Positions 1 to 64,000 are shown, counted from the first letter of the stretch. The stretch: DNA of 64,000 nt from Chloroflexota bacterium (GCA_003228115.1 QEVV01000006.1:25094-89093); one strand, 5' to 3'. Notes: generated from the sequence alone by a model not told the origin. Translations and numbers: made by a program.

Positions 1-1205
1 TCCATGGGAATCCACTCCGCGGACTTGGCCTTGCCGGAAGCGTAAATGTTTCTTTCCGTCATGACCTCGATGATTTCATTCTTGGCGGGGTCGCGGACCG
101 TGCCCAGAGGATCGCCTCCGTCTTCCACAACTTTCATCTGCTCTTCCAACAGTTTCCGGTACATGATGATCCCTCGGTCGGATTCGCCGAGGTGCTCCAG
201 GTGCCTAGGGCTGACATCTCCCTGAACAATCCACACCAGCTTGTCCTGGTCAATGACGTGTTTATTCGGCGGGTCAAGCTCACCCAATTGGTTATACATC
301 GACACGTAGCGGTAGGGCACCTGCTCTTGTTGGGGTGCTTTGTGACCTGCTGCCGGTCTATAGATGTATATGGTCAAGTGGAGCGTCGTGATGTCGTCAA
401 CGGGGACGCGATACTGAAGGTCAAGCCAGGAGTCAACATTTCCAGGGCCGAGCAGAATCTGTGGGAACAACACGGGATGCCCATGAGTCCAGCTGCTGTC
501 CTGCTCTGTTTGGCCCTCTATCAGCCGCCGCTTGAAAACGCCGTACTCGAAGAGGTCAAACCCTATCTTCGTGTGTTTGATACCTGGAGGAAACGACTGC
601 CCTAGCTTTCCCTCCATTCGCTCTTGGAGATAGTTAGTGTAGTGGTAGTGAAGCCACTCTGTGTGGACAGGGTCCAGAGAGTTCTCCATGCATTGAAGCC
701 AGTTGCAGGGCAGCTCCGAGACAACAATCTCTCTCACCGCATTGTCCCAGACCAAGGGTGCCCACCGGGGAAGGAGTGGGGCGGGGTCGGGTCCCATGTA
801 GACAAAGACCATACCCGCAAGTTCCTGTGCGGCGTACGCCTTCAACTTGATCTTATCCTTGAAACGGCTCTCCGGCCGCACCGTTTCCTCAAAGGGCTGC
901 TCAACGCACTGCCCAGTTTCGTCGTAGAGCCAGCCGTGATACATGCAACGCAGGCCGTTATGCTCAGGAATGCCGTAGGCCAAATTGACGCGACGATGTG
1001 CGCAGTAACGGTCAATGACACCTAGAGTGCCACTCCTGTCCTTGTAAAGGACGAGGTCCTCACCGAGCAGGCGGATTTCCTTCGTAGGGTTCTCATCCAA
1101 CTCAGCTGCTGCTGCAATGGGGTGCCAATAACGCCGCATCAGCGATCCCATCGGAGTGCCCGGCCCCACTTGTGTCAGGGTTTGATTATCTTCTTTGGTT
1201 AGCAT
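1..1205 (-). CDS. Rieske (2Fe-2S) non-heme-iron oxygenase alpha subunit, partial (3' end lies beyond the window start)
   Basis: Not in the ORF track because it runs off the edge. A reverse-strand ATG at 1205 opens MLTKEDNQTLTQVGPGTPMGSLMRRYWHP.... The Rieske motif CAHRRVNL...CMYHGW and the iron motif DPVHTEWLH are read directly. It is a paralog of 39792-41135. The + strand ORFs 192-605 and 624-1025 are its shadows. Confidence 0.85.
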   Translation of the reverse strand, partial: MLTKEDNQTLTQVGPGTPMGSLMRRYWHPIAAAAELDENPTKEIRLLGEDLVLYKDRSGTLGVIDRYCAHRRVNLAYGIPEHNGLRCMYHGWLYDETGQCVEQPFEETVRPESRFKDKIKLKAYAAQELAGMVFVYMGPDPAPLLPRWAPLVWDNAVREIVVSELPCNWLQCMENSLDPVHTEWLHYHYTNYLQERMEGKLGQSFPPGIKHTKIGFDLFEYGVFKRRLIEGQTEQDSSWTHGHPVLFPQILLGPGNVDSWLDLQYRVPVDDITTLHLTIYIYRPAAGHKAPQQEQVPYRYVSMYNQLGELDPPNKHVIDQDKLVWIVQGDVSPRHLEHLGESDRGIIMYRKLLEEQMKVVEDGGDPLGTVRDPAKNEIIEVMTERNIYASGKAKSAEWIPM

Positions 1206-1429
1206 CGAATAACACGCCTCCATAGAGTCGCTTGGGCCGTTGTCTGAGAGAGATGGTTCCTAAGCGTCGCTCCTTAGCGTCGCTCCTTTTGGGATTTTGC
1301 CACGGGAGCGCTCCCCTCTGTCAAGCGACATCTGAACCTACATCTACTAATGCAGGCCATCGCTTGACGCCTTTTGACCCGCGTGCCAGAATCGCGCCAC
1401 TAGCAATCACGAGCGGAGGAGGAGGACGT

Positions 1430-2611
1430 ATGGCTACGGACCTGGTTATCGACGCCGACGGCCACTGTATGGAACCGATTGATGACCTTACGCCGTGGAT
1501 GCCCAAAGAGTTTCATGACAGAGCGCCCGTAGTTTTTAAGGACAGAACCGGGGCAAGTGCAACCTACATAGAGGGCCGTTTGAGTTCCAAACATGGACCT
1601 CTCGGACCCGGTGTTACCGGTCCCTTCGCCCCTCACATCAAGGGCGGTAGGCCAGGGGAACACGATGCCGTACAACGCCTGCCCGACATGGACCAAGAAG
1701 GCGTGGACGTCGCCATTGTGTTTGGTACGCCGATGGCGCTTGGCGTGAACGGTCTGGCCGACAAAGAGTTGGCTGCTGTCCTATGCCACGCGGTCAATCG
1801 CTGGCTCACGGAGGAGTACCTCAGCGTGGACCCCATTCGGTTGAAGGGAGTCGGCTTGATCCCTGCCCAAGACCCCTCTGCCGCAGTCAAAGAACTGGAA
1901 TGGCTTGCCCAAAGCCGCAAGAGCGGCATCGTCACGGCCATGCTTCCGGTGAACGTCTATGGCATCAACCTTGGAGACCGAAGATTCGACCCCATTTACG
2001 AGGCCGCTCAGGACGCCGGGATTCCGTTGTCCGTCCATCCTCAAACGGGCCACGACGGGCAGTATGGGGTATGGGGCACGATGGGGGCGGGCAGCGAACG
2101 CATGGAAAAGTACAGTTACGTTCACATGACAGCGTTTCCCTTCGAGCCCATGATCGCCATGATGCACATGATCGGGGAAGGGGTATTTGACCGCTTCCCA
2201 CGCTTGAAGGTCGCTTATATGGAAGGGGCCTGCGGCTGGCTGCCGTTCTGGGCGGAAAGGCTGGACGAGCATTTCCACAAGCTGCGGCCCCAATGGCCAG
2301 ACTGCCAGAGGCTACCTTCAGAGATCATCAAGGGCGGCCAGATTTCCCTTACATGCGAGCCTGAAGAGGGAACCCTCCCCTACGTTCTGGACAACATCGG
2401 GCAGGAGGTAGTCATGTATGCCTCTGACTACGCGCACTGGGACAGCGAGTTTCCCCACTCGGTGGACAACCTTGTTGCTATCAAGGGGCTAAGGGAAGAC
2501 CAGAAGAAACGAGTTCTAGGCGCTAACGCTGCCAAATGGTTTGGCCTCGGCGATGGCGAGCTACCAGCTTCCTCGGTCTACTTCGGAAAGGCGGAGGTCG
2601 CCGCGGGCTAA
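1430..2611 (+). CDS. Amidohydrolase-2 family metal-dependent hydrolase/decarboxylase (ACMSD-like)
   Basis: The ORF track frame is 1232-2611. I prefer the internal ATG at 1430, which follows GGAGGAGGAGGA. The N-terminus MATDLVIDADGHCMEP and the C-terminal YASDYAHWD are typical of the family. Confidence 0.85.
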   Translation: MATDLVIDADGHCMEPIDDLTPWMPKEFHDRAPVVFKDRTGASATYIEGRLSSKHGPLGPGVTGPFAPHIKGGRPGEHDAVQRLPDMDQEGVDVAIVFGTPMALGVNGLADKELAAVLCHAVNRWLTEEYLSVDPIRLKGVGLIPAQDPSAAVKELEWLAQSRKSGIVTAMLPVNVYGINLGDRRFDPIYEAAQDAGIPLSVHPQTGHDGQYGVWGTMGAGSERMEKYSYVHMTAFPFEPMIAMMHMIGEGVFDRFPRLKVAYMEGACGWLPFWAERLDEHFHKLRPQWPDCQRLPSEIIKGGQISLTCEPEEGTLPYVLDNIGQEVVMYASDYAHWDSEFPHSVDNLVAIKGLREDQKKRVLGANAAKWFGLGDGELPASSVYFGKAEVAAG

Positions 2612-2761
2612 ATGCAATTTTGCCCGGCTTTGAACATTGGAGTAGACTGTCCGCGACCTTGATGTAGGATCGCACAAACCATTGCTGCTGCATGCCCAAA
2701 CCTCATGTAGGCCGCCTGTGAGAGCGTTCCCGTTGAGGAATTTGAGCACGAGGAGTGCTGC

Positions 2762-3055
2762 ATGAGGATCTACGTAGGAAATCTCGCATACGGCATCACG
2801 GACCAGGAGCTCGAGGAGGCTTTCGCCCCCTTCGGCCAAGTGGAGTCTGCCCAAGTTGTGACCGACCGCTACTCTGGAAGGTCAAAGGGCTTCGGGTTCG
2901 TCGAGATGGCGGACAAGGAGCAGGCTGAGGCGGCCATTGCTTCGCTCAACGCCAAGGAGTTGAGCGGACGGGCGCTGACTGTTAATGAGGCTCGTCCCCG
3001 GCCGGAGCGGTCCTTCGGCGGCGGCGGTGGTGGTGGCGGTGACTCTCGCTGGTAG
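2762..3055 (+). CDS. RRM-type RNA-binding protein with a Gly-rich tail (copy 1 of 3)
   Basis: MRIYVGNL (RNP-2), KGFGFVEM (RNP-1) and a C-terminal GGGGGGGG tail. The GAGGAG RBS sits in the loop of a small hairpin (AGCAC GAGGA GTGCT). Confidence 0.9.
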   Translation: MRIYVGNLAYGITDQELEEAFAPFGQVESAQVVTDRYSGRSKGFGFVEMADKEQAEAAIASLNAKELSGRALTVNEARPRPERSFGGGGGGGGDSRW

Positions 3056-3099
3056 GCCACAACTGGACATCCGGCTTTGATACAACAGAAAAGCGATTG

Positions 3100-3137
3100 G
3101 CAAGTACCCCAGGGATTGACCCTGGGGTACTTGCTTT
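3100..3137 (+). terminator. Stem-loop terminator after RRM gene 1
   Basis: Perfect 15-bp stem: GCAAGTACCCCAGGG (3100-3114), loop ATTGA, CCCTGGGGTACTTGC (3120-3134). Followed by TTT. Confidence 0.6.
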
Positions 3138-3366
3138 CCCAATGAAGGCGAGTGTCTTGATTAGTTCAATAGTAGTAGTATGTCGCAACTGTTCATGGAA
3201 GGGACGCCGATTAAGCCCAATGTGGACGGAAGGCCTACAAGCCAAAGGCTGCAGGTGCGTATACCGGAACGCCGTAGCTGCACTGGTATGTTTATCGTAG
3301 CGCGGCAACGTAGCGTGATGAGGCCTGGGCCCTTGACCGGGGCCCTCGGCGCTGAATGGAGGAGTC

Positions 3367-4446
3367 ATGGGCTGGATTGACGCGGACGCTCACGTCGTTG
3401 AAGGACAGCACACATGGGATTACCTTGACCCCTCGGAGCAGAAGTATCGGCCTACTCTCTTTGATATCAACCCAGGCTCCAGCAAGGGTGGTTGGTACAT
3501 TGACGGAAAAATCAGAGGCCTGTTCTTCGGTGACCCCAATGAGGAGCAATTCAAGGAGATTGAGGGGTTCTGGGGCAGGAATATGGCAACCCCTAAGGCG
3601 AGCCGTGAAGCCCGCGACCTTGAGGCGCGCCTCCGCCATATGGACGAATTGGGAATAGACACCCAAATAGTCTATCCATCAATATTTCTTGACCAGTGTG
3701 CCGACCGGACTGCCGTTGATGTAGCACTGTGCGGAGCTTACAACCGCTGGCTCGCCGACGTCTGGAAAGAGACCAAGGGCAGAATTCGATGGATGGCCGT
3801 GCTGCCTTTCTCTAGCATCCCCGATGCTCTCGACCAGATGGATTTCGCCAAGGCCCATGGGGCCTGCGGCGTTTTCATGCGTCCAATTGAAGGGACCAAG
3901 CTGGTCAACCACCCGGACTTCTTCCCCGTCTATGAGAAGGCCGCAGGCTGGAACTGGCCCATCGGCCTGCACCAGGCCAACGGCAATGCCAACATCGTGG
4001 ACTTCTTCTCAACGCCTGATGGTAACCGTGAGTTTTTCAATCAATACCGGATTTTCAATGTTGGGGCCTTTTTCCTGGTCATCCAGGCTGGGCTCACCAA
4101 GGTGTTCCCTGGCCTCAAGATAGGATTCATTGAAACGGCGGCATCATGGGTGCCATGGGTCACTATGGAGCTAGAATCGAGAAGGAAGATGGTGACTACA
4201 GGGTTCTCCGATAACCTTCTCCGAGAATACGACCTCTTTGTTACCTGTCAGAGCGGCGACGATGTTCCCTACCTAGTAAGCCGCGGTTACGGCGACAACC
4301 TTATGATCGGGACCGACTACGGCCACGTGGACGCATCTACAGAGTTGGATGCCCTCAAGGTCATGGCAGAGGGGCAGGCCCTGACCGAGGAGCAAGTCCG
4401 CAAGATCGCTGAGGACAACGCGAGGGTCTTTTACGGCATCGCTTAG
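3367..4446 (+). CDS. Amidohydrolase-2 family protein
   Basis: GGAGGAG RBS. N-terminus MGWIDADAHVVE and C-terminal IGTDYGHVD metal-ligand pattern. Confidence 0.85.
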   Translation: MGWIDADAHVVEGQHTWDYLDPSEQKYRPTLFDINPGSSKGGWYIDGKIRGLFFGDPNEEQFKEIEGFWGRNMATPKASREARDLEARLRHMDELGIDTQIVYPSIFLDQCADRTAVDVALCGAYNRWLADVWKETKGRIRWMAVLPFSSIPDALDQMDFAKAHGACGVFMRPIEGTKLVNHPDFFPVYEKAAGWNWPIGLHQANGNANIVDFFSTPDGNREFFNQYRIFNVGAFFLVIQAGLTKVFPGLKIGFIETAASWVPWVTMELESRRKMVTTGFSDNLLREYDLFVTCQSGDDVPYLVSRGYGDNLMIGTDYGHVDASTELDALKVMAEGQALTEEQVRKIAEDNARVFYGIA

Positions 4447-4492
4447 CTGTTATTTGTGATTTGGTTAGCATAAGAGACTTGGGAGGTTTCCC

Positions 4493-5242
4493 ATGCTGCT
4501 CGAAGATAAAGTTGCCATCGTGACAGGAAGCGCCCAAGGAATAGGGCGCATTTACGCACTACGCCTAGCCGAAGAGGGCGCCAAGGTCGTCGTTACCGAC
4601 GTGGACGACCCAGAACCGGTCGCTACTGAAATCGCGGAGAACGGCGGAGAAGCCCTTGCGGTGCGTTCCGATGTCAGTGACTTCGATAGCGTCAAGAACC
4701 TTGTCGCCCGCACCATCGACCGCTTTGGCCGCGTCGATATCTTGGTCAACAACGCGGCGATGTTCGGGAAGATACCCCCGCGCTCCTTTATGGATATACC
4801 CCCGGACGAATGGGATAGGGTCATGGAGGTAAACGTCAAAGGGCTGTGGTTGTGCGTAAAGGCGGTTTTCCCCCAGATGAAGGAACAGATGTCAGGGAGC
4901 ATCATCAACATCGCGTCAACGATGGTATTGAAGGGTGGATCCCATCTGCTTCACTATGTGTCTTCAAAGGGAGCAGTGGTAGCCTTCACCCGGGCCCTGG
5001 CCCGGGAAGTTGGCGACTACGGAATCAGGGTTAACACAATTGCCCCAAGCCATACGCTCAGTGAAGCGGTTGTGAGGCTGGGCGGCCCTGATGTCGATAA
5101 GGGAACCATCCCCACGCGTGCCCTCAAGCGGAGTTCCTATCCAGAAGATATGGCAGGCACGCTGGTCTACCTCTCATCGCAACAGAGCGAATTCGTGACA
5201 GGCCAAATGCTCGTTGTGGACGGGGGAAGTTTCATGCACTAA
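4493..5242 (+). CDS. Short-chain dehydrogenase/reductase (FabG-like)
   Basis: TGSAQGIG cofactor motif, NNAA, and a YVSSK catalytic Tyr/Lys pair. GGGAGG RBS. Confidence 0.9.
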   Translation: MLLEDKVAIVTGSAQGIGRIYALRLAEEGAKVVVTDVDDPEPVATEIAENGGEALAVRSDVSDFDSVKNLVARTIDRFGRVDILVNNAAMFGKIPPRSFMDIPPDEWDRVMEVNVKGLWLCVKAVFPQMKEQMSGSIINIASTMVLKGGSHLLHYVSSKGAVVAFTRALAREVGDYGIRVNTIAPSHTLSEAVVRLGGPDVDKGTIPTRALKRSSYPEDMAGTLVYLSSQQSEFVTGQMLVVDGGSFMH

Positions 5243-5357
5243 GCCCTTCTTAACACACTGCTCCAGGCGTGCGATATAGGACAGGGGTTCTCAAGTTGGC
5301 GTCAGTCTGCTATCATAGAGGCTGTGACGTGCAGGACTGACATTGAGTGCAAATTCA

Positions 5358-5390
5358 GGGGACGCGGTACAAACGGCGTCTCCTTTTTTT
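5358..5390 (+). terminator. Rho-independent terminator-like hairpin with a T7 run
   Basis: GGGGACGC...GCGTCTCC stem of about 8 bp including one G-U pair, followed by TTTTTTT (5384-5390). It lies 115 nt after the SDR stop and about 170 nt before the helicase. Confidence 0.5.
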
Positions 5391-5561
5391 ATGTCTGGCC
5401 CTGCTTATGCCACTAATTCATAAGGAAGGTCCAGACCCATCGTTATTGCATCTAGAAACTCAGATCGTTTTTTCCGTGGCAACCGCGGCCGGTCAAATGG
5501 CTACTCCGGCCGACCATCCAACGACAGACCCCAAGCGCCTCGAATTCCTCCCACCGGCCCA

Positions 5562-6692
5562 CTGACCCGGGACGTTCCCTTCGGAGACCTCTTCGTTTCC
5601 GCTCCCGTCGCGGAAGCCATTGAAGCCATGGGTTACACCGAGCCGACAGGAATCCAGGCCGAGGTTATTCCCTCGATGCTAGAGGGCAAGGACTTGGTAG
5701 GGCAGGCTCAGACAGGCACAGGCAAGACAGCGGCCTTCGGCATTCCGCTCTCAGAAATGATTGACACCCGCGAGCGAGGCGTCCAAGCCCTTGTCATGGT
5801 ACCCACCCGGGAACTTGCACAGCAGGTCTCCAACGAGTTGCTGAAGTTGGGGCGCAGCCGGGGCATTCGAATATGCACCGTTTATGGCGGCCAGCCCATT
5901 GATCGTCAGATCAGGGAGTTGGACAGGGGAGTCAACATCGTTGTAGGGACGCCTGGACGTATGTTGGATCACCTGCGCCGAGGAACCTTGGACCTTGGCG
6001 AAGTGAAAATAGCAGTCCTCGACGAGGCTGACGAAATGTTGGACATCGGCTTCGCTCCGGACATTGAGTCCATCCTGGGCCAGACTCCCAGGGAGCGGCA
6101 GACGGTACTGTTCTCCGCCACCATGCCCAACACCATTCGCCGAATGGTCAGTAAGCACCTCAGGAACCCACTATGGGTTCGGGTTGGCGGTGACGCTCAG
6201 ACCGTAGCGGCAGTGAAACAGATCTACTATGAGGTGGCTGTCCGCGACCGGAACGCCAGCCTTGAGGAAATCATTCGAGCAAAAGAGGAGGGGCAGACCC
6301 TCATCTTCTGCCGCACGCAACGAGGCGTGGAAAAACTAGCAACCTACTTGGACCAGCGGGGCTACCCGGTGCAGGCTATCCACGGGGGGCTCAACCAGTC
6401 CCAACGCAACCGTGCGATGCAGGCATTCAGGTCAGGGAGTTGCGACCTGCTCGTGGCGACCAATGTGGCGGCTCGCGGGCTGGACATTCCAGCGGTGTCG
6501 CAGGTAGTTAACTACGACTCCCCCCAGAACATTGAGGAGTACCTGCACCGCATCGGCCGGACGGCCCGCATGGGGCGTGAGGGAGCTGCGGTGACGTTCG
6601 TTAGCGAATGGGACTACGAGGCGTTTGAGCCCATTCGGCGACATCTCGGGAAATTGCTGGAACGGGGTAAGCTCTCGATTTACTACCGCTAG
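5562..6692 (+). CDS. DEAD-box ATP-dependent RNA helicase (start codon uncertain)
   Basis: Motifs read directly: GYTEPTGIQ (Q), AQTGTGKT (I), PTRELA (Ia), DEAD (II), SAT (III), HRIGRTAR (VI). The track start ATG 5628 removes the conserved upstream segment FGDLFVSAPVAEAIEA. The frame is open from 5424 with no ATG, GTG or TTG, so CTG 5562 is given as a tentative start. Confidence 0.8.
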   Translation: MTRDVPFGDLFVSAPVAEAIEAMGYTEPTGIQAEVIPSMLEGKDLVGQAQTGTGKTAAFGIPLSEMIDTRERGVQALVMVPTRELAQQVSNELLKLGRSRGIRICTVYGGQPIDRQIRELDRGVNIVVGTPGRMLDHLRRGTLDLGEVKIAVLDEADEMLDIGFAPDIESILGQTPRERQTVLFSATMPNTIRRMVSKHLRNPLWVRVGGDAQTVAAVKQIYYEVAVRDRNASLEEIIRAKEEGQTLIFCRTQRGVEKLATYLDQRGYPVQAIHGGLNQSQRNRAMQAFRSGSCDLLVATNVAARGLDIPAVSQVVNYDSPQNIEEYLHRIGRTARMGREGAAVTFVSEWDYEAFEPIRRHLGKLLERGKLSIYYR

Positions 6693-6716
6693 AAACTCCA
6701 AATTGGAATAGTTGAG

Positions 6717-6770
6717 GAAGCCTCCAGGACACTAGGTGTCCTGGAGGCTTCTTGCTTGTTTTGCGTTTCG
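6717..6770 (+). terminator. Rho-independent terminator of the helicase gene
   Basis: 16-bp perfect stem GAAGCCTCCAGGACAC / GTGTCCTGGAGGCTTC (6717-6751), followed by the T-rich TTGCTTGTTTTGCGTTT. Confidence 0.75.
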
Positions 6771-6882
6771 TATGGACCGGGGAAAGAGACAAGGGACCAC
6801 TAGGGTTTGGAAGTGTACCCCCCCCCCGGCTGCTTAGAGAGGGGCCATGGACCGGGATTCAGGGACTAAACTTGACCCTCTA

Positions 6883-6908
6883 TTGACAACTGACTGAATG
6901 TCATTCAT
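6883..6908. promoter_or_regulatory. TTGACA box abutting a TetR-type operator (copy 1, imperfect), upstream of the tetR-family gene
   Basis: TTGACA at 6883-6888, then cTGACTGA-ATG-TCAtTCAT at 6890-6908. Same palindrome family as 7670-7688 and 7809-7827. Confidence 0.55.
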
Positions 6909-6939
6909 GATATCTGCATCGCTTGTACAGGTGATCGCC

Positions 6940-7539
6940 ATGACTAAAACACGCAGGACAGAGAGCGAGACGGTCCGTAGAGAACAAATACTCAACGCGG
7001 CCAGGAAAGTGCTCGACACGAAGGGCTATGACGCCACAACCGTCTCCGATATTGTGAAAGAGGCTGGCGTTGCCCAAGGCACCTTCTACCTCTACTTCGA
7101 GTCCAAGAAAGACGCTGTGATGGAACTGGGCCGGCAGGTGATGGGGGAAATGACACGCCGGCTGACTGCTGCCCAGAGATCCGACGCAACGTTTGAAGAG
7201 CAACTGCGGCTCGTCCTTAGGACTGGCTTTCAGGTAGCCGATCAAAACGCCGACCTCTGCCGGTTGATGCACGTCGGCGAAGAGTCGGCGGGCCGAAAGA
7301 TCAAGCAGGCAGTGGGAGTGGCAGAGAATCCCTTTATGCTCAGCATGGTGGCAATGTTCAGGTCGGCCATAGAGCGGGGGGAGACTTTCATGTGCGACCC
7401 AGAGGTTGCAGTCAGGCTGCTACATCGGATGGTCGGGGGGGCGCTTCAGGAGGCCCACCTCTACGGAGACAAGGAAGATACCAAGTGCATCGCAGAGACC
7501 ATGGAAGAACTCGTAGTTCGGGCCTTCGTAAAGCGCTAA
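6940..7539 (+). CDS. TetR/AcrR family transcriptional regulator
   Basis: N-terminal HTH TVSDIVKEAGVAQGTFYLYFESKKD. I prefer ATG 6940 (MTKTRR...) over the track start 6898, which lies inside the operator. Confidence 0.9.
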   Translation: MTKTRRTESETVRREQILNAARKVLDTKGYDATTVSDIVKEAGVAQGTFYLYFESKKDAVMELGRQVMGEMTRRLTAAQRSDATFEEQLRLVLRTGFQVADQNADLCRLMHVGEESAGRKIKQAVGVAENPFMLSMVAMFRSAIERGETFMCDPEVAVRLLHRMVGGALQEAHLYGDKEDTKCIAETMEELVVRAFVKR

Positions 7540-7669
7540 ACGGCGGGGTACGGCAGGCCGGTAGGCATCAAGCACTTATTTGGAGCATTGTTTCATGAAC
7601 AAACCTACCTCGATTCTCTTCGATCGCTGGCCGCGTTTCGCTTTTAGGCACCCAAAGGTTTGCGAAGTG

Positions 7670-7688
7670 ATGACTGATAATCAGTCAT
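7670..7688. promoter_or_regulatory. Perfect palindromic operator (copy 2)
   Basis: ATGACTGA-TAA-TCAGTCAT. Confidence 0.55.
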
Positions 7689-7803
7689 GCAGGGCGGTGA
7701 GGATGCGAAGGGCATCCAAGCGGCACATGCAGGAGGCAGTAATGAATGTCCACGAGGGTTGGTACGGACGCTGTAGAAACGGCAGAGCGAGTCTAGTTTT
7801 ACA

Positions 7804-7827
7804 TTGACATGACTGAGGGTCAGTCAT
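7804..7827. promoter_or_regulatory. TTGACA box abutting a perfect palindromic operator (copy 3), upstream of the MFS efflux gene
   Basis: TTGACA at 7804-7809 overlaps ATGACTGA-GGG-TCAGTCAT at 7809-7827. CATAAT lies at 7833-7838. Confidence 0.6.
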
Positions 7828-7865
7828 CGTCGCATAATCTAATCAGAGAGACCAGGGAGGTCATC

Positions 7866-9503
7866 GTGAGCAGCAATGGCGTAGTCGTATCGCAGGAAAT
7901 AGCAAAGTCTCGAAAGTATCGCCTTCGGTGGTGGACGCTTCTCGTCCTTTCAATCAGCTTGGTGCTGATCGCGGTGGACACCACGATTCTTAACGTGGCC
8001 ATTCCCACTATACAAAGAGACCTTGGCGCCTCAGCGTCAGGGCTCCAGTGGATTGTTTCGTCGTACATATTGGTGTTCGCAGGGCTCCTCTTAACCTTCG
8101 GCTTCCTTGGCGATCGATATGGCAGAAAGCGCATGCTCCAAACGGGCATCGTCTTGTTTGCCCTGGCTAGCCTGGGAGCGGCCTACGCGCAAAGTACGGG
8201 CCAGCTCATAGCAGCAAGGGCGGCCATGGGAATAGCAGGGGCCATGATCATGCCGGCGACGCTCTCGGTGATCATAGACGTGTTTCCCCGGTCTGAGAGG
8301 GCCAAAGCGATAGGAATATGGAGCGCTGTTGCTGGCGTAGGCGTTCCGCTGGGGATGATCATCGGAGGCTGGCTGCTGGAAAGCTTTTGGTGGGGATCGG
8401 TATTCTTGATAAACCTGCCGATTGGCGGCGTGGTCGTGGCGGCAGGGGTGATGTTGGTGCCTGACAGCAAGGACCCCAAGCCTCGCCGGATCGACATCCC
8501 TGGTGCTGTGCTGTCGACCGGAGCTCTGTCCGCTTTGCTCTATGCGATCATCGAAGCGCCCAGCCGGGGTTGGACGGAACCATTGGTGCTGGCCACGTTT
8601 GCCGTAGCTGGTGTTTTGAGCGCTGCGTTCCTGATTGTGGAGAAGCGTGCTGACCAACCCATGTTGGATATCTCCCTGTTCAAGAACCTTCGACTGTCAT
8701 CTGGAGCGGTGGCCATCAGCTTCTCCTTCCTCGTGATGATGGGGATGATCTTCCTGTTCACCCAGTATGTGCAGTTCGTACAGGGATACGGGCCTCTTCA
8801 GGCCGGGCTTCGCACCGTGCCCCTTGCCATAGGCTTCATGATCGGTGGTGGGTCCAGCGGGGCACTGGTGGGTAGGTTGGGCACCAAGAGCACGGTCACT
8901 GCGGGGCTGATTGTAATCAGTGTAGCCCTTGCTTCAGCGGCTCTATGGGATGTGTCAACGGCATTCCCGATCATCGCAGCCGAGCTAATCTTGTTGGGCT
9001 TTGGCATGGGCATCACAATGGCCCCAGCCACCGATGCGGTCATGGGAGCGGTGCCTGAAGAACACGCCGGAATCGGCTCAGCCCTAAACGATGTGACTCG
9101 TAACGTCGGTGGGGCGCTGGGCATCGGCGTCCTTGGATCGCTGTTTGGGTCCGTTTACTCTTCCAACGTGTCTGACGCCGCTGCCGTCCTGACCGGGGAC
9201 CTAGCGGCTGCAGCCCGGAACTCGATAGGCGCTGCCACCTCCGCCGCGGCAGACCTTGGAACTGAAGCTGGACTCACGCTTACAACGGCGGCCAACAATG
9301 CCTTCATGGACGGATTTGGCATCACCATGCTGGCGTCGGCAGCTCTGACCTTAGGGGGCGCCTTGTTCACCCTCAGGTACATGCCGACGAGGGATGTCCC
9401 TGAGGCCAAGGATATCCGCGCTCAGTTTGAACCGGAAACCGTCCGGACGGGCAACCTCGCACCCGTTCCCGTGCGGGTGAGGGTGGACCATATCGGGCGA
9501 TAG
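7866..9503 (+). CDS. MFS transporter, DHA2 (EmrB/QacA-like) drug:H+ antiporter family
   Basis: LDTTILNVAIPTIQRDLGAS and GDRYGRKR motifs, with many TM segments. The track ATG 7809 lies inside the operator. GTG 7866 follows GGGAGG with a 5-nt spacer. Confidence 0.85.
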   Translation: MSSNGVVVSQEIAKSRKYRLRWWTLLVLSISLVLIAVDTTILNVAIPTIQRDLGASASGLQWIVSSYILVFAGLLLTFGFLGDRYGRKRMLQTGIVLFALASLGAAYAQSTGQLIAARAAMGIAGAMIMPATLSVIIDVFPRSERAKAIGIWSAVAGVGVPLGMIIGGWLLESFWWGSVFLINLPIGGVVVAAGVMLVPDSKDPKPRRIDIPGAVLSTGALSALLYAIIEAPSRGWTEPLVLATFAVAGVLSAAFLIVEKRADQPMLDISLFKNLRLSSGAVAISFSFLVMMGMIFLFTQYVQFVQGYGPLQAGLRTVPLAIGFMIGGGSSGALVGRLGTKSTVTAGLIVISVALASAALWDVSTAFPIIAAELILLGFGMGITMAPATDAVMGAVPEEHAGIGSALNDVTRNVGGALGIGVLGSLFGSVYSSNVSDAAAVLTGDLAAAARNSIGAATSAAADLGTEAGLTLTTAANNAFMDGFGITMLASAALTLGGALFTLRYMPTRDVPEAKDIRAQFEPETVRTGNLAPVPVRVRVDHIGR

Positions 9504-9527
9504 TGTTCGCTTGAGGCAAGGCGGGAG

Positions 9528-9562
9528 AGAAGGGGCCGGTCTAACTGAGACCGGCCCCTTCT
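9528..9562 (+). terminator. Perfect 15-bp hairpin between the two MFS genes
   Basis: AGAAGGGGCCGGTCT, loop AACTG, AGACCGGCCCCTTCT. There is no clear U-tract, so this may be a terminator or a processing/stability element. Confidence 0.5.
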
Positions 9563-9694
9563 TGTGGGTGCGTCTCCATTCTGGCCGACCCATTGATCCC
9601 GGTTGCGACAGGGACATGGAGGTGATACAAGGAACCGGTTGGAGGTGGCTTCTGCCCGACCACCTGGAGGCGCATACCGACCAAGGAGATTGGC

Positions 9695-11260
9695 CTGAAC
9701 AGCCTCGCCGAAGTTAAGCCCACCCGGGGTCCCGTTGCTATTTTCTCCGCCGTGGTCATAGGGATGACGGTCGGGGCCTTGAACCAGACCGTGGTAACAA
9801 CGGCGCTACCGCGTATCGCCTCTGATCTTGGGGGCCTGGAAAACATGTCCTGGGTATTCACCTCGTTCATGGTCACCTCAGCTGCTACGCTCCCTATTTT
9901 CGGAAAGCTGTCCGATACCCACGGGAGAAAGCGCTTCTTTGTGGGCGGGATTGTCGTACTACTCATCGGTTCGGTGTTGGCCGGCATGTCCCAAAGCGTG
10001 ACTCAGCTCGCAATCTATCGAGGCGTGCAGGGAGTTGGCTCCGCGGCATTGCTGGCGAACTCAATGGCAATCGTTGGGGAGCTGTTCCCACCCTCTCAGC
10101 TTGGAAAGTGGCGGGCGATAAATCAGGCGGTAATGACGCTTGCTGCAGCAGCAGGGCCCTTGGCCGGAGGCTTCATCAGCGACCACCTTTCTTGGCAGTG
10201 GGTTTTCTACCTAAACGTTCCTGTGGGCATAGTCGCTATTGTCGTCGCGGTGCTCGTCATGCCTCCATTTCGGAACCGGAATATTCAGCATCGCGTGGAT
10301 TATTTGGGTTCAGCGATGTTACTTGCCACCATTTCGCCACTTTTGGTTGGCTTCGCTTGGGCGGGACAACAATACGATTGGCTGTCTTGGCAGGTACTAG
10401 GCGCATTCGGGACCTCCGCCATATCCCTGGTCGTGTTCATCCTGGTAGAACGACGCGCTGAGGAACCGATTCTTCCGATGACCATGTTCCGGAATTCTAT
10501 TTTCTCGGTCTCCAGCATGGCCTTCTTCTTGATAGGGATGGGACTTTTCGGATCCCTTGTCTACTTACCCTTGTTTGCCCAGGCAGTCCAAGGTAAGTCT
10601 GCAACGATTTCAGGTCTCCTTCTGACTCCTATGATGCTGGCCAGTTTCGCCACTGGATTTATAGGTGGTCACATACTCACTAAGTGGGGCCGGTACCGTT
10701 TGCTGGCCTTTTTCTGTACGGGCACGGCCTCTCTAGGGATGTTTCTCCTCTCTCGTCTGGGCATCGACTCAACCAGCCAGGCGATGGCATTGGATATGGC
10801 CATCGTTGGCATTGGCATCGGCATCGCGATGCCTCTATTCGTCATAGTCGTTCAAAACGCGTTCCCTCAAAAGATGGTCGGGGTGGCAGTAACCAGTACG
10901 GCCTTTGTACGAAGCCTTGGCGCTTCGATAGGCGTTGCTTTGATGGGGACTGTTGTGAATAAGCAATTCGTCTCTGGGCTCCAAAGCGGGGTACCAGACT
11001 CAGCTCGCCAAGCTGTAGCCCAGGCAGGCGTCGTGCTACCAACCACTCCCCAGCCGCTATTGGATCCTGCCGTTATGTCGTCGCTTGAGGCTGCACTAGC
11101 CCCCAGCGGACCCGAGGTCTTTGAACAAGTCGCAACCGCCATGCAGATGAGTCTGGTAAGTGCGATCGACGCAGCATTCCTCCTCAGCGCGGTGGCCCTG
11201 GCATTCGCGTGTTTCTTCACTTTGTTCTTGAAGGAAATCCCACTGCGCTCGACCAGGTAG
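9695..11260 (+). CDS. MFS transporter, DHA2 family, second copy (start uncertain)
   Basis: ALNQTVVTTALPRIASDLGG and DTHGRKR motifs. The track start GTG 9752 cuts into TM1. The frame is open from 9626 without a canonical start. CTG 9695 is preceded by AAGGAG (9683-9688) with a 6-nt spacer. Confidence 0.75.
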   Translation: MNSLAEVKPTRGPVAIFSAVVIGMTVGALNQTVVTTALPRIASDLGGLENMSWVFTSFMVTSAATLPIFGKLSDTHGRKRFFVGGIVVLLIGSVLAGMSQSVTQLAIYRGVQGVGSAALLANSMAIVGELFPPSQLGKWRAINQAVMTLAAAAGPLAGGFISDHLSWQWVFYLNVPVGIVAIVVAVLVMPPFRNRNIQHRVDYLGSAMLLATISPLLVGFAWAGQQYDWLSWQVLGAFGTSAISLVVFILVERRAEEPILPMTMFRNSIFSVSSMAFFLIGMGLFGSLVYLPLFAQAVQGKSATISGLLLTPMMLASFATGFIGGHILTKWGRYRLLAFFCTGTASLGMFLLSRLGIDSTSQAMALDMAIVGIGIGIAMPLFVIVVQNAFPQKMVGVAVTSTAFVRSLGASIGVALMGTVVNKQFVSGLQSGVPDSARQAVAQAGVVLPTTPQPLLDPAVMSSLEAALAPSGPEVFEQVATAMQMSLVSAIDAAFLLSAVALAFACFFTLFLKEIPLRSTR

Positions 11261-11352
11261 AAAGGCAGGCATCATCGAGGGCTTGCATCAACACAGTCTT
11301 CGACGGAAAGGGGCGCTGCTGACGTGATCGATAGACTCTGCCGTGTGCAGGC

Positions 11353-11805
11353 CTACGTCTGGCTGAACTCCTTAAATAGAGCAGCGCACTCTTCCCGGAG
11401 GATGTGGGGCACCACTTTCACCTGCCGTCCCGAGCGACGGATGACCTCTTCACAGGAAAGGTCCACCTGACGGGGATAGTCAAATGGCCCGTCGTTGCGG
11501 TCGGCTCCAAAGGCGACCATAGACAGGTTGGCCCAGGCAATGGCTGATGAGCACATCGCGCAGGGTTCAGCGTCCGTGTACATGGCATAGTCGCTGAGGT
11601 CGGTTATTCGGTTTTCGGAGCAGAATGACCGCACGATATTCAGCTCAGCGTGAGAGGTCGGGTCTTGGTCTTCCACAACCCGATTGTAAGAACGGGCAAC
11701 TACCTGACCATCCTTGATCAACACGCAGGCAAAGGGGCGGTTGCCGCTTTCGAGCGCCGTGCGCCCTTCCTTGATGGCCTCTCGCATGAAGTCTTCGTGC
11801 GCCAT
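11353..11805 (-). CDS. CMP/dCMP-type zinc deaminase (TadA/guanine deaminase-like)
   Basis: HAELNIV and PCAMCSSAI zinc-binding motifs. Confidence 0.85.
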   Translation of the reverse strand: MAHEDFMREAIKEGRTALESGNRPFACVLIKDGQVVARSYNRVVEDQDPTSHAELNIVRSFCSENRITDLSDYAMYTDAEPCAMCSSAIAWANLSMVAFGADRNDGPFDYPRQVDLSCEEVIRRSGRQVKVVPHILREECAALFKEFSQT

Positions 11806-11959
11806 AGGTGTACACCTTCCCTGTGAAGATCGATCCCTCGGCTATTTATCATAGTCGGAGGGCGCATTATACACAGGAAGAGTCCTTAGCCGACCTAGAG
11901 GGCCATGCTAGAATGACGACCCAGCAGGAGGTGCGCATGGACGAGCAAGACAGAGTCAA

Positions 11960-12559
11960 GTGGATAGATGGCTCAACAAGCCTAGCCGACCTGGAACAGC
12001 GGTACGACGAATGGCTAATGGCTATGACTCAGACTTGACGGAGAAGTACCACTACCAAGGCGCCCGCCTAGTCGCCGAATGCCTGGAACAGTACGTCGAC
12101 AAGCACGCCAGCATCCTGAATGCCGGCGCTGGCGGCGGCCTCTCCGGCGTGGCACTGGCTGCGAAAGGGTACGCAGATCTGGTTGCTATCGACCTATCAG
12201 AGGGTATGCTCCAATCGGCGCGAGAGAAGGGCGTCTACCGGGATGTCCACCGCATGGTGCTCGGCGAGGTCTTGGACTTCGAAGATGGAACATTTGATGC
12301 AGTGACTAGCGTGGGTATCTTCACGATGGCCCATGCACCAGCCAGTTCCTTCGACGAGCTGATCCGCGTTACCAAGCCGGGAGGGTACATCGTCTTCACG
12401 CTATCCGAAGAGGCCTACGAGAAGGCCGGCTTCAAGGAAAAGCTGGCAAGCCTTGAATCGGATTGGAAGTGGAGCAGGGTGGAGATGCAGCCAGGGCAGG
12501 AGCTCAGTCAGGGCTCAGGCGTCTTGCATCAGCTCTGGGTGTTCCAGACCAGCATCTGA
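11960..12559 (+). CDS. Class I SAM-dependent methyltransferase (5' end apparently frameshifted; see findings)
   Basis: ILNAGAGGGLSG (motif I), DLSEGML and VTKPGGYIVF. The likely ancestral start is ATG 11937, which follows AGGAGG but is in another frame. The internal ATG 12011 (MANGYDSDL) is an alternative start. Confidence 0.75.
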   Translation: MDRWLNKPSRPGTAVRRMANGYDSDLTEKYHYQGARLVAECLEQYVDKHASILNAGAGGGLSGVALAAKGYADLVAIDLSEGMLQSAREKGVYRDVHRMVLGEVLDFEDGTFDAVTSVGIFTMAHAPASSFDELIRVTKPGGYIVFTLSEEAYEKAGFKEKLASLESDWKWSRVEMQPGQELSQGSGVLHQLWVFQTSI

Positions 12560-12778
12560 GCGCCATGCTGCATTTCTCTCAGTAACGCTGTGACAGAGGG
12601 CCCTTCACCTTGATTGGGTGACGGAACGGGGACTGCCATCGCCCGGTTTGATCACCGACAGCCTGCGACGGACATGACTGCCCTTCCTGATCGGAGTCCG
12701 TGGTACCATGTGCGCTGCCTTCAGCGCACCAGCCATTGCATGGCCGCAAACGACAAACCAAAGGGAGAATAGCGCCGG

Positions 12779-13804
12779 ATGATTATCGACTGCCACGGAC
12801 ACTACACGACCGCCCCCCCTGGGATTCATGTCTACAGGGCGTTCCAGCTTGCCTTTATGAACAAGCCCAACAGAACGCAGATCAAGATAAGCGACGATGA
12901 GATTCAAACATCCCTGGAGAACGGGCAACTGAAGCTCCAAATGGAGCGTGGCACCGATATGATGCTGTTCTCGCCCAGGGCGTCGCACATGGGCCATCAT
13001 GTCGGGGACGAAGTAATCAGTCGCCAATGGACGGAGGTCAACAACGACCTCATAAAGCGCGTCTGCGGAATCTTCCCAGACCGCTTCATCGGGGTATGCC
13101 AGTTGCCTCAATCTCCGGGCGTCAGCCCCAAGAACTGCGTCGAAGAGTTGGAGCGCTGCATCACTGAATTAGACTTCGTCGGATGCAACTTGAACCCGGA
13201 CCCTTCTGGTGGTTGGTGGACCGATCCTCCGCTGGGCGACGAGTGGTGGTACCCACTCTACGAAAAGATGGTGGAGTTGGACGTGCCGGCCATGATTCAT
13301 GGCTCGTCCACCTGCAACCCGGCCTTCCACACGACGGGCTCCCACTACATGAACATCGACAACACCGGCATCATGCAGTTGCTGGAATCCAGGGTGTTCC
13401 AGGACTTTCCGACGCTAAGGATCATCATGCCCCACGGCGGCGGCGTAATCCCGTACCAGATCGCTAGATACCGGGCCCTGAGCATCATGAACAAGTGGGA
13501 ACCCTTCGAGGAGTTCATGCGGCGCTTCTACTTCGACACTGCCGTGTACAGCCCTGAGGCTATGGAGCTACTGATCAAGATCGTGGGGGTGGACCGCCTC
13601 ATCTTCGCATCGGAGATGCTGGGCGGCGTCACAACCATCGACCCCAACACGGGCCGCTGGTTTGACGACAACAAGCCCCTCCTGGATGAGATCACCTGGC
13701 TGTCCGAAGAAGACCGTCAAAAGATCTTCGAGGACAACGTCAAAGCGGCTTACCCGCGGTTGGGCCCGGTAATGGAGAAGCAGATGAAGGCGGCAAAGGG
13801 GTAG
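12779..13804 (+). CDS. Amidohydrolase-2 family protein, LigJ-like (4-oxalomesaconate hydratase-type N-terminus)
   Basis: MIIDCHGHYTT N-terminus, 341 aa, with HGGG and FASE motifs. The subfamily assignment rests on resemblance only. Confidence 0.75.
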   Translation: MIIDCHGHYTTAPPGIHVYRAFQLAFMNKPNRTQIKISDDEIQTSLENGQLKLQMERGTDMMLFSPRASHMGHHVGDEVISRQWTEVNNDLIKRVCGIFPDRFIGVCQLPQSPGVSPKNCVEELERCITELDFVGCNLNPDPSGGWWTDPPLGDEWWYPLYEKMVELDVPAMIHGSSTCNPAFHTTGSHYMNIDNTGIMQLLESRVFQDFPTLRIIMPHGGGVIPYQIARYRALSIMNKWEPFEEFMRRFYFDTAVYSPEAMELLIKIVGVDRLIFASEMLGGVTTIDPNTGRWFDDNKPLLDEITWLSEEDRQKIFEDNVKAAYPRLGPVMEKQMKAAKG

Positions 13805-13860
13805 AAGAAGCGCAAACGGGGCTGGCAGACCAGCGGGAGGGCTACTCAGCAGAAGACAAG

Positions 13861-13899
13861 AAAAGGGGGACGCTGGCCAGATGCCAGCGTCCCCCTTTT
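13861..13899. terminator. Bidirectional terminator between convergent genes
   Basis: AAAAGGGGGACGCTGGC, loop CAGAT, GCCAGCGTCCCCCTTTT. The stem is flanked by A4 and T4. Confidence 0.75.
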
Positions 13900-13923
13900 C
13901 ATTGGTTGTTGGGAGGCCGATGT

Positions 13924-14892
13924 TTACCCGGCCATCACTATCGCCACCTTACCCATGACGCGCCGTTCTTCTATGAAGCGCTGGGCCTCTCCGACTTCCG
14001 CGATGGGCCATGTTCGTTCAACGGTAGGCTTCAAGCGGCCGTCGGCGAGCATTTGCAAGAGTGCTGCAAAGTCGCTATGCGACGTGCCGGTGCCGCCGGA
14101 GCCAAGGACGGCTACCCGAAGACGGAAAATGTTGCTGAGGTTCAGCGTTACCTCTCGTCCTCCGGCCGTACCGTATATGGCAATGCGGCCATTGGGCTTG
14201 ATGCAATTGAGCGACTCAAGGAATGCGTTGCCGCCTACGCCGTCCACCACTGCGTCCACCCCAGCGCCGCCTGTTAGCTCCTTAACCTTGTCGGCGTAGG
14301 TGCCGCTGGAGTAGTTGACTCCATGGTCCATACCCTGGGCGCTTGCATAGGCCAGCTTCTCGTCGCTGCTCGCTGTGCCGATGACGGTCGCTCCTAGGAG
14401 CTTGGCGATCTGAATGGCGGCTACGCTCACGCCGCCCGCTGCCCCTTGGACCAGCACCGTCTGGCCTGCCTGGACCTGGCACTTGTTGACCAGGGCATCC
14501 CATGCCGTCGAGCATGTTATTACACACGTGGAGGCTTCAAGCATGCCCAGGCCCTTCGGCAGCTTGTAGAGATTCTCTGCCGGTGACTTCACAAGCTCCG
14601 CGTAGCTATAGCTCGCGTTCCGCAACGCTACTTCGTCCCCCACGGCAATGTTCGTCACTCCATCTCCGATGGACTCAACGATGCCCGCGCCCTCTCTACC
14701 AAGCAAGGAGGGAAAAACGAAGCCGCCCGCTGGAGCCGGGGCCCGGCCAGAGCGGGTTGTTATGTCGGTGGGGTTGACGCCGGCGCTGTGCATTCGTAGC
14801 ACTGCCTCGCCGGGACCCGGTTGAGGGTCCGCGACTTCTTCTAGTTTGAGGACTTCCGGGCCGCCGAATTCATGGAATTGGATTGCTTTCAT
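13924..14892 (-). CDS. Zinc-type/quinone oxidoreductase (MDR superfamily)
   Basis: MKAIQFHEFGGPEVL N-terminus and GAAGGVS cofactor motif. ATG 14892 follows AAGGAG. The track start 14916 is less likely. Confidence 0.85.
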   Translation of the reverse strand: MKAIQFHEFGGPEVLKLEEVADPQPGPGEAVLRMHSAGVNPTDITTRSGRAPAPAGGFVFPSLLGREGAGIVESIGDGVTNIAVGDEVALRNASYSYAELVKSPAENLYKLPKGLGMLEASTCVITCSTAWDALVNKCQVQAGQTVLVQGAAGGVSVAAIQIAKLLGATVIGTASSDEKLAYASAQGMDHGVNYSSGTYADKVKELTGGAGVDAVVDGVGGNAFLESLNCIKPNGRIAIYGTAGGREVTLNLSNIFRLRVAVLGSGGTGTSHSDFAALLQMLADGRLKPTVERTWPIAEVGEAQRFIEERRVMGKVAIVMAG

Positions 14893-14934
14893 GATGCTCC
14901 TTCTGAACATTCGCACAAATAGTTGGCTGGGGTC

Positions 14935-16407
14935 CTAGCTAAGATTCACCGTCACGCTCTTGCGCTGGGTGAAGCTCTCCAGCATGCCTTCCAAAGAAAA
15001 CTCTCGACCGATGCCGCTCATCTTGAAGCCGCCGTAGGAGTGCCCCGGGACCTGCCCGAGGCCTCGATTAACCTGAACCCAGCCCGATTCTATCGCGTGA
15101 GCCGTGCGCAGGGCCTTGCTAAGGTCCTTGCACCAGACGTAGGCGGCAAGCCCGTAGTGGCTGTCGTTGGCCATCTGAATGACTTCTTCTTCTTCCGACC
15201 AGGGAATGGCCACGACGACAGGGCCGAAGATCTCTTCGCGTGCGATACGCCAGTCATTGCCAACGTCCGCGATGATGGTTGGCTGGACGAAGAAACCGTC
15301 GGCAAGGGGGCCATCAGTGGGGGGAAGGCCACCCATCAGCACGCGCGCCCCCTGTTGCTCAATTCCCTCCGTGATGTAACTGCAAACCCGGTCGTACTGC
15401 TTGCGATTGATGATGGCGCCCATATCCACAGTCTCGTCCATGGGATCACCGATCTTCAAGGTCGATAGCTTGGCCATCATTTTCTCTAGGAAGGAGTCGT
15501 AGATGGACTCGTGGAGGAAGAGCCGGGAACCGGCGGTGCAAGACTGTCCCTGACGAGTGAACCGCATACCGGCGATAACGCCATCGACGGTCTTGTCGTC
15601 GATGGAATCAGGGAACACGACGGCTGGGCTCTTGCCGCCTAGCTCCAGTGAGACCGGCAGGATGCGCTCCGCTGCGGCGTGCATGACAAGTTTCCCGACC
15701 TCAGTCGAACCGGTGAAAGAGAGTTTCCCGATAAGCGGGTGGACTGCCAAAGCTGCGCCAGCTTCCTCGCCGTAACCGGTGATGATGTTCAGGACGCCCG
15801 GAGGAAGGATCTCGCTGCAGATCTGACCCATCTTCAGAACGGCGATCGGCGCATCTTCCGCTGCCTTCATCACCAGTGTATTCCCTGCGGTGATGGCCAT
15901 AGCAATCTTTAGCGCACCCAGCATTACGGGGGCATTCCAGGGAATGATTCCACCTACGACGCCTATGGGCTCCCGACGGTTGTAGACCAGCATGTCCTCG
16001 CTGATGGGTACAACCTCCCCCTTCAGCTCCGTAGCTACGCCCCCGAAATAACGAAAAATGTCAGCAGTCGTCTTCGCCTCGGGCCGTGCCTGGGTGCGGA
16101 TGGCATTGCCCGTCTCCAAGGCGATGGTATGGGCAATATCCTCAATTGCTGCTTCCATGGCATCGGCGATCCGCATCATCATGCGGCCTCGATCCCTCGG
16201 CGCGGCCACTCGCCACGTCTTGAATGCCGCCGCTGCTACTCGGACGGCGTGGTCGACGTCCGCCTCAGTGGCGCGCGGCACTCGGGCGATGGCTTCGCCA
16301 TGCCGCGCAGGGTTTTCTACCAAAATCGTCCGGCCGTCGATGGCCTGGATTTCCTTGCCATCAACAAGCATCGACAACACTTCCACCTGACCTGCTACTT
16401 CAACCAT
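14935..16407 (-). CDS. NAD(P)+-dependent aldehyde dehydrogenase
   Basis: ELGGKSP and GQSCTAGSR (catalytic Cys) motifs. ATG 16407 follows GGAGGAGGA. Confidence 0.9.
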   Translation of the reverse strand: MVEVAGQVEVLSMLVDGKEIQAIDGRTILVENPARHGEAIARVPRATEADVDHAVRVAAAAFKTWRVAAPRDRGRMMMRIADAMEAAIEDIAHTIALETGNAIRTQARPEAKTTADIFRYFGGVATELKGEVVPISEDMLVYNRREPIGVVGGIIPWNAPVMLGALKIAMAITAGNTLVMKAAEDAPIAVLKMGQICSEILPPGVLNIITGYGEEAGAALAVHPLIGKLSFTGSTEVGKLVMHAAAERILPVSLELGGKSPAVVFPDSIDDKTVDGVIAGMRFTRQGQSCTAGSRLFLHESIYDSFLEKMMAKLSTLKIGDPMDETVDMGAIINRKQYDRVCSYITEGIEQQGARVLMGGLPPTDGPLADGFFVQPTIIADVGNDWRIAREEIFGPVVVAIPWSEEEEVIQMANDSHYGLAAYVWCKDLSKALRTAHAIESGWVQVNRGLGQVPGHSYGGFKMSGIGREFSLEGMLESFTQRKSVTVNLS

Positions 16408-16547
16408 TCGTCCTCCTCCTCTGTTGTCATGGAAATACTGGGGGCCGCTTGGAAACTGCGAACGCTGAGGGTGGGTCTGAGACACCGCCCCTACCTGACG
16501 CTTGATCGCTTCGTGAGGGCTCCTGGCTTACACACCTACTTGCTGGT

Positions 16548-17441
16548 CTAAGCGCCGGGCTCCAGCAGCTTTGCTACAGCGGAGAAATCGAGCCTGCCAT
16601 AGCCCTGTCGACTGGCTGCTGCGTACATTTCCCGGGCCACGGCGGCCATGGTCATCGGTAGCTTCACTTCTGAGCCGGCTGCCAGAGCCAGGCCCAGGTC
16701 TTTATACATAAGGTCCGTCATGAACCCTGGTGCAAAGCCGTGGCTGGCGGGGCTGTCAGCAACGACCCCCGGCACAGGGCAACGAGTCTCCAGCGGCCAA
16801 CAGTTGCCTGAACTCTTGCTCATAACGTCGAACATTACCTGGGGATCGGCGCCCTTGGCCACCCCCAGAGCGAACGCCTCAGCCACGCCTACCATGGCCA
16901 CTGCCGCCACAAGGTTGTTGGCCAGCTTGACCGTTTCGCCCATGCCAATGGAACCACAATGGATGATGTTGGTTCCCATTGCCGATAGCAGGTCGTATTG
17001 AGCTTCCAGAAGATCAGCATCGCCGCCGACCATAATGGTGAGCGTGGCGGAGATGGCGCCGGCTGAGCCTCCGCTGACAGGGCCGTCCAACATCCGTGCT
17101 CCGGCAGCGGTCACTGCTTCGGCGACCTTGCGCGTGGTGTCGGGATCAATGGTGCTCATGTCGATGACCGTAGTCCCGCTCCGCAGGCCCGCTATGAAAC
17201 CATCAGGCCCATTGGCGGCGGCAACGACGTGCTGTGAGGCCGGCAGCATGCAAATGACGACCTCCACACCTTCAGTGGCTTCCCGAGCCGAACCAGCGAC
17301 CTTCGCTCCAAGCGACGCTATGGCCTCAACGGCCTCCCCGTTGATGTCGTAGATGGTGAGATCATGTCCTGCCTTGATTAAGTTTGTGGCCATGGGCCCG
17401 CCCATCGTTCCCAGGCCAATGAAACCTACCTTCTTGCTCAT
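16548..17441 (-). CDS. 3-hydroxyisobutyrate/beta-hydroxyacid dehydrogenase family
   Basis: VGFIGLGTMGGPMATNL Rossmann motif, followed by a 6-PGDH-like C-terminal domain pattern. Confidence 0.9.
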   Translation of the reverse strand: MSKKVGFIGLGTMGGPMATNLIKAGHDLTIYDINGEAVEAIASLGAKVAGSAREATEGVEVVICMLPASQHVVAAANGPDGFIAGLRSGTTVIDMSTIDPDTTRKVAEAVTAAGARMLDGPVSGGSAGAISATLTIMVGGDADLLEAQYDLLSAMGTNIIHCGSIGMGETVKLANNLVAAVAMVGVAEAFALGVAKGADPQVMFDVMSKSSGNCWPLETRCPVPGVVADSPASHGFAPGFMTDLMYKDLGLALAAGSEVKLPMTMAAVAREMYAAASRQGYGRLDFSAVAKLLEPGA

Positions 17442-17678
17442 TTGTGCTACCTCCCTCTATGCGTGGTGAACGTTATCATGCCGGGTATGGGTCTACAACG
17501 AGCGGGACAGTAGAGGGGCAAGGGAGCCCGAAGGTCCTCAGGTGGCCGGTCATTCCCCCGTGCGCAGAACTGGAACATAGGCACGCTGGCTCTACTAACA
17601 ACGACTTCGGGGTTAAGGCCATGGGACTCATGCCGAGGGGCCGATGTTGCGCCATATCGAAGGGCCGCGAGGGCGCGG

Positions 17679-18413
17679 TCAGTCCTTCAGGGCGGGCCAC
17701 TCCTTGTACAGCCTTCCGCCCCCTTTACCGTCCACCGGATGCCTTTGGCCCAATAGCGACAGAATGTGCCACAGCATAGAAGATGCGCTGGCGACAATGG
17801 GCAACTTGAAATCGGCTTCCATACGCTCTAGGACCGGCAGAGGGTCAAGGATGGCTGCTTGAAAGTAGATGGCGTCAACCTCACCCGCCTGAGCCAAACC
17901 CTCCGTGACGAGCTTGTAGATGTCATCTGGGCCAACGTTGGCGGCTGTCCGGAAGTCGGCTGTGGGTGGGGAGCCTATGACTGATTCAATGCCTCTTTCG
18001 GAAAGGAAGCCGCGTACCATTTCGTTCAGAGGCCCGTCGAACGGAGTCATAAGCATTACCCGGCGCGCGCCCAAAGCCTTCAATCCTGCGATGGATGACT
18101 CAAGGGCAGTGGTAACAGGTATTGAAGCGTTCTTTCGAATGCTGCCTGGCAGCCCAGGGGCGTAGAGCTGAACCGGGGCACCAACGAGCACAGCGCCCTG
18201 CCAGGCAGGATGGCGCTCAAAGATGGCTTGGGCCCTCTCCACGCCAAGCTCCTCCTTCCCCACTAGTGATGTGAGCGTTCCCTCGACCAAGTCCAAAGCC
18301 TCTATCTCCAAGGTTATGTTGCCTGGGATAAGGGGTTTGACATTGTCGAAGAACGCTCCGTTTCCGCTGTAAGGGGCAAGGTAGCCAACAGTGATGTGCT
18401 GGTCCTGGGTCAT
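17679..18413 (-). CDS. Asp/Glu/hydantoin racemase superfamily protein (maleate isomerase/arylmalonate decarboxylase-like), cysteine-free
   Basis: Family pattern RRVMLMTPF...GIESV and DAIYFQAAI...PIVASASSMLW. The translation contains no Cys at all. Confidence 0.65.
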   Translation of the reverse strand: MTQDQHITVGYLAPYSGNGAFFDNVKPLIPGNITLEIEALDLVEGTLTSLVGKEELGVERAQAIFERHPAWQGAVLVGAPVQLYAPGLPGSIRKNASIPVTTALESSIAGLKALGARRVMLMTPFDGPLNEMVRGFLSERGIESVIGSPPTADFRTAANVGPDDIYKLVTEGLAQAGEVDAIYFQAAILDPLPVLERMEADFKLPIVASASSMLWHILSLLGQRHPVDGKGGGRLYKEWPALKD

Positions 18414-18519
18414 GGCAATCTCCTCTGAGCGAAATCGTTAGGCCTGAAGTCTTCGGAAGAAACACTGGGTCGCCGGAAAGCATATTGACGTCTATGGATT
18501 GTAATTGGCATCAGTGGCC

Positions 18520-19341
18520 TTAGACAGGGATGGTTGCTAAGAAACCCAGGATCGCCCGATTGAACTCTTCCGGCTTCTCTACGTTGCACATGTGGCCCGC
18601 TCCCTTGATGACCTTCAGAGAGCAGTTAGGGATATGCCGGTTCATGTACTCACCCTCTTCGACGGGCGTGCGGCCGTCCTCTTCGCCATCAATGATGGCA
18701 GTGGGCACGTGAATGTCTCTAAGACGATCCCTAATATCAACGCCAAACGACGCTCTCGAATAGGCAACGGCGGAGTGCACGGCGATCTTGTAGGACTCTG
18801 CCGTGTATTTGCGAACTAGGGCTGGATCGTAGCTAGGGGAAAACCAGTACTTGGCGTACTGGTCAAGGAAGGCCTTCATGCCCAAGGTGGCAATTTCTTC
18901 GCCGATGGCCATGTTGGGAGCGTCGCCGGCCTTATCAGGGGGGAAACCCTTCAATGGGCCCTTGGCGGGAAAGCCTGCTAGTGCCCCGACCAAGGTCAGG
19001 CTCCTCACCCTTTCCGGAGCCAGGTGGTAGAGGAATTGGCCCACGAGAGTGCCCATGGACAAGCCTACGAAGTGGACGCTATCGAAGCCTAGCTCATTCA
19101 TCATCGCCAGCACATCGCTGGCCACAAGGGCAGGGGAGTAATGCTCATCGCCTTCGGGCTTGGCCGAGTCCCCGTGACCTCGCATGTCGATAGCGATGAC
19201 GCGGTAATTGGGCGTAAGCACCGGGAGCTGGAGGTCCCAAACGTTCTTGTGACCTCCGAAGCCGTGCACCATGACGACAACATCGCCGAACCCTTCATCC
19301 AGATAGGCGATCTCCAGTCCGTTGACCTTGATTGCAGGCAT
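18520..19341 (-). CDS. Alpha/beta hydrolase (enol-lactonase/meta-cleavage hydrolase-like)
   Basis: HGFGG oxyanion motif, GLSMG nucleophile elbow, and GAGHM near the C-terminus. Confidence 0.85.
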   Translation of the reverse strand: MPAIKVNGLEIAYLDEGFGDVVVMVHGFGGHKNVWDLQLPVLTPNYRVIAIDMRGHGDSAKPEGDEHYSPALVASDVLAMMNELGFDSVHFVGLSMGTLVGQFLYHLAPERVRSLTLVGALAGFPAKGPLKGFPPDKAGDAPNMAIGEEIATLGMKAFLDQYAKYWFSPSYDPALVRKYTAESYKIAVHSAVAYSRASFGVDIRDRLRDIHVPTAIIDGEEDGRTPVEEGEYMNRHIPNCSLKVIKGAGHMCNVEKPEEFNRAILGFLATIPV

Positions 19342-19376
19342 AGCTACTCCCGATCACACGTAAGTTTCATCAAATG

Positions 19377-20138
19377 TTAGGCATTATCGATGAGTCTGCC
19401 CCAGCCGAGGCTACGAGGCTTGGCCTTCATTGCCCGAAGCGTGGCCCAGAACATGGCAAGGTCTCCTCCCACCACTGGCAACCCCGTGTCCTCCTCAAGC
19501 TCTTTTGCCAGACCAATGAGACGCAAGCCACCACCGAGAACCACTATAGCTTCGGTGGAATCCGGGGCCCGCCTCGCTGTCTCCCGCACGGCTGCACAGG
19601 TCGGGGCAGGGTCATGGTCCCAGGCAAGCCGGTCCTGTTCCTCGATTGAGCCCACGATTCCTTGTTGAATCCAGCCTTCTTGATAAACAACTTCGAACCC
19701 GTTCGACTCGAGTCCAGAGCGGGCCATTTTCGCCCAATCGGCTGCCGTGTAGTAACCACCGGCAACCGCCACACGGCGCGCGCCAAATTCTGCAAGGGCC
19801 TCCAACATGGCAACACCCATCAGCACCACGGGCACGCCCGCTGCGCTGGCAACGCACGCCTGAATGGCGTGTGCATCCGGACCGTGGGTAAGAGAGAATG
19901 GAACGCCAAACTGAGCCACGATATCGGCTCCGGCGTCAGCAAGGTCGCGGGCCGCATCGTTCATCCCAGGCACCGCAGCCTTGATGACATCAAGCGAGAA
20001 GCCAGCCATCGTCTTGCCAAGAAGCGTTGCGGGTATGAAGGCGCCTGCTACTTCCGTGCCTTCGGGCGCTAAGCGGAGGAAGTCAGTGGGGGCGCTGTTG
20101 AACCAGCGCTTGGGGCCGAGAAACCCTATCTTGGCCAT
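19377..20138 (-). CDS. Asp/Glu/hydantoin racemase superfamily protein, second paralog
   Basis: RRVAVAGGYY...GFEVV and EAIVVLGGGLRLIG...PVVGGDLAMFW. The internal ATG 20138 (MAKIGFLG) removes the overlap with the upstream gene. Confidence 0.65.
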   Translation of the reverse strand: MAKIGFLGPKRWFNSAPTDFLRLAPEGTEVAGAFIPATLLGKTMAGFSLDVIKAAVPGMNDAARDLADAGADIVAQFGVPFSLTHGPDAHAIQACVASAAGVPVVLMGVAMLEALAEFGARRVAVAGGYYTAADWAKMARSGLESNGFEVVYQEGWIQQGIVGSIEEQDRLAWDHDPAPTCAAVRETARRAPDSTEAIVVLGGGLRLIGLAKELEEDTGLPVVGGDLAMFWATLRAMKAKPRSLGWGRLIDNA

Positions 20139-20163
20139 TGCATCGAGTCCGGTGGGCCGGACT

Positions 20164-20583
20164 CTACCTCTCCATAAGTAGCTGGCCGCCGTAGGTCTCA
20201 ACCTTGTCCACCTCGACGATGACAGCAACGCCCTTCTTCTCTGGATCCCTACCTTGCTCGAATTCGACGACCCGATCCCACACCTGCTCGCGAAGGTCTC
20301 CGCTTTCGATGACCGTTGCCCGACCGTAAAACTTCCATCCGATTCTGGCGTCCCTGTTCATGAACATCACGGCTATCTTCGGATTCTTGCTGACGTTGGC
20401 AAGGCCGTCTCGTTTGGATCTCTCCCAGTAGGCTAGGCGATCGGCGTCGAAGACCATGGTGCTGCCCCGGTAGCCGATGCTAGGCCACCCGTCCGGATCA
20501 GAGGCAGTCATGATGCAGGGGAAGCCGCTGGCCAGTGCAGCGTTCACGTTCTCAGCCATCTCTTCGGTTAGCTCAATTGCCAT
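20164..20583 (-). CDS. Pyridoxamine 5'-phosphate oxidase-like split-barrel flavoprotein
   Basis: 139 aa with a PNPOx/FMN-binding split-barrel sequence pattern (GWPSIGYRGS...IAVMFMNRD...). GGGAG RBS. Confidence 0.7.
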   Translation of the reverse strand: MAIELTEEMAENVNAALASGFPCIMTASDPDGWPSIGYRGSTMVFDADRLAYWERSKRDGLANVSKNPKIAVMFMNRDARIGWKFYGRATVIESGDLREQVWDRVVEFEQGRDPEKKGVAVIVEVDKVETYGGQLLMER

Positions 20584-20605
20584 CGATAGTTCTCCCAGGT
20601 CTAGA

Positions 20606-21529
20606 CTAGCTTGGAATTGCTTCTTTTTGGGTTATCACGGACACCCTTCCCGCGGGCGTGCTCGGATCGGGTTGATAAAGGTGCTCACGCCCTGGAGCCA
20701 GCTGCTCCATATACAAGACTTCTTCAAAGCCCTGGAATCTGATGGCTACTGCGTAGTAATAGTCTAGGGGCAGGTGGAGCTTAGCCACGCCCTTAGCGTT
20801 GGTGACGAAGCGGCCATGACCCGCAACTACAACTACCGCGCCAGGAACTGGAACGCCCTCTTGGTCAAGGATTTGCAACCTTGCGGCCCTCCTTGGAAAC
20901 AGCATACCGCTGGCCCACCGTCTGAGCTGCACAAAAGGCCCAGGCGTTGGCCCTGGTCCAATATTGTCGACTACGTCTTTCTCATACCCTATGTGCTTCG
21001 GTGTCCGCCAGTCAGGTCCGTACTTGAGCTGCAGATACTCTTCCGGCGGATTGGGAACCCTGAACTTCGTGCCTAGGAAGTCTATCTCCTTGAGCTGGTC
21101 GAAGAGCCGGACCGGAAGCACAACGCCCGGATAAATATGAACCTGTCCCTTTATGGGACGGAAGAAGGTCAGGGACATCATGTGCCTGTTCTTCAACATA
21201 CCCAGGTAGACGTGCGTATCGAATTCGTCCCTCTTTACGTAATAGTCCGCTTCCCGGAAAGCCGCGATGATGGGCTCAATCATTGCCTCTGAGAAGCCAT
21301 GCAGACCGAAGGTCGTCCCAAGGTCAATGTCATCATCCCAGGGAATGATCCCGCCTTCTCTTATGGCGCCGAGGCATATCCCATCGCGCAGATAGAAAGT
21401 TACCCCAAGCTCATCAAGGATGCCCTTTGCCTCTAGTAGAATCGCACCGGCAATAGCGGGATCCATAGCAGGGAGTGTTTTGATCAGCTCTTCAAGGATT
21501 GCTTCGTTTTCGACGTCGCTTAACGCCAT
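20606..21529 (-). CDS. LicD-family (phosphocholine/phospho-alcohol) transferase with a C-terminal extension
   Basis: DGICLGAIREGGIIPWDDDIDLG is the LicD signature. About 100 extra C-terminal residues resemble a carboxypeptidase-regulatory-like beta-sandwich. ATG 21529 is preferred because track start 21574 overlaps the upstream gene. Confidence 0.75.
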   Translation of the reverse strand: MALSDVENEAILEELIKTLPAMDPAIAGAILLEAKGILDELGVTFYLRDGICLGAIREGGIIPWDDDIDLGTTFGLHGFSEAMIEPIIAAFREADYYVKRDEFDTHVYLGMLKNRHMMSLTFFRPIKGQVHIYPGVVLPVRLFDQLKEIDFLGTKFRVPNPPEEYLQLKYGPDWRTPKHIGYEKDVVDNIGPGPTPGPFVQLRRWASGMLFPRRAARLQILDQEGVPVPGAVVVVAGHGRFVTNAKGVAKLHLPLDYYYAVAIRFQGFEEVLYMEQLAPGREHLYQPDPSTPAGRVSVITQKEAIPS

Positions 21530-21539
21530 CGGTACTGCC

Positions 21540-22283
21540 TTATAACTGAACGGTGGTGAATAAATCCTCTGCATTCGCTAGGTCTTCCTTCGTGTCGACC
21601 TCTATCCAGCGGCGATTCCCCGTCTGGTGCACACCCAGTTGAATCTTGCCCTCGCTGATGAGGCCTGCGAGAACCGCTTCATAAAACTGTTCGGTGAGCC
21701 CCTCGGTCACAAACCAGTCAAGCTTCGGAAGAAAGTGCTCCCGCATGGTGCCTTGCGAGATCTTGTAGATGTTCACGGTCTTCAGGGCATCGTTGTAGCG
21801 AAAACCCGCTGACTGATTGGCCCCCAGCACCAGGGAAGTTGCTACACCGTGCTCGGAAAGTATTACCGTTCCATTCATGAACGGCTGGAACGCCTCAACC
21901 ACGGCGGCATCGGCGTGGGGCTGACCCATAAGGTCAGTGATAAGCTCTGGTTCAAAGAGAAGGTCCCCGTCGAGCAACAGAATGTCGTCTGCCAATAGGT
22001 GCCGGGCCAGCCACAACGAGTAGATGTTATTGGTTTTCAGGTGCTCTTCGTTGGTAACGTAGGTAAGCCGCATGTCTCCGAACATGGCGCCGAACCGTTC
22101 CCGGACCAACTCGCAGAGATAGCCGACGACAATGACACAGTGATCAACGCCAACTTGCTGTAGAGATGCCAGCTCGTGTTCCAGAATCGGCTTCCCAAGC
22201 ACTTCTACCAAGCACTTGGGCACCCGGTTAGTTAGTGGCCGCAGCCTGGTTCCGCCACCTGCCGCTAGGATGACTGCCTTCAT
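21540..22283 (-). CDS. LicC-like nucleotidyltransferase (cytidylyltransferase family)
   Basis: MKAVILAAGGGTRLRP, VVGYL and NNIYSLWL match the LicC-type pattern. Its ATG overlaps the upstream stop (ATGA). Confidence 0.8.
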   Translation of the reverse strand: MKAVILAAGGGTRLRPLTNRVPKCLVEVLGKPILEHELASLQQVGVDHCVIVVGYLCELVRERFGAMFGDMRLTYVTNEEHLKTNNIYSLWLARHLLADDILLLDGDLLFEPELITDLMGQPHADAAVVEAFQPFMNGTVILSEHGVATSLVLGANQSAGFRYNDALKTVNIYKISQGTMREHFLPKLDWFVTEGLTEQFYEAVLAGLISEGKIQLGVHQTGNRRWIEVDTKEDLANAEDLFTTVQL

Positions 22284-23395
22284 TTCTCCGCTCTCCTGCC
22301 CAGACGAGCCTCTTCCCCAGCCATGCCCGAGCTTAGCGATAGGAGAGCATCGATTAGCTCTGCGTTCTCTTCCTTGGTGCGGGAAGCCATCCTGACATAC
22401 TGACCATCAAGGCCACTCTTGCCGCCGCAGTCGTTAATCAATATGTTGCATTCATCGAATAGGCGTGCAGTCAAATCTGAGCCCGTTGAGCCCCCGACGA
22501 CTCGGCTAAGGACGTAATTGCCCTCGCTTGCGTAGGGGTGAAGGTAGGGAACGGTTTGTAACCCGGCGAACAAGGCGTCGGTCGCCTGTCTCACCAGTTC
22601 GCAGGACTCGACGAACTCTGATCGATACGCTTCTAGCTCCTCCAAGAACGCCTGAGCCAGAGAGTTGATGCTCCAAATGGGAATGGCGCTACGGAGTTCG
22701 GCCACGACTTCTTCTTTGCCAGAAACGGCATATCCCAATCGCAGTCCCGGAATGCCATAGGCCTTGGAGAGGCTCTTCAGGATAACGAGGTTAGGAAACT
22801 CGAAGATCGCATCCATCACAGACGGCGAAAGACCCTGGCTGGAGAAGTCGAGAAAGGACTCGTCCACCAAAACGAGATCGAGATGGCGGAGGGACTCAAG
22901 GAGATGCAGGACCTCTTGCCGGGAGACGAGCTTGCCGGAGGGGTTATTGGGGTTAATCACCAACGCAGCATTGGCATGAGTGTCTTGTACATGCCTAACG
23001 AACGCCGGCACGTCCAACTCGAAGTCTCCGTCGAGCTGGTACGGACTTACCCGCTTGCCTTCGATCACTGCTCTGTTCACGAACTCATCGAAGGTGGGCA
23101 CTGCCACTGCCAGGTGCTCTACGAAACGACTGGCGATAGCCGTAATTAGTTCGCTCGCTCCGTTGGCCACCACGACTTGCTCATGTGTCAAACCCAGGGG
23201 TTCGGCGGCCAAGGAGGAAATGTGCCCGTTGGTAGAAGGGTAGGAGGAGACAAGCTCCTTTAGCCGCAGTCCGAGGGAATCGAACATTCCCTGCGGGGGA
23301 AAGTAGCGGTTGGTCATGTAGCAGAAGTCTTTGACCTCGTAGTTCCAGAAACCTCCGTATCGGGAGGCTACGTCTTTCACATTCAGTCGACTCAT
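22280..23395 (-). CDS. Class I/II PLP-dependent aminotransferase/decarboxylase (HisC/CobD-like)
   Basis: NPNNPSGK and SLSKAYGIPGLRLGY (PLP Lys) motifs. ATG 23395 follows GGAG. The track start 23632 overlaps the HyuB gene and is unlikely. Confidence 0.8.
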   Translation of the reverse strand: MSRLNVKDVASRYGGFWNYEVKDFCYMTNRYFPPQGMFDSLGLRLKELVSSYPSTNGHISSLAAEPLGLTHEQVVVANGASELITAIASRFVEHLAVAVPTFDEFVNRAVIEGKRVSPYQLDGDFELDVPAFVRHVQDTHANAALVINPNNPSGKLVSRQEVLHLLESLRHLDLVLVDESFLDFSSQGLSPSVMDAIFEFPNLVILKSLSKAYGIPGLRLGYAVSGKEEVVAELRSAIPIWSINSLAQAFLEELEAYRSEFVESCELVRQATDALFAGLQTVPYLHPYASEGNYVLSRVVGGSTGSDLTARLFDECNILINDCGGKSGLDGQYVRMASRTKEENAELIDALLSLSSGMAGEEARLGRRAEK

Positions 23396-23532
23396 AGGTT
23401 TGCACTCCGAATCACGCCCCGTTTGGGGGGCACAGGAGCACTCTATCACGTTCGCGATGTGACCATTCCCAGGTTCCAGGCGTGGTCGTGAGGCGAATTG
23501 ATGAATTGGAACACGTGGCTGAATTACCCCGG

Positions 23533-25773
23533 CTATTGCGGAGTTAGCCAAAAGTCCTGATATGGCTCGTCTGACTCCGCAATGGCAGGGCAGACCACGT
23601 CGCTTTGCAGTAAGACCCCGCACCCAGGGCAATAGAACCTGTGGAACTCGCCAATGTAAGGCTCACCCGAAGGCATCCTTTGCCCCGCCAGGTCCTCAAG
23701 GCTTTCAACCACCCTGGAGCTGTAGGACTTATAGTTCTCGTCAGCTCCGCAGAATAGGTGTCCACAGTCCGAACAGCGAATGGCAAGGTCATTGCCGGAG
23801 GCCGCTACTTCCAAGGTCTCGTGGAACTGGAGGAAGGGCTCCCAAATAGCGGACTTTCGTTCCAGCGATAGAGACGATGTTTGACCCGAATGAGAAGCTG
23901 CGGCCGACCGCTCCTTGCGTATACGCGCCCGAAGGGCCTCCGTCGCCTTTTCTTCCAGTGCAAATGATTCAGAGCCAACAATAACGCCAAACAACTTCTC
24001 AGCCATCCGTACCGAAACGATTCCATCGCGGACATCTTTGACCACACGCCAAGACTCCCTTTGGACGGGGTCCCCATAGCCTGCGCCACCGGCAGCAAAG
24101 TCAGTGACGATGGAGTACTCCGGTAGCGGAGATCGTCCGAGCATTTCGGGCGAGTGTTTAACCGTGCCCCATCCCTCCTTCTCCAACTGTTCGGGCCTGA
24201 TGGGGTAGGGCTCCTTCTTTAAGCGTTCGATTATGGAAGAGCCCTCCGTGTGGAACACACCTCGAGTGCCGCCAACACCCGATGGTAGACCGCCGAAAAG
24301 CCCGGCCCCTTCAGGAATGCCGCCGTAGGGCATGTAGTTCACCGTCGTGTCCTGAGAGCCGTAGATCATATACATGCGGTAGCTTCCGGCCCCACCGATG
24401 AACTTTCCCGCTCCGCCGCCGTCCCGGTGGAAGTTCCGAGTGAAGTACAAGAACGGGTACTGCATTTCAATGCGCTCGACGTCGCTGATCCCGCCGGAAG
24501 GAATGTTCATGTTCCCCCCGCAAGGAACGCCGTCACGGTCCGGGGTTGCCCCCAGGCCGGAGCCGTGACCGTCGTAGAGCCCCTGAGCCGTCACCATCCC
24601 TGCACGATTGTGGCCGCCGTAGAAGGACAGGGGGCCGCCGCTGTACCAAATGCCCTGCCAGGGAGCGTTGATGTCGTCGGATTGACCTCCGGCGTAGAGC
24701 ATCTTAGCTATGCACTCGCTAGCCGCCATTTTTGCGGTGACACCTACGCCCGGAGCACCGCCGCAAGCAGCAGGGAATGTGCAGTTCAGGATGCTCCCTT
24801 CCGGCGCCGATGATTTCACAGGGGCAAACTTCCCATCGCTCCAAGGGACGTCCCAGAACAAAAAGTCCGTCAGAACCACCGCCAATTGGGCCATCGTCCC
24901 TGCCCACGATGAGTTGGTGGTGTCAGTCATTTGGCCACTGGAGCCCGTGAAGTCGAACGACAACTCGTCATCCTGCTTGGTCATGGTGCAGGCGACGAGA
25001 TAGGGCTGAACCCCGCCGTTGACCCGGTCCCAAGCGGTCCCGTAGGCGTGCGAGGCCCAGGTGCCATTTGGCAAGCCCCGGAGCTTGGCCCTGGCCATCC
25101 GTTCAGAGTCCTCGATGATCTTTTCACCAGCCATTTGGATGAAGTCGACCCCGAACTTGCCTACTAGCTCAAGGTAGCGCTTGGAGCAGACGTTGTTGGA
25201 CGTAATCATCGACTTCATATCCAGACCAACATAGCCCGGGTCCCGGCACTGCTCCGTGATGCAACGAAACACGTCTTCGCGAAACTCGCCCTTCTCGACC
25301 AGCTTCAGGCCCTGAATCCGTATGCCCTCGTGGAAGATCTCAGTGGCCAGTCCCCGCATGACGCCGCCGGTGTCGGCCGTATGGATGCTGGAAGCCAGCC
25401 AGCCTATAAGCTCCCCGGCGTGGAACATGGGCTTGACGATCATCATGTCGTAGGTGTGAGCGCCGGCGATGTACGGGTCGTTGAAGAACAGTTGGTCTCC
25501 CTCGAAGAAACCAGGGCTGTCCGCATACCATTCGATCAGCTTCTTGATGGCGTCTGAGGTGGCCGCGGCAAAGCGGAGGTGGCCGGAACAAGCCAGCACC
25601 ATGACGCCGTCTTTGTTATAAAACGAACTCATGCATTCGCCGCCCTGGGACACGATGGGGGACGCGGTGACCTGCTGGAGCGATGTCCGTCCCTCCTCAC
25701 CGATGGCCCATAGGCGGTGCAGAAACATCTCATATTTAACTGGGTCCAGTTGAGCAGTTACAGCGGTTACCAT
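23533..25773 (-). CDS. Hydantoinase B/oxoprolinase family protein, acetone-carboxylase-alpha-like, with a C-terminal Cys4 module
   Basis: HyuB-type N-terminus LDPVKYEMFLHRLWAIGEEG. The C-terminus carries CSDCGHLFC...CPGCG. ATG 25773 follows GGAGGG. Confidence 0.85.
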   Translation of the reverse strand: MVTAVTAQLDPVKYEMFLHRLWAIGEEGRTSLQQVTASPIVSQGGECMSSFYNKDGVMVLACSGHLRFAAATSDAIKKLIEWYADSPGFFEGDQLFFNDPYIAGAHTYDMMIVKPMFHAGELIGWLASSIHTADTGGVMRGLATEIFHEGIRIQGLKLVEKGEFREDVFRCITEQCRDPGYVGLDMKSMITSNNVCSKRYLELVGKFGVDFIQMAGEKIIEDSERMARAKLRGLPNGTWASHAYGTAWDRVNGGVQPYLVACTMTKQDDELSFDFTGSSGQMTDTTNSSWAGTMAQLAVVLTDFLFWDVPWSDGKFAPVKSSAPEGSILNCTFPAACGGAPGVGVTAKMAASECIAKMLYAGGQSDDINAPWQGIWYSGGPLSFYGGHNRAGMVTAQGLYDGHGSGLGATPDRDGVPCGGNMNIPSGGISDVERIEMQYPFLYFTRNFHRDGGGAGKFIGGAGSYRMYMIYGSQDTTVNYMPYGGIPEGAGLFGGLPSGVGGTRGVFHTEGSSIIERLKKEPYPIRPEQLEKEGWGTVKHSPEMLGRSPLPEYSIVTDFAAGGAGYGDPVQRESWRVVKDVRDGIVSVRMAEKLFGVIVGSESFALEEKATEALRARIRKERSAAASHSGQTSSLSLERKSAIWEPFLQFHETLEVAASGNDLAIRCSDCGHLFCGADENYKSYSSRVVESLEDLAGQRMPSGEPYIGEFHRFYCPGCGVLLQSDVVCPAIAESDEPYQDFWLTPQ

Positions 25774-25824
25774 ATTCCCTCCATGATGATTGTTGAGGCG
25801 CTCATATGAGCCCTCCAGCAACTT

Positions 25825-26514
25825 CTAAGCATCGAACCAGCTTCGCGCTTCCTTGCCTTGGAACAGCTTGCCTGTGATGTTGGCAGGCTGCGTTACGAGA
25901 AACAGGGCGGCTGCGGCCGAGGTCCTGGGGTCGCCGGGGGCGTCTGGGGCCATGTCTGTCCGGACCCAGCCTGGCGATAGAACGTTAACCGCCACCCTTC
26001 CCCGGAGCTCCTCAGCCACCGCAAGGCTCATTCCATGCAATGCGAGCTTTGTGACGCCATACGTGCCATGCAAAGTTGGTGACATGATTCCTGCGCGGGA
26101 ACCAAGGTTCAAGACTCTGGGGTCGTCCGACTTTAGTAATAGGCTCAGCATGCGTTTCGTGCACAGGTACGGGCCGAGCACATTCACAGCCATCGCAATG
26201 GATAGCAATTCATCCGGCCCGTCGGTCAATTCACGGCTCTCTTCGGAAAATACAGCGGCGTTGTTGACTAGGATGTCCAGCTTGTCCCACTGGTTCCCAA
26301 CGTATTCGACGACGCGGTCAACATCTTGTGCCTGGGAGACGTCGGCCTGAAGTATTTGGAGGCCCGGTAACGCGCCGAGCGCTTGGGCGAGCTTCGAAGA
26401 GTCTCTGGACACCGCTAGGACGGCAGCGCCTTCTTCGAGAAGTATCTTGCATATTTCGAAGCCTATACCCCGGCTTCCTCCGGTTACCACCGCGGTCTTG
26501 CCGACCAATTGCAT
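25825..26514 (-). CDS. Short-chain dehydrogenase/reductase
   Basis: TGGSRGIG, NNAA and YGVTK motifs. Confidence 0.9.
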   Translation of the reverse strand: MQLVGKTAVVTGGSRGIGFEICKILLEEGAAVLAVSRDSSKLAQALGALPGLQILQADVSQAQDVDRVVEYVGNQWDKLDILVNNAAVFSEESRELTDGPDELLSIAMAVNVLGPYLCTKRMLSLLLKSDDPRVLNLGSRAGIMSPTLHGTYGVTKLALHGMSLAVAEELRGRVAVNVLSPGWVRTDMAPDAPGDPRTSAAAALFLVTQPANITGKLFQGKEARSWFDA

Positions 26515-26637
26515 GCCTCAACTCCATATCAGGCGAGTGGCGACAAGTTACCAGCCGCGCTAGGATGAGGCAACCGGAAAAGCGCAGCCTTTCGCACTTG
26601 GTAACGAACCCTATGCCGTTAAGGAGGCTCCAACATT

Positions 26638-27033
26638 ATGGACAATTCAACTTACAACCAACTAACGAATGAAGAACGCTACGTCATCGAATCAAAGGGG
26701 ACTGAGAGGCCGTTCTCAGGGGAGTACGACAACTTCTACAAAGAGGGCGTCTACATTTGCCGCAGATGCAACGCAGAGCTATACAAGTCGGACGACAAGT
26801 TCGACGCTCACTGTGGCTGGCCAGCCTTCGACCAGGAGATAGAAGGGGCAGTTACTCGTCTGCCTGACCCCGATGGTCACCGAATTGAGATCGAATGCGC
26901 CAACTGCAGTGGCCACCTGGGCCACGTCTTCTTAGGGGAACGCCTAACACCGGCGAACACGCGTCACTGCGTCAACTCACTGTCGATGAAGTTCGTTCCT
27001 GCAGGGGAGAGTAAGGCCACGGCTTCTGGCTAG
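26638..27033 (+). CDS. msrB: Peptide-methionine (R)-S-oxide reductase
   Basis: CRRC...CANC zinc cysteines, GWPAF and RHCVNS (catalytic Cys). AAGGAGG RBS. Confidence 0.95.
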
Positions 27034-27215
27034 GGCTCCTCGTTGGTGGAGTGGGCTGGCGCATGGCATTCAGTGTGGTAGGGAGACTGCGATTGCCATT
27101 TCCTCAAGCACGCTTACGCAGGATCAACAAGATTCCGCAAATAGCGGAGATAGGGGAAACAGGGTCGAATCAGTGGCCCTTCTACGATAGTCCCAGTTAG
27201 GAAGATGCAACGGGC

Positions 27216-27259
27216 AACCAACGGAAGGGCCCGGATTTCTCCGAGCCCTTCCGTTGGTT
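27216..27259. terminator. Long hairpin between convergent genes
   Basis: 15-bp arms AACCAACGGAAGGGC (27216-27230) and GCCCTTCCGTTGGTT (27245-27259), with additional inner pairs. Confidence 0.55.
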
Positions 27260-27296
27260 ACGATCTTCGCGTGTAGAACCCGAACCCCTTCGGCTG

Positions 27297-27350
27297 CTAG
27301 AACCCGAATCCCTTCGACTGGTTGAAGAACTTCACAGTGCCGTTCGCCAT
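27297..27350 (-). pseudogene. Cold-shock protein (CspA-family) 5' gene fragment
   Basis: ATG at 27350 gives MANGTVKFFNQSKGFGF then a stop. This is the beta1-beta2/RNP-1 part of a cold-shock domain. A second degenerate AAGGGGTTCGGGTTC copy lies 6 nt downstream. The rest of the domain is not found in any frame of 27034-27296. Confidence 0.5.
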
Positions 27351-27824
27351 GTATTGCGGGCCGGTTCCATCGCCAGGATCGATTGTTGCGCGCACCGCTG
27401 CCAGCGCAGTGGTCAACGCCCTAGGGTCGGTTGGGTCGGTCAGCGTGCCTCGTAGTGACAAGGAAACCATCTCGATTGGTATTTTGGAGAACTCTATGTC
27501 ATATGTAACATCAAAGAAAGAATCGACGTTGAAGCTAGAGGCCCTAACGCCGTCCAAACCGCTTGACCCGATGTTCGCCACTCCGTACGTGATGTCGAAG
27601 AATGAGTCCACGATAAAGCCGGACTCCGCGGGGTCGAGCTCGATAATACGTGCCATTACCTGGTCAGGCGTTGTACTGAAGACAGCTAGTTCTATCCGCA
27701 CTTCGCCTTTTACGTTAGTGGCAGCCTGAGCTTCGGGCTGATACATGGCGAATAGTGCCGCCGCCGCGACAGCGACGAGCATCGAAACCGACAGCGCCCA
27801 GGCCCTCTTGCGTATGAATTGCAT
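27297..27824 (-). CDS. Secreted hypothetical protein (signal peptide; internal VDSFFD[IV]TY duplication) whose ORF ends in a cold-shock-protein N-terminal fragment
   Basis: N-terminus MQFIRKRAWALSVSMLVAVAAAALFAMYQPEAQA is a signal peptide. The motif DSFFDITY / DSFFDVTY occurs twice. The last 17 codons read MANGTVKFFNQSKGFGF. Confidence 0.55.
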   Translation of the reverse strand: MQFIRKRAWALSVSMLVAVAAAALFAMYQPEAQAATNVKGEVRIELAVFSTTPDQVMARIIELDPAESGFIVDSFFDITYGVANIGSSGLDGVRASSFNVDSFFDVTYDIEFSKIPIEMVSLSLRGTLTDPTDPRALTTALAAVRATIDPGDGTGPQYMANGTVKFFNQSKGFGF

Positions 27825-27927
27825 ACTGACTCCTCCTCCGAATAATCACTGACCCAACTAAGGTTGTCACAGCGCGGGGCGCATCGCAATGAGTCATATT
27901 TCCTAATTGCAGTCCATTCCGCTGGAC

Positions 27928-28995
27928 CTAGTAGCCCCTTGCCCGATCCACCTCGTTTAGTAGGGGGTCACCTGCCAGGTATCGGCGCAAGTTCTCCTTC
28001 ATGAGTTCCCGCATCGCTTGGTCTGGGCCGGAGCCACGTTGCGCCGAAATGTGGGGAGTGAGCAACACTTGAGGCCATTCAAGAAACTCGCTGCGAGGCG
28101 GCTGGCCCTCCAGCTCTCCGGCGTAGACATCCAGTACGGCCCCTCGAATACTCCCCTGTCTCAGGGCCGCCACTAGGTCATCCTCGTTGACGACTTCGCC
28201 TCGGGCTACGTTGATGAAAACAGCGGTGGGCTTCATAGCTTCGAACAGCCGCCGATCAATCAATCCTTGGGTTTCCCTGGTGAGTTGCGCGCAGAAGACC
28301 ATGAAGTCGCTCTGCTGGGCCATGTTCAGAAGTCCGGCCGCAGGCATCACTACGTCAGCATTGTCTGTGTCGCGGAGTTCCTCATGGAGGGACCGGCGAG
28401 TGGCTAGCACCCTCATTCCGAGAGCCTTGCCCAAACGGGCCACTTCTTTCCCGATGCCACCAAGCCCAATGATGCCCAACGTAGCGCCCTTAACGGTCGC
28501 CATCCGATCCCGGGTTGTGTGATCCATCTGACCCTGCTGCTTGGCCACGACGCTTTCGTGAAAGCCCCGACTAAAGTACAGCACGCCAGACATGACGTAT
28601 TCGGCGATGGAGGTGGTGCCCACGCTGCCCCGCCCCGTTGTGAGCATAACATCCGATTCCCACAGGTCCGAAGCCCAAAGGTTGGATACGCCGGCTTGGA
28701 CGTGGTGCATCCACTTGACCCGCGGAGCTCTGCGGCTAAGATCTGGCAACACCGGGTGGCTGGTCACGATGATGTCAGCGTCCGACAGCATTTTCTCCCG
28801 CACAGCAGGGGAGGGAGCGATAACTCCGGCCGCCAACTTCCTGCGAGATGGCAGGCCCCGTTCCTCCAATTCAGCCAAATAGGCCGCGTTGCCATCAACG
28901 ACCTTCATACGTGGATCAAGGGCTTCAATGAAAGCCAAATCAGAACCCAGGGGCGGCGCCATAATAAGCACCGTTACTTGATCAGAAGTGGGCAC
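27928..28995 (-). CDS. D-isomer-specific 2-hydroxyacid dehydrogenase family
   Basis: GIIGLGGIGKEVA NAD motif, ARGEVV and TPHIS. GTG 28995 follows GGAGGG with a 6-nt spacer. The N-terminal ~58 aa of the track ORF look non-coding. Confidence 0.8.
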   Translation of the reverse strand: MPTSDQVTVLIMAPPLGSDLAFIEALDPRMKVVDGNAAYLAELEERGLPSRRKLAAGVIAPSPAVREKMLSDADIIVTSHPVLPDLSRRAPRVKWMHHVQAGVSNLWASDLWESDVMLTTGRGSVGTTSIAEYVMSGVLYFSRGFHESVVAKQQGQMDHTTRDRMATVKGATLGIIGLGGIGKEVARLGKALGMRVLATRRSLHEELRDTDNADVVMPAAGLLNMAQQSDFMVFCAQLTRETQGLIDRRLFEAMKPTAVFINVARGEVVNEDDLVAALRQGSIRGAVLDVYAGELEGQPPRSEFLEWPQVLLTPHISAQRGSGPDQAMRELMKENLRRYLAGDPLLNEVDRARGY

Positions 28996-29204
28996 TGTCG
29001 ACCCTCCAGGTGGAGTGCGGCCTCCTACGGATGCAGCCGTTACCGTATCCACGGTAAGATGCTGCGTCAACGGTGGTCCCGCCAGACACAGCGGGCAAGC
29101 CACCACCTGCAACAAAAGTACGGCGTTTGAAATGACCAGCAAGATTTCTCCCTCTGGTCGAAATGACAAAGTAAGCTAGCGAGGCAATCGAAACCCCAAC
29201 AACG

Positions 29205-29972
29205 GTGGCAATGGGAAAAAGCATGACAAACCAGGCCGATGTTCAAACGCTCAAGCAAAAGGTCGCGGAGAGTTCGCAGATATTGGACCACGAGGGGCTG
29301 GTGGACTATCACGGCCACGTCAGTGCTCGGATCCCCGGTACTCACCTCTTGCTGATTAAGCCGGTAGCCCGCCCGCACTATTCGATCAAGCCGGAAGATA
29401 TCCTGACGGTCGATATTGAGGAGTACGCGGCCGCGGACATGAGCCAGTGGGACCCAAGCAAGCAAAAAGGACGGACGATTGATTCACCGGTGCCGCCGCG
29501 GGAAACAATGCTTCACGTGTCCATCTACCAAGCCCGCCTTGATGTAATGAGCGTAGTCCACACGCACCAACTGATCGCTACGGCGATGGGGGTGGGCAAC
29601 ACGCCTATCAAGGCTCTCTACAACCAAGCCCTCCCCTTTGCGCCGGAAACCCCGATCTTCCCGAAGCCCAATCTCATCGCAAACATTGCTCTAGGCCGTG
29701 AGGCCGCCGCCTGCCTGGCTGACCGCAACGCTATGCTGATGCGGGGCCATGGGGTCGTAGTGGTGGGAGAATCTGTGGAACATGCTGTCAGCAACACCAT
29801 CTATCTTGAAAGGACGGCGCTCATGCAAGTGATTGCTAGCATCGTAGGGTCTCCCACCGCTCTTTCCCCCGAATATATTGCGGAGTTTGGCCCGGACTGG
29901 AACCGACGCGCCTCTCATGCATACGAATACTTCAGGTCGTTGGTCCCAAGCCTCGGCGGAAAACGAGGGTAG
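29205..29972 (+). CDS. Class II aldolase/adducin N-terminal domain family protein
   Basis: GHVSARIPG, VVHTH and MRGHGVVVVG motifs. Confidence 0.8.
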   Translation: MAMGKSMTNQADVQTLKQKVAESSQILDHEGLVDYHGHVSARIPGTHLLLIKPVARPHYSIKPEDILTVDIEEYAAADMSQWDPSKQKGRTIDSPVPPRETMLHVSIYQARLDVMSVVHTHQLIATAMGVGNTPIKALYNQALPFAPETPIFPKPNLIANIALGREAAACLADRNAMLMRGHGVVVVGESVEHAVSNTIYLERTALMQVIASIVGSPTALSPEYIAEFGPDWNRRASHAYEYFRSLVPSLGGKRG

Positions 29973-29989
29973 ACCACCACTATTCAGCA

Positions 29990-30715
29990 CTAGCCGCAGA
30001 GCAGTTGGAACAGCGACGAAGAGGAGAGCGGCAGCCCAGGCCAATCGTTGGTGCCCACCATCAAACGGGGATGAAGCCCATTAATTCCCAGGTCTGGCGC
30101 ATGGTGCAACGTGATAAGCGGGAGGTCTGGGAATCGTTCTCTAAGAAAGGTTACATTCTCTAACTGAACGTCGGTAAGCACGAAATCGATACCATTCAAA
30201 ACAATGAATTCTACTGAGAGCCCATGCGCCTTTGCGGCCTCCAAGGTCAAGAGGGTGTGGTTTAAAGTCCCCAACCCGGGCCGGGCCACGAGAATTATGG
30301 ACGCATTGGCCATCTCGGCGAGGTGTCTGAAATCATGACCATCAGCGTCGATTGGGACGAGCAATCCCCCCGAGCCCTCAATGAGGGTGACGTCGTGCCT
30401 TTCGGCCAGCTTCCGACAGTTCTGAGCCAATTCTACGATGTCGATGTCGCGTCCGGCTCTGCGAGCCGCGATCGCTGGGGCCAGCGGATCGGGCAGGGAT
30501 ATCAACGTTTCAAGGGTCATATGTCGACCCGCCGTTAGCTTGGCGTATACGGTCTGGTCCGCTTGAGCCCCGTCCGCCACACCCGTTTGGATCCCTTTTA
30601 TGAGGGCGACACTGCAATGCGAGGCAAGCTCAAAGGCCATCCAGCCAGACACCACAGTTTTACCGACATCCGTGTCCGTGCCAGTTACGAGATAGGTGCG
30701 CACCGGTTCGCTCAA
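29990..30715 (-). CDS. bioD: Dethiobiotin synthetase
   Basis: YLVTGTDTDVGKT P-loop. The track start is TTG 30715, which overlaps the upstream TGA (cTTGAgc). An alternative GTG lies 12 nt inside. Confidence 0.9.
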   Translation of the reverse strand: MSEPVRTYLVTGTDTDVGKTVVSGWMAFELASHCSVALIKGIQTGVADGAQADQTVYAKLTAGRHMTLETLISLPDPLAPAIAARRAGRDIDIVELAQNCRKLAERHDVTLIEGSGGLLVPIDADGHDFRHLAEMANASIILVARPGLGTLNHTLLTLEAAKAHGLSVEFIVLNGIDFVLTDVQLENVTFLRERFPDLPLITLHHAPDLGINGLHPRLMVGTNDWPGLPLSSSSLFQLLCG

Positions 30716-31950
30716 GACGGCTTCCGGAAGACCAAGCAGGCGTTGTGACCGCCGAAGCCAAAGGAATTGGACGCTACGATGTCCATGTTAGCTTTCCGTG
30801 CGACACCAGTAACGTAGTCCAAATCGCATGCAGGGTCGGGGTTGGTTAGATTGATCGTGGGTGGAAGCTGACCGGAGCCCAGTGCTTTGATCGCCGCAAC
30901 CGCCTGTACCGCCCCTGAGGCGCCCAAAAGGTGCCCGGTCATGGACTTGATGGCGGTGACTGGAACCCGCCCTGACCATTCAGCGAATGCAGCCTTGATG
31001 GCTGCCGTTTCCGCCAAGTCGCCAACCGGTGTACTCGCCGCGTGGGCGAAAATTGCGTTCACCTCGTCAGCAGATACGCTTGCCTTCTTAAGCGCCCCCG
31101 TAATCGCCCGGGCTGCGCTGGTGCCGTCGGGAATGGGACGGGTCTCGTGATAACCGTCGCTAGTTGCGCCGTAACCAGCGACCTCAGCGTAGATCTTCGC
31201 CCCTCTCGTCTGCGCCCGTTCCCATTCTTCTAAAACGAGCACGCCGGCGCCCTCGCCCAAAACGAAACCATCGCGGCCTGCGTCAAAAGGGCGGCTGGCC
31301 TCTGAAGGCGCATCATTACGCCTGGACAGAGCCCCAAGGGCGTCATCGCCGGCGAGAGTCAAGGGAGTGATACAGGCTTCAGAGGCACCGCAAAGCATAA
31401 CCTCGGCATCTCCTCGACGGATGATTTCCGCCGCTTCACCGATGGCGTGGGCACCGGTAGCACAAGCAGAGGAGACTCCAAAGCTGGGGCCTCTTAAGCC
31501 CAGGATGATAGCGGTTTGGGCTGCGGCCATATTGCTCAACATCTTTGGAGAGAGAAGGGGAGACACTCCACCAGGGTCTGCTCCCATGACTTTCCTTGCT
31601 TCGCTTAAGGCGGTCTCTTCTCCTCCGTGGCTTGATCCTATGATCACGCCGACGTCGTAAGGGTCGATGGACTCGGCGCCACATCCCGAATCAGTCCAGG
31701 CTTCCAGTGCGGCGGACACACCGAATACAGAGAACCTGTCGAGCCTTCTGAGCTTGCGGCCCTCCAGCTCAGCAGGGACGGTAAAGTCCCGCACCTCGGC
31801 GGCAATGTGGGTGCGGAAGTTCGATGGGTCGAAGAGGCTTATATGATCGACTCCAGAGCGGCCCGCTAGGAGGCCGTTCCAGAATGATTCAACGTTGTGA
31901 CCCAGTGGCGTGACCACGCCAAGGCCGGTAACAGCGATCCGTCTGCTCAT
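30712..31950 (-). CDS. Beta-ketoacyl-ACP synthase II-type condensing enzyme embedded in the biotin operon
   Basis: SSACATGAHAIG (active-site Cys), AHAASTPVGD (His) and TGHLLGASG (His). C-terminus SNSFGFGGHNACLVF. Confidence 0.9.
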   Translation of the reverse strand: MSRRIAVTGLGVVTPLGHNVESFWNGLLAGRSGVDHISLFDPSNFRTHIAAEVRDFTVPAELEGRKLRRLDRFSVFGVSAALEAWTDSGCGAESIDPYDVGVIIGSSHGGEETALSEARKVMGADPGGVSPLLSPKMLSNMAAAQTAIILGLRGPSFGVSSACATGAHAIGEAAEIIRRGDAEVMLCGASEACITPLTLAGDDALGALSRRNDAPSEASRPFDAGRDGFVLGEGAGVLVLEEWERAQTRGAKIYAEVAGYGATSDGYHETRPIPDGTSAARAITGALKKASVSADEVNAIFAHAASTPVGDLAETAAIKAAFAEWSGRVPVTAIKSMTGHLLGASGAVQAVAAIKALGSGQLPPTINLTNPDPACDLDYVTGVARKANMDIVASNSFGFGGHNACLVFRKPS

Positions 31951-32006
31951 GATGAATCCGTGTCCTGCCGATATTCCCTACGGAAGGATACCATCATGAC
32001 TGAGGA

Positions 32007-33194
32007 TCAGAGTATGCCCAATTCCTTTCCGGCCTCTTCGAAGACGGTAAGGGCCCAATGCAGGTCGGCGGCCTCATGGGTGGCCATGACGCTCAAACGG
32101 ACACGGGAAGCGCCCGGTGGAACGGTTGGGGGCCGGACGGCGACGGTGAAAAGTCCCTTCTCCCTCAACTTGAGCGCGAACTCCAGTGTCTTTCCCGGAC
32201 TGCCCACGACTATGGGGATGATCTGAGTGGAGGACGCTAGGATGTTGAATCCCTGCGCCCTGAGGCCATCACGCATGAGCGTCGAGTTCTCGGCCAGCCT
32301 GGTCACCAACTCAGGTTCTTGTTGTAGCACTCCGAGCGCCGCCTCTGAGGCAGCCACGACCGGGGCCGGAAGTGCCGTGGTGTAAATGAAGCTGCGTGAA
32401 GAGTTGACGAGGTAGCTTCGTATGGACTCAGTCGACGCCGCGATGCCGCCCAGGCTCCCCAGCGCTTTGCTCAATGTACTCATGGACACCGTAACTCTGC
32501 TAGCGAGGCCTTCCAGCGCCAACGCCCCCTTTCCTTCAGGCCCTACGCACCCCGTAGCATGGGCCTCATCCACCAAGAGCATCGCGTTGTGACGTTCGCA
32601 TATCTCAACGATGTCTGCTAAGGGAGCAACATCTCCATCCATGCTGAACACGGTCTCAGTGACGACCAACCGCTTCCCCTTCGCGGTGCTCTTGTCGACT
32701 TGGCTGAGCACACCATCAAGGGCATTGGCATCAAGGTGAGCGTAGGTCCGGTAATCAGCGCCGCTTAACCGAGCGCCATCTATGATGCTGGCGTGATTGA
32801 GCGCGTCGCCCACGACGTAGTCGCCACTCCCAACCAGCGATTGAATTATTCCAAGGTTGGCCGCATAGCCCGTCGTGTATAGGAGGGACGCTCCGAATCC
32901 CTTGAACTCAGCAAACCGCGCTTCAAAGGCTTCATGGACATCGGTTGTACCGGAGATGAGCCTAGACGCTCCGGCGCCCCAACCGTGGGTTTCTGACGCC
33001 TGATGCGCTGCAACGCGTAGTTCTGGTCGGTTGGCCAAGCCTAGATAGTTGTTGGAGCTGAAATTGAGGAGCCTGACCCCATCAACAATCACCCAGGGCT
33101 CAGACCCACCGAGGACAGGCCTCGTCCCGCGGAGCAGGTTGCGCCCCCTAAGAGCATCCAGCCGACGGGCGATAAATTGAGGGTCGGAAGTCAA
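32007..33194 (-). CDS. bioF: 8-amino-7-oxononanoate synthase
   Basis: NNYLGLA, VDEAHATG and STLSKALGSLGG (PLP Lys). Located between bioA and bioD. Confidence 0.9.
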   Translation of the reverse strand: MTSDPQFIARRLDALRGRNLLRGTRPVLGGSEPWVIVDGVRLLNFSSNNYLGLANRPELRVAAHQASETHGWGAGASRLISGTTDVHEAFEARFAEFKGFGASLLYTTGYAANLGIIQSLVGSGDYVVGDALNHASIIDGARLSGADYRTYAHLDANALDGVLSQVDKSTAKGKRLVVTETVFSMDGDVAPLADIVEICERHNAMLLVDEAHATGCVGPEGKGALALEGLASRVTVSMSTLSKALGSLGGIAASTESIRSYLVNSSRSFIYTTALPAPVVAASEAALGVLQQEPELVTRLAENSTLMRDGLRAQGFNILASSTQIIPIVVGSPGKTLEFALKLREKGLFTVAVRPPTVPPGASRVRLSVMATHEAADLHWALTVFEEAGKELGIL

Positions 33195-33273
33195 AGGAGT
33201 GTCACCAAAGGTTTCTGGGAGAGGGCGGAGGCTTTAGACAGCGGTACTTCCTGTGGCGTAATCCCAAGAGCCC

Positions 33274-34638
33274 TCAGTGACCACTCTTTGGGCCACCAAG
33301 CTCCTTGGCCACTTTGTCGAGGCCATAGCCGATGGAATCAACGATTTGTATGAGCTGGTCCTCTTCGATCGAGAGAGGAGGCATGACAACGAGGACATCG
33401 CCCAGAGGGCGGAGCAGCACGCCACGGTCGCGAGCAGCAAGGGAAACCCGAGCGCCTATCCCTTCGCTGGAGTCGAACGGAGTCTTGTTGGAAGCATCCC
33501 GGACGAGTTCGATGCCAGCCATCAGCCCCTGCTGCCTAATATCCCCTACGAGTGGGTGACCGCCAAAGTTTTCCTGGAGGAGTGTGCGGAGGAACGAGGA
33601 CCTCTCCAGAACTCGCTCTAGGACCGGAGATTCCTCGAAGACGTCAAGATTGGCGATAGCGGCAGCGGCACAAATGGGATTACCGGCGAAGGTATGCCCG
33701 TGGTACAGCGTACTGGCGCTGCCGTAGGTCTGATCGTAGAACGCCTGATATATCTCGTCCTTGGCGATGGTTGCAGACATCGGAAGGTAGCCACCGGTCA
33801 TGCCCTTGCCAATCGTCATGATGTCAGGTGTAACCCATTCAAGGTCGCAGGCGAACATGGCTCCAGTCTTGCCGAAGCCGGTGGCGATTTCGTCAGCTAT
33901 TAGCAGCACACCATGACGGGCGCAACTCTGTGCGACACGAGCCAAGTGCCCTTCTGGAGCGACGATCATGCCCGCTGCCGCTTGGACTCTGGGCTCGACG
34001 ATGACGGCCGCAATTTCATGGCCTCGAGTTTTGAGCAGTTCTTCAATTGGGTCAAGACAGGCAAGTGTGCATTCGGAAGCGCAGAGGTCACATCGATAGG
34101 CGTAGGGATTGGGAATTCGAAGGGGCTCGAACAGCAGGGGCCCGTAGGAATCTCGAAACCGGCCCACACCCCCAACACTGACCGCTCCCGCCGTATCTCC
34201 GTGGTAGGCCATATCAAGCGACACAATCAGTTGTTTTTCGGGCTGGCCTTTGTTGGCCCAATACTGGATCGCCATTTTCAGAGCGACCTCAACAGCGCTT
34301 GCGCCATCGCCGCTGAAGAAGAAACGGGACAGCTCAGGGGGCAAGTGCTTGGAAAGGCGGTTCGCCAATTCCTCAGCAACGGAATGAGTAGCGCCGAGGA
34401 GGGTGCTGTGTTGCAGCGTAGCGGCCTGACGTTGGATGGCTTCGACGATGTGCGGGTGGCTGTGACCGTGGACTATCGCCCACATGGAGGAAACGGCGTC
34501 GACGTAGCGTTTGCCGTCCGTTCCTATCAGATGGTTACCCTCACCACTAGCAACGACCACTTGCGGGTCGGCATCGAAGCGGGCCATCTGGGTGAACGGG
34601 TGCCATATCTTCTGTTCGCTGCTGGACGGCTCGCCCAC
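33274..34638 (-). CDS. bioA: Adenosylmethionine-8-amino-7-oxononanoate aminotransferase
   Basis: Class III aminotransferase pattern (LIADEIATGFGKTG, TIGKGMTGGYLP) in a bio operon context. Confidence 0.9.
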   Translation of the reverse strand: MGEPSSSEQKIWHPFTQMARFDADPQVVVASGEGNHLIGTDGKRYVDAVSSMWAIVHGHSHPHIVEAIQRQAATLQHSTLLGATHSVAEELANRLSKHLPPELSRFFFSGDGASAVEVALKMAIQYWANKGQPEKQLIVSLDMAYHGDTAGAVSVGGVGRFRDSYGPLLFEPLRIPNPYAYRCDLCASECTLACLDPIEELLKTRGHEIAAVIVEPRVQAAAGMIVAPEGHLARVAQSCARHGVLLIADEIATGFGKTGAMFACDLEWVTPDIMTIGKGMTGGYLPMSATIAKDEIYQAFYDQTYGSASTLYHGHTFAGNPICAAAAIANLDVFEESPVLERVLERSSFLRTLLQENFGGHPLVGDIRQQGLMAGIELVRDASNKTPFDSSEGIGARVSLAARDRGVLLRPLGDVLVVMPPLSIEEDQLIQIVDSIGYGLDKVAKELGGPKSGH

Positions 34639-34671
34639 ATCGCCACCTTGAGCCAGGTTCGGACCTGAGTA

Positions 34672-35691
34672 TTAATCGATCTCGATCTCGAACCCAAGGT
34701 CTTTGATCATGGCCCAGGCTTCGTCGGTATTCTGGCCGGGCGTCGTTAGATAGCCATCCACAAAGAGGGAGTTGGCAGCATAGAGAGAGAGGGGCTGCAA
34801 CGACCTCAGGTTCACTTCCCGCCCACCGGCTACACGAATCTCCTGGCGGGGATTGAGCAGACGGGCAAGACAGAGAATCCGCAGGCAGTCCTGCGGCGAG
34901 AGCTCGTCCTTCCCTTCCAGCGGGGTTCCGTCGATTGCGTGAAGAAAGTTCACCGGTATGGATTGGGGCTCCAGCTTGCGGAGCTCGACCAGGACATCGA
35001 TTACGTCGTCCTGCGCTTCTCCCATCCCAAATATAGCGCCGCTACACAGCTCCAACCCGGCAGACCGGGCTGCCTGTAGTGTCTCCATGCGGTCTGCGTA
35101 GGTGTGGCTGCTGACGATTGATGGGGAAAAGTTCTCGCTGGTATTGAGGTTGTGGTTGAGTTGGTCTACGCCTGCTTCCTTGAACGCCCGCGCCTTTTCT
35201 TCGTCAATCAGCCCCACACACGCGCAGACTTTGATCCCTACCTCTTGGATAATCTCAGTAACGGCGTCGCATAGGTAGTTGACGTCGCGCCATGAAGCAG
35301 CTCGACCACTAGTGACAATACAGAAGCGCTTGGCCTGAGCGTCCTTGGCGGCCTGGGCACCCTCCAGCAGCTTCTGCTTGGCAACCAGGGGGTACTTTTC
35401 AATCATTGCTGTGGATACCGCAGACTGGGAGCAATAGCCACAGTCTTCGGGGCAAATGCCGCTCTTGGCGTTCATGAGAACGTGAATGTGAACCTTGTTA
35501 CCGCAGAACTCTCGCCGTACCGTGTACGTCGCAGCCAAGAGGTCCAGCATGGCCTCGTCGGGAGAGTTCAGGACCTCAAGGCACTGGGCCCTGCTAAGCT
35601 CCTCGCCCCGTATAGACATGCCTGCATATTCAGCGAACTTCGAGGCGTAGCTCTCACCGCGGGCAAGTTCCGTATCTATTATTTGCGTCAA
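34672..35691 (-). CDS. bioB: Biotin synthase (radical SAM)
   Basis: CPEDCGYCSQS radical-SAM cluster motif. The TTG start follows GGAGG with an 8-nt spacer. Confidence 0.95.
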   Translation of the reverse strand: MTQIIDTELARGESYASKFAEYAGMSIRGEELSRAQCLEVLNSPDEAMLDLLAATYTVRREFCGNKVHIHVLMNAKSGICPEDCGYCSQSAVSTAMIEKYPLVAKQKLLEGAQAAKDAQAKRFCIVTSGRAASWRDVNYLCDAVTEIIQEVGIKVCACVGLIDEEKARAFKEAGVDQLNHNLNTSENFSPSIVSSHTYADRMETLQAARSAGLELCSGAIFGMGEAQDDVIDVLVELRKLEPQSIPVNFLHAIDGTPLEGKDELSPQDCLRILCLARLLNPRQEIRVAGGREVNLRSLQPLSLYAANSLFVDGYLTTPGQNTDEAWAMIKDLGFEIEID

Positions 35692-36005
35692 GCGAGAAAC
35701 CTCCTACAAACGGTAAATGAACCAGCATCTCATGGGTTGCTGTTCTCAGGAAACTGAGGCCAGACAATTACTGGACGCTTTGCCCGTAATGCAAAGCCAA
35801 GCACAATCTGGGAAGTATTCTCAGGGCGGGGGTATCCCTTGTCAATCCTAGATACGCATAGCGGGAACTCAGCAGGAGAGCACTCAACGGGATGAACCTC
35901 ACAAAGTATGTGATATCTTACGGATAGACTGCCAGTAGTAACCCGGTGCCTATTCGACCACACCAGGCGCTGATGGATCGGTTGGCGCTTGCTGCGTGAA
36001 AACCC

Positions 36006-36869
36006 ATGACTGAGACAAATCTAACCGCGACTCTATTGGTTTCTTGCCCCGACCAGCGGGGTCTCGTTGCCACTGTTGCCGAATTCGTTTTCAGGAACGG
36101 CGGCAACATTATCCACGCTGACCAGCACACGGACACCGGCGAGCAAGTCTTTGTCCAACGCGTGGAGTGGGAAATGGCCGACTTCGGGATACCCAGGGAG
36201 AGTCTGCCAGCCGCTTTTCAACCCATTGCCGATTCGTACGGCATGAACTGGAGTCTTCACTTTTCGGATGAAATCCCCCGCATCGCCGTCCTAGTGTCCC
36301 GCGAGGGCCACTGCCTCTACGACCTCCTTGCCAGACGGCGCATGGGTGAACTCAGCGCAGATATTCCCATCGTCATCAGCAACCATCAAAATCTTGAAAA
36401 AGCCGCCACGGACTTCGGCGCCGAGTTCTTCCATTTGCCAGTTGATGCCGCGACCAAGCCCCACCAAGAGGCACGGATCCTCGAGAAGCTCCGCGAATGG
36501 CGCATCGACCTCGTGGTGCTAGCGCGGTACATGCAGATTCTGAGTCCAGAGTTCGTCCAGGGCTACCCGCACTCCATTATCAATATCCACCACTCGTTCC
36601 TACCGGCCTTTGCCGGCGCCCGCCCTTACCGGCAAGCCTATCAGCGCGGGGTCAAGCTCATAGGGGCTACCGCTCACTACGCCACTGCTGAGCTGGACGG
36701 CGGCCCAATCATCGCTCAGGACACGGTCAGGGTAAGCCATCGCGACACTGAGGCCACTATGGTCCACAAGGGACGGGACTTGGAAATGGTGACTCTGGCC
36801 AGGGCAGTTGAACTGCATCTGGAGCACCGCACAATCGTCTACGGCAATAAGACTGCAGTCTTTGACTAG
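36006..36869 (+). CDS. purU: Formyltetrahydrofolate deformylase
   Basis: N-terminal ACT-like LLVSCPDQRGLVA, then the formyltransferase motifs NIHHSFLPAF and GATAHY. Confidence 0.9.
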   Translation: MTETNLTATLLVSCPDQRGLVATVAEFVFRNGGNIIHADQHTDTGEQVFVQRVEWEMADFGIPRESLPAAFQPIADSYGMNWSLHFSDEIPRIAVLVSREGHCLYDLLARRRMGELSADIPIVISNHQNLEKAATDFGAEFFHLPVDAATKPHQEARILEKLREWRIDLVVLARYMQILSPEFVQGYPHSIINIHHSFLPAFAGARPYRQAYQRGVKLIGATAHYATAELDGGPIIAQDTVRVSHRDTEATMVHKGRDLEMVTLARAVELHLEHRTIVYGNKTAVFD

Positions 36870-36974
36870 CTGGGCCCTAGCAAGGCTTGAGAAAGCCCGC
36901 TGGTTTGGTAGCGACGCTCCGTTGATCGCCCATAGTGGCCCCAGCAGTACAAAGACCGAACTCACGGACCGAAC

Positions 36975-37178
36975 TCACGCTGATGCGGCAAGTGAGCGAA
37001 GTAGTCTGCTAGAAGCCAGAGCAATCTCCTCGACCGCCCCGTCGAAGGCCTCCTGATTCAGGCGAGACGGCTTTCTGTAACCGCTTACCTTGCGCACGAA
37101 CTGGAGCGCCGCTGCTCGTACATCCTCATCCGTCGCCACTTCTTCCAGGCCACGCAAGGTCTTGATGCTTCTACACAT
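36975..37178 (-). CDS. Small conserved protein, DUF2277-like
   Basis: MCRSIKTLRG...DEDVRAAALQFVRKVSG pattern. ATG 37178 follows GGAGGGG. Confidence 0.65.
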   Translation of the reverse strand: MCRSIKTLRGLEEVATDEDVRAAALQFVRKVSGYRKPSRLNQEAFDGAVEEIALASSRLLRSLAASA

Positions 37179-37236
37179 GTCCAACCCCTCCGGTTCATGA
37201 ATCACTGGTTGCAACCGATCTTGCTCAGCGGAAAGC

Positions 37237-38217
37237 CTAGCTATCCAGAATCCCCTCTGCGAAAAAGTCTTTGAAGGGCAGCTTGTGCGGGGTGATTCCT
37301 TGCTCCACCCCGAAGGTCTGTACTAGGTCTACCACGGCGGCGTTGGCCTTGACTCCGTATTTATAGGGGTCGTCTCCAAACACAGAACGTTGGTGCTCCA
37401 TCTGGGACCGGGAGAAGATGAGGACCGTTGGCGGTTCTTCTGCACTCCGCTCCATGACCAAGCGCTGGGCTTCGGTGAACGCCTCCAGGAGGCTCTCGGC
37501 GATCCAGGGGTGCTCCTGCAACAAACTGTGACGGACGATGGTGGCGTGGTGAGCAGGAAAGATGCCCGTGTTCGTGAAGTACCGCTCCGCCTCCGCTTGC
37601 CCATCCGGAAATAGGGGAGAGAACCGAGCACGGTCGGCCAGTGTGCCTTCCCTCACGGGGAAGATGCTGTAGATGGCGTCCAACGAACCGGCGGCAAGCA
37701 TGGCGTTGATATCGTTCGGCGGGGAGTTCACCACCAGTCCGTTTATTGGCGCAAGGGGCTCGCTTTGGCCGGGGATACTTGGAAAGGCCCGTCCCTGAAA
37801 CCACTCAACATCCTGCGGTGTCACGCCGAACTCGTGGTGCAAAACGCCACGGGCCCATACGGCCCCCGTCATGGTGTAGTCCACCACGCCAACCCGTTTG
37901 CCCTTGAGGTCTTCTGGGTGGCCGGGCCGAATTCCAGAGTCCAACCGGACCAGCGTATTGACGTAGGAGAATGTCCGATTGTGGAAGACAGGCAACACTC
38001 GGTAGTCCCATCCCAATGGAATGGCTTGGAGGGTGAAGGAAAACGACATCTCAGAGACGTCGTAGGTTTGCTCGCGTAGTTGTGTTTCCCAAAGCTTTCC
38101 GGTAGGTACCTGAACATACTCCAATGAGATGTCCCTTGGGGACACTTCGCCGGATATCAGTGGCTGTACTCGGTCCCATGGATTGGTCAGGGCGAAGGTA
38201 AGGGTAAGTTCAGCCAT
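37237..38217 (-). CDS. PhtD-like (4,5-dihydroxyphthalate decarboxylase family) / NMT1-type binding-protein fold, no signal peptide
   Basis: YDVSEMSFSF and LKGKRVGVVDYTMTGAVWARG patterns. No signal peptide, so the protein is predicted cytoplasmic. Confidence 0.65.
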   Translation of the reverse strand: MAELTLTFALTNPWDRVQPLISGEVSPRDISLEYVQVPTGKLWETQLREQTYDVSEMSFSFTLQAIPLGWDYRVLPVFHNRTFSYVNTLVRLDSGIRPGHPEDLKGKRVGVVDYTMTGAVWARGVLHHEFGVTPQDVEWFQGRAFPSIPGQSEPLAPINGLVVNSPPNDINAMLAAGSLDAIYSIFPVREGTLADRARFSPLFPDGQAEAERYFTNTGIFPAHHATIVRHSLLQEHPWIAESLLEAFTEAQRLVMERSAEEPPTVLIFSRSQMEHQRSVFGDDPYKYGVKANAAVVDLVQTFGVEQGITPHKLPFKDFFAEGILDS

Positions 38218-38447
38218 AGCTCCCTTGGAAGTCTTACTAGGGGATGTCGATCATGATGAAGGAGGCTGTCCCCGTGGTCAACACGGGTGAAGCTCTCCGT
38301 TGCTGGAGAGCTTCACCTCCTCCCCCCCTTCCCCCGAAGACCAGGACATTGACGAGCACCAAAGCTGGGCAATAAGCTCGTCACAACCCTGGGACTCATG
38401 CTTGGCAATGGTTGTCTGCTTAGGGAACCCCTTTTGGAGGTGGTGCA

Positions 38448-39560
38448 GTGCCGGAAAAGTCTCTCGCTGCCTTGAAGGTAGGCCCATCGACGATGGAGCT
38501 GCGGGAGGTGAACCTCCCTGACATCCCCGACGACGGCGCTCTGCTCAAAATGGAAGTCGCCGGAGTCTGTGGAACCGACACGACCCAGTACACCAAGCCC
38601 TTGCGGGGCGGCCCCATCATCATGGGCCATGAAAACGTCGGCTATCTGAGCAACGTAGGCAAGAGGTTCGCCGAGCGCAAGGGCTTCAAGGAAGGGGACC
38701 TAGTGTTCCTGGAGCACTACCTCCCTTGCGGCAAGTGCGAATGGGACCACATGGGCGAGTATCGTCACTGTCCGGCCACGGACTGGTTCTATGACCCGGA
38801 GGCTATCCGCTATGGCTATACCCCCATGGACATCGCTCCGGCCCTGTGGGGGGGCTTCAGCCACTATGTGTATTTGCCCCACAACGCCGTTCTCCACACC
38901 GTACCGGAAGGAATGACCCCCGAGATCGCAGGTGTGGCCACTCCGATGTCCAATGGCGTCCAGTGGAGCCTGATTGATGGGGGCGTAGGCTACGGCACGA
39001 CAGTGCTGATACAAGGCCCGGGCCAGCAGGGTCTCTGTTGCACCATGGCATGCAAACAGGCGGGAGCTGATCTCATCATTATCACCGGGACCGGAAAAGA
39101 CGCCCACCGTCTGGAAGTCGCCAAGGCTCTGGGTGCTGATGTAACTATTGACATAGAAGCTGAAGACGCCCTGACCCGCATCAACGAGATCACTGGCGGA
39201 AAGGGCGTAGACGTGGTGCTTGACTGCACGGTGGGGGCCGGGAATGGACCAGTTTTCTTGGGAATCGAGGCCGCCAAGCGCCGTGGAGCCACGATGGTGG
39301 TTCAAGCTGAGGGGGAGTACAAGTTTGCTGACTTTCCAATGGGCCGTATGACTAGAAAGGCCATTACCCTAAAAAGCGCTCGGGGCCATTCGTACCGTGC
39401 GGTGGAGATGGGATTGCAGTTGCTGGCCTCGGGCCGGTTCCCGCTGGACCTGATGACCACCCACTCCTTCGGGTTGTCGGAGGTCGATTACGCCATAATG
39501 TCCGTCGCTGGCAAGGGGGCGCCTGGCGCCATCCACGTCTCGGTGTATCCCTGGAAATAA
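38448..39560 (+). CDS. Zinc-dependent alcohol dehydrogenase (MDR)
   Basis: GHENVG, a structural-zinc Cys cluster region and GPGQQGL cofactor motif. The GTG start follows GGAGGTGG. Confidence 0.85.
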   Translation: MPEKSLAALKVGPSTMELREVNLPDIPDDGALLKMEVAGVCGTDTTQYTKPLRGGPIIMGHENVGYLSNVGKRFAERKGFKEGDLVFLEHYLPCGKCEWDHMGEYRHCPATDWFYDPEAIRYGYTPMDIAPALWGGFSHYVYLPHNAVLHTVPEGMTPEIAGVATPMSNGVQWSLIDGGVGYGTTVLIQGPGQQGLCCTMACKQAGADLIIITGTGKDAHRLEVAKALGADVTIDIEAEDALTRINEITGGKGVDVVLDCTVGAGNGPVFLGIEAAKRRGATMVVQAEGEYKFADFPMGRMTRKAITLKSARGHSYRAVEMGLQLLASGRFPLDLMTTHSFGLSEVDYAIMSVAGKGAPGAIHVSVYPWK

Positions 39561-39791
39561 TTGACACGACTGGGCGCTGACACACCTCAGCCACTGGGGA
39601 AGGTCATGACGCTCTTTCTTGTAGGCCAAACTCGTCAGCCAGGCGTGCAAGACGTTGCGTGGATAATCTACAATGACGACGTTGAATGGTCGTGCGGTCC
39701 TTCCGGCCCACAAGGGCTCCGAGAAAGGCGCACGCGTAAGAGAACGCTTGACCCCTTTCATGGGTACAACTGACGACAGAGGGAGGTCCGC

Positions 39792-41135
39792 ATGGTAGAG
39801 CAGTCGATGGTGCAAGACGTTCGCATGACCGCGGAGGAGAATGAAGCGCTCACCCGCGTGGGGCAGGGAACGCCCATGGGGACGCTGTTGCGCCGATACT
39901 GGCATCCGGTACTGCTGTCACGAGAACTTCCAGCGCCAGACTGCCCCCCAGTGCGCGTGCGGATCCTGGGCGAGGACCTCGTAGCCTTCCGCGACACCAG
40001 CGGGCGCTTGGGATTAATGCGCCAGTGGTGTGCCCACCGTCGGACATCTCTATGGCTCGGCCGGAATGAAGAGAACGGCCTTCGCTGTGTGTTCCACGGT
40101 TGGAAATATGACGTTACGGGTCAGTGCGTGGAAATGCCCAACGTACTTCCTGAGTATGATTTCAAACATCGAGTAAAGATCCCGGCACACGCGACCTACG
40201 AGATGGGGGGCGTGATCTGGGCCTATCTTGGGCCAAAGGATCAGCAGCCACCAGTGCCAAGCTTCGAGTGGACACGCCAACCGGAGAGCCACCTTCACGT
40301 ATCGAAGGGGATTCAGGAATCGAACTGGTTGCAAGGAGTGGAAGGAGGCATCGACTCCATCCATACCTCGTTCTTGCACCGCCTTCTTAGCGGGGACCGC
40401 GCTGGTTTGGGCGGCTTACGCGCCTCCGCTACAGCGACTTCCCTGGAAGTACGCCAGGCTCCTTATGGCTTCACCTACGCCTCCAAGCGACCTCTGGGCG
40501 AAGGAAAGGGCAACTACGTTCGCACGTACCACTACGTCATGCCCCACCATCAGATCCGGGCCATCCAAGGGAACACGAACGACGGCGGCGACTCGAAGTT
40601 TAAGATCGCGGGCCATGTGTGGGTTCCAATAGACGATGAAAACACCACCGTCTGGAATTGGTACTACAGCCTGGACGTCCCCTTGGGCGAAAGCGAGCGA
40701 GACGAGTCGTTCTGGGGTAACGGGCCTACCTATTACGATGAGGAGAACGGGTTCAAGGCTTATCTAAACAAGACCAACGACTGGGGCATTGACCGCCAGG
40801 TTCAGAAGACTGAAACGTTCTCTGGGATTGAGGGAGTCAACCAACAGGACAGGGCGGTCCAGGAAATCATGGGCCCCATTGTTGACCGCAGCAGGGAGCA
40901 TTTGAGCCACACTGACATGGCCGTGCTGGCGGCACGCCGACTCCTCTTGGAGGCCGCCAAGACCGTAGCAGATGGGGGCACGCCAGCGGGCGCCGACGAT
41001 TCCTACTATGACATCCGAGCCATTGAGCGGATCCTCCCAGAGGATGCAAACTGGTCCGAGGCGCTCAAAGACGAGATGTTCCCAACAGGCGGCCCGGACC
41101 TCTCCAAGGCGCAGGAACTCGGAAAGACGGTTTAG
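39792..41135 (+). CDS. Rieske (2Fe-2S) non-heme-iron oxygenase alpha subunit
   Basis: CAHRRTSL...CVFHGW and IDSIHTSFLH motifs. GGGAGG RBS. Confidence 0.9.
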   Translation: MVEQSMVQDVRMTAEENEALTRVGQGTPMGTLLRRYWHPVLLSRELPAPDCPPVRVRILGEDLVAFRDTSGRLGLMRQWCAHRRTSLWLGRNEENGLRCVFHGWKYDVTGQCVEMPNVLPEYDFKHRVKIPAHATYEMGGVIWAYLGPKDQQPPVPSFEWTRQPESHLHVSKGIQESNWLQGVEGGIDSIHTSFLHRLLSGDRAGLGGLRASATATSLEVRQAPYGFTYASKRPLGEGKGNYVRTYHYVMPHHQIRAIQGNTNDGGDSKFKIAGHVWVPIDDENTTVWNWYYSLDVPLGESERDESFWGNGPTYYDEENGFKAYLNKTNDWGIDRQVQKTETFSGIEGVNQQDRAVQEIMGPIVDRSREHLSHTDMAVLAARRLLLEAAKTVADGGTPAGADDSYYDIRAIERILPEDANWSEALKDEMFPTGGPDLSKAQELGKTV

Positions 41136-41190
41136 CCCAAAGACCCGATTTCAACAACACTGTCGTCCTGGAGGAGCCGGTACTCCGGCG

Positions 41191-41256
41191 GCGAATGACC
41201 TTGTTGGTAGGGCCAACGGCCTTCCGTTCTGCGCAAGCACGAACAAGGTCATTCGC
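41191..41256. repeat. 15-bp perfect inverted repeat enclosing a second hairpin
   Basis: GCGAATGACCTTGTT (41191-41205) pairs with AACAAGGTCATTCGC (41242-41256). An inner AACGG...CCGTT pair is also present. Confidence 0.6.
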
Positions 41257-41347
41257 TCCGCTCAGAACGACGAGATGAAGAATTGACAGCCGTCCTTGAT
41301 TGATGCCGCGGCGCAAGTGCCTGCGATCACATAACAACCGGAGGAGC

Positions 41348-42148
41348 ATGGCGGACAAGGTCACACTTCCAGCGCTTCAGCAAATGAAGCGCGATGGGCA
41401 AAAGATTGTTGGGGTGGTCGCCTATGACTACCAGATGGCGCTGATTGTTGACCGCGCTGGAGTGGACATTGTGTCGGTTGGCGATTCGGTTGGCCCCAAC
41501 CTGTGGGGCCAGTCCAGCGATCTTGAAGTAACTCTTGACCAGATGATATTGGCATGCGTTGCCGTCAGGCGCGGGGTCAAGCGAGCATTGGTCAGTTGCG
41601 ACTTTCCCTTCGGGCCGTTGCAAGAGGGCACTGAGGCGGCGGTGCGGGCCGCCATCCGCATCGTCAAAGAGGGCGGCGCGGACATGGTCAAGCTTGATGG
41701 CGCTGCGGACTTTCCCGAAGCCGTTCAGGCCATCACTCGCGCTGGCATCCCGGTCTGGGGGCAGTTCGGCATCACTCCACAAACAGCTCTGCAATACGGC
41801 GGCATGGGAAAGGCCGGACCGGAGATGGCCGCGGGGATGAAGGAGCGGCTCCTGCAGGAAGCAAAGGTCATGGAAGAAGCCGGAGCCTTGTTGCTGGATT
41901 TCACGAACTCAGGGCCAGTCGCCGGCCCATATGTCACGCAAGAAATCTCCATTCCGGTCATCGGCGGCCTGGGCGGTGGCCCTTGGCTGGACGGCCGCAT
42001 CAGAGCCACGTTTGCGGCCGTTGGCTATATGGCCAGCTCTATTGATAACGACGGTGACCGCTACGCCAACGTCGCTCGGATAGTTTTGGATGCCATCGGG
42101 ACCTACGCCGATGACGTCCGGAGCGGAAGGCAGATCCGAGGGCACTAG
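41348..42148 (+). CDS. panB: 3-methyl-2-oxobutanoate hydroxymethyltransferase-like (PanB family)
   Basis: VAYDY, VGDSVG, MVKLDG and IPVIGGLGGG patterns. ATG 41348 follows GGAGGAG. Confidence 0.75.
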   Translation: MADKVTLPALQQMKRDGQKIVGVVAYDYQMALIVDRAGVDIVSVGDSVGPNLWGQSSDLEVTLDQMILACVAVRRGVKRALVSCDFPFGPLQEGTEAAVRAAIRIVKEGGADMVKLDGAADFPEAVQAITRAGIPVWGQFGITPQTALQYGGMGKAGPEMAAGMKERLLQEAKVMEEAGALLLDFTNSGPVAGPYVTQEISIPVIGGLGGGPWLDGRIRATFAAVGYMASSIDNDGDRYANVARIVLDAIGTYADDVRSGRQIRGH

Positions 42149-42223
42149 CTCCTTCGTTCGGGACCCGCAGGTTTCTCCCCCCCAACGGGGTTCCTAGGCT
42201 CATCTGCAAACATTACCCAGGTC

Positions 42224-43102
42224 ATGGAGGTCCGAGTGGCCACCGCATTGATTGACGGGATCACCACCCACTATGAACTAATCGGCTCCGGCCCACCGTT
42301 GCTCATGTTCTCACCCGGCGGCTTCGATGCCACACTGGAGAAATGGAAGACGCTGGGTGTCTACGGAAGAACCAATCTCCTTGATCACCTGTCGCAGAGC
42401 TATACATGCATCACCTTTGATCGGCGCGAGGCGGGAGAGTCCGCGGGCCGGGTGGAACGGGTTTCCTGGGCTCACTACGTCGAGCAGGGCAGGGCGCTGC
42501 TGGAGCACCTCAATATTGAAAGGGCCCATATCATGGGCGGCTGCATGGGTTGCAGTCCGGTGTTGGCCTTTGGAGTTGCTCACCCTGAAGCAACACGGAG
42601 CCTTGTGTTGTATTGGCCGGTTGGCGGCGCGAAGTACCGGGTCAACGGCAACCTTCGCTTTGCTGAACACTTGGCCTATGTGCATCGAGAAGGCCTGGAA
42701 GGCGTGGTTGCACTGGTGAAAGCCGAGGGCAAGACATTTGGGTCTGACGCACGCGTTGGACCCTGGGGTTCTGTCATAGGAAGGGACCCGGCCTTCGCCA
42801 AGACGTATGCCGCACAGGACGCGGACAGGTACAAGTTGCTAGTGACCGCGATGGGCCGCGACTTGATGGACAGAGACACTGCCCCAGGCGCTGAGCCCGA
42901 AGACCTCCTTCGGCTCGACCTGCCCGCACTCGTCGTGCCAGGCCATGACGACAACCATGCTACCTCCGCGGCCCGTTATTTAGAAGAGTGCCTGCCCGGT
43001 TCTGAGTACTGGGACGCCACCGTGGCCGAACAAACAGGGGAGACAGCGCCAGCCAAGGTGCTCGAGTTCTTAGACAGGGTGACGGCGACCACGAAAGCCT
43101 AG
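42224..43102 (+). CDS. Alpha/beta hydrolase
   Basis: MFSPGG and a GGCMG nucleophile elbow (Cys in place of Ser). An alternative GTG start at 42236 follows GGAGG. Confidence 0.75.
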   Translation: MEVRVATALIDGITTHYELIGSGPPLLMFSPGGFDATLEKWKTLGVYGRTNLLDHLSQSYTCITFDRREAGESAGRVERVSWAHYVEQGRALLEHLNIERAHIMGGCMGCSPVLAFGVAHPEATRSLVLYWPVGGAKYRVNGNLRFAEHLAYVHREGLEGVVALVKAEGKTFGSDARVGPWGSVIGRDPAFAKTYAAQDADRYKLLVTAMGRDLMDRDTAPGAEPEDLLRLDLPALVVPGHDDNHATSAARYLEECLPGSEYWDATVAEQTGETAPAKVLEFLDRVTATTKA

Positions 43103-43181
43103 AGAGCATCTCTGGGAAGGGACCCAAGCGGAGGTTTATTCAGGAAGCACGGCCCTAGCCTCAAATGCTGTTGAATGACGC

Positions 43182-43213
43182 GCGTAGGGGCGTTCAATTG
43201 AACGCCCCTACGC
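43182..43213. terminator. Perfect 32-nt palindrome between convergent genes
   Basis: GCGTAGGGGCGTTCAA|TTGAACGCCCCTACGC. Confidence 0.7.
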
Positions 43214-43284
43214 TGATCCTGCAACGAGAATCGCCGCCCATCACGATGGCCCGTCAAGGGACCACGTTCAACCTTCACTCTTTG

Positions 43285-44229
43285 TTACGCGCTCAGTCTG
43301 TGGGTTCCCGCGGCGAACAGTTCTTCAACACTGAAGGGCTTAGTAAGGATTCCCTGTTCCATGCAGTACTGAAGGATCGCCTCAAGCACCACCCGATTCG
43401 ACTCAACACCGTAGGGCAGGGGGTCGCCGCTGATCTCCATCACGCGCTCGTTTATCTTGTCCTGTTCGGACGGCTCTTCGATCTGACCGGCCTTGAGGCG
43501 TTGGACGTAGAGGTCCTTCGCAGCCGCGAACGTGTTGAAGATGTCCACTGCGAGTTCCGGGTGAGCCTCAAGAACCTCGTTCTTGACTACCAGGGTGTGG
43601 TTGATCGGGTAGAGCCCGCGTTGTCGAACGGCTTCAAGGCCCGCTTCTAAGGCGTTGGGAATGAGAGGTGTTACGTTGGGAGCATCTAACTGGACTCCGG
43701 TGGCGGCAGGAATCTCCCCCGATACCAGCATTTCGTCCAGCTTCTTGCCTTCTTCGATTGGCACCACATTGGCAGGGGCTTTGTACTCAGCAACATGCTC
43801 GTCTCCGGAGAGGACCCAAGTAATGCTTTTCAGATCCACGTCATGTTCATGCTGGAGGATGCTTCTGGCCCAAAGTCCTGCCGTCACTGTGTAACCTCGG
43901 TTTATCCCGACTCGCTTGCCTTCTAGATCTTTGGGCGTTCGGATGCCAACGTCAGTGTTGTGAAGGATGCCTCCGTGGTGAAACTGTCTCATCAAGAAAA
44001 CGGGGATGGCAGTAATCGGCTTGTCGTGAGCGCGGGCGCAAATGTAGGTGGTTATGGCCATCTCGGTAATGTCGAATTCCAGCCCACGCACCATTCGCCG
44101 AAAAGCCTGAATAATGGCGGGAACTTCCTCGTATTCGAATTCGAATGTCCGGGGGCTGAGGGTTCCATCCTTCAGGGCTTCCGTATGTCCCCTGGTCACG
44201 AGCGCTGTCTTGAGCTTGAGGTCAGCCAT
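43285..44229 (-). CDS. PhtD-like decarboxylase-family / NMT1-type binding-fold protein, second paralog
   Basis: EFDITEMAITTY and LEGKRVGINRGYTVTAGLWARS patterns. No signal peptide. Confidence 0.65.
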   Translation of the reverse strand: MADLKLKTALVTRGHTEALKDGTLSPRTFEFEYEEVPAIIQAFRRMVRGLEFDITEMAITTYICARAHDKPITAIPVFLMRQFHHGGILHNTDVGIRTPKDLEGKRVGINRGYTVTAGLWARSILQHEHDVDLKSITWVLSGDEHVAEYKAPANVVPIEEGKKLDEMLVSGEIPAATGVQLDAPNVTPLIPNALEAGLEAVRQRGLYPINHTLVVKNEVLEAHPELAVDIFNTFAAAKDLYVQRLKAGQIEEPSEQDKINERVMEISGDPLPYGVESNRVVLEAILQYCMEQGILTKPFSVEELFAAGTHRLSA

Positions 44230-44494
44230 AGATTCTTCTCTCCAAAATAATGTAGTGCAGCCTTTGGGCCATGAACGTAGTTTACGTCAAAGGCGCCCAA
44301 GAGTTCCCCAACGGCGCTTAGATATCTCGGCCCGCCAGGCTTGTCACCTGCCCTCGACCGAAGTACCGTTGCCTCACCCCCGGTCTCACGCACCCGGCAG
44401 CCATGGGCATCGTGATAAGCCACCGTCAGGAAATAATATTGAGCTTTCCTATCAGCCATAGGTCTGATTCGGCACCGAGCCGAGGTTCAGACCT

Positions 44495-45730
44495 ATGAGA
44501 TCCAAGAACAAGACTGCTCCTGGTTTTTTGTTCCTGGTGGCCACAGCCGGATCGGGGATATTCATCATTCAATTGGTCATATTCATGATGGGTCCACTGC
44601 TGGTGGATATCGCGGACGACCTTGGGGTAGAAGTGCCGGTTGCTGGCCAATTGAACACCGTGACCGCGGGCGTTTGGTTGTTCGTGGCCGGATCCGCCGG
44701 GTACTTCTCCGATCGGTACGGACGCAAGCCAATCTTGCTCATTGGGCTGGTGGCGACCATCGTGGGAGTCCTTGGCATGGGAGTTGCGTGGACATTCCCT
44801 GTCGCTATGTTATTCCGGGCGGTCAGCGGACTGGGAGGGCTCATTCCTCCCACCTTCTCCGCCTTCCTTGCCGACTATGTCCCAGCATCAAGCCGTGGGA
44901 AAGCCTTTGGATGGATGAGTGCGACGGGCGGGTTGGCCATTGTTGTGGGCGTGCCACTAACGACTCTCGTTGGTGAATTGGTGGGCTGGCGCTGGAGCTT
45001 CGTTGCTGCGGCTGCAGCTACAGCGCTTGTGGGCCTTTTTGTTTTTCTAAGGCTCCCGAATCCCGCCCCCGTTGGGAATTCCGGTGGCATCCTTACGAGA
45101 TTCGCGCCTCTTGCCCGTGTGGGGCTGATATGGGACATGAGCTTGGTCAACATGACCCATAGAATCGCCTACTTCGGGTTCTCCACTTATTTCGCTGCTT
45201 ACCTCATAGTCAGCCACGATCTCTCCACCGGCCAGACCGCTATTCCTGTTGCCATAATCGGCGTTGGAACCGTGGTTTCTCCGGCAGTGGTGGGGTACAT
45301 GGCCGATAGCCGGCATCGGTCCAAAGTGATGCCGGTTGGGCTGGCGATCAGCGGGGTGATAGCGTACTTGATTTTTGGAGTGGACCTGCCCCTGCTGCTG
45401 GTCGTGGCGTTGGGTTTGCTCTTCACGGTTGCCATCTTCGCCCCTTTCACCATGTTCCACACCTTTCTGTCCCTTATTGGCGGCCGGCGGCTCCAAGGCA
45501 CGGCAATGAATGTACCCGCATTCAGCAATCAGAGCGGGGCAATGTTTGGTCCAGCCTTGGGCGGCTTGGCGCTGGCGATAGGGGGATATGGCGCGATCGG
45601 TCTTCTCTGCATGGTAGTGGCAGTATTTGGCTCGGTGGTAGCGGCAGCCCGCGTGCGTGACGACCGAATCAGGGCAGCAACTGAACGTATTGCCCGATTG
45701 GACCCTCAGGGCAACACTGACAACCGATGA
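44495..45730 (+). CDS. MFS transporter
   Basis: SDRYGRKP loop motif and about 12 TM segments. Confidence 0.85.
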   Translation: MRSKNKTAPGFLFLVATAGSGIFIIQLVIFMMGPLLVDIADDLGVEVPVAGQLNTVTAGVWLFVAGSAGYFSDRYGRKPILLIGLVATIVGVLGMGVAWTFPVAMLFRAVSGLGGLIPPTFSAFLADYVPASSRGKAFGWMSATGGLAIVVGVPLTTLVGELVGWRWSFVAAAAATALVGLFVFLRLPNPAPVGNSGGILTRFAPLARVGLIWDMSLVNMTHRIAYFGFSTYFAAYLIVSHDLSTGQTAIPVAIIGVGTVVSPAVVGYMADSRHRSKVMPVGLAISGVIAYLIFGVDLPLLLVVALGLLFTVAIFAPFTMFHTFLSLIGGRRLQGTAMNVPAFSNQSGAMFGPALGGLALAIGGYGAIGLLCMVVAVFGSVVAAARVRDDRIRAATERIARLDPQGNTDNR

Positions 45731-45814
45731 GCCCCGAGTCTCGCTGACACTACCCCATTGAACGGTGCGCCTATGCGGACTAGCTACACTGAACGGTGCG
45801 CCTGAGCGGACCGG

Positions 45815-46237
45815 CTACACCGCCGTACCATAAATGCTCTCAGGTACCACAACAATCACGGCACGGCGTTCATCCCTCATCGCTTGGTCAAACTCCTCCC
45901 AGTCCGGATGCTCAGCGTCTGCAGTAGCTCGATAAACGTCACGTAAGGCGGACGAAAGGGCGGCGGGTTCCGTGTTGCTGGCGTCCATCACCCTAGCCTG
46001 GCCCTCAAGTACCACATATCCACTAAACCAGTCACGGGTTGATACCAGCAACGAGCACTTAGGATTGCGCAGGAGATTCTTGTATTTGGCCCGATCACCT
46101 GGCGTTGAGAAGGCGGCACCCTCCTGAAACGGCCCCGCCAGCACCAGGCTCAGCTGCATCCCTCCATTTCCCCGCAGGGTAGAGAAACTGGCTAGGTGAT
46201 TCTTCGTGACAAACTCTTGGACATTGGTGGGCAACAT
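45815..46237 (-). CDS. PPOX-class (F420/FMN) split-barrel flavoprotein
   Basis: LASFSTLRGNGGMQLSLV...CSLLV pattern. ATG 46237 follows GAAGGAG. Confidence 0.7.
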   Translation of the reverse strand: MLPTNVQEFVTKNHLASFSTLRGNGGMQLSLVLAGPFQEGAAFSTPGDRAKYKNLLRNPKCSLLVSTRDWFSGYVVLEGQARVMDASNTEPAALSSALRDVYRATADAEHPDWEEFDQAMRDERRAVIVVVPESIYGTAV

Positions 46238-46324
46238 AGAAACTCCTTCAGGCACAGGAATACTGCGCGTCTCGATTCACTAAAGACCGGCTCGTTTCAA
46301 GTGAGGGGTTGCAGGTGCGCTGGG

Positions 46325-47080
46325 TTAGACGGTCGTGCCGCCGTCCACGGCTAAGACTTGCCCGGTGACGTAGTCGGCGTCCTTGGAGGCAAAGAAGACG
46401 AAGGCCCCAGCGCAGTCTTCCGGTTGTCCAAACCAGCCCAGAGGCACACGGCTATGTCTCTGCTCCAGGGTGGTGTGGTCAGCTTCCATCAACGCGGCCG
46501 TCATGCGGGTGTAGACCGCGGGGCTGATGCAGTTGACGTTGATGCGATAGGGCGCCAATTCCCTGGCCGCGTTCTTGGTGAAAGCGACAATGCCTCCCTT
46601 AGCTGACGCGTAGTCGGAAACGCCTGAAGATGACGCCCGAATTGCCGCCGGAGCTGACACGTTGATGATCTTCCCGCCACCTTGGTCTTTCATGTGTTTG
46701 GCCACGGCTTGGGTACCATTGAAAGTGCCCTTGAGGTGCACGGCAATAGTCCGGTCCCACTGGTCCTCCGGCATTTCCAGCAAGGGAACTGGATTAATGA
46801 TGCCTGCGTTATTGACCAGAATGTCTATTTTGCCAAACCTTTTCAGGGTAGCATCGACAAGAGCGTCTATTTCCACTCGCTGCGACACATCTGTCATAAC
46901 CATGAGCGCCTCACCGCCCAGCGCCTTGACCTCGTCGGCCACTTCCTGGGCTGCCGCGGCATCAACCCCTCCTACCACGACCACCTTTGCTCCCTCGCGA
47001 GCGAACTCAAGAGCTACGGCCCTGCCGATGCCTCGGCTAGCCCCTGTAACGATTGCGACCTTGTCCTGTAATCTATTCAT
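46325..47080 (-). CDS. Short-chain dehydrogenase/reductase (FabG-like)
   Basis: TGASRGIG, NNAG and YASAK motifs. Confidence 0.9.
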   Translation of the reverse strand: MNRLQDKVAIVTGASRGIGRAVALEFAREGAKVVVVGGVDAAAAQEVADEVKALGGEALMVMTDVSQRVEIDALVDATLKRFGKIDILVNNAGIINPVPLLEMPEDQWDRTIAVHLKGTFNGTQAVAKHMKDQGGGKIINVSAPAAIRASSSGVSDYASAKGGIVAFTKNAARELAPYRINVNCISPAVYTRMTAALMEADHTTLEQRHSRVPLGWFGQPEDCAGAFVFFASKDADYVTGQVLAVDGGTTV

Positions 47081-47207
47081 TGCTTGCTGTGAACTCCATT
47101 GGGATAGAACTGCTGGACAGACACCTCGAACGTCAACCTAAGCCCTGGCCGAGACAGAGTATATCAGGATGGACGCTGGCGACCGGGGCAGCCATTTCGG
47201 ATGGAAC

Positions 47208-48920
47208 CTAACCCAGTGTCTTGACCGGCCAGTCCACAGCCTCATCGACCTTATCCTGGGAGAGTCCGTACACTTCCTTGGCAGACTCTGACGTAACGTA
47301 CCCGTCAACGACGTCTTGGATCACCTTCGCCGAGCCTCGCTCTTTCGGGTTGCCTACACCAGCACCGCTGCCGGTTGCCATTCGCACGAGGTCGCCCTCG
47401 TTGAGTTGGATGTTGGACACTAGATTCCTGTGTCGCTGCTCATTGGGTTGGCCGGGGTTGATGACAATATAACCGACGGCTCCCTCCCTCCCCTCCAGCA
47501 TGCCCTTGGGTGGAACGCGGTACCGGCTTCCGCCGCCGGAGAAACGGCTCTCCGTAAGAATGCGATAGTCCCTGAAGTGGGCGTTGCCGCCCCTGAACCG
47601 GCCAGCGCCGCCGGAGTCAGGAATGACCCTGAATTGTTCTATCCTCACCGGAAATTCAGTTTCGATGACCTCCACACAGGTGATCTTGGGGCCGGTACCG
47701 CCATAGCCACACCCGGTCCAGCCATCGCCGCCGTCATACGACCCGCTGCCGCCGGCGATGAGTTCATAGTGAACGATAGGACGCCCGGTTGGGCCCATGC
47801 TACCTATGGTGAAGAGGCCGTTGGCTCCGTGATTGGCTCTTGCCGGGCGGCCGGAGGCTTTGGATAAGGCTTCTATAACCATATCCTCGATAATCCAGAG
47901 GACGTTGGCGTAGAACCCAACTGGGGCAGGGTAGGTTGGGTTCATGATGCTGCCAGGCCTGAATTTGTAGTCGATGACGTTGGTTACGCCGTGGTTGTTG
48001 TCCGGCGGCGACTCCATCATGGATACGATGGCGTACAAACAACTGCCTTGGATTATGGGCGGCCGGACATTCAACGGCCCGCGGTTTTGATCGGAGGATT
48101 CAGAGAAGTCCAACAGCAGATTGGAACCGTCCTTTGTGATCCTGACATGAATACGGACAGGCGTCTCCAAATCTACGAGATCGTTGTCCAAGAAGGCTTC
48201 GGCTTCGTAAACACCGTCCTTCCAGCGGGAGATCTCTGCTCGCAAATGCTGTTCCGTCTTGCGGCCGACCTCCTCGAACACCTCCAATACCGTGTCCTTG
48301 CCGTACCGGTCCATCAGTTCTACGAGCCTTTTTGCCCCCACGGTCCACATGGGGCCTGCCTGCGAGTTGTAGTCGCCGAGCAGTAACTCAGGGGTACGAG
48401 TATTCGCCCAGATTAGATTCTCGGTTTCCTTGACCACCTTGTAGCGAGACTTGTACTTCACCGGAGGAACCAACATTCCTTCTCCGAACAAGTCTCTAGC
48501 GTTGGCTGCTCGGCTGCCGGGGGCAAGACCGCCAATGTCGCCCTTGTGAGTGATACCGATGCCGAAGGCAACAAGTTCGCCCTGATAGAAGATCGGGACC
48601 ATGACGGCAGAATCCAGGGAGTGGGCGGAGCCTGACTCATAGGGGTGGCTGACAAAGAAGCAATCGCCATCTTCAATTTCTTCGTAGGAGTAGTAGCGGA
48701 GGAGGCCGGAAACGCATTCAGGGTAGGACCCCATGTGGATGGGTATCCCTGCGAACTGGGCAACCACCCGGCCCTCCCTGTCCACGAGGCCGCAGCTCAG
48801 GTCGTAGGTCTCGCGTATGAGCGTGGAGTAGCCAGTGCGGAACGTGTCGATCTGCATCTCGCGCACAATGCCCTGAAGCCTGGAGCGGATGACCTCATAA
48901 ATAATGGGATCGACGGACAC
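47208..48920 (-). CDS. Hydantoinase B/oxoprolinase family protein
   Basis: N-terminus DPIIYEVIRSRLQGIVREM...YDLSCGLVDREG. The GTG start follows GAGGAGG. Confidence 0.9.
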   Translation of the reverse strand: MSVDPIIYEVIRSRLQGIVREMQIDTFRTGYSTLIRETYDLSCGLVDREGRVVAQFAGIPIHMGSYPECVSGLLRYYSYEEIEDGDCFFVSHPYESGSAHSLDSAVMVPIFYQGELVAFGIGITHKGDIGGLAPGSRAANARDLFGEGMLVPPVKYKSRYKVVKETENLIWANTRTPELLLGDYNSQAGPMWTVGAKRLVELMDRYGKDTVLEVFEEVGRKTEQHLRAEISRWKDGVYEAEAFLDNDLVDLETPVRIHVRITKDGSNLLLDFSESSDQNRGPLNVRPPIIQGSCLYAIVSMMESPPDNNHGVTNVIDYKFRPGSIMNPTYPAPVGFYANVLWIIEDMVIEALSKASGRPARANHGANGLFTIGSMGPTGRPIVHYELIAGGSGSYDGGDGWTGCGYGGTGPKITCVEVIETEFPVRIEQFRVIPDSGGAGRFRGGNAHFRDYRILTESRFSGGGSRYRVPPKGMLEGREGAVGYIVINPGQPNEQRHRNLVSNIQLNEGDLVRMATGSGAGVGNPKERGSAKVIQDVVDGYVTSESAKEVYGLSQDKVDEAVDWPVKTLG

Positions 48921-49071
48921 GGCGCCTCCTCATCAGACGGTTGGCAGTAATGGCCGAATGCCGAGAGGGTACCGGATTATGCCGTGCCCTGGAAGGATGA
49001 AAGGGTAGGGCGTCGCCGCGCAGAATGATCGGGGAGGTTGTAGAGCAGGGGACAACGCTCTTAGCCAAGTG

Positions 49072-49106
49072 ACAAAAAGAGAGGGGCCCTGATAGGGCCC
49101 CTCTCT
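49072..49106 (-). terminator. Rho-independent terminator of RRM gene 2
   Basis: 12-bp stem AGAGAGGGGCCC / GGGCCCCTCTCT (49078-49106), followed on the minus strand by TTTTT. Confidence 0.8.
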
Positions 49107-49129
49107 GCATTCTCAGAAAAGACTGAGGA

Positions 49130-49447
49130 CTACCAGCGCCGCTCGTTGCGCGGGCCGCCTCCTCCTCCGCCAGAGTCGTTGCGAGGTCCGCTGAAGCTCC
49201 GCTGTTCACGAGGCTTGGCCTCGTTCACTGTAAGCGTGCGGCCAGCAAGGTCCTGGCCGTTCAAGCCCGTAATGGCGTTCTGAGCCTCCGTCAGGTCAGG
49301 CATCTCCACAAACCCGAATCCCTTGGACCGGCCGGAGTCACGGTCAGTGACTACCTGGGCAGACTCAACAGACCCATAAGCCAGGAAGGCTCGCTCTAGG
49401 TCAGAGTCTCGGGACTCGTACGACAGGTTCCCCACATAGATACGCAT
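49130..49447 (-). CDS. RRM-type RNA-binding protein (copy 2)
   Basis: MRIYVGNLSY and KGFGFVEM motifs with a Gly-rich tail. ATG 49447 follows AAGGAG. The upstream part of the track ORF is the leader read as protein. Confidence 0.9.
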   Translation of the reverse strand: MRIYVGNLSYESRDSDLERAFLAYGSVESAQVVTDRDSGRSKGFGFVEMPDLTEAQNAITGLNGQDLAGRTLTVNEAKPREQRSFSGPRNDSGGGGGGPRNERRW

Positions 49448-49580
49448 ATGGCACTCCTTGCCAAAAGATACCGAGCCTTCCTGTGCAAGGACGCCTGTGC
49501 CGGAGAGCTTAGCGGGGCTAAAACGCAGGGCAGGAACGAACAGTACAAGAGAAGTCTTCGGTCGCGACAGTTTACCACAG
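49448..49580 (-). promoter_or_regulatory. Conserved 5' leader (~110 nt) plus extended -10 promoter (TGGTAAACT) of RRM gene 2
   Basis: 49448-49552 is near-identical to 57897-58002. The element TGTGGTAAACT at 49569-49579 matches TGTGGTATACT upstream of copy 3. Confidence 0.55.
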
Positions 49581-49834
49581 CCCCTTAGCAAAATACTCCT
49601 AATCAATAGGGCGTGAACAGGGAGGGTAGGGAGTAGAAAAGAAGTGGCAAACGCCGAAGGTTCCACGAGGAAAAACATTGCCTCCGTCGAACAGCGTCGG
49701 GGTCGACACACATTGCTATCTGTAACCTGCGTGTGCTGTTCCGGTCCGCCCGCTTCGAAAGAACGGGAGACCGCTCAGTAAACGCAGGTTACGTCCCGCC
49801 AAACCTAGTGGGAAGGTGTCCGAATGGCCCCGGG

Positions 49835-50812
49835 TCAATCAGCGACGGCGGCAATCGTCTGCCTGGTTTCCTGCGGCAGGCGGTGCCGAAGGGCAACCTT
49901 GACGCCGGAGGCTTTCGTTTGGAGAGCCCGCTTCAAGTCCTGCGCATCCAGGGTGTACACGTCGCGGATGAGTCGCACTTCCTGCAAGGCGCAGATCACG
50001 ACCCAACTCAGGTCGAAATGCCACCAACGAAGTCCGTGGCGGGCCGATCGGGGTGACGCATGATGGGTATTGTGCCCCCCCTCACCAAGCGCAAGCAGGC
50101 CGACAAGCCAGTGGTTCCGGCTTTGATCCTTCGGAGAGAATGCACGGCTGCCAAAAACATGGCATACAGAATTAACAGACCAAGTCGCATGATGCGTTAG
50201 GGAAATCCGCACCAAACCACCCCATAGGAGACCGCTCCAGCCACCGATGGCAAAGGGTATGACGAGTGCAGCCAAGAACCATACAGGCGCCAACCGGTTG
50301 ATGAACACAACGTCCGGGTCGTTCAAGAGGTCGCGGGCCCAGCGGCCTTCGTCAGCGGCCTGGCCACGCTGAAAGAGCCATCCAAGGTGGGCGTGAGCAA
50401 ATCCCACAATCGCATTGCGGTTCAGATTGGGACTGTGGGGGTCCCCCTCCCTGTCAGAGCGCGCGTGATGCAAGCGATGATTGGCGGCCCAAGAAATAGG
50501 CCTGCCCTGTATCGACATGGTCCCCAGTATCAACAAGGCAATCTTTACGGGGCGTCTGGCATTCAAACTCCCGTGGGTTAAGAGGCGGTGATAGCCGATG
50601 GTCACTCCAAGGCCAACCAATAGGTAAATCGTGGTTAGCAGGGCAATGTCCTGCCAGCCGACCATCCGGTTCCACAACGCGAAAATCGCGTACCCCACGG
50701 CTACCAGTGGTCCTGCGACCACAAGGCCCATAACGGGCTTCCGAAGCGCCCTGCCCGCCGACCAACCTCCATCCATACTTTGCCTATCTTTCATACTTTG
50801 CCTATCTTTCAT
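49835..50812 (-). CDS. Membrane fatty-acid (acyl-CoA/acyl-lipid delta-9-type) desaturase
   Basis: His boxes HRLLTH, HRLHH and HNTHH. The start is ambiguous among ATG 50812, 50794 and 50776 because of an 18-bp tandem duplication. The track start is GTG 50857. Confidence 0.85.
   Translation of the reverse strand: MKDRQSMKDRQSMDGGWSAGRALRKPVMGLVVAGPLVAVGYAIFALWNRMVGWQDIALLTTIYLLVGLGVTIGYHRLLTHGSLNARRPVKIALLILGTMSIQGRPISWAANHRLHHARSDREGDPHSPNLNRNAIVGFAHAHLGWLFQRGQAADEGRWARDLLNDPDVVFINRLAPVWFLAALVIPFAIGGWSGLLWGGLVRISLTHHATWSVNSVCHVFGSRAFSPKDQSRNHWLVGLLALGEGGHNTHHASPRSARHGLRWWHFDLSWVVICALQEVRLIRDVYTLDAQDLKRALQTKASGVKVALRHRLPQETRQTIAAVAD
50774..50809. repeat. Perfect 18-bp tandem duplication inside the desaturase 5' end
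   Basis: CATACTTTGCCTATCTTT occurs twice (50774-50791 and 50792-50809). It encodes MKDRQS-MKDRQS on the minus strand. Confidence 0.9.
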
Positions 50813-50981
50813 TTGGACCAATCTCTTCTCCCCATATAATCGGCACCCCCTGGACACGAGTCCCAGGGGGTGTTTTCTCAGTTCATACCTATAGGATCAC
50901 AAGCCAACCATGCCCCATCCGACCACGGATCAGTGCCCAGCACGGATAATGAACCAGCCTCACAGGTGTACGGTGGCATTC

Positions 50982-51293
50982 TCAGCGGCTGCGCCCCATT
51001 TGCTCCGGACCCATCAGCGTCTTCACGAACTGTTCCACGGGAATGGCCGGCAGCGTCGTTATCGTTACTGTTCCTCTGGATCCCAGGTCTACGGACATGT
51101 GGGCCACGGTCTCGTTGTCGGGAGCTTCCACCACATTGACGAAGTCAAAGCCGCCAAGGGTGGCGTACTGAGCGATCAGCGTGCAACCGAACTCAGCAAT
51201 CTCTTCGTTGACTTCGTTGAGACGGCTTGGGTTGTCATGCAAAGTCTGCAGGCCTAGCGGCGTGAGCGTTGTGAGCAGAATGTAGGTTGCCAT
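50982..51293 (-). CDS. GYD domain protein
   Basis: MATYILLTTLTP...GGFDFVNVVEAPDNETVAHMSVDLGSRG pattern. GGGGAGG RBS. Confidence 0.8.
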   Translation of the reverse strand: MATYILLTTLTPLGLQTLHDNPSRLNEVNEEIAEFGCTLIAQYATLGGFDFVNVVEAPDNETVAHMSVDLGSRGTVTITTLPAIPVEQFVKTLMGPEQMGRSR

Positions 51294-51567
51294 GCAGACC
51301 TCCCCTTCTTCGACCCTCGGTATTCAGAACACACTACAAAGAGTGTAACCAGTTTGCCTACTCCCCTCAAGTTCAGAGGGACTTCTCCAGAGGTACTCCG
51401 TTAGTATGATCGGCCTATCTAAGGCGTGCGACTAGGGCGTGGCTCTACAATCACCGCTGAATGCACAAAACTCAAGGTGCTTATGGGGAGGCCCAAAGGC
51501 GCTACATGATATATGATTAACCGTAAAGGCCCGTGAGGCCATTGTCCTTTAGGGAGTCCTTGAAACC

Positions 51568-52944
51568 ATGACGTCAGACCCCGCTGTCCGCTACTGGCTC
51601 AAGTGCATAAACGATGACTGTGGAGCAACCTATGCACCAGAGAAGTTCATGGACACCTGCCCGCGATGCGGTGGCCTCTTTCTTCTCGAGAGAGATGAGG
51701 ACCTCATTGATAACGAGGTGGGCATCGGCCAGCAGGCTCGGGACTACTTCGACAACATCCGCTTTGGGCGGGGCCGTGACACCTACCCTTACGGAAGTGG
51801 CGTGTTCATGTGGCTTGCTCACATACTGCCAGGCTTTCCGGAAGAGTCGGTCATCTCTCTTCAAGAGGGCTTCACAGACCTGTTCAAAACGCCTGAATGG
51901 CTACAGCGGAGGGTTGGATTAAAGAACCTGTTTATCAAGATGGAGGGCCAGCTTCCGTCCCATAGCTTCAAGGACCGGGGGCTTTCCGTAGCGGTATCTG
52001 AGGCTCACCGGCTTCAGAAGACCTACCCGGAGCAAAACATCCGCTTCGTTGCCTGCGCCAGCACTGGGGATACTTCGGCTTCCGCTGCGATCTACAGCGC
52101 CTACGAAGAGAGCCTCCACTGTTTGGTGCTCCTTCCCGATGAACGGGTCTCGGAGGAGCAGCTGTACCAGGCCATGGCTCACGGGGCGACCGTCCTTTCC
52201 ATTAAGCATCCCGATGGGTTCGATGCCTGCATGAACCTTGTTGAGGAATTTTGTTCCCGGCACTCGGAAATCGTGTTGGTGAACTCCAAGAACGCCTTCC
52301 GGATCGTGGGGCAAGAGACAATAGCTTTAGAGATATGCCAGGACCTGCGGTGGAAGGCGCCCGATTGGATTTCCATTCCTTGCGGCAATGGGGGCAACCT
52401 GACGGCCCTCCTGACTTCCCTTCGGCGAATGGAGCGGCGGGGTCTGATCGACAAAGTGCCAGGAATCATCGTGGCGCAGGCGAAGAGTGCCAACACCCTG
52501 GTACGCTGGGGACGTAGCGGTTTCAAAGACTACGCACCGGGATCTTCCCGTGGTGAAACTGTTGCCACCGCCATGGACATCCAGAACCCTGTTAGCTTTC
52601 CACGAATCAAGAAGCTGGTCCCTGGTTTCAAGATGGCCTTTTACGATGTATCCGAGGAAGACATCCAGCAAACTCGGGCGATATTCATGAGTGCCGGAGC
52701 CAATATCTGCCCGCAGTCAGCGGTTGCTTTGGACGCCGTGCTCCAAGCCCGCCGGGACGGCGTTGTAAAGGAAGACGACGTAGTCACTTCCATCAGCACA
52801 GCTAGCGGCGTCAAGTTCTTTCGTTCTGGCCTAGCCTACGTTAGTAAGGAGGGCAACCCCCACGCCAACCCGCCCAGAGTGGTTAACGGTTCGGTGGAGG
52901 ACATTGAGAACGCTGTGCGCCATCTGGCCGGCGTCAACTTTTAG
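51568..52944 (+). CDS. thrC: Threonine synthase (long form with an N-terminal zinc ribbon)
   Basis: SHSFKDRG (PLP Lys), an N-terminal C..C...C..C cysteine pattern, and GNGGN. Confidence 0.9.
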   Translation: MTSDPAVRYWLKCINDDCGATYAPEKFMDTCPRCGGLFLLERDEDLIDNEVGIGQQARDYFDNIRFGRGRDTYPYGSGVFMWLAHILPGFPEESVISLQEGFTDLFKTPEWLQRRVGLKNLFIKMEGQLPSHSFKDRGLSVAVSEAHRLQKTYPEQNIRFVACASTGDTSASAAIYSAYEESLHCLVLLPDERVSEEQLYQAMAHGATVLSIKHPDGFDACMNLVEEFCSRHSEIVLVNSKNAFRIVGQETIALEICQDLRWKAPDWISIPCGNGGNLTALLTSLRRMERRGLIDKVPGIIVAQAKSANTLVRWGRSGFKDYAPGSSRGETVATAMDIQNPVSFPRIKKLVPGFKMAFYDVSEEDIQQTRAIFMSAGANICPQSAVALDAVLQARRDGVVKEDDVVTSISTASGVKFFRSGLAYVSKEGNPHANPPRVVNGSVEDIENAVRHLAGVNF

Positions 52945-53006
52945 GCAACCGCTCCGCTCTCTCGCAGCACCTGGAGGCGCCTGGCCCACTAGCCCAGGCA
53001 GAGCTT

Positions 53007-54647
53007 CTACAATTCCCAGCGTCTGACACGCCCCGCTCTTTGCTCTGTGGGCACCCCGTCATCCACGGCAACCTGCCCATTGACGACAACCAAGTGGACA
53101 CCGGGGGGTTGTCGGCGGACCTCTTCTACATCAATGACCTCCGGCGGGATGTCTCCCATCCCATCGTCAATGGTGTCGGGGTCAAAAAGGACCAAATCGG
53201 CAGGTCTTCCAGCTTCCAACACGCCGCGAGAGGTGCCAAGGATCTGGGCTGGAAAGCCAGTGAGTTTGTGAACAGCCTGTTCCAAGGAAAGAAGCTGCCG
53301 TTCTCGCGACCAATAGCCCAGCAGTTTGGCGGGAGCCCCGTGGAAGAAGAAGCGGTCCAGGTGAGCCCCAGCGTCGGTGCCGATAACCCCGCAGGGATGG
53401 GTAATCATCTGTTCCAGCAGTTTCAGGCTGGAGTTTCGCCCGCCGCCCCAGAGTACGAACCTGGCGTCCATTGCGTTCCGAGCCAGGAAACTCAAAACAA
53501 ACTCCATTGGCGTTGTGCCGCTTTCCCTAGCCGCCGTTCCAAGGCTGCGCCCGATCCAACGGTCGTCCGAGGGGTTGGAAACAGCGCGGACGTGAATGTC
53601 CTCTAGGTACTGTGCGGGAGCATGGTCCTTTGCAGCTGCAGCAATCCGGGCCCGCGTGTCCGGGTCGGCGAGCGAGGTAGCTAGGTTCTCCGGCTCTTTG
53701 GAAATGGCGTCCCACTCAGGAAGGCCAGCGAACGCATAAAAGTCCGCCACCCGGAACTTCTCAATGTGCCGGTACGGAATCACCACCCCGTACACTCCCT
53801 GGCCCTGTTGACGTTGGCCTTCCATAAAGTCCCCCATCCGAAGGGCCATCTCTGGGTCGTCCGCGGGCTGTGCCCATTCGTTGAGGATGTGCCTTCCTTT
53901 TATGGAGGTAGTCAGTTCATTGACCAGTGTTTCGGGATCGAGCGCCAGCCGAGCGCCATTGGTCTGCCAAATGCCGCCCTGGCCAACAATCAGGTCAGCG
54001 AATGCCATCATTTCGTCACGGTCGGCGAAGGTGCTGGGGGTGTCGCTGTGAATGGCGGGCCCGCCCTTTGGACTGGTCGAGAAACCTATCGCACCGTCGT
54101 CCCAAGCCTGTTGGGCCATCTCCAGCATCGCCTTTAGCTCGCCTGGCGTCGCCACCCGCTCCATAGCCGCGTCCTTCATCGCCACCAGGCGAACGGGCGA
54201 ATGCGGAATGAATGCCCCAACGTTTATTCCGACCCGGCCTTCCAGATAATTCAGGTAGTCGCCGAAGGTCTTCCATTCGAACTGATCAGGGTCGACATAT
54301 TTGTCCATGACCCGGCGCAGGTAGCTGACAAGAATGTCCAGCGTGGCCGGGGTCTGCGGGACCGGGGCGCACGAAGCTCCACAATCGCCAATAACGACCG
54401 TCGTCACTCCATAATTAACGACCGGAGCACCATCGGGGTACAGCTTCAGGAAAAGGTCCATGTGCGTGTGAGGGTCAATGAAACCAGGCGAAACTACTCG
54501 CCCGCCAGCATCAATGGTGCGCTTGGCGGAACCTGAGACCTCTCCCACCTCACTGATTATCCCGTCCTGGACGGCAACGGACCCATGGTATGCGGGGCTC
54601 CCAGTACCATCGACAATCTTCGCATTCCGGATGACGAGGTCGTTCAT
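53007..54647 (-). CDS. N-acyl-D-amino-acid deacylase (D-aminoacylase) family amidohydrolase
   Basis: LVIRNAKIVDGTG...SPGFIDPHTH N-terminus and the C-terminal ADLVLFDP pattern. Confidence 0.85.
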   Translation of the reverse strand: MNDLVIRNAKIVDGTGSPAYHGSVAVQDGIISEVGEVSGSAKRTIDAGGRVVSPGFIDPHTHMDLFLKLYPDGAPVVNYGVTTVVIGDCGASCAPVPQTPATLDILVSYLRRVMDKYVDPDQFEWKTFGDYLNYLEGRVGINVGAFIPHSPVRLVAMKDAAMERVATPGELKAMLEMAQQAWDDGAIGFSTSPKGGPAIHSDTPSTFADRDEMMAFADLIVGQGGIWQTNGARLALDPETLVNELTTSIKGRHILNEWAQPADDPEMALRMGDFMEGQRQQGQGVYGVVIPYRHIEKFRVADFYAFAGLPEWDAISKEPENLATSLADPDTRARIAAAAKDHAPAQYLEDIHVRAVSNPSDDRWIGRSLGTAARESGTTPMEFVLSFLARNAMDARFVLWGGGRNSSLKLLEQMITHPCGVIGTDAGAHLDRFFFHGAPAKLLGYWSRERQLLSLEQAVHKLTGFPAQILGTSRGVLEAGRPADLVLFDPDTIDDGMGDIPPEVIDVEEVRRQPPGVHLVVVNGQVAVDDGVPTEQRAGRVRRWEL

Positions 54648-54926
54648 CGCTCCCCCTTAACTTCCGACAATCCTTCCATCTGAGGGGGAAATTATGCTTC
54701 CATCTACGGATTGTCAACTTCCTTCTTGAGCCTGCTACATGAAGCGGGGAAAGGCAGGCACGGCACCATGAAACACTCCATCGATGTCATTTGGTAGACT
54801 GGTCGCTGGTTCTGCGCTGAGGCCTCGTTAGTAGCCATTCCGCCTCAGCGCCTTTCGCTACTATGTGGGGCGCATCCCGGCCGGCCCAACCTTGACAATT
54901 TACATTTACAGATGAGGAGCACGCTA

Positions 54927-55925
54927 ATGGTCGAATCAAGATGGTCTAGGATCCCGATCGAGCGCAACATTGCAATGGAGCTCGTGCGGGTAACAGAGGC
55001 CGCTGCCATGTCTGCCACCCGTTACATGGGTACGGGCGATAAAGAATTGGTGGACCAAGCTGCAGTGGACGCCATGCGCTTCACTTTGGGCTCCATAGCC
55101 ATGGATGGCGTCGTTGTCATCGGGGAGGGGGAAAAGGATGAAGCCCCCAGGCTCTACAACGGGGAGGTCATTGGCAACGGCTCGCCGCCTCCGGTGGACA
55201 TCGCCGTCGACCCTATTGACGGCACAACACTGCTGTCCAAGGGGCTACCCGGCGCAATCGCTGTCGTGGCGTTAGCTGCTCGAGGCGCAATGAGTTGCCC
55301 CAAAGAAGTCTTTTACATGAACAAGATCGCCGTGGGCCCAGAAGCCCAGGGGGCCATCGACATCAACGCCACAGTAGGGGACAACCTGAAGAGCATCGCC
55401 AAGGGGATGCGCCGCAAGGTCAATGAGCTAACGGTCGTTGTTCTTGACCGGCCTCGCCACGCCGAACTATTGGAAGACATCCGCTCGGCTGGCGCTAGGG
55501 TCAAACTCATCTCCGACGGCGATGTTGCCGCTGGAATCGCGGCAGCCCTGCCGGATACTGGAGTAGACGTACTAATGGGGGTCGGTGGGACCCCTGAGGG
55601 TGTGATCACGGCGGCGGCCATCCGTTGCACGGGTGGAGAGATCCAATGCAAGGCCTGGCCCCGCGATGAGGCGGAGCGATCGGGTGCGATAGCAGCGGGC
55701 CTCGACTTGGACAAGGTCTACGGCACGCTGGACCTAGTGAGCGGTGACGACGTCTTCTTCGCTGCGACCGGGGCTAGCGACGGTGAGCTACTGAGGGGTG
55801 TGCGCTACTTCGGGGGAGGGGCGAGGACCCAATCGCTGGTAATGCGGTCTCGTTCGGGCACCATCCGCTGGATCGACAGCACCCACGACTTCACGAGACT
55901 AGACAAGGTGCGATTGGGCGACTAA
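54927..55925 (+). CDS. glpX: Class II fructose-1,6-bisphosphatase
   Basis: ELVRVTEAAA...GDKELVDQAAVDAM and VDPIDGTT motifs. ATG 54927 follows AGGAG with a 7-nt spacer. Confidence 0.9.
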   Translation: MVESRWSRIPIERNIAMELVRVTEAAAMSATRYMGTGDKELVDQAAVDAMRFTLGSIAMDGVVVIGEGEKDEAPRLYNGEVIGNGSPPPVDIAVDPIDGTTLLSKGLPGAIAVVALAARGAMSCPKEVFYMNKIAVGPEAQGAIDINATVGDNLKSIAKGMRRKVNELTVVVLDRPRHAELLEDIRSAGARVKLISDGDVAAGIAAALPDTGVDVLMGVGGTPEGVITAAAIRCTGGEIQCKAWPRDEAERSGAIAAGLDLDKVYGTLDLVSGDDVFFAATGASDGELLRGVRYFGGGARTQSLVMRSRSGTIRWIDSTHDFTRLDKVRLGD

Positions 55926-55929
55926 TGGC

Positions 55930-55965
55930 GTTGCCCGCTGGCCCTGGACGGGACCAGCGGGCAAC
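55930..55965. terminator. Hairpin between convergent glpX and methyltransferase genes
   Basis: 12-bp stem GTTGCCCGCTGG / CCAGCGGGCAAC, plus inner CCC/GGG pairs. Confidence 0.6.
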
Positions 55966-56010
55966 CTGGCATCCCAAGGTATAGCGCCAGCGTTGGCGAC
56001 TTCCGAGTGC

Positions 56011-57045
56011 TTACTTTCGACCGAAGGTCACGGCATGTACCGGCGTGATATCAAAAGCCTCTACGTCCCGGAAACCGTGTCCGTTTAGCAGATCCACGAA
56101 CGCCTGAGTCGGCATCAGCTGATCCCCGATGAGCGCCTCAAAGAACTGTATTCCTGACATGACACGGGCAGGGACTGTTCGGCTGGCTTCCACTGACGCT
56201 GGGAAAGGGAAGTCGGAGATCACAAAATAGCCATCTGGTTTGAGAGCTTTGTGGACATTCAAGGTCACTTTGTCTATATCCCGGCATTCATGCATCGAGA
56301 TGTTGATCAAGACCATGTCATATGCCCCGCTGGCATCGAAATCCTCAAGGGTGCTCTGCGTTAGAGTAATCCTATCCTGAAGCCCTTCACCGGCGAGCCT
56401 CTCTTTCGTTAGGCTCAATGAGTAGGCATCTCCGTCCACGCCTTCGAAAGAGCAATTGGGATAGGTTCTGGCCATAGCGGACAAGCCGTTGCCCGCCCCG
56501 CAGGCGAGTTCCAGGACGCTAGCGCCCTCCTCCAAACGTTGCTGTAGGCCCGGCACTTTCGATAAGCCGCCAGGAATCATCCGGTTGTAGAACGGCCGGC
56601 CAGTGTCACTGACTGCCGTGATGAAGTCCGGACTGCACTGGTCCCACCACAGACGGTCGCCAGAAGGTAATTTTTCTTCAAAGTGTTCAAAGAACTCCGG
56701 CTGCACCATCACTTGCGGTACGCCGCCAATGTGGCCTGGGAAGTTCACATCCAGTAGCAACTTGTCCATATGCGGCGCAAGCCGGTAACGCTCCTGCTCC
56801 CCGAGGTCGAGGACTTCAGCTGCGTAGGCTGACCGGCACCAGACCCCTACATAGAAAGGGTCTAGGGACAATTGCTGCGCCAAGCTTTCCGTTGTGATCC
56901 CGTCTTGATGCTTGCCAATCTCTTCCAATAGCCCGAGGCGCAGTCCTATGACGATGGTCCGAACTCCGACATAGCCTGCGATCTGCGTCAGGAGCTTTCC
57001 AGCCTGCTGAGGGACCTCAGGTTCAGGTGATGCCTGTCGGGTCAT
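56011..57045 (-). CDS. Class I SAM-dependent methyltransferase with an N-terminal winged-helix/dimerisation region (O-methyltransferase-like)
   Basis: VLELACGAGNG motif I and YDMVLINISMHE. GAGGAGG RBS. Confidence 0.8.
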   Translation of the reverse strand: MTRQASPEPEVPQQAGKLLTQIAGYVGVRTIVIGLRLGLLEEIGKHQDGITTESLAQQLSLDPFYVGVWCRSAYAAEVLDLGEQERYRLAPHMDKLLLDVNFPGHIGGVPQVMVQPEFFEHFEEKLPSGDRLWWDQCSPDFITAVSDTGRPFYNRMIPGGLSKVPGLQQRLEEGASVLELACGAGNGLSAMARTYPNCSFEGVDGDAYSLSLTKERLAGEGLQDRITLTQSTLEDFDASGAYDMVLINISMHECRDIDKVTLNVHKALKPDGYFVISDFPFPASVEASRTVPARVMSGIQFFEALIGDQLMPTQAFVDLLNGHGFRDVEAFDITPVHAVTFGRK

Positions 57046-57079
57046 ACGATATCCTCCTCTTCCTGCCTTTTAAAGAATG

Positions 57080-57117
57080 AGGCCGAACAGGGGTTCGTCC
57101 GAGCCCCTGTTCGGCCT
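57080..57117 (-). terminator. Hairpin downstream of the 57138-57497 gene
   Basis: 14-bp stem AGGCCGAACAGGGG / CCCCTGTTCGGCCT with a 10-nt loop. Confidence 0.55.
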
Positions 57118-57137
57118 ATGTACACGAAGCCTAGAAG

Positions 57138-57497
57138 CTACTGGTATTTTTTGGCGATCTCTTCCAGCCCAGAAGCCATGAGGTCTTCCGGCGTCATTGC
57201 TACGCGGAATTTCACGGAAGCGTTGAGGGTCAAAAAGAAGGGCTCAGCCACGGCGGGTACCCCGGACGGACTGGCGATGTCCACAACCATAATGGCCCCA
57301 CGCTTGCCATCTTGCTCCGAGAAGTAGATGACTTCTGGCTTGACGTCTTCCAGTATCTTTCCGCTAGCAGCACCTGCGGTGCCGTTCCTCACCATTGTGC
57401 TAAATGGCTCCAAGGGAAACTCAACATTAACCAGGTATCTCCTAGTTCCATCTCCTAAGGTGGGTCTAGCCCGAGTGTTCAAATAGACTATGCCCAA
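57138..57497 (-). CDS. Conserved hypothetical protein (start uncertain; TTG in the track)
   Basis: Long ORF with its own downstream hairpin. No motif recognised. No in-frame ATG near the 5' end. Confidence 0.5.
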   Translation of the reverse strand: MGIVYLNTRARPTLGDGTRRYLVNVEFPLEPFSTMVRNGTAGAASGKILEDVKPEVIYFSEQDGKRGAIMVVDIASPSGVPAVAEPFFLTLNASVKFRVAMTPEDLMASGLEEIAKKYQ

Positions 57498-57551
57498 GCC
57501 CGAACACCGTCAATATATGTTGGGGATGGATCATTCTTTGTTGGGGCCAGT

Positions 57552-57590
57552 CAAACAAGAAGAGGGGGCCCTGGTTAGGGCCCCCTCTTC
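57552..57590 (-). terminator. Terminator of RRM gene 3
   Basis: 13-bp stem GAAGAGGGGGCCC / GGGCCCCCTCTTC (57559-57590). The architecture matches the 49078-49106 terminator. Confidence 0.75.
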
Positions 57591-57611
57591 TAAACTGTGA
57601 ACAGTTGAAAG

Positions 57612-57896
57612 TTACCAGCTGCGCTCGTTGCGCTGTCCGCCGCTAGCACGCTGCTCACGAGGCTTGGCCTCGTTCACGGTAAGCGTCCGTCCACCAACTT
57701 CCGTTCCATTCAGACCAGTGATGGCGTTCTGCGCCTCTGACATCTCTGGCATCTCCACGAACCCGAAGCCCTTGGATCTGCCTGAGTAACGGTCACTGAC
57801 CACCTGAGCCGACTCAACAGCTCCGAAAGCCAGGAAGGCTTTTTCCAACTCGGCGTCCTGGGTCTCGTACGAAAGGTTTCCTACATAGATACGCAT
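57612..57896 (-). CDS. RRM-type RNA-binding protein (copy 3)
   Basis: MRIYVGNLSY and KGFGFVEM motifs. ATG 57896 follows AAGGAG. Confidence 0.9.
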   Translation of the reverse strand: MRIYVGNLSYETQDAELEKAFLAFGAVESAQVVSDRYSGRSKGFGFVEMPEMSEAQNAITGLNGTEVGGRTLTVNEAKPREQRASGGQRNERSW

Positions 57897-58030
57897 ATGG
57901 CACTCCTTGCCAACAATATTCCGAGCCTTCCTGTGCAAGGGCGCCAGTGCCGGAGAGCTTAGCGGGGCTAAAACGCGGGCAGAAACGACAGTACAAGAGA
58001 GAGGTCTGCGGTTACACTAGTATACCACAC
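57897..58030 (-). promoter_or_regulatory. Conserved 5' leader plus extended -10 promoter (TGGTATACT) of RRM gene 3
   Basis: 57897-58002 aligns almost base-for-base with 49448-49552. TGTGGTATACT lies at 58019-58029. Confidence 0.55.
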
Positions 58031-58210
58031 ACCATTTAGCGTAGGCCAAGCCTTCGATGGCGCACGCTTCAAGTCTTCGATGGCGCACCCCTGGGGAGAC
58101 AGCTGAACAGGGGCTGGAGCTTGGAGTTTGGATTGCCTAGACTTGAATCTTGGCGCAGTAGAGGAAATTGAGCAGCGCCGCTGGCGCCCATACCTAGTGA
58201 GAGGAATCAA

Positions 58211-59026
58211 ATGATGAATTACGAAGTCAACGACTTTGAGACGGACGTCCTTGAGCGGAGCCACACGCTGCCGGTCCTTGTAGACTTTTGGGCGGACTGG
58301 TGCGGGCCCTGCAGGGTGCTTGGCCCCGTCTTGGAAAAACTGGCCGGGGAAAGTGACGGGCGTTGGGAGCTTGCCAAGCTCGATACGGAGAGGTTCCAGT
58401 CTGTCGCCGCTGAATACGGTATCCGCAGCATCCCCAACGTGAAGTTGTTCGTTGATGGGAAGGTCCAGGATGAGTTCGTTGGGGCCTTGCCGGAGCCCAA
58501 GGTCGCGGAATGGCTATCCAAGGCACTACCCAGCAAACACGCTGGGCAACTTGAGACGGCCCTGGCGCTCTTGGGGGAAGGGAAGACGGTAGAGGCTCAG
58601 GAGCTACTCGACGGCATCCTTGCCGCCGATCCTGGTCAAGCCCAAGCTGCTGTGCTCTTGGCGCAAACGTACTTCAGCACGGACCCCCAGCGCGCCGCCG
58701 AAACCGTCAAAGGCCTCACGGCTGGAGAAGACGGTTTCGAACTGGCCGAGGCCATCAGGACGTTGGTTGCACTCTTCGTTCGTGCAGAGGACGCGGAGGC
58801 GCTTCCGACGGAGCCCGCCAAAGACCTCTATCTTGCTGCCATAGGCGAGGCGCGCTCCAACAGCTTCGAGGCGGCGTTGACCGGTTTCATTGATGTGATC
58901 CGCAAGAATCGCTCTTACGATAACGATGGAGCCAGAAAGGCTTCCCTGGCCATCTTCAAGTTGCTTGGCGATAACCACCCGACCACGAAGCAGTTCCGGC
59001 CGGCCTTGAGCAACGCCCTGTTCTAG
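58211..59026 (+). CDS. Thioredoxin-domain protein with a C-terminal TPR-like domain (YbbN/CnoX-like)
   Basis: WADWCGPCR thioredoxin active site, followed by a helical repeat C-terminus. Confidence 0.85.
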   Translation: MMNYEVNDFETDVLERSHTLPVLVDFWADWCGPCRVLGPVLEKLAGESDGRWELAKLDTERFQSVAAEYGIRSIPNVKLFVDGKVQDEFVGALPEPKVAEWLSKALPSKHAGQLETALALLGEGKTVEAQELLDGILAADPGQAQAAVLLAQTYFSTDPQRAAETVKGLTAGEDGFELAEAIRTLVALFVRAEDAEALPTEPAKDLYLAAIGEARSNSFEAALTGFIDVIRKNRSYDNDGARKASLAIFKLLGDNHPTTKQFRPALSNALF

Positions 59027-59097
59027 CCTCGTCTGACATACGGACTGCCCACGCCTGGCAAACATGCCGCCTGTGCGTGCCCGATGAAGAGGGCCCC

Positions 59098-60387
59098 ATG
59101 ACCGAGACCGAGAGCGTATTTACCGCAATTGCCGTAGTGCTGAGTTTTGCAGCCACGGCAAGTTATGTGAACAACCGCTATCTCCGCTTTCCTCCCACCA
59201 TTGCCCTCATGGCTGTTTCTCTGGCCCTGTCCCTGGTGATTGTTGCGCTGGGGGTTGTTGGGGTCTTGGACCAGCAGGAAACGAAGGACTTCGTCGAATC
59301 TCTCCATTTCGACGAAGTCTTGCTACACGGCCTGCTCGGCTACCTCTTGTTTGCTGGCGCCCTACACATTGACCTCAAGGCTTTGCGGGGCGTGCTCATA
59401 CAAACAGCGTCCCTGGCCTCCTTCAGCGTAGTCGCTAGCGGGGCGATCGGCGGGACACTGTTCTGGATTGTCGCAACTCTCGCAGGGTTCGAGATTGGCC
59501 TTATTCATGGGCTGTTGTTCGGTGCACTCATCGCCCCCACAGACCCGGTCGCCGTGCTAGGCATTCTCAAAAGCGCCGGAGCGCCAAAACCCCTGGAAAC
59601 GACTATGGCGGGGGAATCGCTCTTCAACGATGGGATAGGGGTCGTCATCTTCCTAACCATCGCCAGCATCGCTTTTGCTGGACAGGAACCGGTGTTCAGC
59701 GAGGTAGGCACATTCTTGCTTCTTGAGGCGGGTGGGGGAGCACTCTTGGGACTGGCGATCGGCTGGATCGGCTTCCGCCTGATGCGCACGATAGACGACT
59801 ACTCGGTTGAAGTGCTGTTGAGTTTGGCAATGGTATCCGGCGGCTACGCGCTGGCGACGGTCCTGCACATTTCCGGGCCGATAGTGGTAGTGGTGGCAGG
59901 GATCATCATCGGCAATCAGGCCCGATCAATGGCGATGTCCGCCCTCACCCGCCGTTACCTGGACAACTTCTGGGAGCTTCTGGACGATATTCTCAATGCG
60001 GTGCTGTTTGCCCTGGTGGGATTGGAGGTCGTGGCGGTGCACCTTGACTGGAGCTACGCCGTTGTGGGCGTTATTGCCGTGCCTACTGTACTAGCTGCCC
60101 GGCTCATCAGCATTGCTGTTCCGGGCGCAATGTTCCATGTGGTGGGCCTTGTGCCGTTCCGGCGCAACGTGCTGGGCGCGCTGACCTGGGGAGGGCTCCG
60201 TGGCGGCATTTCCATAGCCCTGGCATTGTCACTGCCGCACTCACCCGAGCGCGACCTTTTGGTCACTGCCGCCTATTTCGTCGTAGCCTTTTCTGTCCTG
60301 GTCCAGGGCCTCACCTTTGGGCGTTTCATCAAGCGTCTGTTCCCCACAAGCCCTGGGCAGTCAGAGGGCCAAACTAAGAGTCATTAG
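59098..60387 (+). CDS. Na+/H+ antiporter, CPA1 (NhaP-type)
   Basis: Polytopic membrane protein with APTDPVAV and ESLFNDG motifs. ATG 59098 is preferred over track start 59077. Confidence 0.85.
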   Translation: MTETESVFTAIAVVLSFAATASYVNNRYLRFPPTIALMAVSLALSLVIVALGVVGVLDQQETKDFVESLHFDEVLLHGLLGYLLFAGALHIDLKALRGVLIQTASLASFSVVASGAIGGTLFWIVATLAGFEIGLIHGLLFGALIAPTDPVAVLGILKSAGAPKPLETTMAGESLFNDGIGVVIFLTIASIAFAGQEPVFSEVGTFLLLEAGGGALLGLAIGWIGFRLMRTIDDYSVEVLLSLAMVSGGYALATVLHISGPIVVVVAGIIIGNQARSMAMSALTRRYLDNFWELLDDILNAVLFALVGLEVVAVHLDWSYAVVGVIAVPTVLAARLISIAVPGAMFHVVGLVPFRRNVLGALTWGGLRGGISIALALSLPHSPERDLLVTAAYFVVAFSVLVQGLTFGRFIKRLFPTSPGQSEGQTKSH

Positions 60388-60577
60388 AAAGCCCTCTGCA
60401 CCTCCTACCGACCTGGCCGCTCACTCCACGCTCACCCCCCATCTATCCGCAACCCTCTTTTGTGCCCAAGAAAGATTGATTTCCCACACCACCGTGGCAT
60501 GATTCCTACGGCGCTTTGCGCGCGTCCGTACTTGATTTGTCTAGGCCCTCAAAACACCGCCCCAGGAGCACTTCTTT

Positions 60578-61573
60578 ATGAAGTCCGTTGCAGCACGCCG
60601 CACAGTTCTCAGCCTTGCCGTCCTTTCATCCCTGGCAATCATGGCCGCCCTCTGGGCCTTCTACCTCATACCAACGACCCAGGCCCAGCCTCAAGTCGGC
60701 CCTTCGGCCGCGCCCCTGGCAGTCGGTGCCACCCTTACCGTCAACACCACCAACGACGAGGAAAACGCGGATGGGGACTGCTCCCTGCGCGAGGCCATCA
60801 CGGCCGCAAACACCAACGCGCAGGTGGACCAGTGCGACGCCAGCGGCTCAGACGCAACGGACACCATTGTGTTTGCTCCGTCCGCCGATGAAGGCACCAT
60901 TACGCTGGCTAGCGTCCTGACCATCAGTTCCAATGTCAATATCCAGGGTCCGGGCGCTGACCAGCTCCGCATCAGCGGCAACAACACGGTCCAGGTATTC
61001 TCCATCACCTCCGACGCAAACGCGCTCAACAAGACCTTCCAGGTGCGCGTCCGTCAGCGTGAAGAAGACTGCACCATCGGCCGTAGTCCGAATGGGCATA
61101 TGCTCCGGTGCATCACCGTTGATCTGTTCGATACCGATGCCTCTGCGTTGGAGGACGCCCAACTGTTCTTCAACGCCACGCTGGCGGTGATCCTGACCGA
61201 CGCTGAAATTGAGTTGCTGGGCGGCCCAGACGCGGCGTTCGCAGCCTGGAGAAGCGGTGAGTTGCGGTTCCAGCGCCACAACCCCGGCAACCTTGCACGC
61301 CCCTGGACGGATGTAACGACAAGCCTGGGCGACAACGGTGAGATATCGGCTCCGGCCTTGAGCCACTTCTCAACATTTGCCTTGGTGTACTCGCCAGGCG
61401 TACCCGCACTACCGCCCCCGCCGCCCAACACCAAGCCAGGCCCGATCCTACCGGATGTAGGTGACGCGTCACTCGGTGGCAACTGGTCACTCCTGTTGAC
61501 CATCGGCGGGGCCTTGAGCCTCCTAGCTGGAGGCATCCTCTTGAGAAGACGGGGCAGGTGGACAAAGGCTTAG
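60578..61573 (+). CDS. Secreted CSLREA-motif surface protein with a C-terminal LPxTG-like sorting signal
   Basis: Signal peptide MKSVAARRTVLSLAVLSSLAIMAALWA. N-terminal motif DGDCSLREAITAANTN. C-terminus PPPPPNTKPGPILPDVGD, then a hydrophobic helix, then RRRGR. Confidence 0.75.
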   Translation: MKSVAARRTVLSLAVLSSLAIMAALWAFYLIPTTQAQPQVGPSAAPLAVGATLTVNTTNDEENADGDCSLREAITAANTNAQVDQCDASGSDATDTIVFAPSADEGTITLASVLTISSNVNIQGPGADQLRISGNNTVQVFSITSDANALNKTFQVRVRQREEDCTIGRSPNGHMLRCITVDLFDTDASALEDAQLFFNATLAVILTDAEIELLGGPDAAFAAWRSGELRFQRHNPGNLARPWTDVTTSLGDNGEISAPALSHFSTFALVYSPGVPALPPPPPNTKPGPILPDVGDASLGGNWSLLLTIGGALSLLAGGILLRRRGRWTKA

Positions 61574-61582
61574 TTAGCAAAA

Positions 61583-61617
61583 GAGGAGGCCCGCTCATGG
61601 AGCGGGCCTCTTCTTTT
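61583..61617 (+). terminator. Rho-independent terminator
   Basis: GAGGAGGCCCGCTC, loop ATG, GAGCGGGCCTCTTC (one mismatch), followed by TTTT. Confidence 0.75.
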
Positions 61618-61888
61618 GCTAACGTAGACGGGACCCCAACGTGGGACGCCTTCTTCCGTCCACCCGAAACTGGCCCTGAAACGAGCCCCATGCCTCCAAT
61701 GCCTTAGGGTAACGCTATTTCGATACTCCATTGTCTTTCGCAATTGGCGAAGGCTCCGTCGTTGCCCTCGCCTCCGAACGAGCGATAACGCAAATCGACG
61801 CCTCAGATGAGAACGCGCAGTTGTGGCGGTATCATGCTTTGGGAAGCCACTGAGCCTGAGGGCGCGATTGCGACAGGAAAACCGATTT

Positions 61889-63214
61889 ATGGCTGAAGAT
61901 CACCAGGGATTTTTCGGTAGAGCGAACCAGATACTGCCGGTATCTATGCGTTACGGCCAGTATCGCTATTACTGGTTGGCTCTCTTCGCCGGCGTCACCG
62001 GCCACCAGATGCTGCTCCAGTTCACCATGGGCTGGACGATGTTCGAATTGACTGGGGAGAAGCTTGACCTAACCTATCTTGGTATGGCCATAGCGCTGCC
62101 GGCAATCTTTTTCAACCTTGCTGGGGGCATGCTGGCGGACCGGCTTGAACCCAAGTACTTGGTGGCTGGGGCTCAGGCTGTGTCTGCAACCGTGGTTGCC
62201 TGGCTTGCCACTATGGTACTGACCGGTGGGGTGGACGTGTGGCACCTCTTGGTCACGGCAGCCGTTATAGGGTCGGTTCAAGCCCTTGACCAGCCCAGCC
62301 GAGCCAGCGTGTTCGCTCGTTTGGTACGGTCTGAGCACATCGTTAACGCAGTTGCCATGGAATCGATAATTTGGAATGCCGTGCGCATTCTGGGCCCCCT
62401 CATCGCTGGGGTACTGGTTCAACGCGTGAGCATCGAGGCCTCAATGTTCACCACGGCTGCAACGTTTTATGTACTGGGATCGGTCGTATCGATCTTGCGC
62501 CTCCGCCAACGGCCCCCTGCGCAGGGACAGGTCTTGCGACAGGTTGTTGCTGGCATCGCTTATGTCAGAGGTCATTCGATTTTCTCACTCATCATGCTGC
62601 TGACGTTTTGTAACAGCATGTTCGGCATGGCGTATGTCTACCTCATGCCGGTGTTTGCCAAAGAGGTTCTGGACGTGGGAGCGGAGAAGATTGGATGGCT
62701 TTTCGGGGCCACAGGCTTCGGCGCTATCTTGGGTACTCTCGTCATCGGCAAGCTGAAGGCCCACCATCCACTAGGGCTGATCATGCTGGGCGGCGCGATT
62801 CTTTATGGGGTTGGACTTCTACTCTTCGCACTGGCCACCAGTAAACAGATGTATCTGGCGTCCATGGGGATATTGGTTGCCACTGGGGCCGTACATTCTC
62901 TCTACATTACCGGAGGAATTGCCGCGCTCCAGAACTTAGTGCCTGATCAGATACGGGGTCGGGTAATGGGTCTGTACGCCATAACTTGGAGCTTGGGGCC
63001 CCTGAGCATGGCGTATGGAGGACCGGTGGCCGATGCGTTTGGGGCGCCTCAGGCTGTAGCCACGGGGGCGGCTGTGGTCATAGTAGTGGCCGTAGCGATC
63101 CTCGTCGCTAGTCCCCAACTGCGCTCTCTTCCCGTTCGGGTTTCCGACGCGGTGCGAGACTCCTATCAACTGATGCCTACGAGCCAACCGGGGCGTGGGG
63201 ATGCCCCTCACTAG
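61889..63214 (+). CDS. MFS transporter (EntS/MFS_3-like)
   Basis: YRYYWLALFAGVTG N-terminus and about 12 TM segments. ATG 61889 is preferred over track start 61823. Confidence 0.8.
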   Translation: MAEDHQGFFGRANQILPVSMRYGQYRYYWLALFAGVTGHQMLLQFTMGWTMFELTGEKLDLTYLGMAIALPAIFFNLAGGMLADRLEPKYLVAGAQAVSATVVAWLATMVLTGGVDVWHLLVTAAVIGSVQALDQPSRASVFARLVRSEHIVNAVAMESIIWNAVRILGPLIAGVLVQRVSIEASMFTTAATFYVLGSVVSILRLRQRPPAQGQVLRQVVAGIAYVRGHSIFSLIMLLTFCNSMFGMAYVYLMPVFAKEVLDVGAEKIGWLFGATGFGAILGTLVIGKLKAHHPLGLIMLGGAILYGVGLLLFALATSKQMYLASMGILVATGAVHSLYITGGIAALQNLVPDQIRGRVMGLYAITWSLGPLSMAYGGPVADAFGAPQAVATGAAVVIVVAVAILVASPQLRSLPVRVSDAVRDSYQLMPTSQPGRGDAPH

Positions 63215-63250
63215 CCATAGAACCGCCGCGGAAGTTCTAGCGCTTGGGGG

Positions 63251-63553
63251 TCAGGCGGAGGTTAGGGGCTGCACATCTTCTTCGATAGAAATTCCTCGGT
63301 CGCTGATGAACAGGTCCCAGGGCGTAAATGAGGCAACGAACTCCTTAGCCTCTTCAAGCGTTTCGATGTCCCGCTGGGCGCGTTCTGGGTTGTAGCCAAA
63401 GGTAACGGCAAACGCATCGAACCCGCGTTTCGTTGCTCGGATGCCGCCGATCCTCTCCTCTTTCTCTCCGTTGGCCAACACAAGGCGTAACCCCTGCTTG
63501 GCGGTTTGCCAGTAGACTCTCACCGATGCCTGTTCGGCCAAGGGACACCTCAT
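63251..63553 (-). CDS. Hypothetical protein
   Basis: 100-aa ORF with no recognised motif and no clear RBS. It is the only ORF of plausible composition in this gap. Confidence 0.35.
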   Translation of the reverse strand: MRCPLAEQASVRVYWQTAKQGLRLVLANGEKEERIGGIRATKRGFDAFAVTFGYNPERAQRDIETLEEAKEFVASFTPWDLFISDRGISIEEDVQPLTSA

Positions 63554-63674
63554 GTATAAAGAAAAGTTTTAGTCACTACGAGTATATCTACATCCAGGTA
63601 AACCGCCATCCCTAATGGGGGTCAGAGGAATCCGCCAACTGTAGTATCTTGGATTCATGATGTCTGGAGGAATA

Positions 63675-64000
63675 ATGCGCACCCTGGACCTGCACGGCCT
63701 GACCTGGCCTGAGGCTCAGGCCGCCTTCGTAGAGTTCTACAACCAAGCGCTGCGTAGGACGGGGGCGAACGCTTCCGGCCGGCTGGACGTTGTGCATGGC
63801 TACGGCTCCACTGGTACGGGCGGAGTGTTGCGCACCCGCCTCAGAGGCTTCCTTGAGCGCCAGCAGACCTTCCTTGAATTCCAGGCGGGAGAAAGCTGGG
63901 ACGGCAACCCCGGCCACACGCTCGTTGTTCCCTTGAAACCTCTGCCCGTTGTAGCCGAGGGGTTGGAAGAGGAAATCTGGGCCTACTGTGCGACACCTCG
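63675..64000 (+). CDS. Smr-domain protein, partial (runs off the window end)
   Basis: Not in the ORF track. ATG 63675 follows GGAGGAATA. The translation MRTLDLHGLTWPEAQAAF...LDVVHGYGSTGTGGVLRTRLRGFL fits the Smr pattern (LDLHG...HG.G...L). The frame is open to position 64000. Confidence 0.75.
   Translation, partial: MRTLDLHGLTWPEAQAAFVEFYNQALRRTGANASGRLDVVHGYGSTGTGGVLRTRLRGFLERQQTFLEFQAGESWDGNPGHTLVVPLKPLPVVAEGLEEEIWAYCATP

Follow-up and report, generated by a model that had tools for sequence, protein, structure and literature searches.

The best-described relatives of the proteins considered here belong to the maleate isomerase and arylmalonate decarboxylase (AMDase) branch of the Asp/Glu racemase fold, and to our knowledge all characterised enzymes of this branch need a cysteine, or a pair of them, in the active site. 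Maleate cis-trans isomerase (NicE/Iso/MaiA; PDB 2XEC, 2XED and 4FQ7) uses a catalytic pair, which we take to be Cys76 and Cys194 of the Nocardia enzyme, placed after beta-strand 3 and after a strand of the C-terminal domain, and the title of entry 2XED names a succinyl-Cys intermediate. The hydantoin, allantoin and Asp/Glu racemases (PF01177; PDB 2EQ5, 3QVK and 1JFL) are two-Cys enzymes of the same superfamily fold and are more distant. Engineering of AMDase has been a matter of moving or removing active-site cysteines, and the enzyme without Cys188 is crippled. AMDase itself (EC 4.1.1.76; Bordetella bronchiseptica; PDB 3DG9, 3IP8 and 3DTV) has been delimited by 12 criteria, among them Cys188 as proton donor with Gly74 opposite, a dioxyanion hole made up of Thr75, Ser76, Tyr126 and Gly189, the pair Pro14-Pro15, and a hydrophobic pocket of Leu40, Val43, Tyr48, Val156 and Met159 (Maimanakos et al. 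2016, PMC4996985). One further solved structure, PDB 4IX1, is a structural genomics entry for a hypothetical protein of Rhodococcus opacus PD630 (OPAG_01669). A literature search returned nothing on 4IX1, OPAG_01669 or Cys-less members of the family, and no known activity for either of the subfamilies described below; the racemases discussed in the SAR202 papers are of the enolase superfamily, not of the Asp/Glu racemase fold.

Two proteins that lack both cysteines, here called A and B, are encoded in a 64,000-nucleotide window (the whole stretch of DNA that was analysed) from a Chloroflexota bacterium. They lie in a minus-strand array with the following features:

13860..13900, hairpin with an 18-bp stem including 12 G-C pairs, found on both strands, with T-rich bases past the stem on each
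13924..14916, minus strand, quinone-oxidoreductase-type medium-chain dehydrogenase (ADH_zinc_N; PIG3 subfamily, 228 bits), the last gene of the array
14935..16407, minus strand, aldehyde dehydrogenase (PF00171, 516 bits)
16548..17441, minus strand, beta-hydroxyacid dehydrogenase (343 bits for the 3-hydroxyisobutyrate dehydrogenase equivalog TIGR01692, whose cut-off is 292)
17679-18413, minus strand, protein A, 244 aa, Cys-free, probably A-type member of the maleate isomerase/AMDase branch
18520..19341, minus strand, alpha/beta hydrolase, 273 aa, nucleophile motif GLSMG (Abhydrolase_1, 102 bits)
19377-20138, minus strand, protein B, 253 aa, from the Cys-less Gly/Gly clade in which PDB 4ix1 also falls
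20164..20583, minus strand, PNPOx-like split-barrel protein, 139 aa (PF01243, 51 bits), 25 nt upstream of B

A first-pass annotation of this DNA had described a hydrolase bracketed by A and B within a co-directional array that also holds a split-barrel protein and beta-hydroxyacid and aldehyde dehydrogenases, and this arrangement was borne out. A and B are 964 bp apart, with the hydrolase gene and a 106-nt gap between them. The ATG at 20138 (MAKIGF...) is the preferred start of B, matching all homologs, and a longer TTG-initiated ORF reaching to 20228 would overlap the upstream gene. The ORF of the aldehyde dehydrogenase extends to 16485, and its 490-aa ortholog in a related locus (L001) is consistent with a start at 16407; the protein scores below every NCBIfam equivalog cut-off. 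The hydrolase is intact-looking and esterase/lactonase-like, its nearest named model being 3-oxoadipate enol-lactonase (PcaD, TIGR02427; 151 bits, below the cut-off of 256) and its best PDB matches being esterases (about 1e-26), while the PNPOx-like protein has weak PDB matches to HupZ. The hairpin at 13860..13900 is probably the terminator that closes the array. No comparable hairpin was found in the intergenic gaps of 13924-22283, an Rfam scan of 12000-27000 gave no RNA element, and no sigma-70-like promoter was found in the array by a scan that may not apply to Chloroflexi. HyuB-type genes are also present in the window.

Both A and B belong to the maleate isomerase/AMDase branch. Pfam Amdase (PF17645) scores 61.7 bits for A and 83.0 bits for B (gathering cut-off 25.9), the AlphaFold2 models are confident (pLDDT 93.3 and pTM 0.91 for A, 89.7 and 0.90 for B), and Foldseek places these models at TM 0.75-0.87, with probability 1.00, to 4fq5, 3dtv, 3ixm and 4ix1. 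A matches 4fq5, 3dtv and 3ixm (TM 0.75-0.84; top match 4fq5, TM 0.75) and B matches 4ix1 (TM 0.78-0.87), with the two-Cys racemases farther off at TM 0.5-0.65. A falls below the PF01177 cut-off of 31 at 20.1 and B lies just above it at 40.3; the NCBIfam AMDase equivalog NF052327 gives 58.1 for A and 69.1 for B, both under its cut-off of 225, and the ectoine-utilisation model EutA (TIGR02990) gives 45.4 and 41.3, both under 318. The racemase-superfamily scaffold that the first-pass annotation had read in both proteins is upheld by Pfam and by the superposed models. Its term "paralogs" is too loose for this pair: A and B are 19-23% identical and represent two different, old subfamilies.

The catalytic positions were assigned from four independent alignments that agree (HMMER pairwise, family profile against PDB, MAFFT and HHalign). 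The first-Cys site of racemases and isomerases, Gly74 in AMDase, corresponds to Gly78 in A and in B; the second, Cys188 in AMDase, corresponds to Ala186 in A (YFQ-A-A) and Gly202 in B (VVL-G-GG), with "ISACVQ" of 4fq7 opposite "YFQAAI" of A. The motifs QFGVPFS and VLGGGLRL of B do occupy the Cys-motif positions, as had been proposed, and the minus-strand ORF at 17679-18413 does encode a protein with no Cys at all. B has cysteines elsewhere, Cys95 (IQACVAS) and Cys181 (PTCAAV), and had these been conserved equivalents the earlier reading would have fallen; they are Gln and Asn/Lys in B homologs, so the reading stands. Cysteine was found at either catalytic site in 0/47 A-type and 0/37 B-type sequences, and its absence is therefore a conserved family trait and not a local mutation. 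A displaced catalytic Cys in B was also considered and rejected: besides these two unconserved residues, the Cys that 14 of 22 aligned B-type sequences carry at position 201, next to canonical 202 (VVCGGG), is Leu in window B and its nearest relatives, Phe or Thr in others, and Ser, Thr, Ala or Pro across the wider clade.

AMDase shares its fold and Pfam family with A and B, is their best or near-best match by sequence and structure, and outscores maleate isomerase for both in sequence comparison, yet its active site is not preserved in either. Gly74 is kept in both proteins, whereas Cys188 is replaced. The dioxyanion hole reads Ala79, Pro80, Phe125 and Ala187 in A, and Val79, Pro80, Tyr129 and Gly203 in B, where two of the four residues are kept; Pro14 is kept in both, and Pro15 becomes Tyr in A and Lys in B. 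The pocket is partly hydrophobic in the two proteins and differs from that of AMDase; B keeps part of it (Ile52 and Ile161), Met159 is unconserved, and the methods disagree on where Leu40 and Met159 align in B. The AMDase motifs LMGTSLSF and ILLSCGGL occur in neither A nor B. With Thr75/Ser76 replaced by Ala-Pro in A and Val-Pro in B, and the pocket partly lost, AMDase-like decarboxylation would need a rebuilt site, and B does not merit the NCBI name "arylmalonate decarboxylase". Maleate isomerase has the fold of A and B, with the C-terminal half aligning at 1e-11 to 1e-15, but the positions of its catalytic Cys pair hold Gly and Ala in A and two Gly in B. The lost residues include the nucleophile of the succinyl-Cys intermediate, and thiol-addition isomerisation is impossible with the proteins' own residues. 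The same two replacements set A and B apart from the hydantoin, allantoin and Asp/Glu racemases.

The closest solved relative of B is 4IX1 (E = 6e-28), an actinobacterial protein of about 29% identity in the structural alignment. B carries Q76-F-G78-V-P80-F-S, Y129, L201-G202-G-G-L-R206 and G-G-D226, and 4ix1 has a like Cys-less signature, with Q-x-G-T-P-F-S, G-A-A at the second site, and S-S-D; it differs from B in lacking His85 and in having His in place of Arg206. The clade signature, defined here and not curated, is Q-x-G-x-P at the first site, G-x-G-x-[RH] at the second, and an Asp starting the last helix, and B fits it, as do 4ix1 and most of 93 Cys-less representatives. These 93, Cys-less at both sites, come from a sample of 145 B-clade representatives at 50% identity, the other 52 being Cys-containing. 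Across this sample, Cys loss co-varies with Gln76, Pro80 and Asp226: Asp or Glu stands at 226 in 60/93 Cys-less against 1/52 Cys-containing representatives, Gln at 76 in 67/93 against 9/52, and Pro at 80 in 70/93 against 12/52. Tyr129 is retained in 82 of the 93. Ser212, the AMDase residue at the site of Asp226, is not mentioned in the one AMDase paper that was searched.

Protein A does not belong to the 4ix1 clade, since it shares only the G-x-P element: residue 76 is Val, and the place of the Asp is taken by Ala, where its own family has Asn as consensus. Its motifs are G78-A-P, M-T123-P-F-D, I-Y183-F-Q185-A186-A and A-S209-A-S, and the A-type subfamily, defined in this analysis, has the consensus G-A-P, M-T-P-F-D, I-Y-F-Q-G-A and A-S-N-P-A-M-L-W. 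Window A carries the A-type invariant residues P80, T123, P124, Y183, F184, Q185, E199, S209 and W215; together with its nearest relatives, it departs from the near-invariant consensus by Gly186Ala, Asn210Ala and Pro211Ser. A-type genes occupy 249 loci in GTDB species-representative genomes, in Dehalococcoidia, Binatia and Desulfobacterota-type MAGs.

The gene contexts of the two subfamilies are varied, though both repeatedly fall in catabolic neighbourhoods, and one family of ~410-aa bicupins, and also flavin monooxygenases, recur beside both A-type and B-type genes. In several loci (L003-L009) the start of the B-type gene overlaps the stop codon of an upstream bicupin gene by 4 nt, and LigB, Amidohydro_2 and Rieske genes lie near these coupled genes; other B-type genes adjoin MmgE/PrpD and SDR genes, or a luciferase-like monooxygenase. 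The 4ix1-type genes lie between MFS transporters, unlike the window genes, in clusters for N-heterocycle catabolism, a setting in which one would look for a maleate isomerase. A conserved association of the window hydrolase with Cys-less proteins was considered and set aside, the hydrolases near 4ix1-type genes not being orthologous to it (at most 25% identity). A-type contexts include the same bicupin family, luciferase-like monooxygenases, Amidohydro_2 and UbiD-like genes, and solute-binding proteins; many Dehalococcoidia A-type genes sit amid housekeeping genes, with uninformative neighbours such as PlsX, a MaoC-like dehydratase, a VWA protein and an ECF sigma factor. The bicupin has no NCBIfam match and no PDB match by single sequence, and a profile search gave marginal matches only, to auxin-binding protein, gentisate 1,2-dioxygenase (3.7e-4) and oxalate decarboxylase. 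A tblastn search of a plasmid collection gave matches that were distant or confined to the C-terminal half (best full-length match 28% identity), with no usable annotated context.

The explanation that we favour, at a confidence a little short of even, is that A and B are separate functional cytoplasmic proteins, most likely thiol-independent enzymes acting on a carboxylate catabolite, each alone or with other partners. Judged from sequence, membership in large, conserved Cys-free subfamilies makes thiol-independent chemistry probable. Also in favour are the co-variation within the B clade, the constraint on the active-site loops, the better scores against AMDase together with the retained Gly74, and the catabolic neighbours. 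The carboxylate would still be bound in the inter-domain cleft, where B keeps the equivalents of Tyr126 and Gly189 along with a conserved Arg206, and the proton transfer normally carried out by Cys would fall to another residue or to water. The candidate acid/base of the B clade is Asp226, found where the last helix canonically begins with Asn/Ser; going by fold topology, it would sit beside the vacated first-Cys loop. In the A family the candidates are Glu199 and the invariant Gln185, which directly precedes the emptied second-Cys site. The reaction would most plausibly be a decarboxylation, free of cofactor, of a beta-keto-type acid or substituted malonate, or else the isomerisation of an oxygenase product by proton transfer (keto-enol or allylic); thiol-addition cis-trans isomerisation or two-base racemisation would be less likely for A and B. 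More speculatively, the esterase, HIBADH-type dehydrogenase and aldehyde dehydrogenase of the window could take an ester or lactone by way of a hydroxy-acid and a semialdehyde to a diacid, and a 2-substituted malonate arising in this way would be a suitable substrate for the Cys-less proteins. Counted against this explanation are the replaced dioxyanion-hole residues, the crippling of AMDase when Cys188 is removed, the heterogeneous gene contexts, the departure of the window A lineage from its own family consensus, and the translational coupling of B-type and bicupin genes, which also fits an accessory-subunit role.

Selection bears on all of the alternatives. The dN/dS ratio is 0.11 for A and 0.085 for B, with neighbouring enzymes at about 0.10, and invariant residues are clustered in the five canonical active-site loops (13/31 in B, p = 8e-6; 13/35 in A, p = 1e-4). 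The cleft is therefore still functional, and other catalytic residues or ligand binding are favoured over decay. Were the two genes neutral or decaying relics of an isomerase or decarboxylase, functionless today, the loss of residues essential to all known activities of the branch would be accounted for, but this is extremely improbable for intact ORFs that are constrained as strongly as the enzymes around them, yield folded models of high confidence, and belong to subfamilies each conserved over several phyla with invariant motifs. A role as ligand-binding or accessory subunits without catalysis, in which the cleft would bind a carboxylate and the protein would deliver it to a partner, sense it for that partner or stabilise the partner (the bicupin or, here, the PNPOx-like protein or the hydrolase), is unlikely. 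In its favour, neither the thiols nor the oxyanion-hole Thr/Ser remain, 4-nt overlaps like that with the bicupin gene are common for subunits of one complex, window B begins close behind the PNPOx-like gene, and conservation of the cleft suits binding as well as catalysis. Yet the partner would have to be a bicupin, MmgE/PrpD, a luciferase-like monooxygenase, a PNPOx-like protein or none, 4ix1-type and most A-type genes are solitary, and an Asp226 newly fixed with Cys loss points more typically to an altered catalytic device than to plain loss of function. Alternatively, cis-trans isomerisation or racemisation by thiol chemistry might have been kept, the thiol coming from Cys201 or from a small molecule filling the Cys-to-Gly space, as in the cofactor-dependent maleylpyruvate isomerases. 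Gentisate 1,2-dioxygenase, to which the bicupin is remotely similar, yields maleylpyruvate, which needs a cis-trans isomerase; Cys201 is frequent among B-type sequences, and Gly at both sites leaves space for a cofactor. We nonetheless consider this improbable: the variability of position 201 is the pattern of a buried strand end and not of a catalytic residue, window A and B have no usable Cys, none of the neighbouring genes is a thiol-cofactor gene, and the bicupin assignment is very weak.

The first-pass annotation had also raised a heteromeric enzyme, and an obligate A/B heteromer, with the active site or its regulation split between subunits, would suit two closely spaced, co-directional genes. 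Co-occurrence was checked in 80 of the 249 A-type genome loci, 5 B-type metagenome loci and 10 gene contexts. The order A, hydrolase, B was confined to the window's own lineage (L001 and L002, orthologs at 75-77% identity), and 75/80 A-type loci had no second family member within 10 kb. Outside this lineage no B-type locus had an A-type neighbour, including B-type genes at 44-65% identity, and in one MAG (GCA_002238425.1) the two types lie on separate contigs (L005 and L045); in the window itself, the hydrolase gene and the 106-nt gap intervene. Since each type is found elsewhere without the other, an obligate heteromer is not supported and must be rated highly improbable. Pairing of family members as such does recur, in that the closest A-type relatives in other Dehalococcoidia are tandem A-A' pairs (L012-L015, L017 and L018) and A-type genes adjoin a third Cys-less type in two loci (L077 and L079). 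From the earlier proposal, then, different catalytic residues or non-catalytic binding survive, with the thiols absent and the cleft under selection, and the heteromer does not.

Within the favoured reading of thiol-independent enzymes, a more specific proposal can be ventured, tentatively and as a doubtful one on balance. In the 4ix1/B clade, Asp226, fixed together with Gln76 and Pro80 as both cysteines gave way to Gly, would be the acid/base beside the vacated first-Cys site of a natural thiol-free decarboxylase or proton-transfer isomerase, which would act downstream of the bicupin, as a previously undescribed metalloenzyme, and of flavin monooxygenases when oxidised carboxylic acids are degraded in SAR202-type Chloroflexi, Binatia and relatives; the A type would be a second, independent solution built on the invariant Y-F-Q.

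If the Cys-less clades are active, they would show that a well-studied cofactor-free scaffold admits another catalytic solution, would provide a function for the orphan structure 4ix1, and would correct the widespread annotations "arylmalonate decarboxylase" and "maleate isomerase". If they serve as binding subunits instead, they would clearly exemplify a racemase-derived pseudoenzyme family. The numbers concerned are large: B is surrounded by 93 or more clusters at the 50% identity level, in addition to the A-type loci. SAR202-type Dehalococcoidia, Binatia and Desulfobacterota-type MAGs represent uncultured organisms for which a role in degrading refractory organic matter is under discussion, and the recurring neighbourhoods of bicupin, monooxygenase and Cys-less protein may mark an unrecognised catabolic step.

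Two proteins encoded in the window, part of the genome of an uncultured Chloroflexi bacterium, A (244 aa) and B (253 aa), were described in the first-pass annotation as lacking both catalytic cysteines, two being the number used by maleate isomerase and the racemases. Four alignment methods concur on the residues at these sites and bear the description out. The first-Cys position, Gly74 in arylmalonate decarboxylase (AMDase), is Gly78 in A and in B, and the AMDase Thr75-Ser76 pair is replaced by Ala-Pro in A and by Val-Pro in B. At the second, Cys188 in AMDase, A has Ala186 (IYFQ-A-A) and B has Gly202 (VVL-G-GG). A contains no cysteine at all. Conserved cysteines elsewhere in B had been named as grounds for withdrawing the claim, but Cys95 gives way to Gln and Cys181 to Asn or Lys in homologs.

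Both proteins are members of the Asp/Glu racemase fold and of Pfam Amdase, with scores of 61.7 (A) and 83 bits (B) against a gathering score of 25.9. AlphaFold2 models built on family alignments reach a pLDDT of 93.3 and pTM of 0.91 for A, and 89.7 and 0.90 for B. Foldseek matches the A model to maleate isomerase 4fq5, AMDase 3dtv/3ixm and 4ix1, a structural-genomics 'hypothetical protein' of Rhodococcus opacus, at TM 0.75-0.84; B matches 4ix1 at TM 0.78-0.87, with AMDase next. A different fold, the other ground for withdrawal, is ruled out by these matches. The site residues fall just past strands 71-76 and 181-184 in the A model and 73-76 and 197-201 in the B model, and thus in the same place where this fold positions its catalytic residues. 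As for the term paralogs, the two are homologous (HHalign probability 99.1%), but at 19-23% identity they are not close.

The Cys-less state is real and general, being conserved across two subfamilies whose known members are nearly all derived from metagenome-assembled genomes (MAGs). A-type proteins form 45 clusters at 90% identity in the protein search, and 249 loci were confirmed in one-genome-per-species GTDB contigs, every one in a MAG, from Dehalococcoidia/SAR202, Binatia, Desulfobacterota-type 'Deltaproteobacteria' and a few others. Cys is absent from both sites throughout the family (Gly/Ala/Val at the first, Gly/Ala at the second), and P30, P99, T123, P124, Y183, F184, Q185, E199, S209 and W215 are invariant. 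A itself is a somewhat atypical member: it and its three closest relatives carry Ala, Ala and Ser in place of the near-invariant Gly186, Asn210 and Pro211, respectively, and these substitutions may reflect a shifted specificity in the lineage that has the A gene close to B.

B belongs to a Gly/Gly clade, delimited in this analysis and typified by 4ix1, which itself carries the same signature as the Cys-less B clade. Invariant B-type residues are Q76, G78, P80, F81, S82, H85, Y129, G202-G204, R206 and D226. An exhaustive profile search, clustered at 50% identity, returned 37 clusters at E < 1e-30, 620 at E < 1e-10 and 2437 at E < 1e-3. Sorted by the number of Cys at the two sites, the best 145 full-length representatives divide into 93 with none, 31 with one and 21 with two; the 150 representatives listed are skewed to B-like sequences, so 93/145 does not give the Cys-less share of the family at large. 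Three other positions vary with the loss (B numbering): Asp/Glu at 226 occurs in 60/93 Cys-less representatives vs 1/52 with Cys, where Asn is usual, Gln at 76 in 67/93 vs 9/52, and Pro at 80 in 70/93 vs 12/52. The equivalent of AMDase Tyr126 is kept in 82/93 of the Cys-less set. Another Cys-less protein of this fold, representing a third type (HPEGAPPF ... LGSGWR ... HPV), adjoins A-type genes in two MAGs, one of Herminiimonas and one deltaproteobacterial (L077:8518-9321; L079:14334-15089, minus strand). A literature search found no publication on any Cys-less member of the family.

Neither protein is an AMDase, maleate isomerase, hydantoin racemase or EutA. Within the 12-criterion definition of AMDase, A and B fail Cys188, Thr75/Ser76 and both motifs (PMC4996985). 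On NCBI's own AMDase equivalog (cut-off 225) A scores 58 and B 69. An NCBI protein 100% identical to B is named 'MAG: arylmalonate decarboxylase [Chloroflexi bacterium]', a name unsupported given that score and the missing Cys188, Thr75 and Ser76. Many relatives likewise carry the label 'maleate cis-trans isomerase'.

The claim of a co-directional array also holds, with tight minus-strand spacing from the LicD-like gene to the quinone-oxidoreductase-type gene.

Genes of the array in the window, assigned with Pfam/NCBIfam
20606-21574, minus, LicD-like gene, array member
20164-20583, minus, PNPOx-like split-barrel protein
19377-20138, minus, protein B
18520-19341, minus, alpha/beta hydrolase
17679-18413, minus, protein A
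16548-17441, minus, HIBADH-family dehydrogenase
14935-16407/16485, minus, aldehyde dehydrogenase
13924-14916, minus, quinone-oxidoreductase-type dehydrogenase

Within the array, 25 nt separate PNPOx from B, 35 nt B from the hydrolase, 106 nt the hydrolase from A, and 237 nt A from HIBADH. Beyond the last gene, a strong, perfect hairpin at 13860-13900 (18-bp stem, 12 G-C pairs), reported as terminator-like on both strands, sits between the convergent quinone-oxidoreductase-type (end 13924) and Amidohydro_2 (end 13804) genes. Directly upstream of the array (20606-23275, minus), LicD-like, NTP_transferase nucleotidyltransferase and class I/II aminotransferase-fold genes form a set reminiscent of phosphocholine- or phosphonate-type decoration systems.

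The order from PNPOx through B, hydrolase, A, HIBADH and aldehyde dehydrogenase to the quinone oxidoreductase recurs only in loci L001/L002, from one genome whose orthologs are 75-77% identical, so the shared array is inherited synteny. Elsewhere B-type genes keep other company. Those at 62-65% identity (L003-L009, L101) stand alone and share 4 nt with a 412-aa bicupin gene at its stop; nearby are LigB-type dioxygenase, Zn-dehydrogenase, Rieske/LigXa oxygenase and Amidohydro_2 genes, the last orthologous (about 560 bits) to window 12779-13804 (plus) and, in other Chloroflexi, lying within a few kb of B-type genes. At 54% identity a luciferase-like monooxygenase is next; at 44% the B-type gene is preceded by SDR and MmgE/PrpD genes and faces a bicupin. 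In Rhodococcus and Amycolatopsis, 4ix1-type genes are flanked by two MFS transporters, and the Rhodococcus neighbours include NicX-, FAD-monooxygenase- and molybdenum-hydroxylase-type genes of N-heterocycle catabolism.

The bicupin family (about 410 aa), absent within the window, accompanies both Cys-less subfamilies, in different phyla: seven loci (L051, L056, L061, L064, L066, L080, L088) have a member at 2-5 kb from an A-type gene. Four of the seven keep the order bicupin, small ORF, luciferase-like monooxygenase, 445-aa ORF, A-type, solute-binding protein.

Bicupin genes in the fetched loci
L005:6766-8004; L003:6763-8004; L064:14264-15499, bicupin
L099:10940-12166; L080:5275-6519; L088:5466-6608, minus, bicupin
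L051:6993-8120; L066:2296-3372, minus, bicupin

Searches found neither a specific Pfam or NCBIfam model for the bicupin nor any close relative in the PDB, and a profile search gave marginal matches only, to auxin-binding protein, gentisate 1,2-dioxygenase and oxalate decarboxylase; its invariant E-x-H-x-x-E...H and H...H-x-H motifs suggest metal sites. Further A-type neighbours include TraB/GumN-like, Amidohydro_2, UbiD-like, creatininase and cyclase genes and ABC solute-binding proteins, and many Dehalococcoidia A-type genes have a housekeeping context. Neighbours are simple longest-ORF calls, some of them spurious antisense ORFs in GC-rich DNA. What the neighbourhoods have in common is the breakdown of oxygenated or ring-derived carboxylates, and no single pathway emerges.

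The window has two Hydantoinase_B/oxoprolinase-type genes (23533-25821 and 47208-48920, both minus), the former with a fused Acetone_carb_G-like region, judging by its L001 ortholog; no HyuA partner was noticed near either. A biotin synthesis cluster (29990-35691, minus) comprises BioD-like (AAA_26), beta-ketoacyl synthase, BioF-like, BioA-like and BioB-like (radical SAM + BATS) genes. Genes at 1-1223 (minus) and 39792-41135 (plus) share the N-terminal motif GPGTPMG..LMRRYWHP, and the latter was verified to be a Rieske/LigXa-type oxygenase. Catabolism of aromatics and oxygenated acids looks richly represented in the genome.

In AMDase a dioxyanion hole (Thr75, Ser76, Tyr126, Gly189) binds one carboxylate, the other is expelled from a hydrophobic pocket, and Cys188 protonates the enediolate. 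Neither this nor two-Cys chemistry is possible with the residues of A or B. B keeps Tyr129, Gly203, Pro9, the conserved Arg206 and some pocket hydrophobics, and gains Asp226 and Gln76; from the fold topology, its last strand would pair beside strand 3 and bring the Asp226 loop near the vacated first-Cys loop. In A, Gln185 is fixed immediately ahead of the vacated second-Cys site, as are Glu199 and Ser209 elsewhere; the family consensus of A retains the canonical Asn position, where A has Ala. This pattern of losses, retentions and gains favours thiol-independent proton transfer, by which a bound carboxylate would be decarboxylated or undergo keto-enol/allylic isomerisation, over isomerisation by thiol addition, a reading held tentatively, at a little under even chances. 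The esterase, HIBADH-type and aldehyde dehydrogenases of the window could, speculatively, yield a 2-substituted malonate, an arrangement conserved only inside the window's lineage. It is unlikely that A and B are instead accessory or ligand-binding subunits, and a thiol supplied by residue 201 or a small-molecule cofactor is a distinctly poorer prospect.

An A/B heteromer appears slightly less probable still. Paired family members are seen repeatedly but infrequently: in Dehalococcoidia, the closest A-type relatives (48-55% identity) form tandem A-A' pairs, some overlapping (L012:6435-7948, L013-L015, L017:9025-10717, L018:8965-10717), both Cys-less with family motifs kept, which may be heterodimers within the A family. 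A heteromeric enzyme was one of the options proposed earlier; an obligate A/B form of it is not supported by co-occurrence: a second family gene within 10 kb is absent in 75/80 A-type genome loci (the best 80 of 249 inspected, beside five confirmed B-type metagenome loci), and MAG GCA_002238425.1 has its B-type gene on MPMJ01000001 (L005) and its A-type gene on MPMJ01000008 (L045). Decay, finally, is very improbable. Between the window and L001, dN/dS is 0.11 for A, 0.085 for B and 0.10 for the hydrolase, PNPOx-like and HIBADH genes, values that are approximate because dS is close to saturation. The five canonical cleft loops hold 13/31 invariant residues of B in 32/253 positions (Fisher p = 8e-6) and 13/35 of A in 34/244 (p = 1e-4), and constraint so centred on the cleft argues against decay. 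By these measures both proteins are probably functional, and each represents a different conserved, uncharacterised Cys-free subfamily of a fold thought to be Cys-dependent.

Follow-up and report, generated by a model that had tools for sequence, protein, structure and literature searches.

A putative three-gene module for making, activating and transferring a phospho-amine head group in a SAR202-type Chloroflexi genome

The stretch of DNA analysed here (64,000 nucleotides, hereafter the window) belongs to the genome of a marine SAR202-type member of the Chloroflexi. It carries three tightly packed minus-strand open reading frames that encode a PLP enzyme (22280..23395, 371 aa), a nucleotidyltransferase (21540..22283, 247 aa) and a LicD-like protein (20606..21529, 307 aa). 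All statements about the sequence made in an earlier sequence-only reading of this locus held when the frames were re-read, including the three consecutive minus-strand genes and their motifs, namely INPNNPSGK and SLSKAYGIPGLRLGY in the PLP enzyme, MKAVILAAGGGTRLRP and NNIYSLWL in the nucleotidyltransferase, and IPWDDDIDLG in the LicD-like protein. At the junction of the first two genes, GAGAAATGAAGG, the stop codon TGA of the PLP gene (22282-22280) overlaps the ATG of the nucleotidyltransferase gene (22283-22281) in an ATGA on the minus strand (22280..22283), as had been reported, and we read this overlap as translational coupling. The nucleotidyltransferase gene ends with TAA (21542-21540) and is followed by a 10-nt spacer, the length given before, and the LicD ATG at 21529. 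Some gene callers use an alternative in-frame ATG upstream at 21574 (322 aa); the start at 21529 is favoured because the homologues have ~302 aa and because it agrees with the LicD family alignment. The PLP gene most plausibly starts with the ATG at 23395, since GGAG is found 9 nt upstream (23408-23405) and the homologues have 366-371 aa. The 137-nt intergenic spacer upstream of the cassette on the same strand (23396..23532) is a possible promoter region; a sequence scan of the cassette upstream region found neither a sigma-70-like promoter nor a convincing terminator.

The cassette lies, as noted previously, in a run of 12 co-directional genes (13924 to 26514), in the order ADH, ALDH, 3-hydroxyisobutyrate-DH-like, Amdase, alpha/beta hydrolase, Amdase, PNPOx-like, the three cassette genes, Hydantoinase_B and SDR. 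These mostly catabolic surroundings had been considered odd for an envelope module. However, the flanking genes of the module are heterogeneous among SAR202 genomes and the catabolic flanks of the window are kept in no relative, so the location of the cassette is uninformative. Pfam annotation of every window ORF of at least 180 aa revealed no choline kinase, permease, PEP mutase or phosphonopyruvate decarboxylase, and neither a cobamide gene nor a glycosyltransferase. No methyltransferase, glycosyltransferase or lipid gene adjoins the cassette in the window. The choline-kinase Brenner motif is absent from the window and occurs in one of 2158 neighbour ORFs of related loci, and the Ppm motif EDKx5NS has no real match in the window and 85 related loci (1.47 Mb in total). 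Both types of scan agree with the earlier observation that the 64 kb hold no licA, licB, PEP mutase or phosphonopyruvate decarboxylase gene. Because the module comes without a kinase, permease or PEP mutase, the precursor of its product must be a common phosphorylated metabolite.

Comparison of related loci demonstrates that the first two genes of the cassette travel together. They are adjacent in 27 of 27 SAR202-like loci with enough flanking sequence and fused into one ~600-aa protein in ~54 loci outside the Chloroflexi, found in Bacteroidales, Treponema, Lachnospiraceae, Aquificales and a methanogen; adjacency or fusion holds in 80 of 80 related loci where the flank exists. When the 261 family representatives are ranked, roughly 40% of the best 150 are of fusion length. 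The gene order of the window also recurs on independent metagenome contigs, which together with the 80 loci places the arrangement far beyond chance. The ATGA overlap, the adjacency in SAR202-like loci and the fusions thus argue strongly for a functional link between the steps catalyzed by the PLP enzyme and the nucleotidyltransferase. A LicD gene is located within a few kb of the module in 17 of 27 SAR202-like and 21 of 54 other loci. A loss of the gene set in related genomes, which the earlier reading would have counted against itself together with clustering of the PLP enzyme with HisC, is not what these loci show.

The partners of the conserved pair vary between lineages. Those SAR202-like and Vicinamibacterales relatives that have a PLP enzyme 48-59% identical to that of the window carry the pair beside a CDP-alcohol phosphatidyltransferase and a methyltransferase; the profile of the latter scores best against plant phosphoethanolamine N-methyltransferases (5e-19), with the RES…YR.P..Y region part of the match. 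This pairing fits phosphoethanolamine as the product. In other phyla the module is found within Wzx/GT2/TagF-type glycan loci. An Octopine_DH-like or OCD-like gene is located 3' of the fusion gene in non-Chloroflexi loci, and therefore the final head group in these bacteria may not be plain phosphoethanolamine.

The PLP enzyme matches the Pfam family Aminotran_1_2 (103.8 bits), and its homologues are named histidinol-phosphate aminotransferase or threonine-phosphate decarboxylase in the source databases. The profile of its family ranks 6OUX (219.7 bits) above CobD (145) and HisC (at most 134). A database lookup confirmed 6OUX as SMUL_1544, the serine-O-phosphate decarboxylase of Sulfurospirillum, which shares 28% identity with the PLP enzyme (pairwise, 8e-45) and the motifs CY(L/M)xNxY, INPNNP, DESF, KSLSK, W(S/N)IN and R(I/M)AxRTxEEN. 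In a neighbor-joining tree that took in a single HisC sequence and left out Cj1437, the PLP clade is monophyletic in 100 of 100 replicates; the SMUL_1544-like clade is its sister in 81 of 100, and the sole HisC sequence lies outside both. Firm clustering with HisC had been named as one half of the result that would overturn the earlier reading; the sister group is instead that of SMUL_1544. The structural comparison proposed at the same time is based on an AF2 model (pLDDT 89.2), whose top Foldseek matches are 6OUX and CobD, with HisC close behind and the lead of the decarboxylases marginal (6e-29 vs 1e-27). The family alignment shows no variation at the PLP-site residues N151, D178, S208, S210, K211 and R219 or at R335, which binds phosphate, and R339 is nearly invariant; the PLP lysine and the phosphate-binding arginines of CobD-type decarboxylases are thereby intact. 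By these sequence comparisons SMUL_1544 appears to be the nearest characterised relative, and the PLP enzyme is predicted to be an O-phospho-L-serine decarboxylase yielding phosphoethanolamine. Identity as HisC was rejected in view of the score of the HisC model TIGR01141 (170.3 bits, cutoff 276.55), the position of HisC in the tree and the lack of his genes among the annotated window ORFs near the PLP gene.

Two other activities would fit the same fold. We know of no sequence signature that separates decarboxylation from transamination, or Ser-P from Thr-P specificity. The enzyme could be a transaminase that converts DHAP and glutamate to (S)-serinol phosphate, or another keto-phosphate to an amino-alcohol phosphate, with the cassette transferring CDP-serinol or a similar compound. 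DHAP is a universal metabolite that requires no kinase, the phosphate-binding arginines are common to both reaction types, and the HisC model scores nearly as high on the PLP enzyme as the top NCBIfam model, CobD TIGR01140 (170 vs 188 bits). Within the HisC/CobD subfamily, phosphate esters are substrates of decarboxylases as well as of transaminases, exemplified by Cj1436 and by Cj1437, a transaminase of the same subfamily as the PLP enzyme that forms serinol-P from DHAP (PMC11800397). Nevertheless, profile, tree and fold all rank the decarboxylases SMUL_1544 and CobD above HisC, and the relatives tie the module to a phosphoethanolamine N-methyltransferase-like enzyme, so that we regard a transaminase as unlikely. 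An L-threonine-O-3-phosphate decarboxylase of the true CobD type, which would provide (R)-1-aminopropan-2-yl phosphate for activation as CDP-aminopropanol, seems less probable still. It is suggested by the first rank of TIGR01140 and by the presence of S. enterica CobD among the top sequence and fold matches, but the score (188.5 bits) is 100 bits under the model cutoff of 290.55 and the clade is nearer to the Ser-P-specific SMUL_1544 than to CobD. In addition, Thr-P needs a dedicated kinase, which accompanies the module in none of 80 loci, and the window has no cobamide genes nearby.

Analysis of the nucleotidyltransferase, which belongs to the Pfam families NTP_transferase and NTP_transf_3, points to LicC and PntC as its closest relatives. 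Its best PDB match as a single sequence is LicC (1jyk, 5.5e-19; next match 3e-14). The family profile matches LicC with 115 bits (3.4e-32) and PntC (6pd1) over the full length with 95.5 bits (3.1e-26), ahead of the best sugar-1-P enzyme (71 bits, 8e-19); CTP:inositol-1-P cytidylyltransferases are also among the profile matches. A grouping with sugar-1-phosphate enzymes, which the sequence-only reading had set out as evidence against itself, is therefore not what the profile gives. The amine of the head group is contacted by acidic residues D105/D192 in LicC and E104/E196 in PntC (PMC6697681), and D105 and the invariant E202 of the nucleotidyltransferase align with these pairs. At least 90% of family members have Glu at position 105, and most carry the PntC-type Glu/Glu pair at the amine site. 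Judged by the alignment, both amine-binding acidic residues are kept, and the protein is predicted to be a CTP:phosphoethanolamine cytidylyltransferase, with CTP as the nucleotide assumed from LicC and PntC.

The resemblance to PntC raises the question of phosphonate tailoring, in which the PLP enzyme would make 2-aminoethylphosphonate (AEP) from phosphonoacetaldehyde, the PntC-like enzyme CMP-AEP, and LicD would install it, with Ppm and Ppd encoded elsewhere. The full-length match to Tde-PntC and the Glu/Glu pair of most members suit such a route, and fusions of PntC with aminotransferases as well as LicD partners are known (PMC6697681). On the other hand, the AEP transaminases known so far, among them the fusion partner of PntC in 6pd1, belong to class V, whereas the PLP enzyme is of class I/II; Rice et al. 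place such nucleotidyltransferases within ppm-containing clusters (PMC6697681), and the 1.47 Mb of window and related loci lack EDKx5NS. We consider this route very improbable. Of the two head groups originally proposed, a phospho-amino-alcohol is favoured and an aminophosphonate has become unlikely, given the class of the PLP enzyme and the missing Ppm motif.

Least credible of all is a chance neighbourhood or a cobamide module, that is, a housekeeping HisC or CobD enzyme beside an unrelated sugar-1-phosphate or CobY-type nucleotidyltransferase. The database labels of the homologues and the sugar-1-P enzymes in the NCBIfam list for the nucleotidyltransferase could be taken that way, but the model scores are all far under their cutoffs, LicC and PntC are the best profile matches, and no his or cob genes are located nearby. 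The adjacency or fusion of the two genes across phyla contradicts this explanation.

The LicD-like protein matches the Pfam LicD model with 49.7 bits (cutoff 22.6), limited to profile positions 4-34 in its N-terminal part. NCBIfam adds a weak match to Mf1, whose annotation is diacylglycerol cholinephosphotransferase. A search returned about 500 homologues of ~302 aa, of which the two with an organism name are from Chloroflexi/Chloroflexota. In the family alignment the WDDDxD motif keeps D65, D66, D67 and D69 without exception. The top Foldseek match of the AF2 model (pLDDT 90.5) is the FKRP catalytic domain (5.7e-9), and the modelled catalytic fold is accordingly best described as FKRP-type. 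The C-terminus (residues ~214-300; 20630..20890, minus strand) has a transthyretin-like (CarboxypepD_reg) beta-sandwich domain: the Pfam match to PF13620 is weak (4.6e-4) but many homologues have this domain in their precomputed annotation, residues 216-285 of the model are all-beta, and Foldseek matches them to the transthyretin-like domains of carboxypeptidase D/N. Possibly this domain serves acceptor binding. The protein is predicted from sequence to move the phospho-head group from a CDP donor to an acceptor.

Inspection of the translation and the AF2 model reveals no obvious transmembrane segment in this protein. The first two steps could be followed by formation of a soluble phosphodiester, an osmolyte or piezolyte comparable to di-myo-inositol phosphate made from CDP-inositol. 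Such a product would suit the CTP:inositol-1-P cytidylyltransferases among the profile matches, and no conserved glycosyltransferase, flippase or lipid gene was found beside the module in SAR202 relatives, nor is one present in the window. However, LicD acts on glycans or glycolipids, as do FKRP and Mf1, the LicD-family enzymes with checked function; other phyla have the module in glycan loci, and some SAR202-like relatives have a membrane CDP-alcohol phosphatidyltransferase as the alternative partner. The chance of a soluble end product is accordingly a slim one.

Taken together, the three genes most likely constitute a module complete in itself for the synthesis, activation and transfer of a head group. 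In the proposed pathway, the PLP enzyme would decarboxylate O-phospho-L-serine to phosphoethanolamine, the translationally coupled LicC/PntC-like enzyme would join phosphoethanolamine and CTP into CDP-ethanolamine, and the soluble LicD/FKRP-type enzyme would put phosphoethanolamine from CDP-ethanolamine onto an acceptor hydroxyl. The acceptor would be made elsewhere in the genome; the likeliest candidates are a membrane glycolipid and a lipid-linked or surface glycan. The analysis establishes the gene identities, the folds, the intact catalytic motifs, the coupling, the conservation or fusion of the first two steps and the phylogenetic placement. From these we infer phosphoserine as substrate, CTP as nucleotide and the kind of acceptor, and consider this sequence of reactions somewhat better than an even bet (probability about 0.55). 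O-Phospho-L-serine is an intermediate of serine biosynthesis, and a PLP enzyme starting from it would need neither a kinase nor an importer. The original proposal that the head group is made by the PLP enzyme and not imported as choline is supported by the SMUL_1544 sister group, the LicC/PntC profile and the conserved gene pair. A broader scheme, in which the module provides CDP-ethanolamine de novo from phosphoserine, or CDP-choline where PMT-like methyltransferases are present, and feeds either glycans (LicD, TagF-like) or phospholipids (CDP-alcohol phosphatidyltransferase), is more tentative and in our judgement falls short of even odds.

To our knowledge, bacteria obtain such head groups from imported choline (Lic pathway) or, in the case of phosphoethanolamine, from phosphatidylethanolamine, and we found no literature description of a choline-independent Lic-type route based on phosphoserine-fed CDP-ethanolamine. 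If true, the proposed route would open a new way into the synthesis of phospholipid and glycolipid head groups in bacteria, and it would explain how bacteria without licA/licB could form epitopes or lipids of this kind. The broader scheme, if true, would give prokaryotes an equivalent of the plant/Plasmodium phosphoethanolamine-methyltransferase plus Kennedy pathway and would supply host-associated bacteria with phosphocholine or phosphoethanolamine epitopes independently of choline. Decorations with phosphocholine or phosphoethanolamine affect the dealings of bacteria with hosts, antimicrobial peptides and antibodies, and the module is carried by abundant deep-ocean SAR202 bacteria and many gut bacteria. 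The decarboxylase reading would also correct the current database labels of the family. The hypothesis is directly testable because the fusion occurs in cultured gut and oral species, namely Lacrimispora algidixylanolytica, [Clostridium] aerotolerans DSM 5434, Mogibacterium timidum ATCC 33093, Treponema lecithinolyticum ATCC 700332 and Lachnospira intestinalis.

The Lic phosphocholine pathway of Streptococcus pneumoniae and Haemophilus influenzae consists of the LicA kinase, the LicB permease, the LicC cytidylyltransferase and the LicD phosphotransferase. The cassette resembles its last two steps, having a LicC-type nucleotidyltransferase with two amine-binding acidic residues and a LicD-family transferase, and would follow the same logic of passing a cytoplasmic CDP-activated phospho-amine to an envelope acceptor. 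In contrast, no LicA or LicB was found among window ORFs of at least 180 aa; the head group would come from the PLP enzyme and not from uptake and phosphorylation, and is probably phosphoethanolamine instead of phosphocholine. The LicD homologue of the cassette also has the extra transthyretin-like domain, and its match to the Pfam model is confined to the N-terminal part.

SMUL_1544, the L-serine-O-phosphate decarboxylase in Sulfurospirillum norcobamide biosynthesis, appears to be the closest characterised homologue of the PLP enzyme. Its conversion of Ser-P to ethanolamine phosphate is also the reaction predicted for the PLP enzyme. Their identity is low, and the product of SMUL_1544 enters cobamide loop assembly, whereas that of the cassette enzyme would pass to the cytidylyltransferase and LicD. 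A similar divergence is seen with Cj1436 of the Campylobacter jejuni capsule, whose product is used by the ATP-dependent amide ligase Cj1438 (PMC11800397). Phosphonate tailoring by Ppm-Ppd-AEPT-PntC(-LicD), including the PntC-AEPT fusion Tde1415 (PDB 6PD1; Rice et al. 2019, PMC6697681), likewise couples a LicC-like nucleotidyltransferase genetically, elsewhere by fusion, to an amine-making PLP enzyme and has LicD-type partners, and its PntC-type Glu recurs in most members of the cassette family. The two systems differ in the PLP partner, CobD-like in the cassette and annotated as class V in 6pd1, and in the PEP mutase motif that the window and the 85 related loci lack. The fusions share with Tde1415 the order of domains, with the nucleotidyltransferase N-terminal, but their C-terminal domain is unrelated.

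The chemistry proposed for the cassette, from phosphoethanolamine through CDP-ethanolamine to transfer, is that of the Kennedy pathway and the plant/Plasmodium phosphoethanolamine N-methyltransferase route, and relatives of the cassette add a PMT-like methyltransferase and a CDP-alcohol phosphatidyltransferase. The Kennedy cytidylyltransferase is of the eukaryotic CCT/ECT type, whereas that of the cassette is LicC-type and the transferase in the window is LicD-type; phosphoethanolamine would arise here by decarboxylation of phosphoserine and not through an ethanolamine kinase.

The minus-strand ORF listing contains the three cassette genes (20606-23395) in the places and with all the motifs that the sequence-only reading had reported. 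The PLP gene runs from an ATG at 23395, with a GGAG 9 nt upstream, to a TGA at 22280-22282 and encodes 371 aa (366-371 aa in homologues). Its stop overlaps the start of the nucleotidyltransferase gene (21540-22283; 247 aa) as ATGA, and the LicD-like gene (20606-21529; 307 aa) begins 10 nt past the TAA that ends the latter; both junctions were read in the sequence. Some gene callers choose an alternative in-frame ATG at 21574 for the LicD-like gene, and we take 21529 as its start because the homologues are ~302 aa long. The Pfam matches of the three products are Aminotran_1_2, NTP_transferase/NTP_transf_3 and LicD, respectively. The ORF listing and Pfam agree on a run of 12 co-directional genes (13924-26514) that includes the cassette, the other nine encoding dehydrogenases, hydrolases, Amdase-type enzymes, a PNPOx-like protein and Hydantoinase_B. 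Annotation of ORFs of at least 180 aa together with motif scans bore out the reported lack of licA/licB, PEP mutase (Ppm) and phosphonopyruvate decarboxylase in the 64 kb, and found no choline kinase, permease, cobamide gene or glycosyltransferase there. A scan of 17.5-27.5 kb identified no promoter, and terminator-like hairpins at background level only.

The pairing of PLP enzyme and nucleotidyltransferase is a module found far beyond this genome. One genome per species was scanned; at least 597 loci carry PLP-enzyme relatives, and among the best 80 of these a nucleotidyltransferase homologue directly adjoins the PLP gene wherever the flank exists. The 27 SAR202-like loci (45-65% identity), which include one Vicinamibacterales MAG, have separate genes, almost always in the order PLP enzyme then nucleotidyltransferase. 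Another ~54 loci (33-38% identity) encode one fused protein of ~600 aa with the nucleotidyltransferase at the N-terminus (e.g., L041:9245-11053, L034:9242-11050, L070:9245-11083 and L062:9242-11062), and are found in Bacteroidales, Alistipes, Treponema, Lachnospiraceae/Clostridia, Mogibacterium, Aquificales, a delta-proteobacterium and a Methanomicrobia archaeon. The genomes closest to the window locus are Dehalococcoidia/SAR202 MAGs, and contigs from several marine metagenomes encode the identical nucleotidyltransferase with unchanged gene order; the source of the window is therefore very probably a marine bacterium of the SAR202 clade of Chloroflexota. Since both fusion and adjacency are kept across phyla, the gene arrangement provides strong evidence that the two enzymes act in consecutive steps. 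An exhaustive nucleotidyltransferase search returned 261 cluster representatives at E <= 1e-30, and roughly 40% of the best 150 of these have a length of ~600 aa. Representatives of other lengths were also observed (P0365, 493 aa; P0372, 448 aa; P0411, 1013 aa; P0477, 899 aa; P0503, 999 aa), some with the domain C-terminal or embedded in proteins of ~1000 aa, which suggests further fusion architectures.

The best solved relative of the window nucleotidyltransferase in a single-sequence search is LicC of S. pneumoniae (5.5e-19). The grouping with sugar-1-phosphate enzymes that would have spoken against a LicC-like assignment was looked for with a profile of 25 members, in which LicC (3.4e-32) and PntC 6PD1 (3.1e-26, full length) outrank these enzymes (8e-19 at best). 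The head-group amine is contacted by two acidic residues, E104/E196 in PntC and D105/D192 in LicC (Rice et al., PMC6697681), and in profile alignments these positions correspond to D105 of the window protein, where most relatives have Glu, and to E202, which is invariant. The profile ranking and the aligned amine-contact acids therefore place the nucleotidyltransferase, as far as homology can tell, among the phospho(no)-amine cytidylyltransferases.

The curated models for CobD and HisC score the PLP enzyme at 188.5 and 170.3 bits, both far below their cutoffs, so that by these models it would belong to neither equivalog. Invariant in its family are the PLP-site residues N151, D178, S208, S210, K211 and R219 and the phosphate-binding R335. 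A family profile ranks 6OUX first (219.7 bits), followed by 3FTB (184), S. enterica CobD (145) and any HisC (134 at most). The protein database name and the Foldseek description identify 6OUX as Sulfurospirillum SMUL_1544, with the annotation of a serine-O-phosphate decarboxylase in norcobamide biosynthesis; the window enzyme is 28% identical to it in a pairwise comparison (8e-45). Neighbour-joining with 100 bootstrap replicates recovers the PLP domains of the window, the SAR202 loci and the fusions as one clade (100/100), sister to a SMUL_1544-like clade (81/100); the next branches are CobD and 3FTB, and the single HisC sequence included falls outside. The AF2 model (pLDDT 89.2) has 6OUX and CobD as top Foldseek matches with HisC structures close behind, the fold comparison separating decarboxylases from HisC only marginally. 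Neither the profile ranking nor the tree shows the firm clustering with HisC that would have spoken against the sequence-only reading.

The reaction type is not given by sequence. Both the transaminase Cj1437, which converts DHAP to serinol-P, and the O-phospho-L-serine (Ser-P) decarboxylase Cj1436 belong to this subfamily (PMC11800397). Serinol-P or another transaminase product, for which Cj1437 is the precedent, appears rather unlikely here, the closest profile and tree neighbour being annotated as a decarboxylase. Aminopropanol phosphate derived from Thr-P, the substrate of CobD, is a clearly unlikely head group, and CobD stands below 6OUX in the profile ranking. A cobamide role, or a coincidental juxtaposition of the genes, is barely credible: a cobamide loop of CobD and a CobY-like enzyme was rejected, since the window has no cob genes, the nucleotidyltransferase profile matches LicC and PntC, and the module is partnered by LicD, methyltransferases or CDP-alcohol transferases. 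A CobD-like protein may also be encoded among the pneumococcal CDP-2-glycerol genes gtp1-3. Pneumococcal Gtp3 is labelled only a 'putative phosphotransferase' in papers.

No kinase or permease recurs beside the module, with one choline-kinase-like ORF among 2158 neighbour ORFs, and a scan of the window and 85 loci (1.47 Mb) for the Ppm motif EDKx5NS gave one spurious non-coding match only. Without a linked kinase, permease or PEP mutase motif, the precursor must be a ubiquitous phosphorylated metabolite; Ser-P, an intermediate of the serine pathway, fits best, with DHAP as the main alternative. The same motif scan led us to reject a phosphonate origin, and makes 2-aminoethylphosphonate (AEP) as head group, with ppm encoded elsewhere in the genome, highly improbable.

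The partner genes provide an additional view of the head group. Four loci (three SAR202-like and one Vicinamibacterales: L013:4822-8546, L015:9992-13488, L025:9992-13477 and L029:11-3300) have a CDP-alcohol phosphatidyltransferase and a methyltransferase, MT23, beside the pair. The MT23 profile matches plant phosphoethanolamine N-methyltransferases best (5e-19), and the alignment is not limited to the SAM-binding core but continues into the RES…YR.P..Y region in the first domain of the plant enzymes. These loci look like a path from phosphoserine through phosphoethanolamine, phosphocholine and CDP-choline to phosphatidylcholine, a possible de novo bacterial phosphoserine-to-phosphatidylcholine route, and the arrangement favours the view that the PLP enzyme makes phosphoethanolamine. 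A class I methyltransferase, MT9 (245-260 aa, highly conserved), directly follows the nucleotidyltransferase in ten SAR202-like loci (L008, L012, L016-L022 and L027; e.g., L018:11946-12704), often together with LicD; it has no specific PDB relative, LahSB being the best match (3.7e-10) and PMT reaching only 4.5e-5. Orthologues of the partner genes (methyltransferases, CDP-alcohol transferase and MFS gene) were sought in the window, and only generic SAM-domain matches of 27-29% came up, at 11960-12559. The window itself has two class I SAM methyltransferases, at 11960-12559 (plus strand) and 56011-57045 (minus strand), the latter unmatched in this search, and neither looks orthologous to the module partners.

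Fusion genes of the other phyla lie in glycan loci, where they accompany LicD (21 loci) or TagF-like transferases, Wzx flippases and GT2 glycosyltransferases. The fusion is directly followed by an Octopine_DH-like gene in 16 loci and by an OCD/mu-crystallin-like gene in 11, together 27 of the ~54. Members of both families reductively condense primary amines with 2-oxo acids. These neighbours suggest a primary-amine product that is possibly elaborated further in fusion carriers, which may thus make opine-type (N-carboxyalkyl) phospho-amine decorations.

The LicD-family assignment of the third protein held up: the Pfam LicD match is confined to its N-terminal part, the WDDDxD motif is invariant across about 500 family members with lengths of ~302 aa, and the AF2 model (pLDDT 90.5) matches the FKRP catalytic domain (5.7e-9) and has a C-terminal transthyretin-like beta-sandwich. 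FKRP is a LicD-family enzyme that moves ribitol phosphate from CDP-ribitol. A weak NCBIfam match is to Mf1, named diacylglycerol cholinephosphotransferase, and the two homologues with an organism name are both from Chloroflexi/Chloroflexota. Inspection of the translation and the model reveals neither a signal peptide nor a transmembrane segment, so the protein probably acts in the cytoplasm. A LicD partner is present in 17 of the 27 SAR202-like loci. Since in this group LicD alternates with a membrane CDP-alcohol phosphatidyltransferase and no glycan genes are linked, a membrane glycolipid is no less likely than a polysaccharide to be the acceptor. A soluble phosphodiester product, in place of an envelope decoration, seems quite improbable next to such transferases.

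The catabolic surroundings, regarded as odd in the sequence-only reading, proved uninformative because they differ between relatives. The flanking Hydantoinase_B, PNPOx-like, Amdase and SDR genes occur beside the module in no other genome examined, and the neighbours in 22 SAR202-like loci (138 proteins scanned) are a mixed set that comprises IS110 transposases, MFS transporters and various catabolic enzymes. None of their 25 commonest families is a glycosyltransferase. The cassette is thus a self-contained unit amid genomes packed with catabolic paralogues. The commonest neighbour Pfam family is that of IS110 transposases (Transposase_20/DEDD_Tnp_IS110; 5 of 138 ORFs, L006-L031, within ~7 kb), and its frequency hints at variable or mobile regions. 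Right downstream of the cassette, two arylmalonate-decarboxylase/Asp-Glu-racemase paralogues around an alpha/beta hydrolase are followed by a PNPOx-like protein (17679-18413, 18520-19341, 19377-20228 and 20164-20583, all minus strand), probably an unrelated catabolic set. Two minus-strand Hydantoinase_B/oxoprolinase genes (23533-25821 and 47208-48920) each adjoin a short-chain dehydrogenase (25825-26514 and 46325-47080), with no Hydantoinase_A partner for either among window ORFs of at least 180 aa; the former has an additional C-terminal domain weakly matching the acetone carboxylase gamma subunit. By domain composition, 29990-35691 (minus strand) is an apparent biotin operon, with AAA_26 (BioD-like), beta-ketoacyl synthase, Aminotran_1_2 (BioF-like), Aminotran_3 (BioA-like) and radical SAM/BATS (BioB-like) products, and its presence in the long co-directional run indicates that the run covers several unrelated operons. 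A 175-aa ORF at 27297-27824 (minus strand), whose N-terminus resembles a signal peptide and which matches no Pfam family, terminates in GTVKFFNQSKGFGF, the start of a cold-shock domain, and after its stop the codons at 27240-27300 read QPKGFGFYTRRS*. On L001 and L002, which are independent contigs, a gene of 175 aa is called at the corresponding place, and 27240-27824 resembles a csp remnant, truncated or duplicated, or else a frameshift.

Taken together, these data make it very likely that the module builds a CDP-activated phospho-amine head group de novo. In the version that we prefer, the PLP enzyme, placed by family next to a Ser-P decarboxylase, would convert Ser-P to phosphoethanolamine; the nucleotidyltransferase, given its LicC/PntC kinship and amine-site residues, would use CTP to form CDP-ethanolamine; and the LicD-type enzyme, with the fold and motif of its family, would pass phosphoethanolamine to an acceptor. 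We assign this whole three-step scheme a probability of about 0.55. It can be tested directly, since the fusion is present in cultured bacteria. The module is widespread, and its homologues are consistently mislabelled in databases; no prior description was found in the full-text literature searched, which is thin for subscription journals, the nearest being Rice et al. 2019 (PMC6697681).

Among known systems, the last two steps of the Lic pathway resemble the module, which, however, lacks LicA and LicB. The PntC-LicD part of phosphonate tailoring is likewise similar, whereas Ppm and the class V AEP transaminase are missing from the module. The Ser-P decarboxylases closest to the PLP feeder enzyme are SMUL_1544 of norcobamide synthesis and Cj1436 of the C. 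jejuni capsule; in both of these systems, the decarboxylase product enters downstream chemistry unlike that of the module.

Follow-up and report, generated by a model that had tools for sequence, protein, structure and literature searches.

Bacteria differ in how they make the pimelate moiety of biotin, and this stage of the pathway is still only partly charted; the pimeloyl thioester is used by BioF. The routes recognised as of December 2025 were BioC-BioH, BioI-BioW, BioZ, and BioE, with the Desulfovibrio cluster known genetically only (PMC12704756, PMC10102598). The first-pass annotation of the locus studied here had listed the first three, so its list was incomplete with regard to the fourth route, BioE (PMC12704756). 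Within the 64 kb stretch analysed (the window), a condensing enzyme of the KAS II type (hereafter KAS) is embedded in a biotin operon, which raises the question of what this enzyme contributes to biotin synthesis. At a rough probability of 0.7, we propose that it is a biotin-dedicated KAS II that would condense ω-carboxy primers to form 3-oxopimeloyl-ACP without methyl esters. A dedicated condensing enzyme for the C7 diacid had also been suggested at first reading, and that suggestion gained support from a bio-linked clade, a charged pocket, and a separate fabF in Nitrolancea hollandica.

The operon bioB-bioA-bioF-KAS II-bioD was located on the minus strand at 29990-35691 by gene calls and profile scores, and the gene order first reported was borne out by profile matches for all five genes. 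The leading gene, bioB (biotin synthase, 339 aa; 34672-35691, minus strand), scored 387 bits on TIGR00433 (cutoff 225) and encodes the Radical_SAM and BATS domains of Pfam; an AGGAGG 8 nt on the 5′ side of its TTG agrees with the start codon originally assigned. It is followed on the same strand by bioA (adenosylmethionine-8-amino-7-oxononanoate transaminase, 454 aa; 33274-34638), with 499 bits on TIGR00508 (cutoff 405), and by bioF (8-amino-7-oxononanoate synthase, 395 aa; 32007-33194), whose 426.4 bits lie at the TIGR00858 cutoff (426.45), this still being its best family. The KAS II gene (412 aa; 30712-31950, minus strand) gave 517.5 bits on the fabF model TIGR03150 (cutoff 493.75), 192 bits on PF00109, and 113 bits on PF02801, and bioD (dethiobiotin synthase, 241 aa; 29990-30715, minus strand) gave 134 bits on TIGR00347 (cutoff 83). 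From bioB to bioD, the genes are spaced by 33, 79, and 56 nt, and the last two overlap by 4 nt. This overlap had been noticed before, and the junction was read as cTTGAgc (30712-30715), which is shared by the TGA stop of KAS and the TTG start of bioD; through it, bioD is predicted to be translationally coupled to KAS. An alternative bioD start, an in-frame GTG, lies 12 nt downstream of the TTG. Just one sigma-70-like promoter was found upstream of bioB (TTGACA-17-GAGAAT, 35817-35845, minus strand; 10/12 consensus positions). The promoter block is retained at L001 and L002, both syntenic loci from Dehalococcoidia. The leader of ~125 nt between the promoter and bioB gave no Rfam match and an unremarkable fold (z = -0.6).

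Known pimelate genes were then sought in the window. None of BioC, BioH, BioW, BioI, BioZ, and BioE was found among the 48 ORFs of at least ~145 aa scanned with Pfam; an ORF below that length is too short to encode one of these six enzymes. On BioC models, whose cutoffs are 185-342, two stand-alone methyltransferases (11960-12559 and 56011-57045) reached 38-44 bits, including 40.5 and 37.5 bits, respectively, on TIGR02072 (cutoff 184.95). The best α/β-hydrolase of the window (18520-19341) was PcaD-like and reached 73.5 bits on the BioH profile (cutoff 206.95). The Pfam scan and the BioC and BioH profiles therefore agree with the first-pass annotation, in which no bioC/bioH, bioW/bioI, or bioZ had been seen.

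The KAS itself matched 1e5m in a phmmer search of the PDB (E = 1.6e-121). Its AlphaFold model (pLDDT 93) corresponded to solved FabF structures with a Foldseek TM-score of 0.97 and an rmsd of ~1.5 Å, and the alignment with FabF was gap-free at 45-50% identity. It is a member of the KAS II/FabF superfamily, that is, a thiolase-fold elongating ketosynthase. The Cys-His-His triad context described earlier is intact, with Cys163 (codon 31462-31464) in SSACATG, His303 (31042-31044) in AHAASTPVG, and His340 (30931-30933) in TGHLLGASG; Lys335 (30946-30948) and the equivalent of Phe400 in the GFGG gating loop (residue 399; 30754-30756) are FabF residues that are also retained (all codons on the minus strand). 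These five residues were invariant in canonical FabFs and in 76/76 members of the clade described below, which also conserves Asp265, Asn404, Thr307, and the basic residues 65/68/69 for ACP docking. The Asp265-Asn404 gating pair of FabF is retained in the KAS. The initial description as FabF-type thus held for the fold and the catalytic residues and failed for the acyl pocket, which is remodelled. The TIGR03150 equivalog cutoff was passed by 24 bits only, and two clade members bear merely the NCBI name 'beta-ketoacyl-ACP synthase family protein'. That the KAS still lies above this NCBI cutoff was counted against a dedicated function.

The back gate of FabF consists of Ile108 and Phe202 and lies level with ~C7-C8 of the bound acyl chain, the I108F substitution restricts loading to ~C6, and residues 265-275 constitute gating loop 2, which contacts ACP and phosphopantetheine (PMC9006962, PMC7138838). 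In the KAS, Gly107-Ile108 of FabF is replaced by Ser107 and His108 (codons 31627-31632, minus strand), and Phe202 by Asp202 (31345-31347, minus strand). The same invariant His108-Asp202 pair in place of the hydrophobic gate was found in 76 sequences, which were monophyletic (bootstrap 60/60) and are referred to here as the signature clade. Among canonical FabFs, position 108 was Ile or Val in 50/50 and His in 0/50, and position 202 was Phe in 49/50. Six substitutions were clade-specific in all 76 members (I108H, F202D, L111E, G198T, E349Q, and S333A), and four more were nearly so (G107S in 70/76, M269E in 73/76, N301F in 74/76, and G304A in 73/76); furthermore, position 136 was Arg or Lys in 72/76 and position 271 was Arg or His in 75/76. 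The window KAS carries Ser107, His108, Glu111, Lys136, Thr198, and Asp202. From FabF and FabB structures, we take residue 136, on a helix of the partner subunit, and residue 349, which adjoins Lys335, to be in or near the pocket.

These substitutions indicate that, around the back gate described at C7-C8, the hydrophobic primer pocket has become charged or polar. A pocket of the housekeeping type, hydrophobic, gated by Ile108/Phe202, and accepting C8-C16 chains, was not what we found in the KAS, where His108/Asp202 occur instead. One Asp and two Glu are not self-evidently favourable in a carboxylate-binding pocket, and they may only position the His and Arg residues. Fewer than 20 substitutions centred on the Ile108/Phe202 gate appear to have shifted an elongating ketosynthase away from fatty acyl substrates and towards a short dicarboxylate. 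The clade amounts to a natural experiment on what determines ketosynthase specificity, and it bears on the engineering of FAS and PKS for diacids and on pimelate or biotin production.

Phylogenetic placement of the KAS II had been proposed at first reading, and the tree put it in a clade separate from canonical FabF. Members came from Dehalococcoidia, Thermomicrobia including the nitrite oxidiser Nitrolancea, Chloroflexaceae, Anaerolineae-labelled MAGs, and Gemmatimonadota. The signature KAS was linked to bio genes in 9/9 independent lineages (the window with L001/L002, L003, L010/L102, L011, L012/L013, L014, L015, L017, and L020), whereas canonical FabF was so linked at 0/87 loci (Fisher p = 7.7e-13, or 2.3e-10 when the canonical set is restricted to loci ≥10 kb long). 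Five gene orders were observed: B-A-F-KAS-D, F-A-D-B-KAS, KAS-B-A-F-D, KAS-x-x-B-A-F-D, and B-A-F-D...KAS. Canonical FabF genes were mostly beside acpP or fabD, with acpP within 210 bp upstream in 63/87. This housekeeping context of acpP, fabD, fabG, or fabH neighbours was found at no signature locus, and no ACP or fab gene adjoined any of them. The signature KAS thus resembles housekeeping FabF (TIGR03150; E. coli 2GFW/2GFY/6OKG) in fold and in catalytic, gating, and ACP-docking residues, but differs from it at the back gate, at ~ten further pocket or active-site positions, and in its neighbours.

The bioC and bioH genes were absent from the 8-10 kb flanks in the nine signature lineages as well as from the window. 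No gene for ACP, FabG, FabZ, a BioC-like protein, an esterase, BioW, P450, KAS III, or CoA-transferase recurred at the signature loci, and the sole gene recurring beside bioF/A/D/B was the KAS. PIMT-like methyltransferases at L011 and L015 matched graspetide/PIMT families, not BioC. Judging from the sequences, the signature KAS is a widespread, undescribed family that occurred only beside biotin genes in the loci examined.

N. hollandica is a cultured autotroph that grows in vitamin-free mineral medium (PMC3504966). Its signature KAS (WP_008477931.1), which provides an accession for a cultured, vitamin-independent organism, lies in a bioF-A-D-B-KAS operon (L102). A separate housekeeping copy, 43% identical and with Gly108/Phe202, is encoded in ftsH-Vut_1-fabD-fabF, a locus shared with T. 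roseum; the housekeeping FabF of Thermomicrobia is itself atypical (Gly108, Cys301, and Ser349). The first-pass annotation had suggested looking for a second housekeeping fabF, and in this clade member it is present. Accordingly, the idea that the signature KAS is the only fabF fails in N. hollandica.

As a KAS II, the enzyme would catalyse an ACP-dependent, decarboxylating Claisen condensation, with the pocket rebuilt for a short chain with a free terminal carboxylate. A glutaryl thioester on Cys163 would react with malonyl-ACP to give 3-oxopimeloyl-ACP, which the ordinary FabG, FabZ, and FabI of the cell would convert to pimeloyl-ACP, to be taken up by BioF, encoded just upstream of KAS. The His108-Asp202 pair would shut the pocket at the depth of the ω-carboxylate of a C5 diacid, and consequently would bind the carboxylate and block further elongation of the C7 product. 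The methyl-ester disguise of BioC/BioH would be unneeded. Two sources of the glutaryl group seem about equally likely: the same KAS may make glutaryl-ACP in a first round from a malonyl-ACP primer and malonyl-ACP ('three malonates'), or catabolic glutaryl-CoA may be loaded directly, as with BioZ. What the enzyme condenses, what each exchanged residue does, and that housekeeping reductases finish the cycle are inferences; the route from the KAS to the seven-carbon diacid precursor of biotin is probably one that is uncharacterised so far.

Some points speak against this proposal. KAS II enzymes usually take ACP-bound primers, and the only route to glutaryl-ACP that we know of is the first round proposed here. 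It would in turn work only if C5 ω-carboxy intermediates were accepted by the housekeeping FabG, FabZ, and FabI. On the other side, purified E. coli FabG, FabA, and FabI turn the free-carboxyl product of BioZ into pimeloyl-ACP (PMC7645780), which suggests that only the condensing step would need specialising. A 'three malonates' route was set aside earlier on the ground that the hydrophobic active sites of fatty acid synthesis cannot take a free carboxyl (PMC7645780). It is tentatively conceivable, and in our estimation rather doubtful, that one remodelled KAS II suffices for such a route as its single dedicated gene. The enzyme would accept a malonyl primer with a free carboxylate, perform two condensations with malonyl-ACP, stop at C7 by the closed His108-Asp202 gate, and leave the rest to housekeeping FabG, FabZ, FabI, and ACP. 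On this reading, Chloroflexota and Gemmatimonadota would obtain their biotin precursor mainly in this way.

An alternative is that the KAS assists a BioC-BioH route, with bioC and an esterase encoded elsewhere, and elongates malonyl- or glutaryl-ACP methyl esters that housekeeping KAS handles poorly. The searches for bioC and bioH covered the window and the 8-10 kb flanks only, and the atypical housekeeping FabF of Thermomicrobia would fit a need for such help. Moreover, a glutaryl-ACP methyl ester reaches approximately the depth of the Ile108/Phe202 gate (FabF review, PMC9006962), so that the gate change could equally tune ester binding. However, no BioC-like methyltransferase or esterase was present at any of the nine independent bio loci, and the methyltransferases and hydrolases of the window fell far under the BioC and BioH cutoffs. 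Five charged residues that vary little or not at all in the clade (His108, Glu111, Arg/Lys136, Asp202, and Arg/His271) suit a charged ligand over a neutral ester, as does the Arg108 of a sister clade described below. We therefore regard the methyl-ester role as unlikely.

The KAS could also serve another biotin-related or co-regulated role than pimelate supply, such as providing a short acyl-ACP for lipoate or another cofactor, or matching fatty-acid synthesis to the supply of biotin and acetyl-CoA carboxylase. Its function is deduced from context only, a closed gate fits any short-chain product, and co-regulation is conceivable since fatty-acid synthesis needs the biotin enzyme acetyl-CoA carboxylase. 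Nevertheless, the KAS gene lies inside the operon, between bio genes or translationally coupled to them, and the linkage has outlasted five rearrangements in at least two phyla, which is typical of a pathway member and not of loose co-regulation. The operons otherwise hold no candidate for the missing first stage, and a short hydrophobic product would not require charged pocket residues; such a role appears very improbable. That the KAS is the housekeeping FabF of the organism, placed in the bio operon by chance, is scarcely credible: the TIGR03150 score, the complete catalytic apparatus, and the failure to find a second fabF in the 64 kb window would fit, but the exclusive bio linkage, the separate fabD-fabF of N. 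hollandica, the canonical fabF in a fabD|fabF-fabH-acc cluster of related marine Chloroflexota, and the polar gate of all 76 members at positions that are otherwise conserved and where even I108F blocks long chains argue against it.

For the proposed condensation of a free ω-carboxy primer, BioZ offers the best functional analogy. BioZ is likewise a condensing-enzyme paralogue in a bio operon, where it replaces bioC/bioH (PMC7645780, PMC8024396, PMC12625853). It joins a glutaryl primer with a free ω-carboxylate to malonyl-ACP, and ordinary FabG, FabA/Z, and FabI follow, as proposed for the KAS too. However, BioZ is a KAS III with a Cys-His-Asn triad and a CoA primer, whereas the window KAS is a KAS II with conserved ACP-docking residues; an assignment of the KAS as BioZ was rejected, as it gave no ACP_syn_III match and its triad is Cys-His-His. 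Two serines hold the carboxylate in BioZ, a task for which the KAS offers His, Arg/Lys, and acidic partners as candidates. The two enzymes also differ in taxa, BioZ occurring in Rhizobiales (alpha-proteobacteria) and the signature KAS in Chloroflexota and Gemmatimonadota, and they do not belong to one homologous family.

The extended bio cluster of Desulfovibrio (Rodionov 2004; PMC10102598) resembles the signature loci in holding a FabF-annotated KAS, and Desulfovibrio is without bioC/bioH. In D. vulgaris, the cluster (DVU2558-DVU2565) encodes FabF (DVU2563), ACP (DVU2562), FabG (DVU2561), and FabZ-like proteins (DVU2560/DORF42491), together with the nitroreductase DVU1220 (PMC10102598). Fatty-acid-synthesis homologs in delta-proteobacterial bio operons had at first been taken as merely noted, but RB-TnSeq showed that the cluster genes are needed for growth without biotin (PMC10102598). 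Compared by gene content, Desulfovibrio has its own ACP, reductase, and dehydratases, whereas the KAS is the sole extra gene at the signature loci; no dedicated ACP, FabG, or FabZ-like gene was found in the window operon or at any signature locus. That Desulfovibrio brings its own FabG, FabZ-like genes, and ACP was counted against reliance on housekeeping FabG/FabZ/FabI. The Desulfovibrio-type cluster was reported from anaerobes of a few phyla only (PMC10102598), whereas the signature KAS occurs in Chloroflexota and Gemmatimonadota that are aerobic or heterotrophic, an aerobic nitrite oxidiser among them. Taken together, these comparisons suggest that the signature KAS is probably a variant of KAS-based pimelate supply, beside BioZ and the Desulfovibrio cluster. 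If so, it would add a pimelate route for two large, environmentally abundant phyla. Scoring of pathway completeness by bioC/H/W/I/Z/E would miss the signature KAS; if the KAS is the pimelate route of these groups, their genomes could be mistaken for those of biotin auxotrophs without a first stage.

A sister group of the signature clade in the tree (P0062/P0072/P0570; locus L019) was found in the order bioF-bioD-bioA-KAS. Glu111 and Lys136 are common to both groups, whereas position 108 is Arg in the sister clade, which also retains Phe202, Asn301, Gly304, and Glu349; P0072 scored 577 bits on TIGR03150. Arginine is a classical carboxylate ligand, and the sister clade has probably answered the same need in another way. 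Directly after its KAS gene come those for a FabG equivalog of its own and for an MBL-fold hydrolase.

The identities of the genes in the biotin operon were assigned with curated family models. Five tightly packed genes occupy 29990-35691 on the minus strand: bioB (34672-35691; TIGR00433, 387 bits), bioA (33274-34638; TIGR00508, 499 bits), bioF (32007-33194; TIGR00858, 426 bits, at the cutoff), a KAS II of 412 aa (30712-31950; TIGR03150, 517.5 bits against a cutoff of 493.75), and bioD (29990-30715; TIGR00347, 134 bits). The gaps between the operon genes are 33, 79, and 56 nt, and a TTGA overlap joins the KAS stop and the bioD start. The models thus confirmed the bioB-bioA-bioF-KAS II-bioD order claimed in the first-pass annotation, and the overlap was found as it had described. 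The sole sigma-70-like promoter upstream of bioB (TTGACA-17-GAGAAT, 35845-35817) is kept in two related genomes, and the operon is flanked by unrelated genes on the opposite strand, a class II aldolase and purU. A Pfam scan of the 48 further ORFs of the window, supplemented by NCBIfam models for the candidate hydrolases and methyltransferases, revealed no BioC, BioH, BioW, BioI, BioZ, or BioE, which bears out the earlier claim that known pimelate-synthesis genes are absent from the window. Neither a further KAS nor an ACP gene was present within the 64 kb.

Between the conserved promoter and bioB lies a leader of about 125 nt (35692-35816, minus strand) with a small hairpin, GCTTTGC...GCAAAGC; the leaders of two syntenic Dehalococcoidia loci (L001 and L002) carry another hairpin, CTTGG...CCAAG, at the same place. 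A riboswitch or structured leader was rejected, as Rfam gave no match and the fold z-score of -0.6 was no better than that of shuffled sequence. A biotin repressor could use the leader as its operator.

The closest relatives of the window are Dehalococcoidia (Chloroflexota). Its entire neighbourhood is common to two MAGs, one of them a complete chromosome of 3.09 Mb, both with the order SBP-bioB-bioA-bioF-KAS-bioD-aldolase-dehydrogenase-msrB. The window genes show 57-88% amino-acid identity to these MAGs (75% for the KAS), and an identical KAS protein is also present in SRA run SRR11563580.

Subsequently, the genomic context was examined for homologues of the window KAS at 52-67% identity. Those carrying His108 and Asp202 (E. 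coli FabF numbering), hereafter the signature clade, sit in bio clusters of differing gene order: bioF-A-D-B-KAS (L010, L017, and L102), bioB-A-F-x-KAS-D (L011), KAS-bioB-A-F-D (L012), KAS followed by two unrelated genes and then bioB-A-F-D (L014), bioB-A-F-D...BPL-KAS (L015), and bioB-KAS on a short Thermomicrobia contig (L003). Homologues of canonical, housekeeping-type sequence were located directly after acpP (L007, L008, and L016), in a fabD|fabF-fabH-accDA-accC-accB cluster (L018), and, in Thermomicrobium roseum, after fabD. As a control, 80 metagenomic FabF loci, all canonical, were taken from among the matches listed for the pattern RDGFV..EG, giving 87 canonical loci in total. A bio gene was observed in the flanks of none of these 87 but of all nine independent signature lineages, whereas acpP lay at most 210 bp upstream in 63 of the canonical loci and in none of the nine lineages. 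The Fisher p for the linkage was 7.7e-13, or 2.3e-10 with canonical loci of at least 10 kb only. That the linkage has persisted through five rearrangements across phyla argues strongly for a common pathway. Furthermore, the KAS was the sole extra gene recurring in these operons; no CoA-transferase or ligase recurred among them.

The signature family is widespread in Chloroflexota and Gemmatimonadota. Carriers with complete or nearly complete sequence include the Dehalococcoidia chromosome OZ253584.1, Nitrolancea hollandica Lb (GCA_000297255.1), and two contigs of 7.05 Mb (ERZ25069191:ctg587149) and 2.65 Mb (ERZ26167216:ctg495694). It was not found on any plasmid of the plasmid collection searched, a search that gave the T. 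roseum fabD-fabF reference locus. A library of 50%-identity representatives, the ranking of which was dominated by multi-KS polyketide synthases, added one signature representative (P0453) and one protein with Arg108 (P0570). A profile of 12 canonical Chloroflexota FabFs gave at least 120 matches; those listed were all on short contigs, none of which corresponded in length to a contig with a signature KAS.

Two kinds of candidate accessory genes beside the bio genes were considered and rejected. The PIMT-like methyltransferases of L011 and L015, taken as BioC analogues, match graspetide/PIMT families; one adjoins a small ORF together with an ATP-grasp enzyme, and no homologue exists in the window. 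The small ORFs of the same loci (100 and 103 aa), taken as dedicated ACPs, showed no PP-binding or other family match and no similarity to one another or to E. coli AcpP. On these two unrelated contigs (L015:4256-7893 and L011:10244-12123), the bio cluster adjoins an O-methyltransferase of the PIMT/graspetide type and then a stand-alone biotin-protein ligase. L015 additionally has the 103-aa ORF and an MvdD-type ATP-grasp enzyme, and its extra genes resemble a small cluster of RiPP (graspetide) type set within the biotin genes.

To place the KAS II phylogenetically, as the first-pass annotation had suggested, an alignment was made of the window protein, 120 homologues, and the FabF and FabB of E. 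coli, the last two being 100% identical to PDB 6okg and 1fj4, respectively; E. coli and window numbering agree up to about residue 390. The 76 sequences with a common substitution set, the window KAS included, formed a separate, monophyletic clade (bootstrap 60/60). Cys163, His303, His340, Lys335, Phe400, and Thr307 are conserved in all 76, as is the Asp265-Asn404 pair that operates the gating loops, and 68-71 of them have basic residues at the ACP-docking positions 65, 68, and 69. An AlphaFold model of the window KAS (pLDDT 93) superposed on FabF structures with a TM of 0.97, indicating that the scaffold is unchanged.

In contrast to this conserved machinery, a set of clade-wide changes is absent or nearly so in 50 canonical FabFs. 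I108H, L111E, I138L, G198T, F202D, S333A, and E349Q occur in every member, and G107S (70/76), A193C (71/76), M269E (73/76), N301F (74/76), and G304A (73/76) in most; position 136, Met in most FabFs, is Arg or Lys in 72, and position 271 is Arg or His in 75. Residue 136 presumably belongs to the partner-subunit helix that closes the distal pocket beside Phe133', and Glu349 presumably pairs with the catalytic Lys335. Members of the bio-linked clade have a His-Asp pair for the back gate of the acyl pocket, which is Ile108 and Phe202 in canonical FabF; their loop 2 reads HETRP versus HITAP, and additional polar residues are predicted to line the channel. Ile108 is highly conserved and FabF-specific, its replacement by Phe limits FabF loading to about C6, and the glutaryl-ACP methyl ester, an intermediate of E. 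coli biotin synthesis, reaches to about the depth of the back gate (PMC9006962). Gating loop 2 (residues 265-275) contacts ACP and the phosphopantetheine and caps the Phe400 loop (PMC7138838). The substitution pattern is that of an intact ACP-dependent decarboxylating condensing machine whose hydrophobic chain tunnel appears to have become a short charged cavity, as expected for a primer ending in a carboxylate. Such a pocket would be hard to reconcile with the elongation of C4-C16 chains.

A sister group (P0062, P0072, and P0570) is also bio-linked. Its locus on a marine ENA contig (L019:1-5890; KAS at 2799-4037) has the order bioF-bioD-bioA-KAS-FabG-MBL hydrolase, in which the FabG is an equivalog and the hydrolase has the MBL fold. 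This KAS scores 577 bits as FabF and retains Phe202, Asn301, Gly304, and Glu349; it has Arg108 and Glu271, and Glu111 and Lys136 in common with the signature clade. A bio-linked sister clade with Arg108, Glu111, and Lys136 points in the same direction as the signature pocket, toward a carboxylate-ended primer. The L019 cluster may represent a partial answer to pimelate supply, similar to that of Desulfovibrio.

The signature clade includes the cultured nitrite oxidiser Nitrolancea hollandica Lb, whose protein (WP_008477931.1) is 65% identical to the window KAS, carries the full signature, and closes the bioF-bioA-bioD-bioB-KAS operon of the isolate assembly (L102). A purely mineral medium free of vitamins suffices for growth of N. 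hollandica (PMC3504966); the organism accordingly has a complete biotin pathway, pimelate supply included. A second Nitrolancea KAS was sought with the canonical FabF of T. roseum, a member of the same class. The protein obtained under the Nitrolancea label (P0371) was 74% identical to T. roseum FabF and only 43% to the bio copy, had a hydrophobic Gly108/Phe202 pocket, and was encoded in an ftsH-Vut_1-fabD-fabF locus arranged as in T. roseum. Its exact sequence was placed in a related MAG and two SRA assemblies, and its attribution to N. hollandica is by NCBI/UniRef name. The possibility, raised in the first-pass annotation, that the operon copy is the only fabF was thus contradicted for N. 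hollandica, with a separate fabD-fabF attributed by name; a second fabF in the window's own organism is an extrapolation from it.

Unusual features were also seen in the Thermomicrobia housekeeping FabF. In T. roseum (L101:6995-8242) and at the Nitrolancea-type locus (L103:8001-9239), it has Gly108, a FabB-like open gate, Cys301 for an otherwise invariant Asn, and Ser349 for Glu. These features may be linked to the long-chain diol and methyl-branched lipids of the class.

The comparative and sequence-structure evidence supports the earlier proposal of a dedicated condensing enzyme for the C7 diacid. We suggest, with a probability of about 0.68, a biotin-dedicated KAS II that would lead from a glutaryl thioester and malonyl-ACP to pimeloyl-ACP via housekeeping reductases. 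The glutaryl thioester on Cys163 would condense with malonyl-ACP to form 3-oxopimeloyl-ACP, which housekeeping FabG, FabZ, and FabI would reduce to pimeloyl-ACP for BioF. With purified E. coli FabG, FabA, and FabI, the product of BioZ, which has a free carboxyl, yields pimeloyl-ACP (PMC7645780). Since the reductive half has this direct precedent, only the condensing step would need a specialist, which matches the KAS being the one recurrent addition. The closed polar gate would also control chain length, because the C7 diacid would not fit as a primer.

As for the glutaryl unit, we are split about evenly between its synthesis by the same KAS from two malonyl-ACP and the import of glutaryl-CoA as a BioZ-like primer. 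In favour of the former, KAS II enzymes are iterative and use ACP-bound primers, the substrate is universal and suits an autotroph such as Nitrolancea, CoA-transferases or ligases are not recurrent in the operons, and polar changes would lie at two pocket depths, Ser107/Thr198 near the top and His108/Asp202 at the gate. Desulfovibrio genetics, which point to methyl-ester-free malonyl-ACP elongation (PMC10102598), were counted on the same side. Against it, the housekeeping reductases would have to take C5 omega-carboxy intermediates, for which Desulfovibrio has dedicated enzymes. Imported glutaryl-CoA makes fewer assumptions on the reductases but needs a glutaryl-CoA supply and a CoA-primed KAS II.

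It is unlikely that the KAS instead assists a BioC-BioH route encoded elsewhere: none of the bio loci holds a BioC-like gene or esterase, and the charged pocket and the Arg108 of the sister clade suit an ester less well than a charged ligand. Given its position inside the operon and its translational coupling, it is quite improbable that the gene has some other short-chain or regulatory function under common control with biotin synthesis. The window KAS exceeds the NCBI FabF equivalog cutoff by 24 bits and would therefore usually be annotated 'fabF'; however, it lacks both the hydrophobic gate of housekeeping FabF and the fab-gene association that goes with the role of sole elongating KAS. That it is a plain housekeeping FabF is hardly credible in view of the bio linkage, the clade, the rebuilt pocket, and the separate Nitrolancea fabF.

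Among known systems, BioZ is functionally closest to the biotin-dedicated KAS II proposed here, being likewise a condensing-enzyme paralogue in a bio operon with a free-carboxyl primer. However, BioZ belongs to the KAS III enzymes, has a Cys-His-Asn triad, and uses a CoA primer, whereas the window protein is structurally a KAS II and falls outside the BioZ family. Within its own enzyme class, the nearest system is the extended bio cluster of Desulfovibrio, which brings its own ACP, FabG, and FabZ-like proteins, whereas the window operon brings the KAS only. That cluster was described as confined to anaerobes of a few phyla (PMC10102598). Recent summaries of pimelate routes cover BioC-BioH, BioI-BioW, BioZ, and BioE and leave the signature family unmentioned; no description of it was found in the open-access literature or bioRxiv, and a report in a subscription journal is possible. 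As supported by the comparative and sequence-structure evidence, the finding would add to KAS-based pimelate supply, a known kind.

Several other genes of the window were also noted. Paralogous catabolic enzymes are dense (1232-4446, 12779-13804, 17679-20228, 23533-25821, 39792-41135, and 47208-48920): three Amidohydro_2, two hydantoinase-B/oxoprolinase, and two arylmalonate-decarboxylase-like proteins, together with a LigXa-type Rieske oxygenase, several SDRs, and MFS transporters. This content suggests a heterotroph, SAR202-like or similar. At 20606-23632 (minus strand), a LicD-family protein, a nucleotidyltransferase, and a 450-aa aminotransferase/decarboxylase-like ORF stand in a row, the last overlapping the next gene, which suggests a phosphocholine-type or similar surface-decoration module. 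A 175-aa ORF at 27297-27824 (minus strand) has a signal-peptide-like N-terminus and no family match; the cold-shock-domain start motif NGTVKFFNQSKGFGF occurs right before its stop and a duplicated 'QPKGFGF' after it. The ORF resembles a csp gene, truncated or rearranged, in fusion with an ORF upstream. Unrelated to the KAS finding are a bacterial RRM_1 (RNA recognition motif) protein of 193 aa (49130-49711, minus strand) and a protein with a CSLREA N-terminal domain (60578-61573, plus strand).
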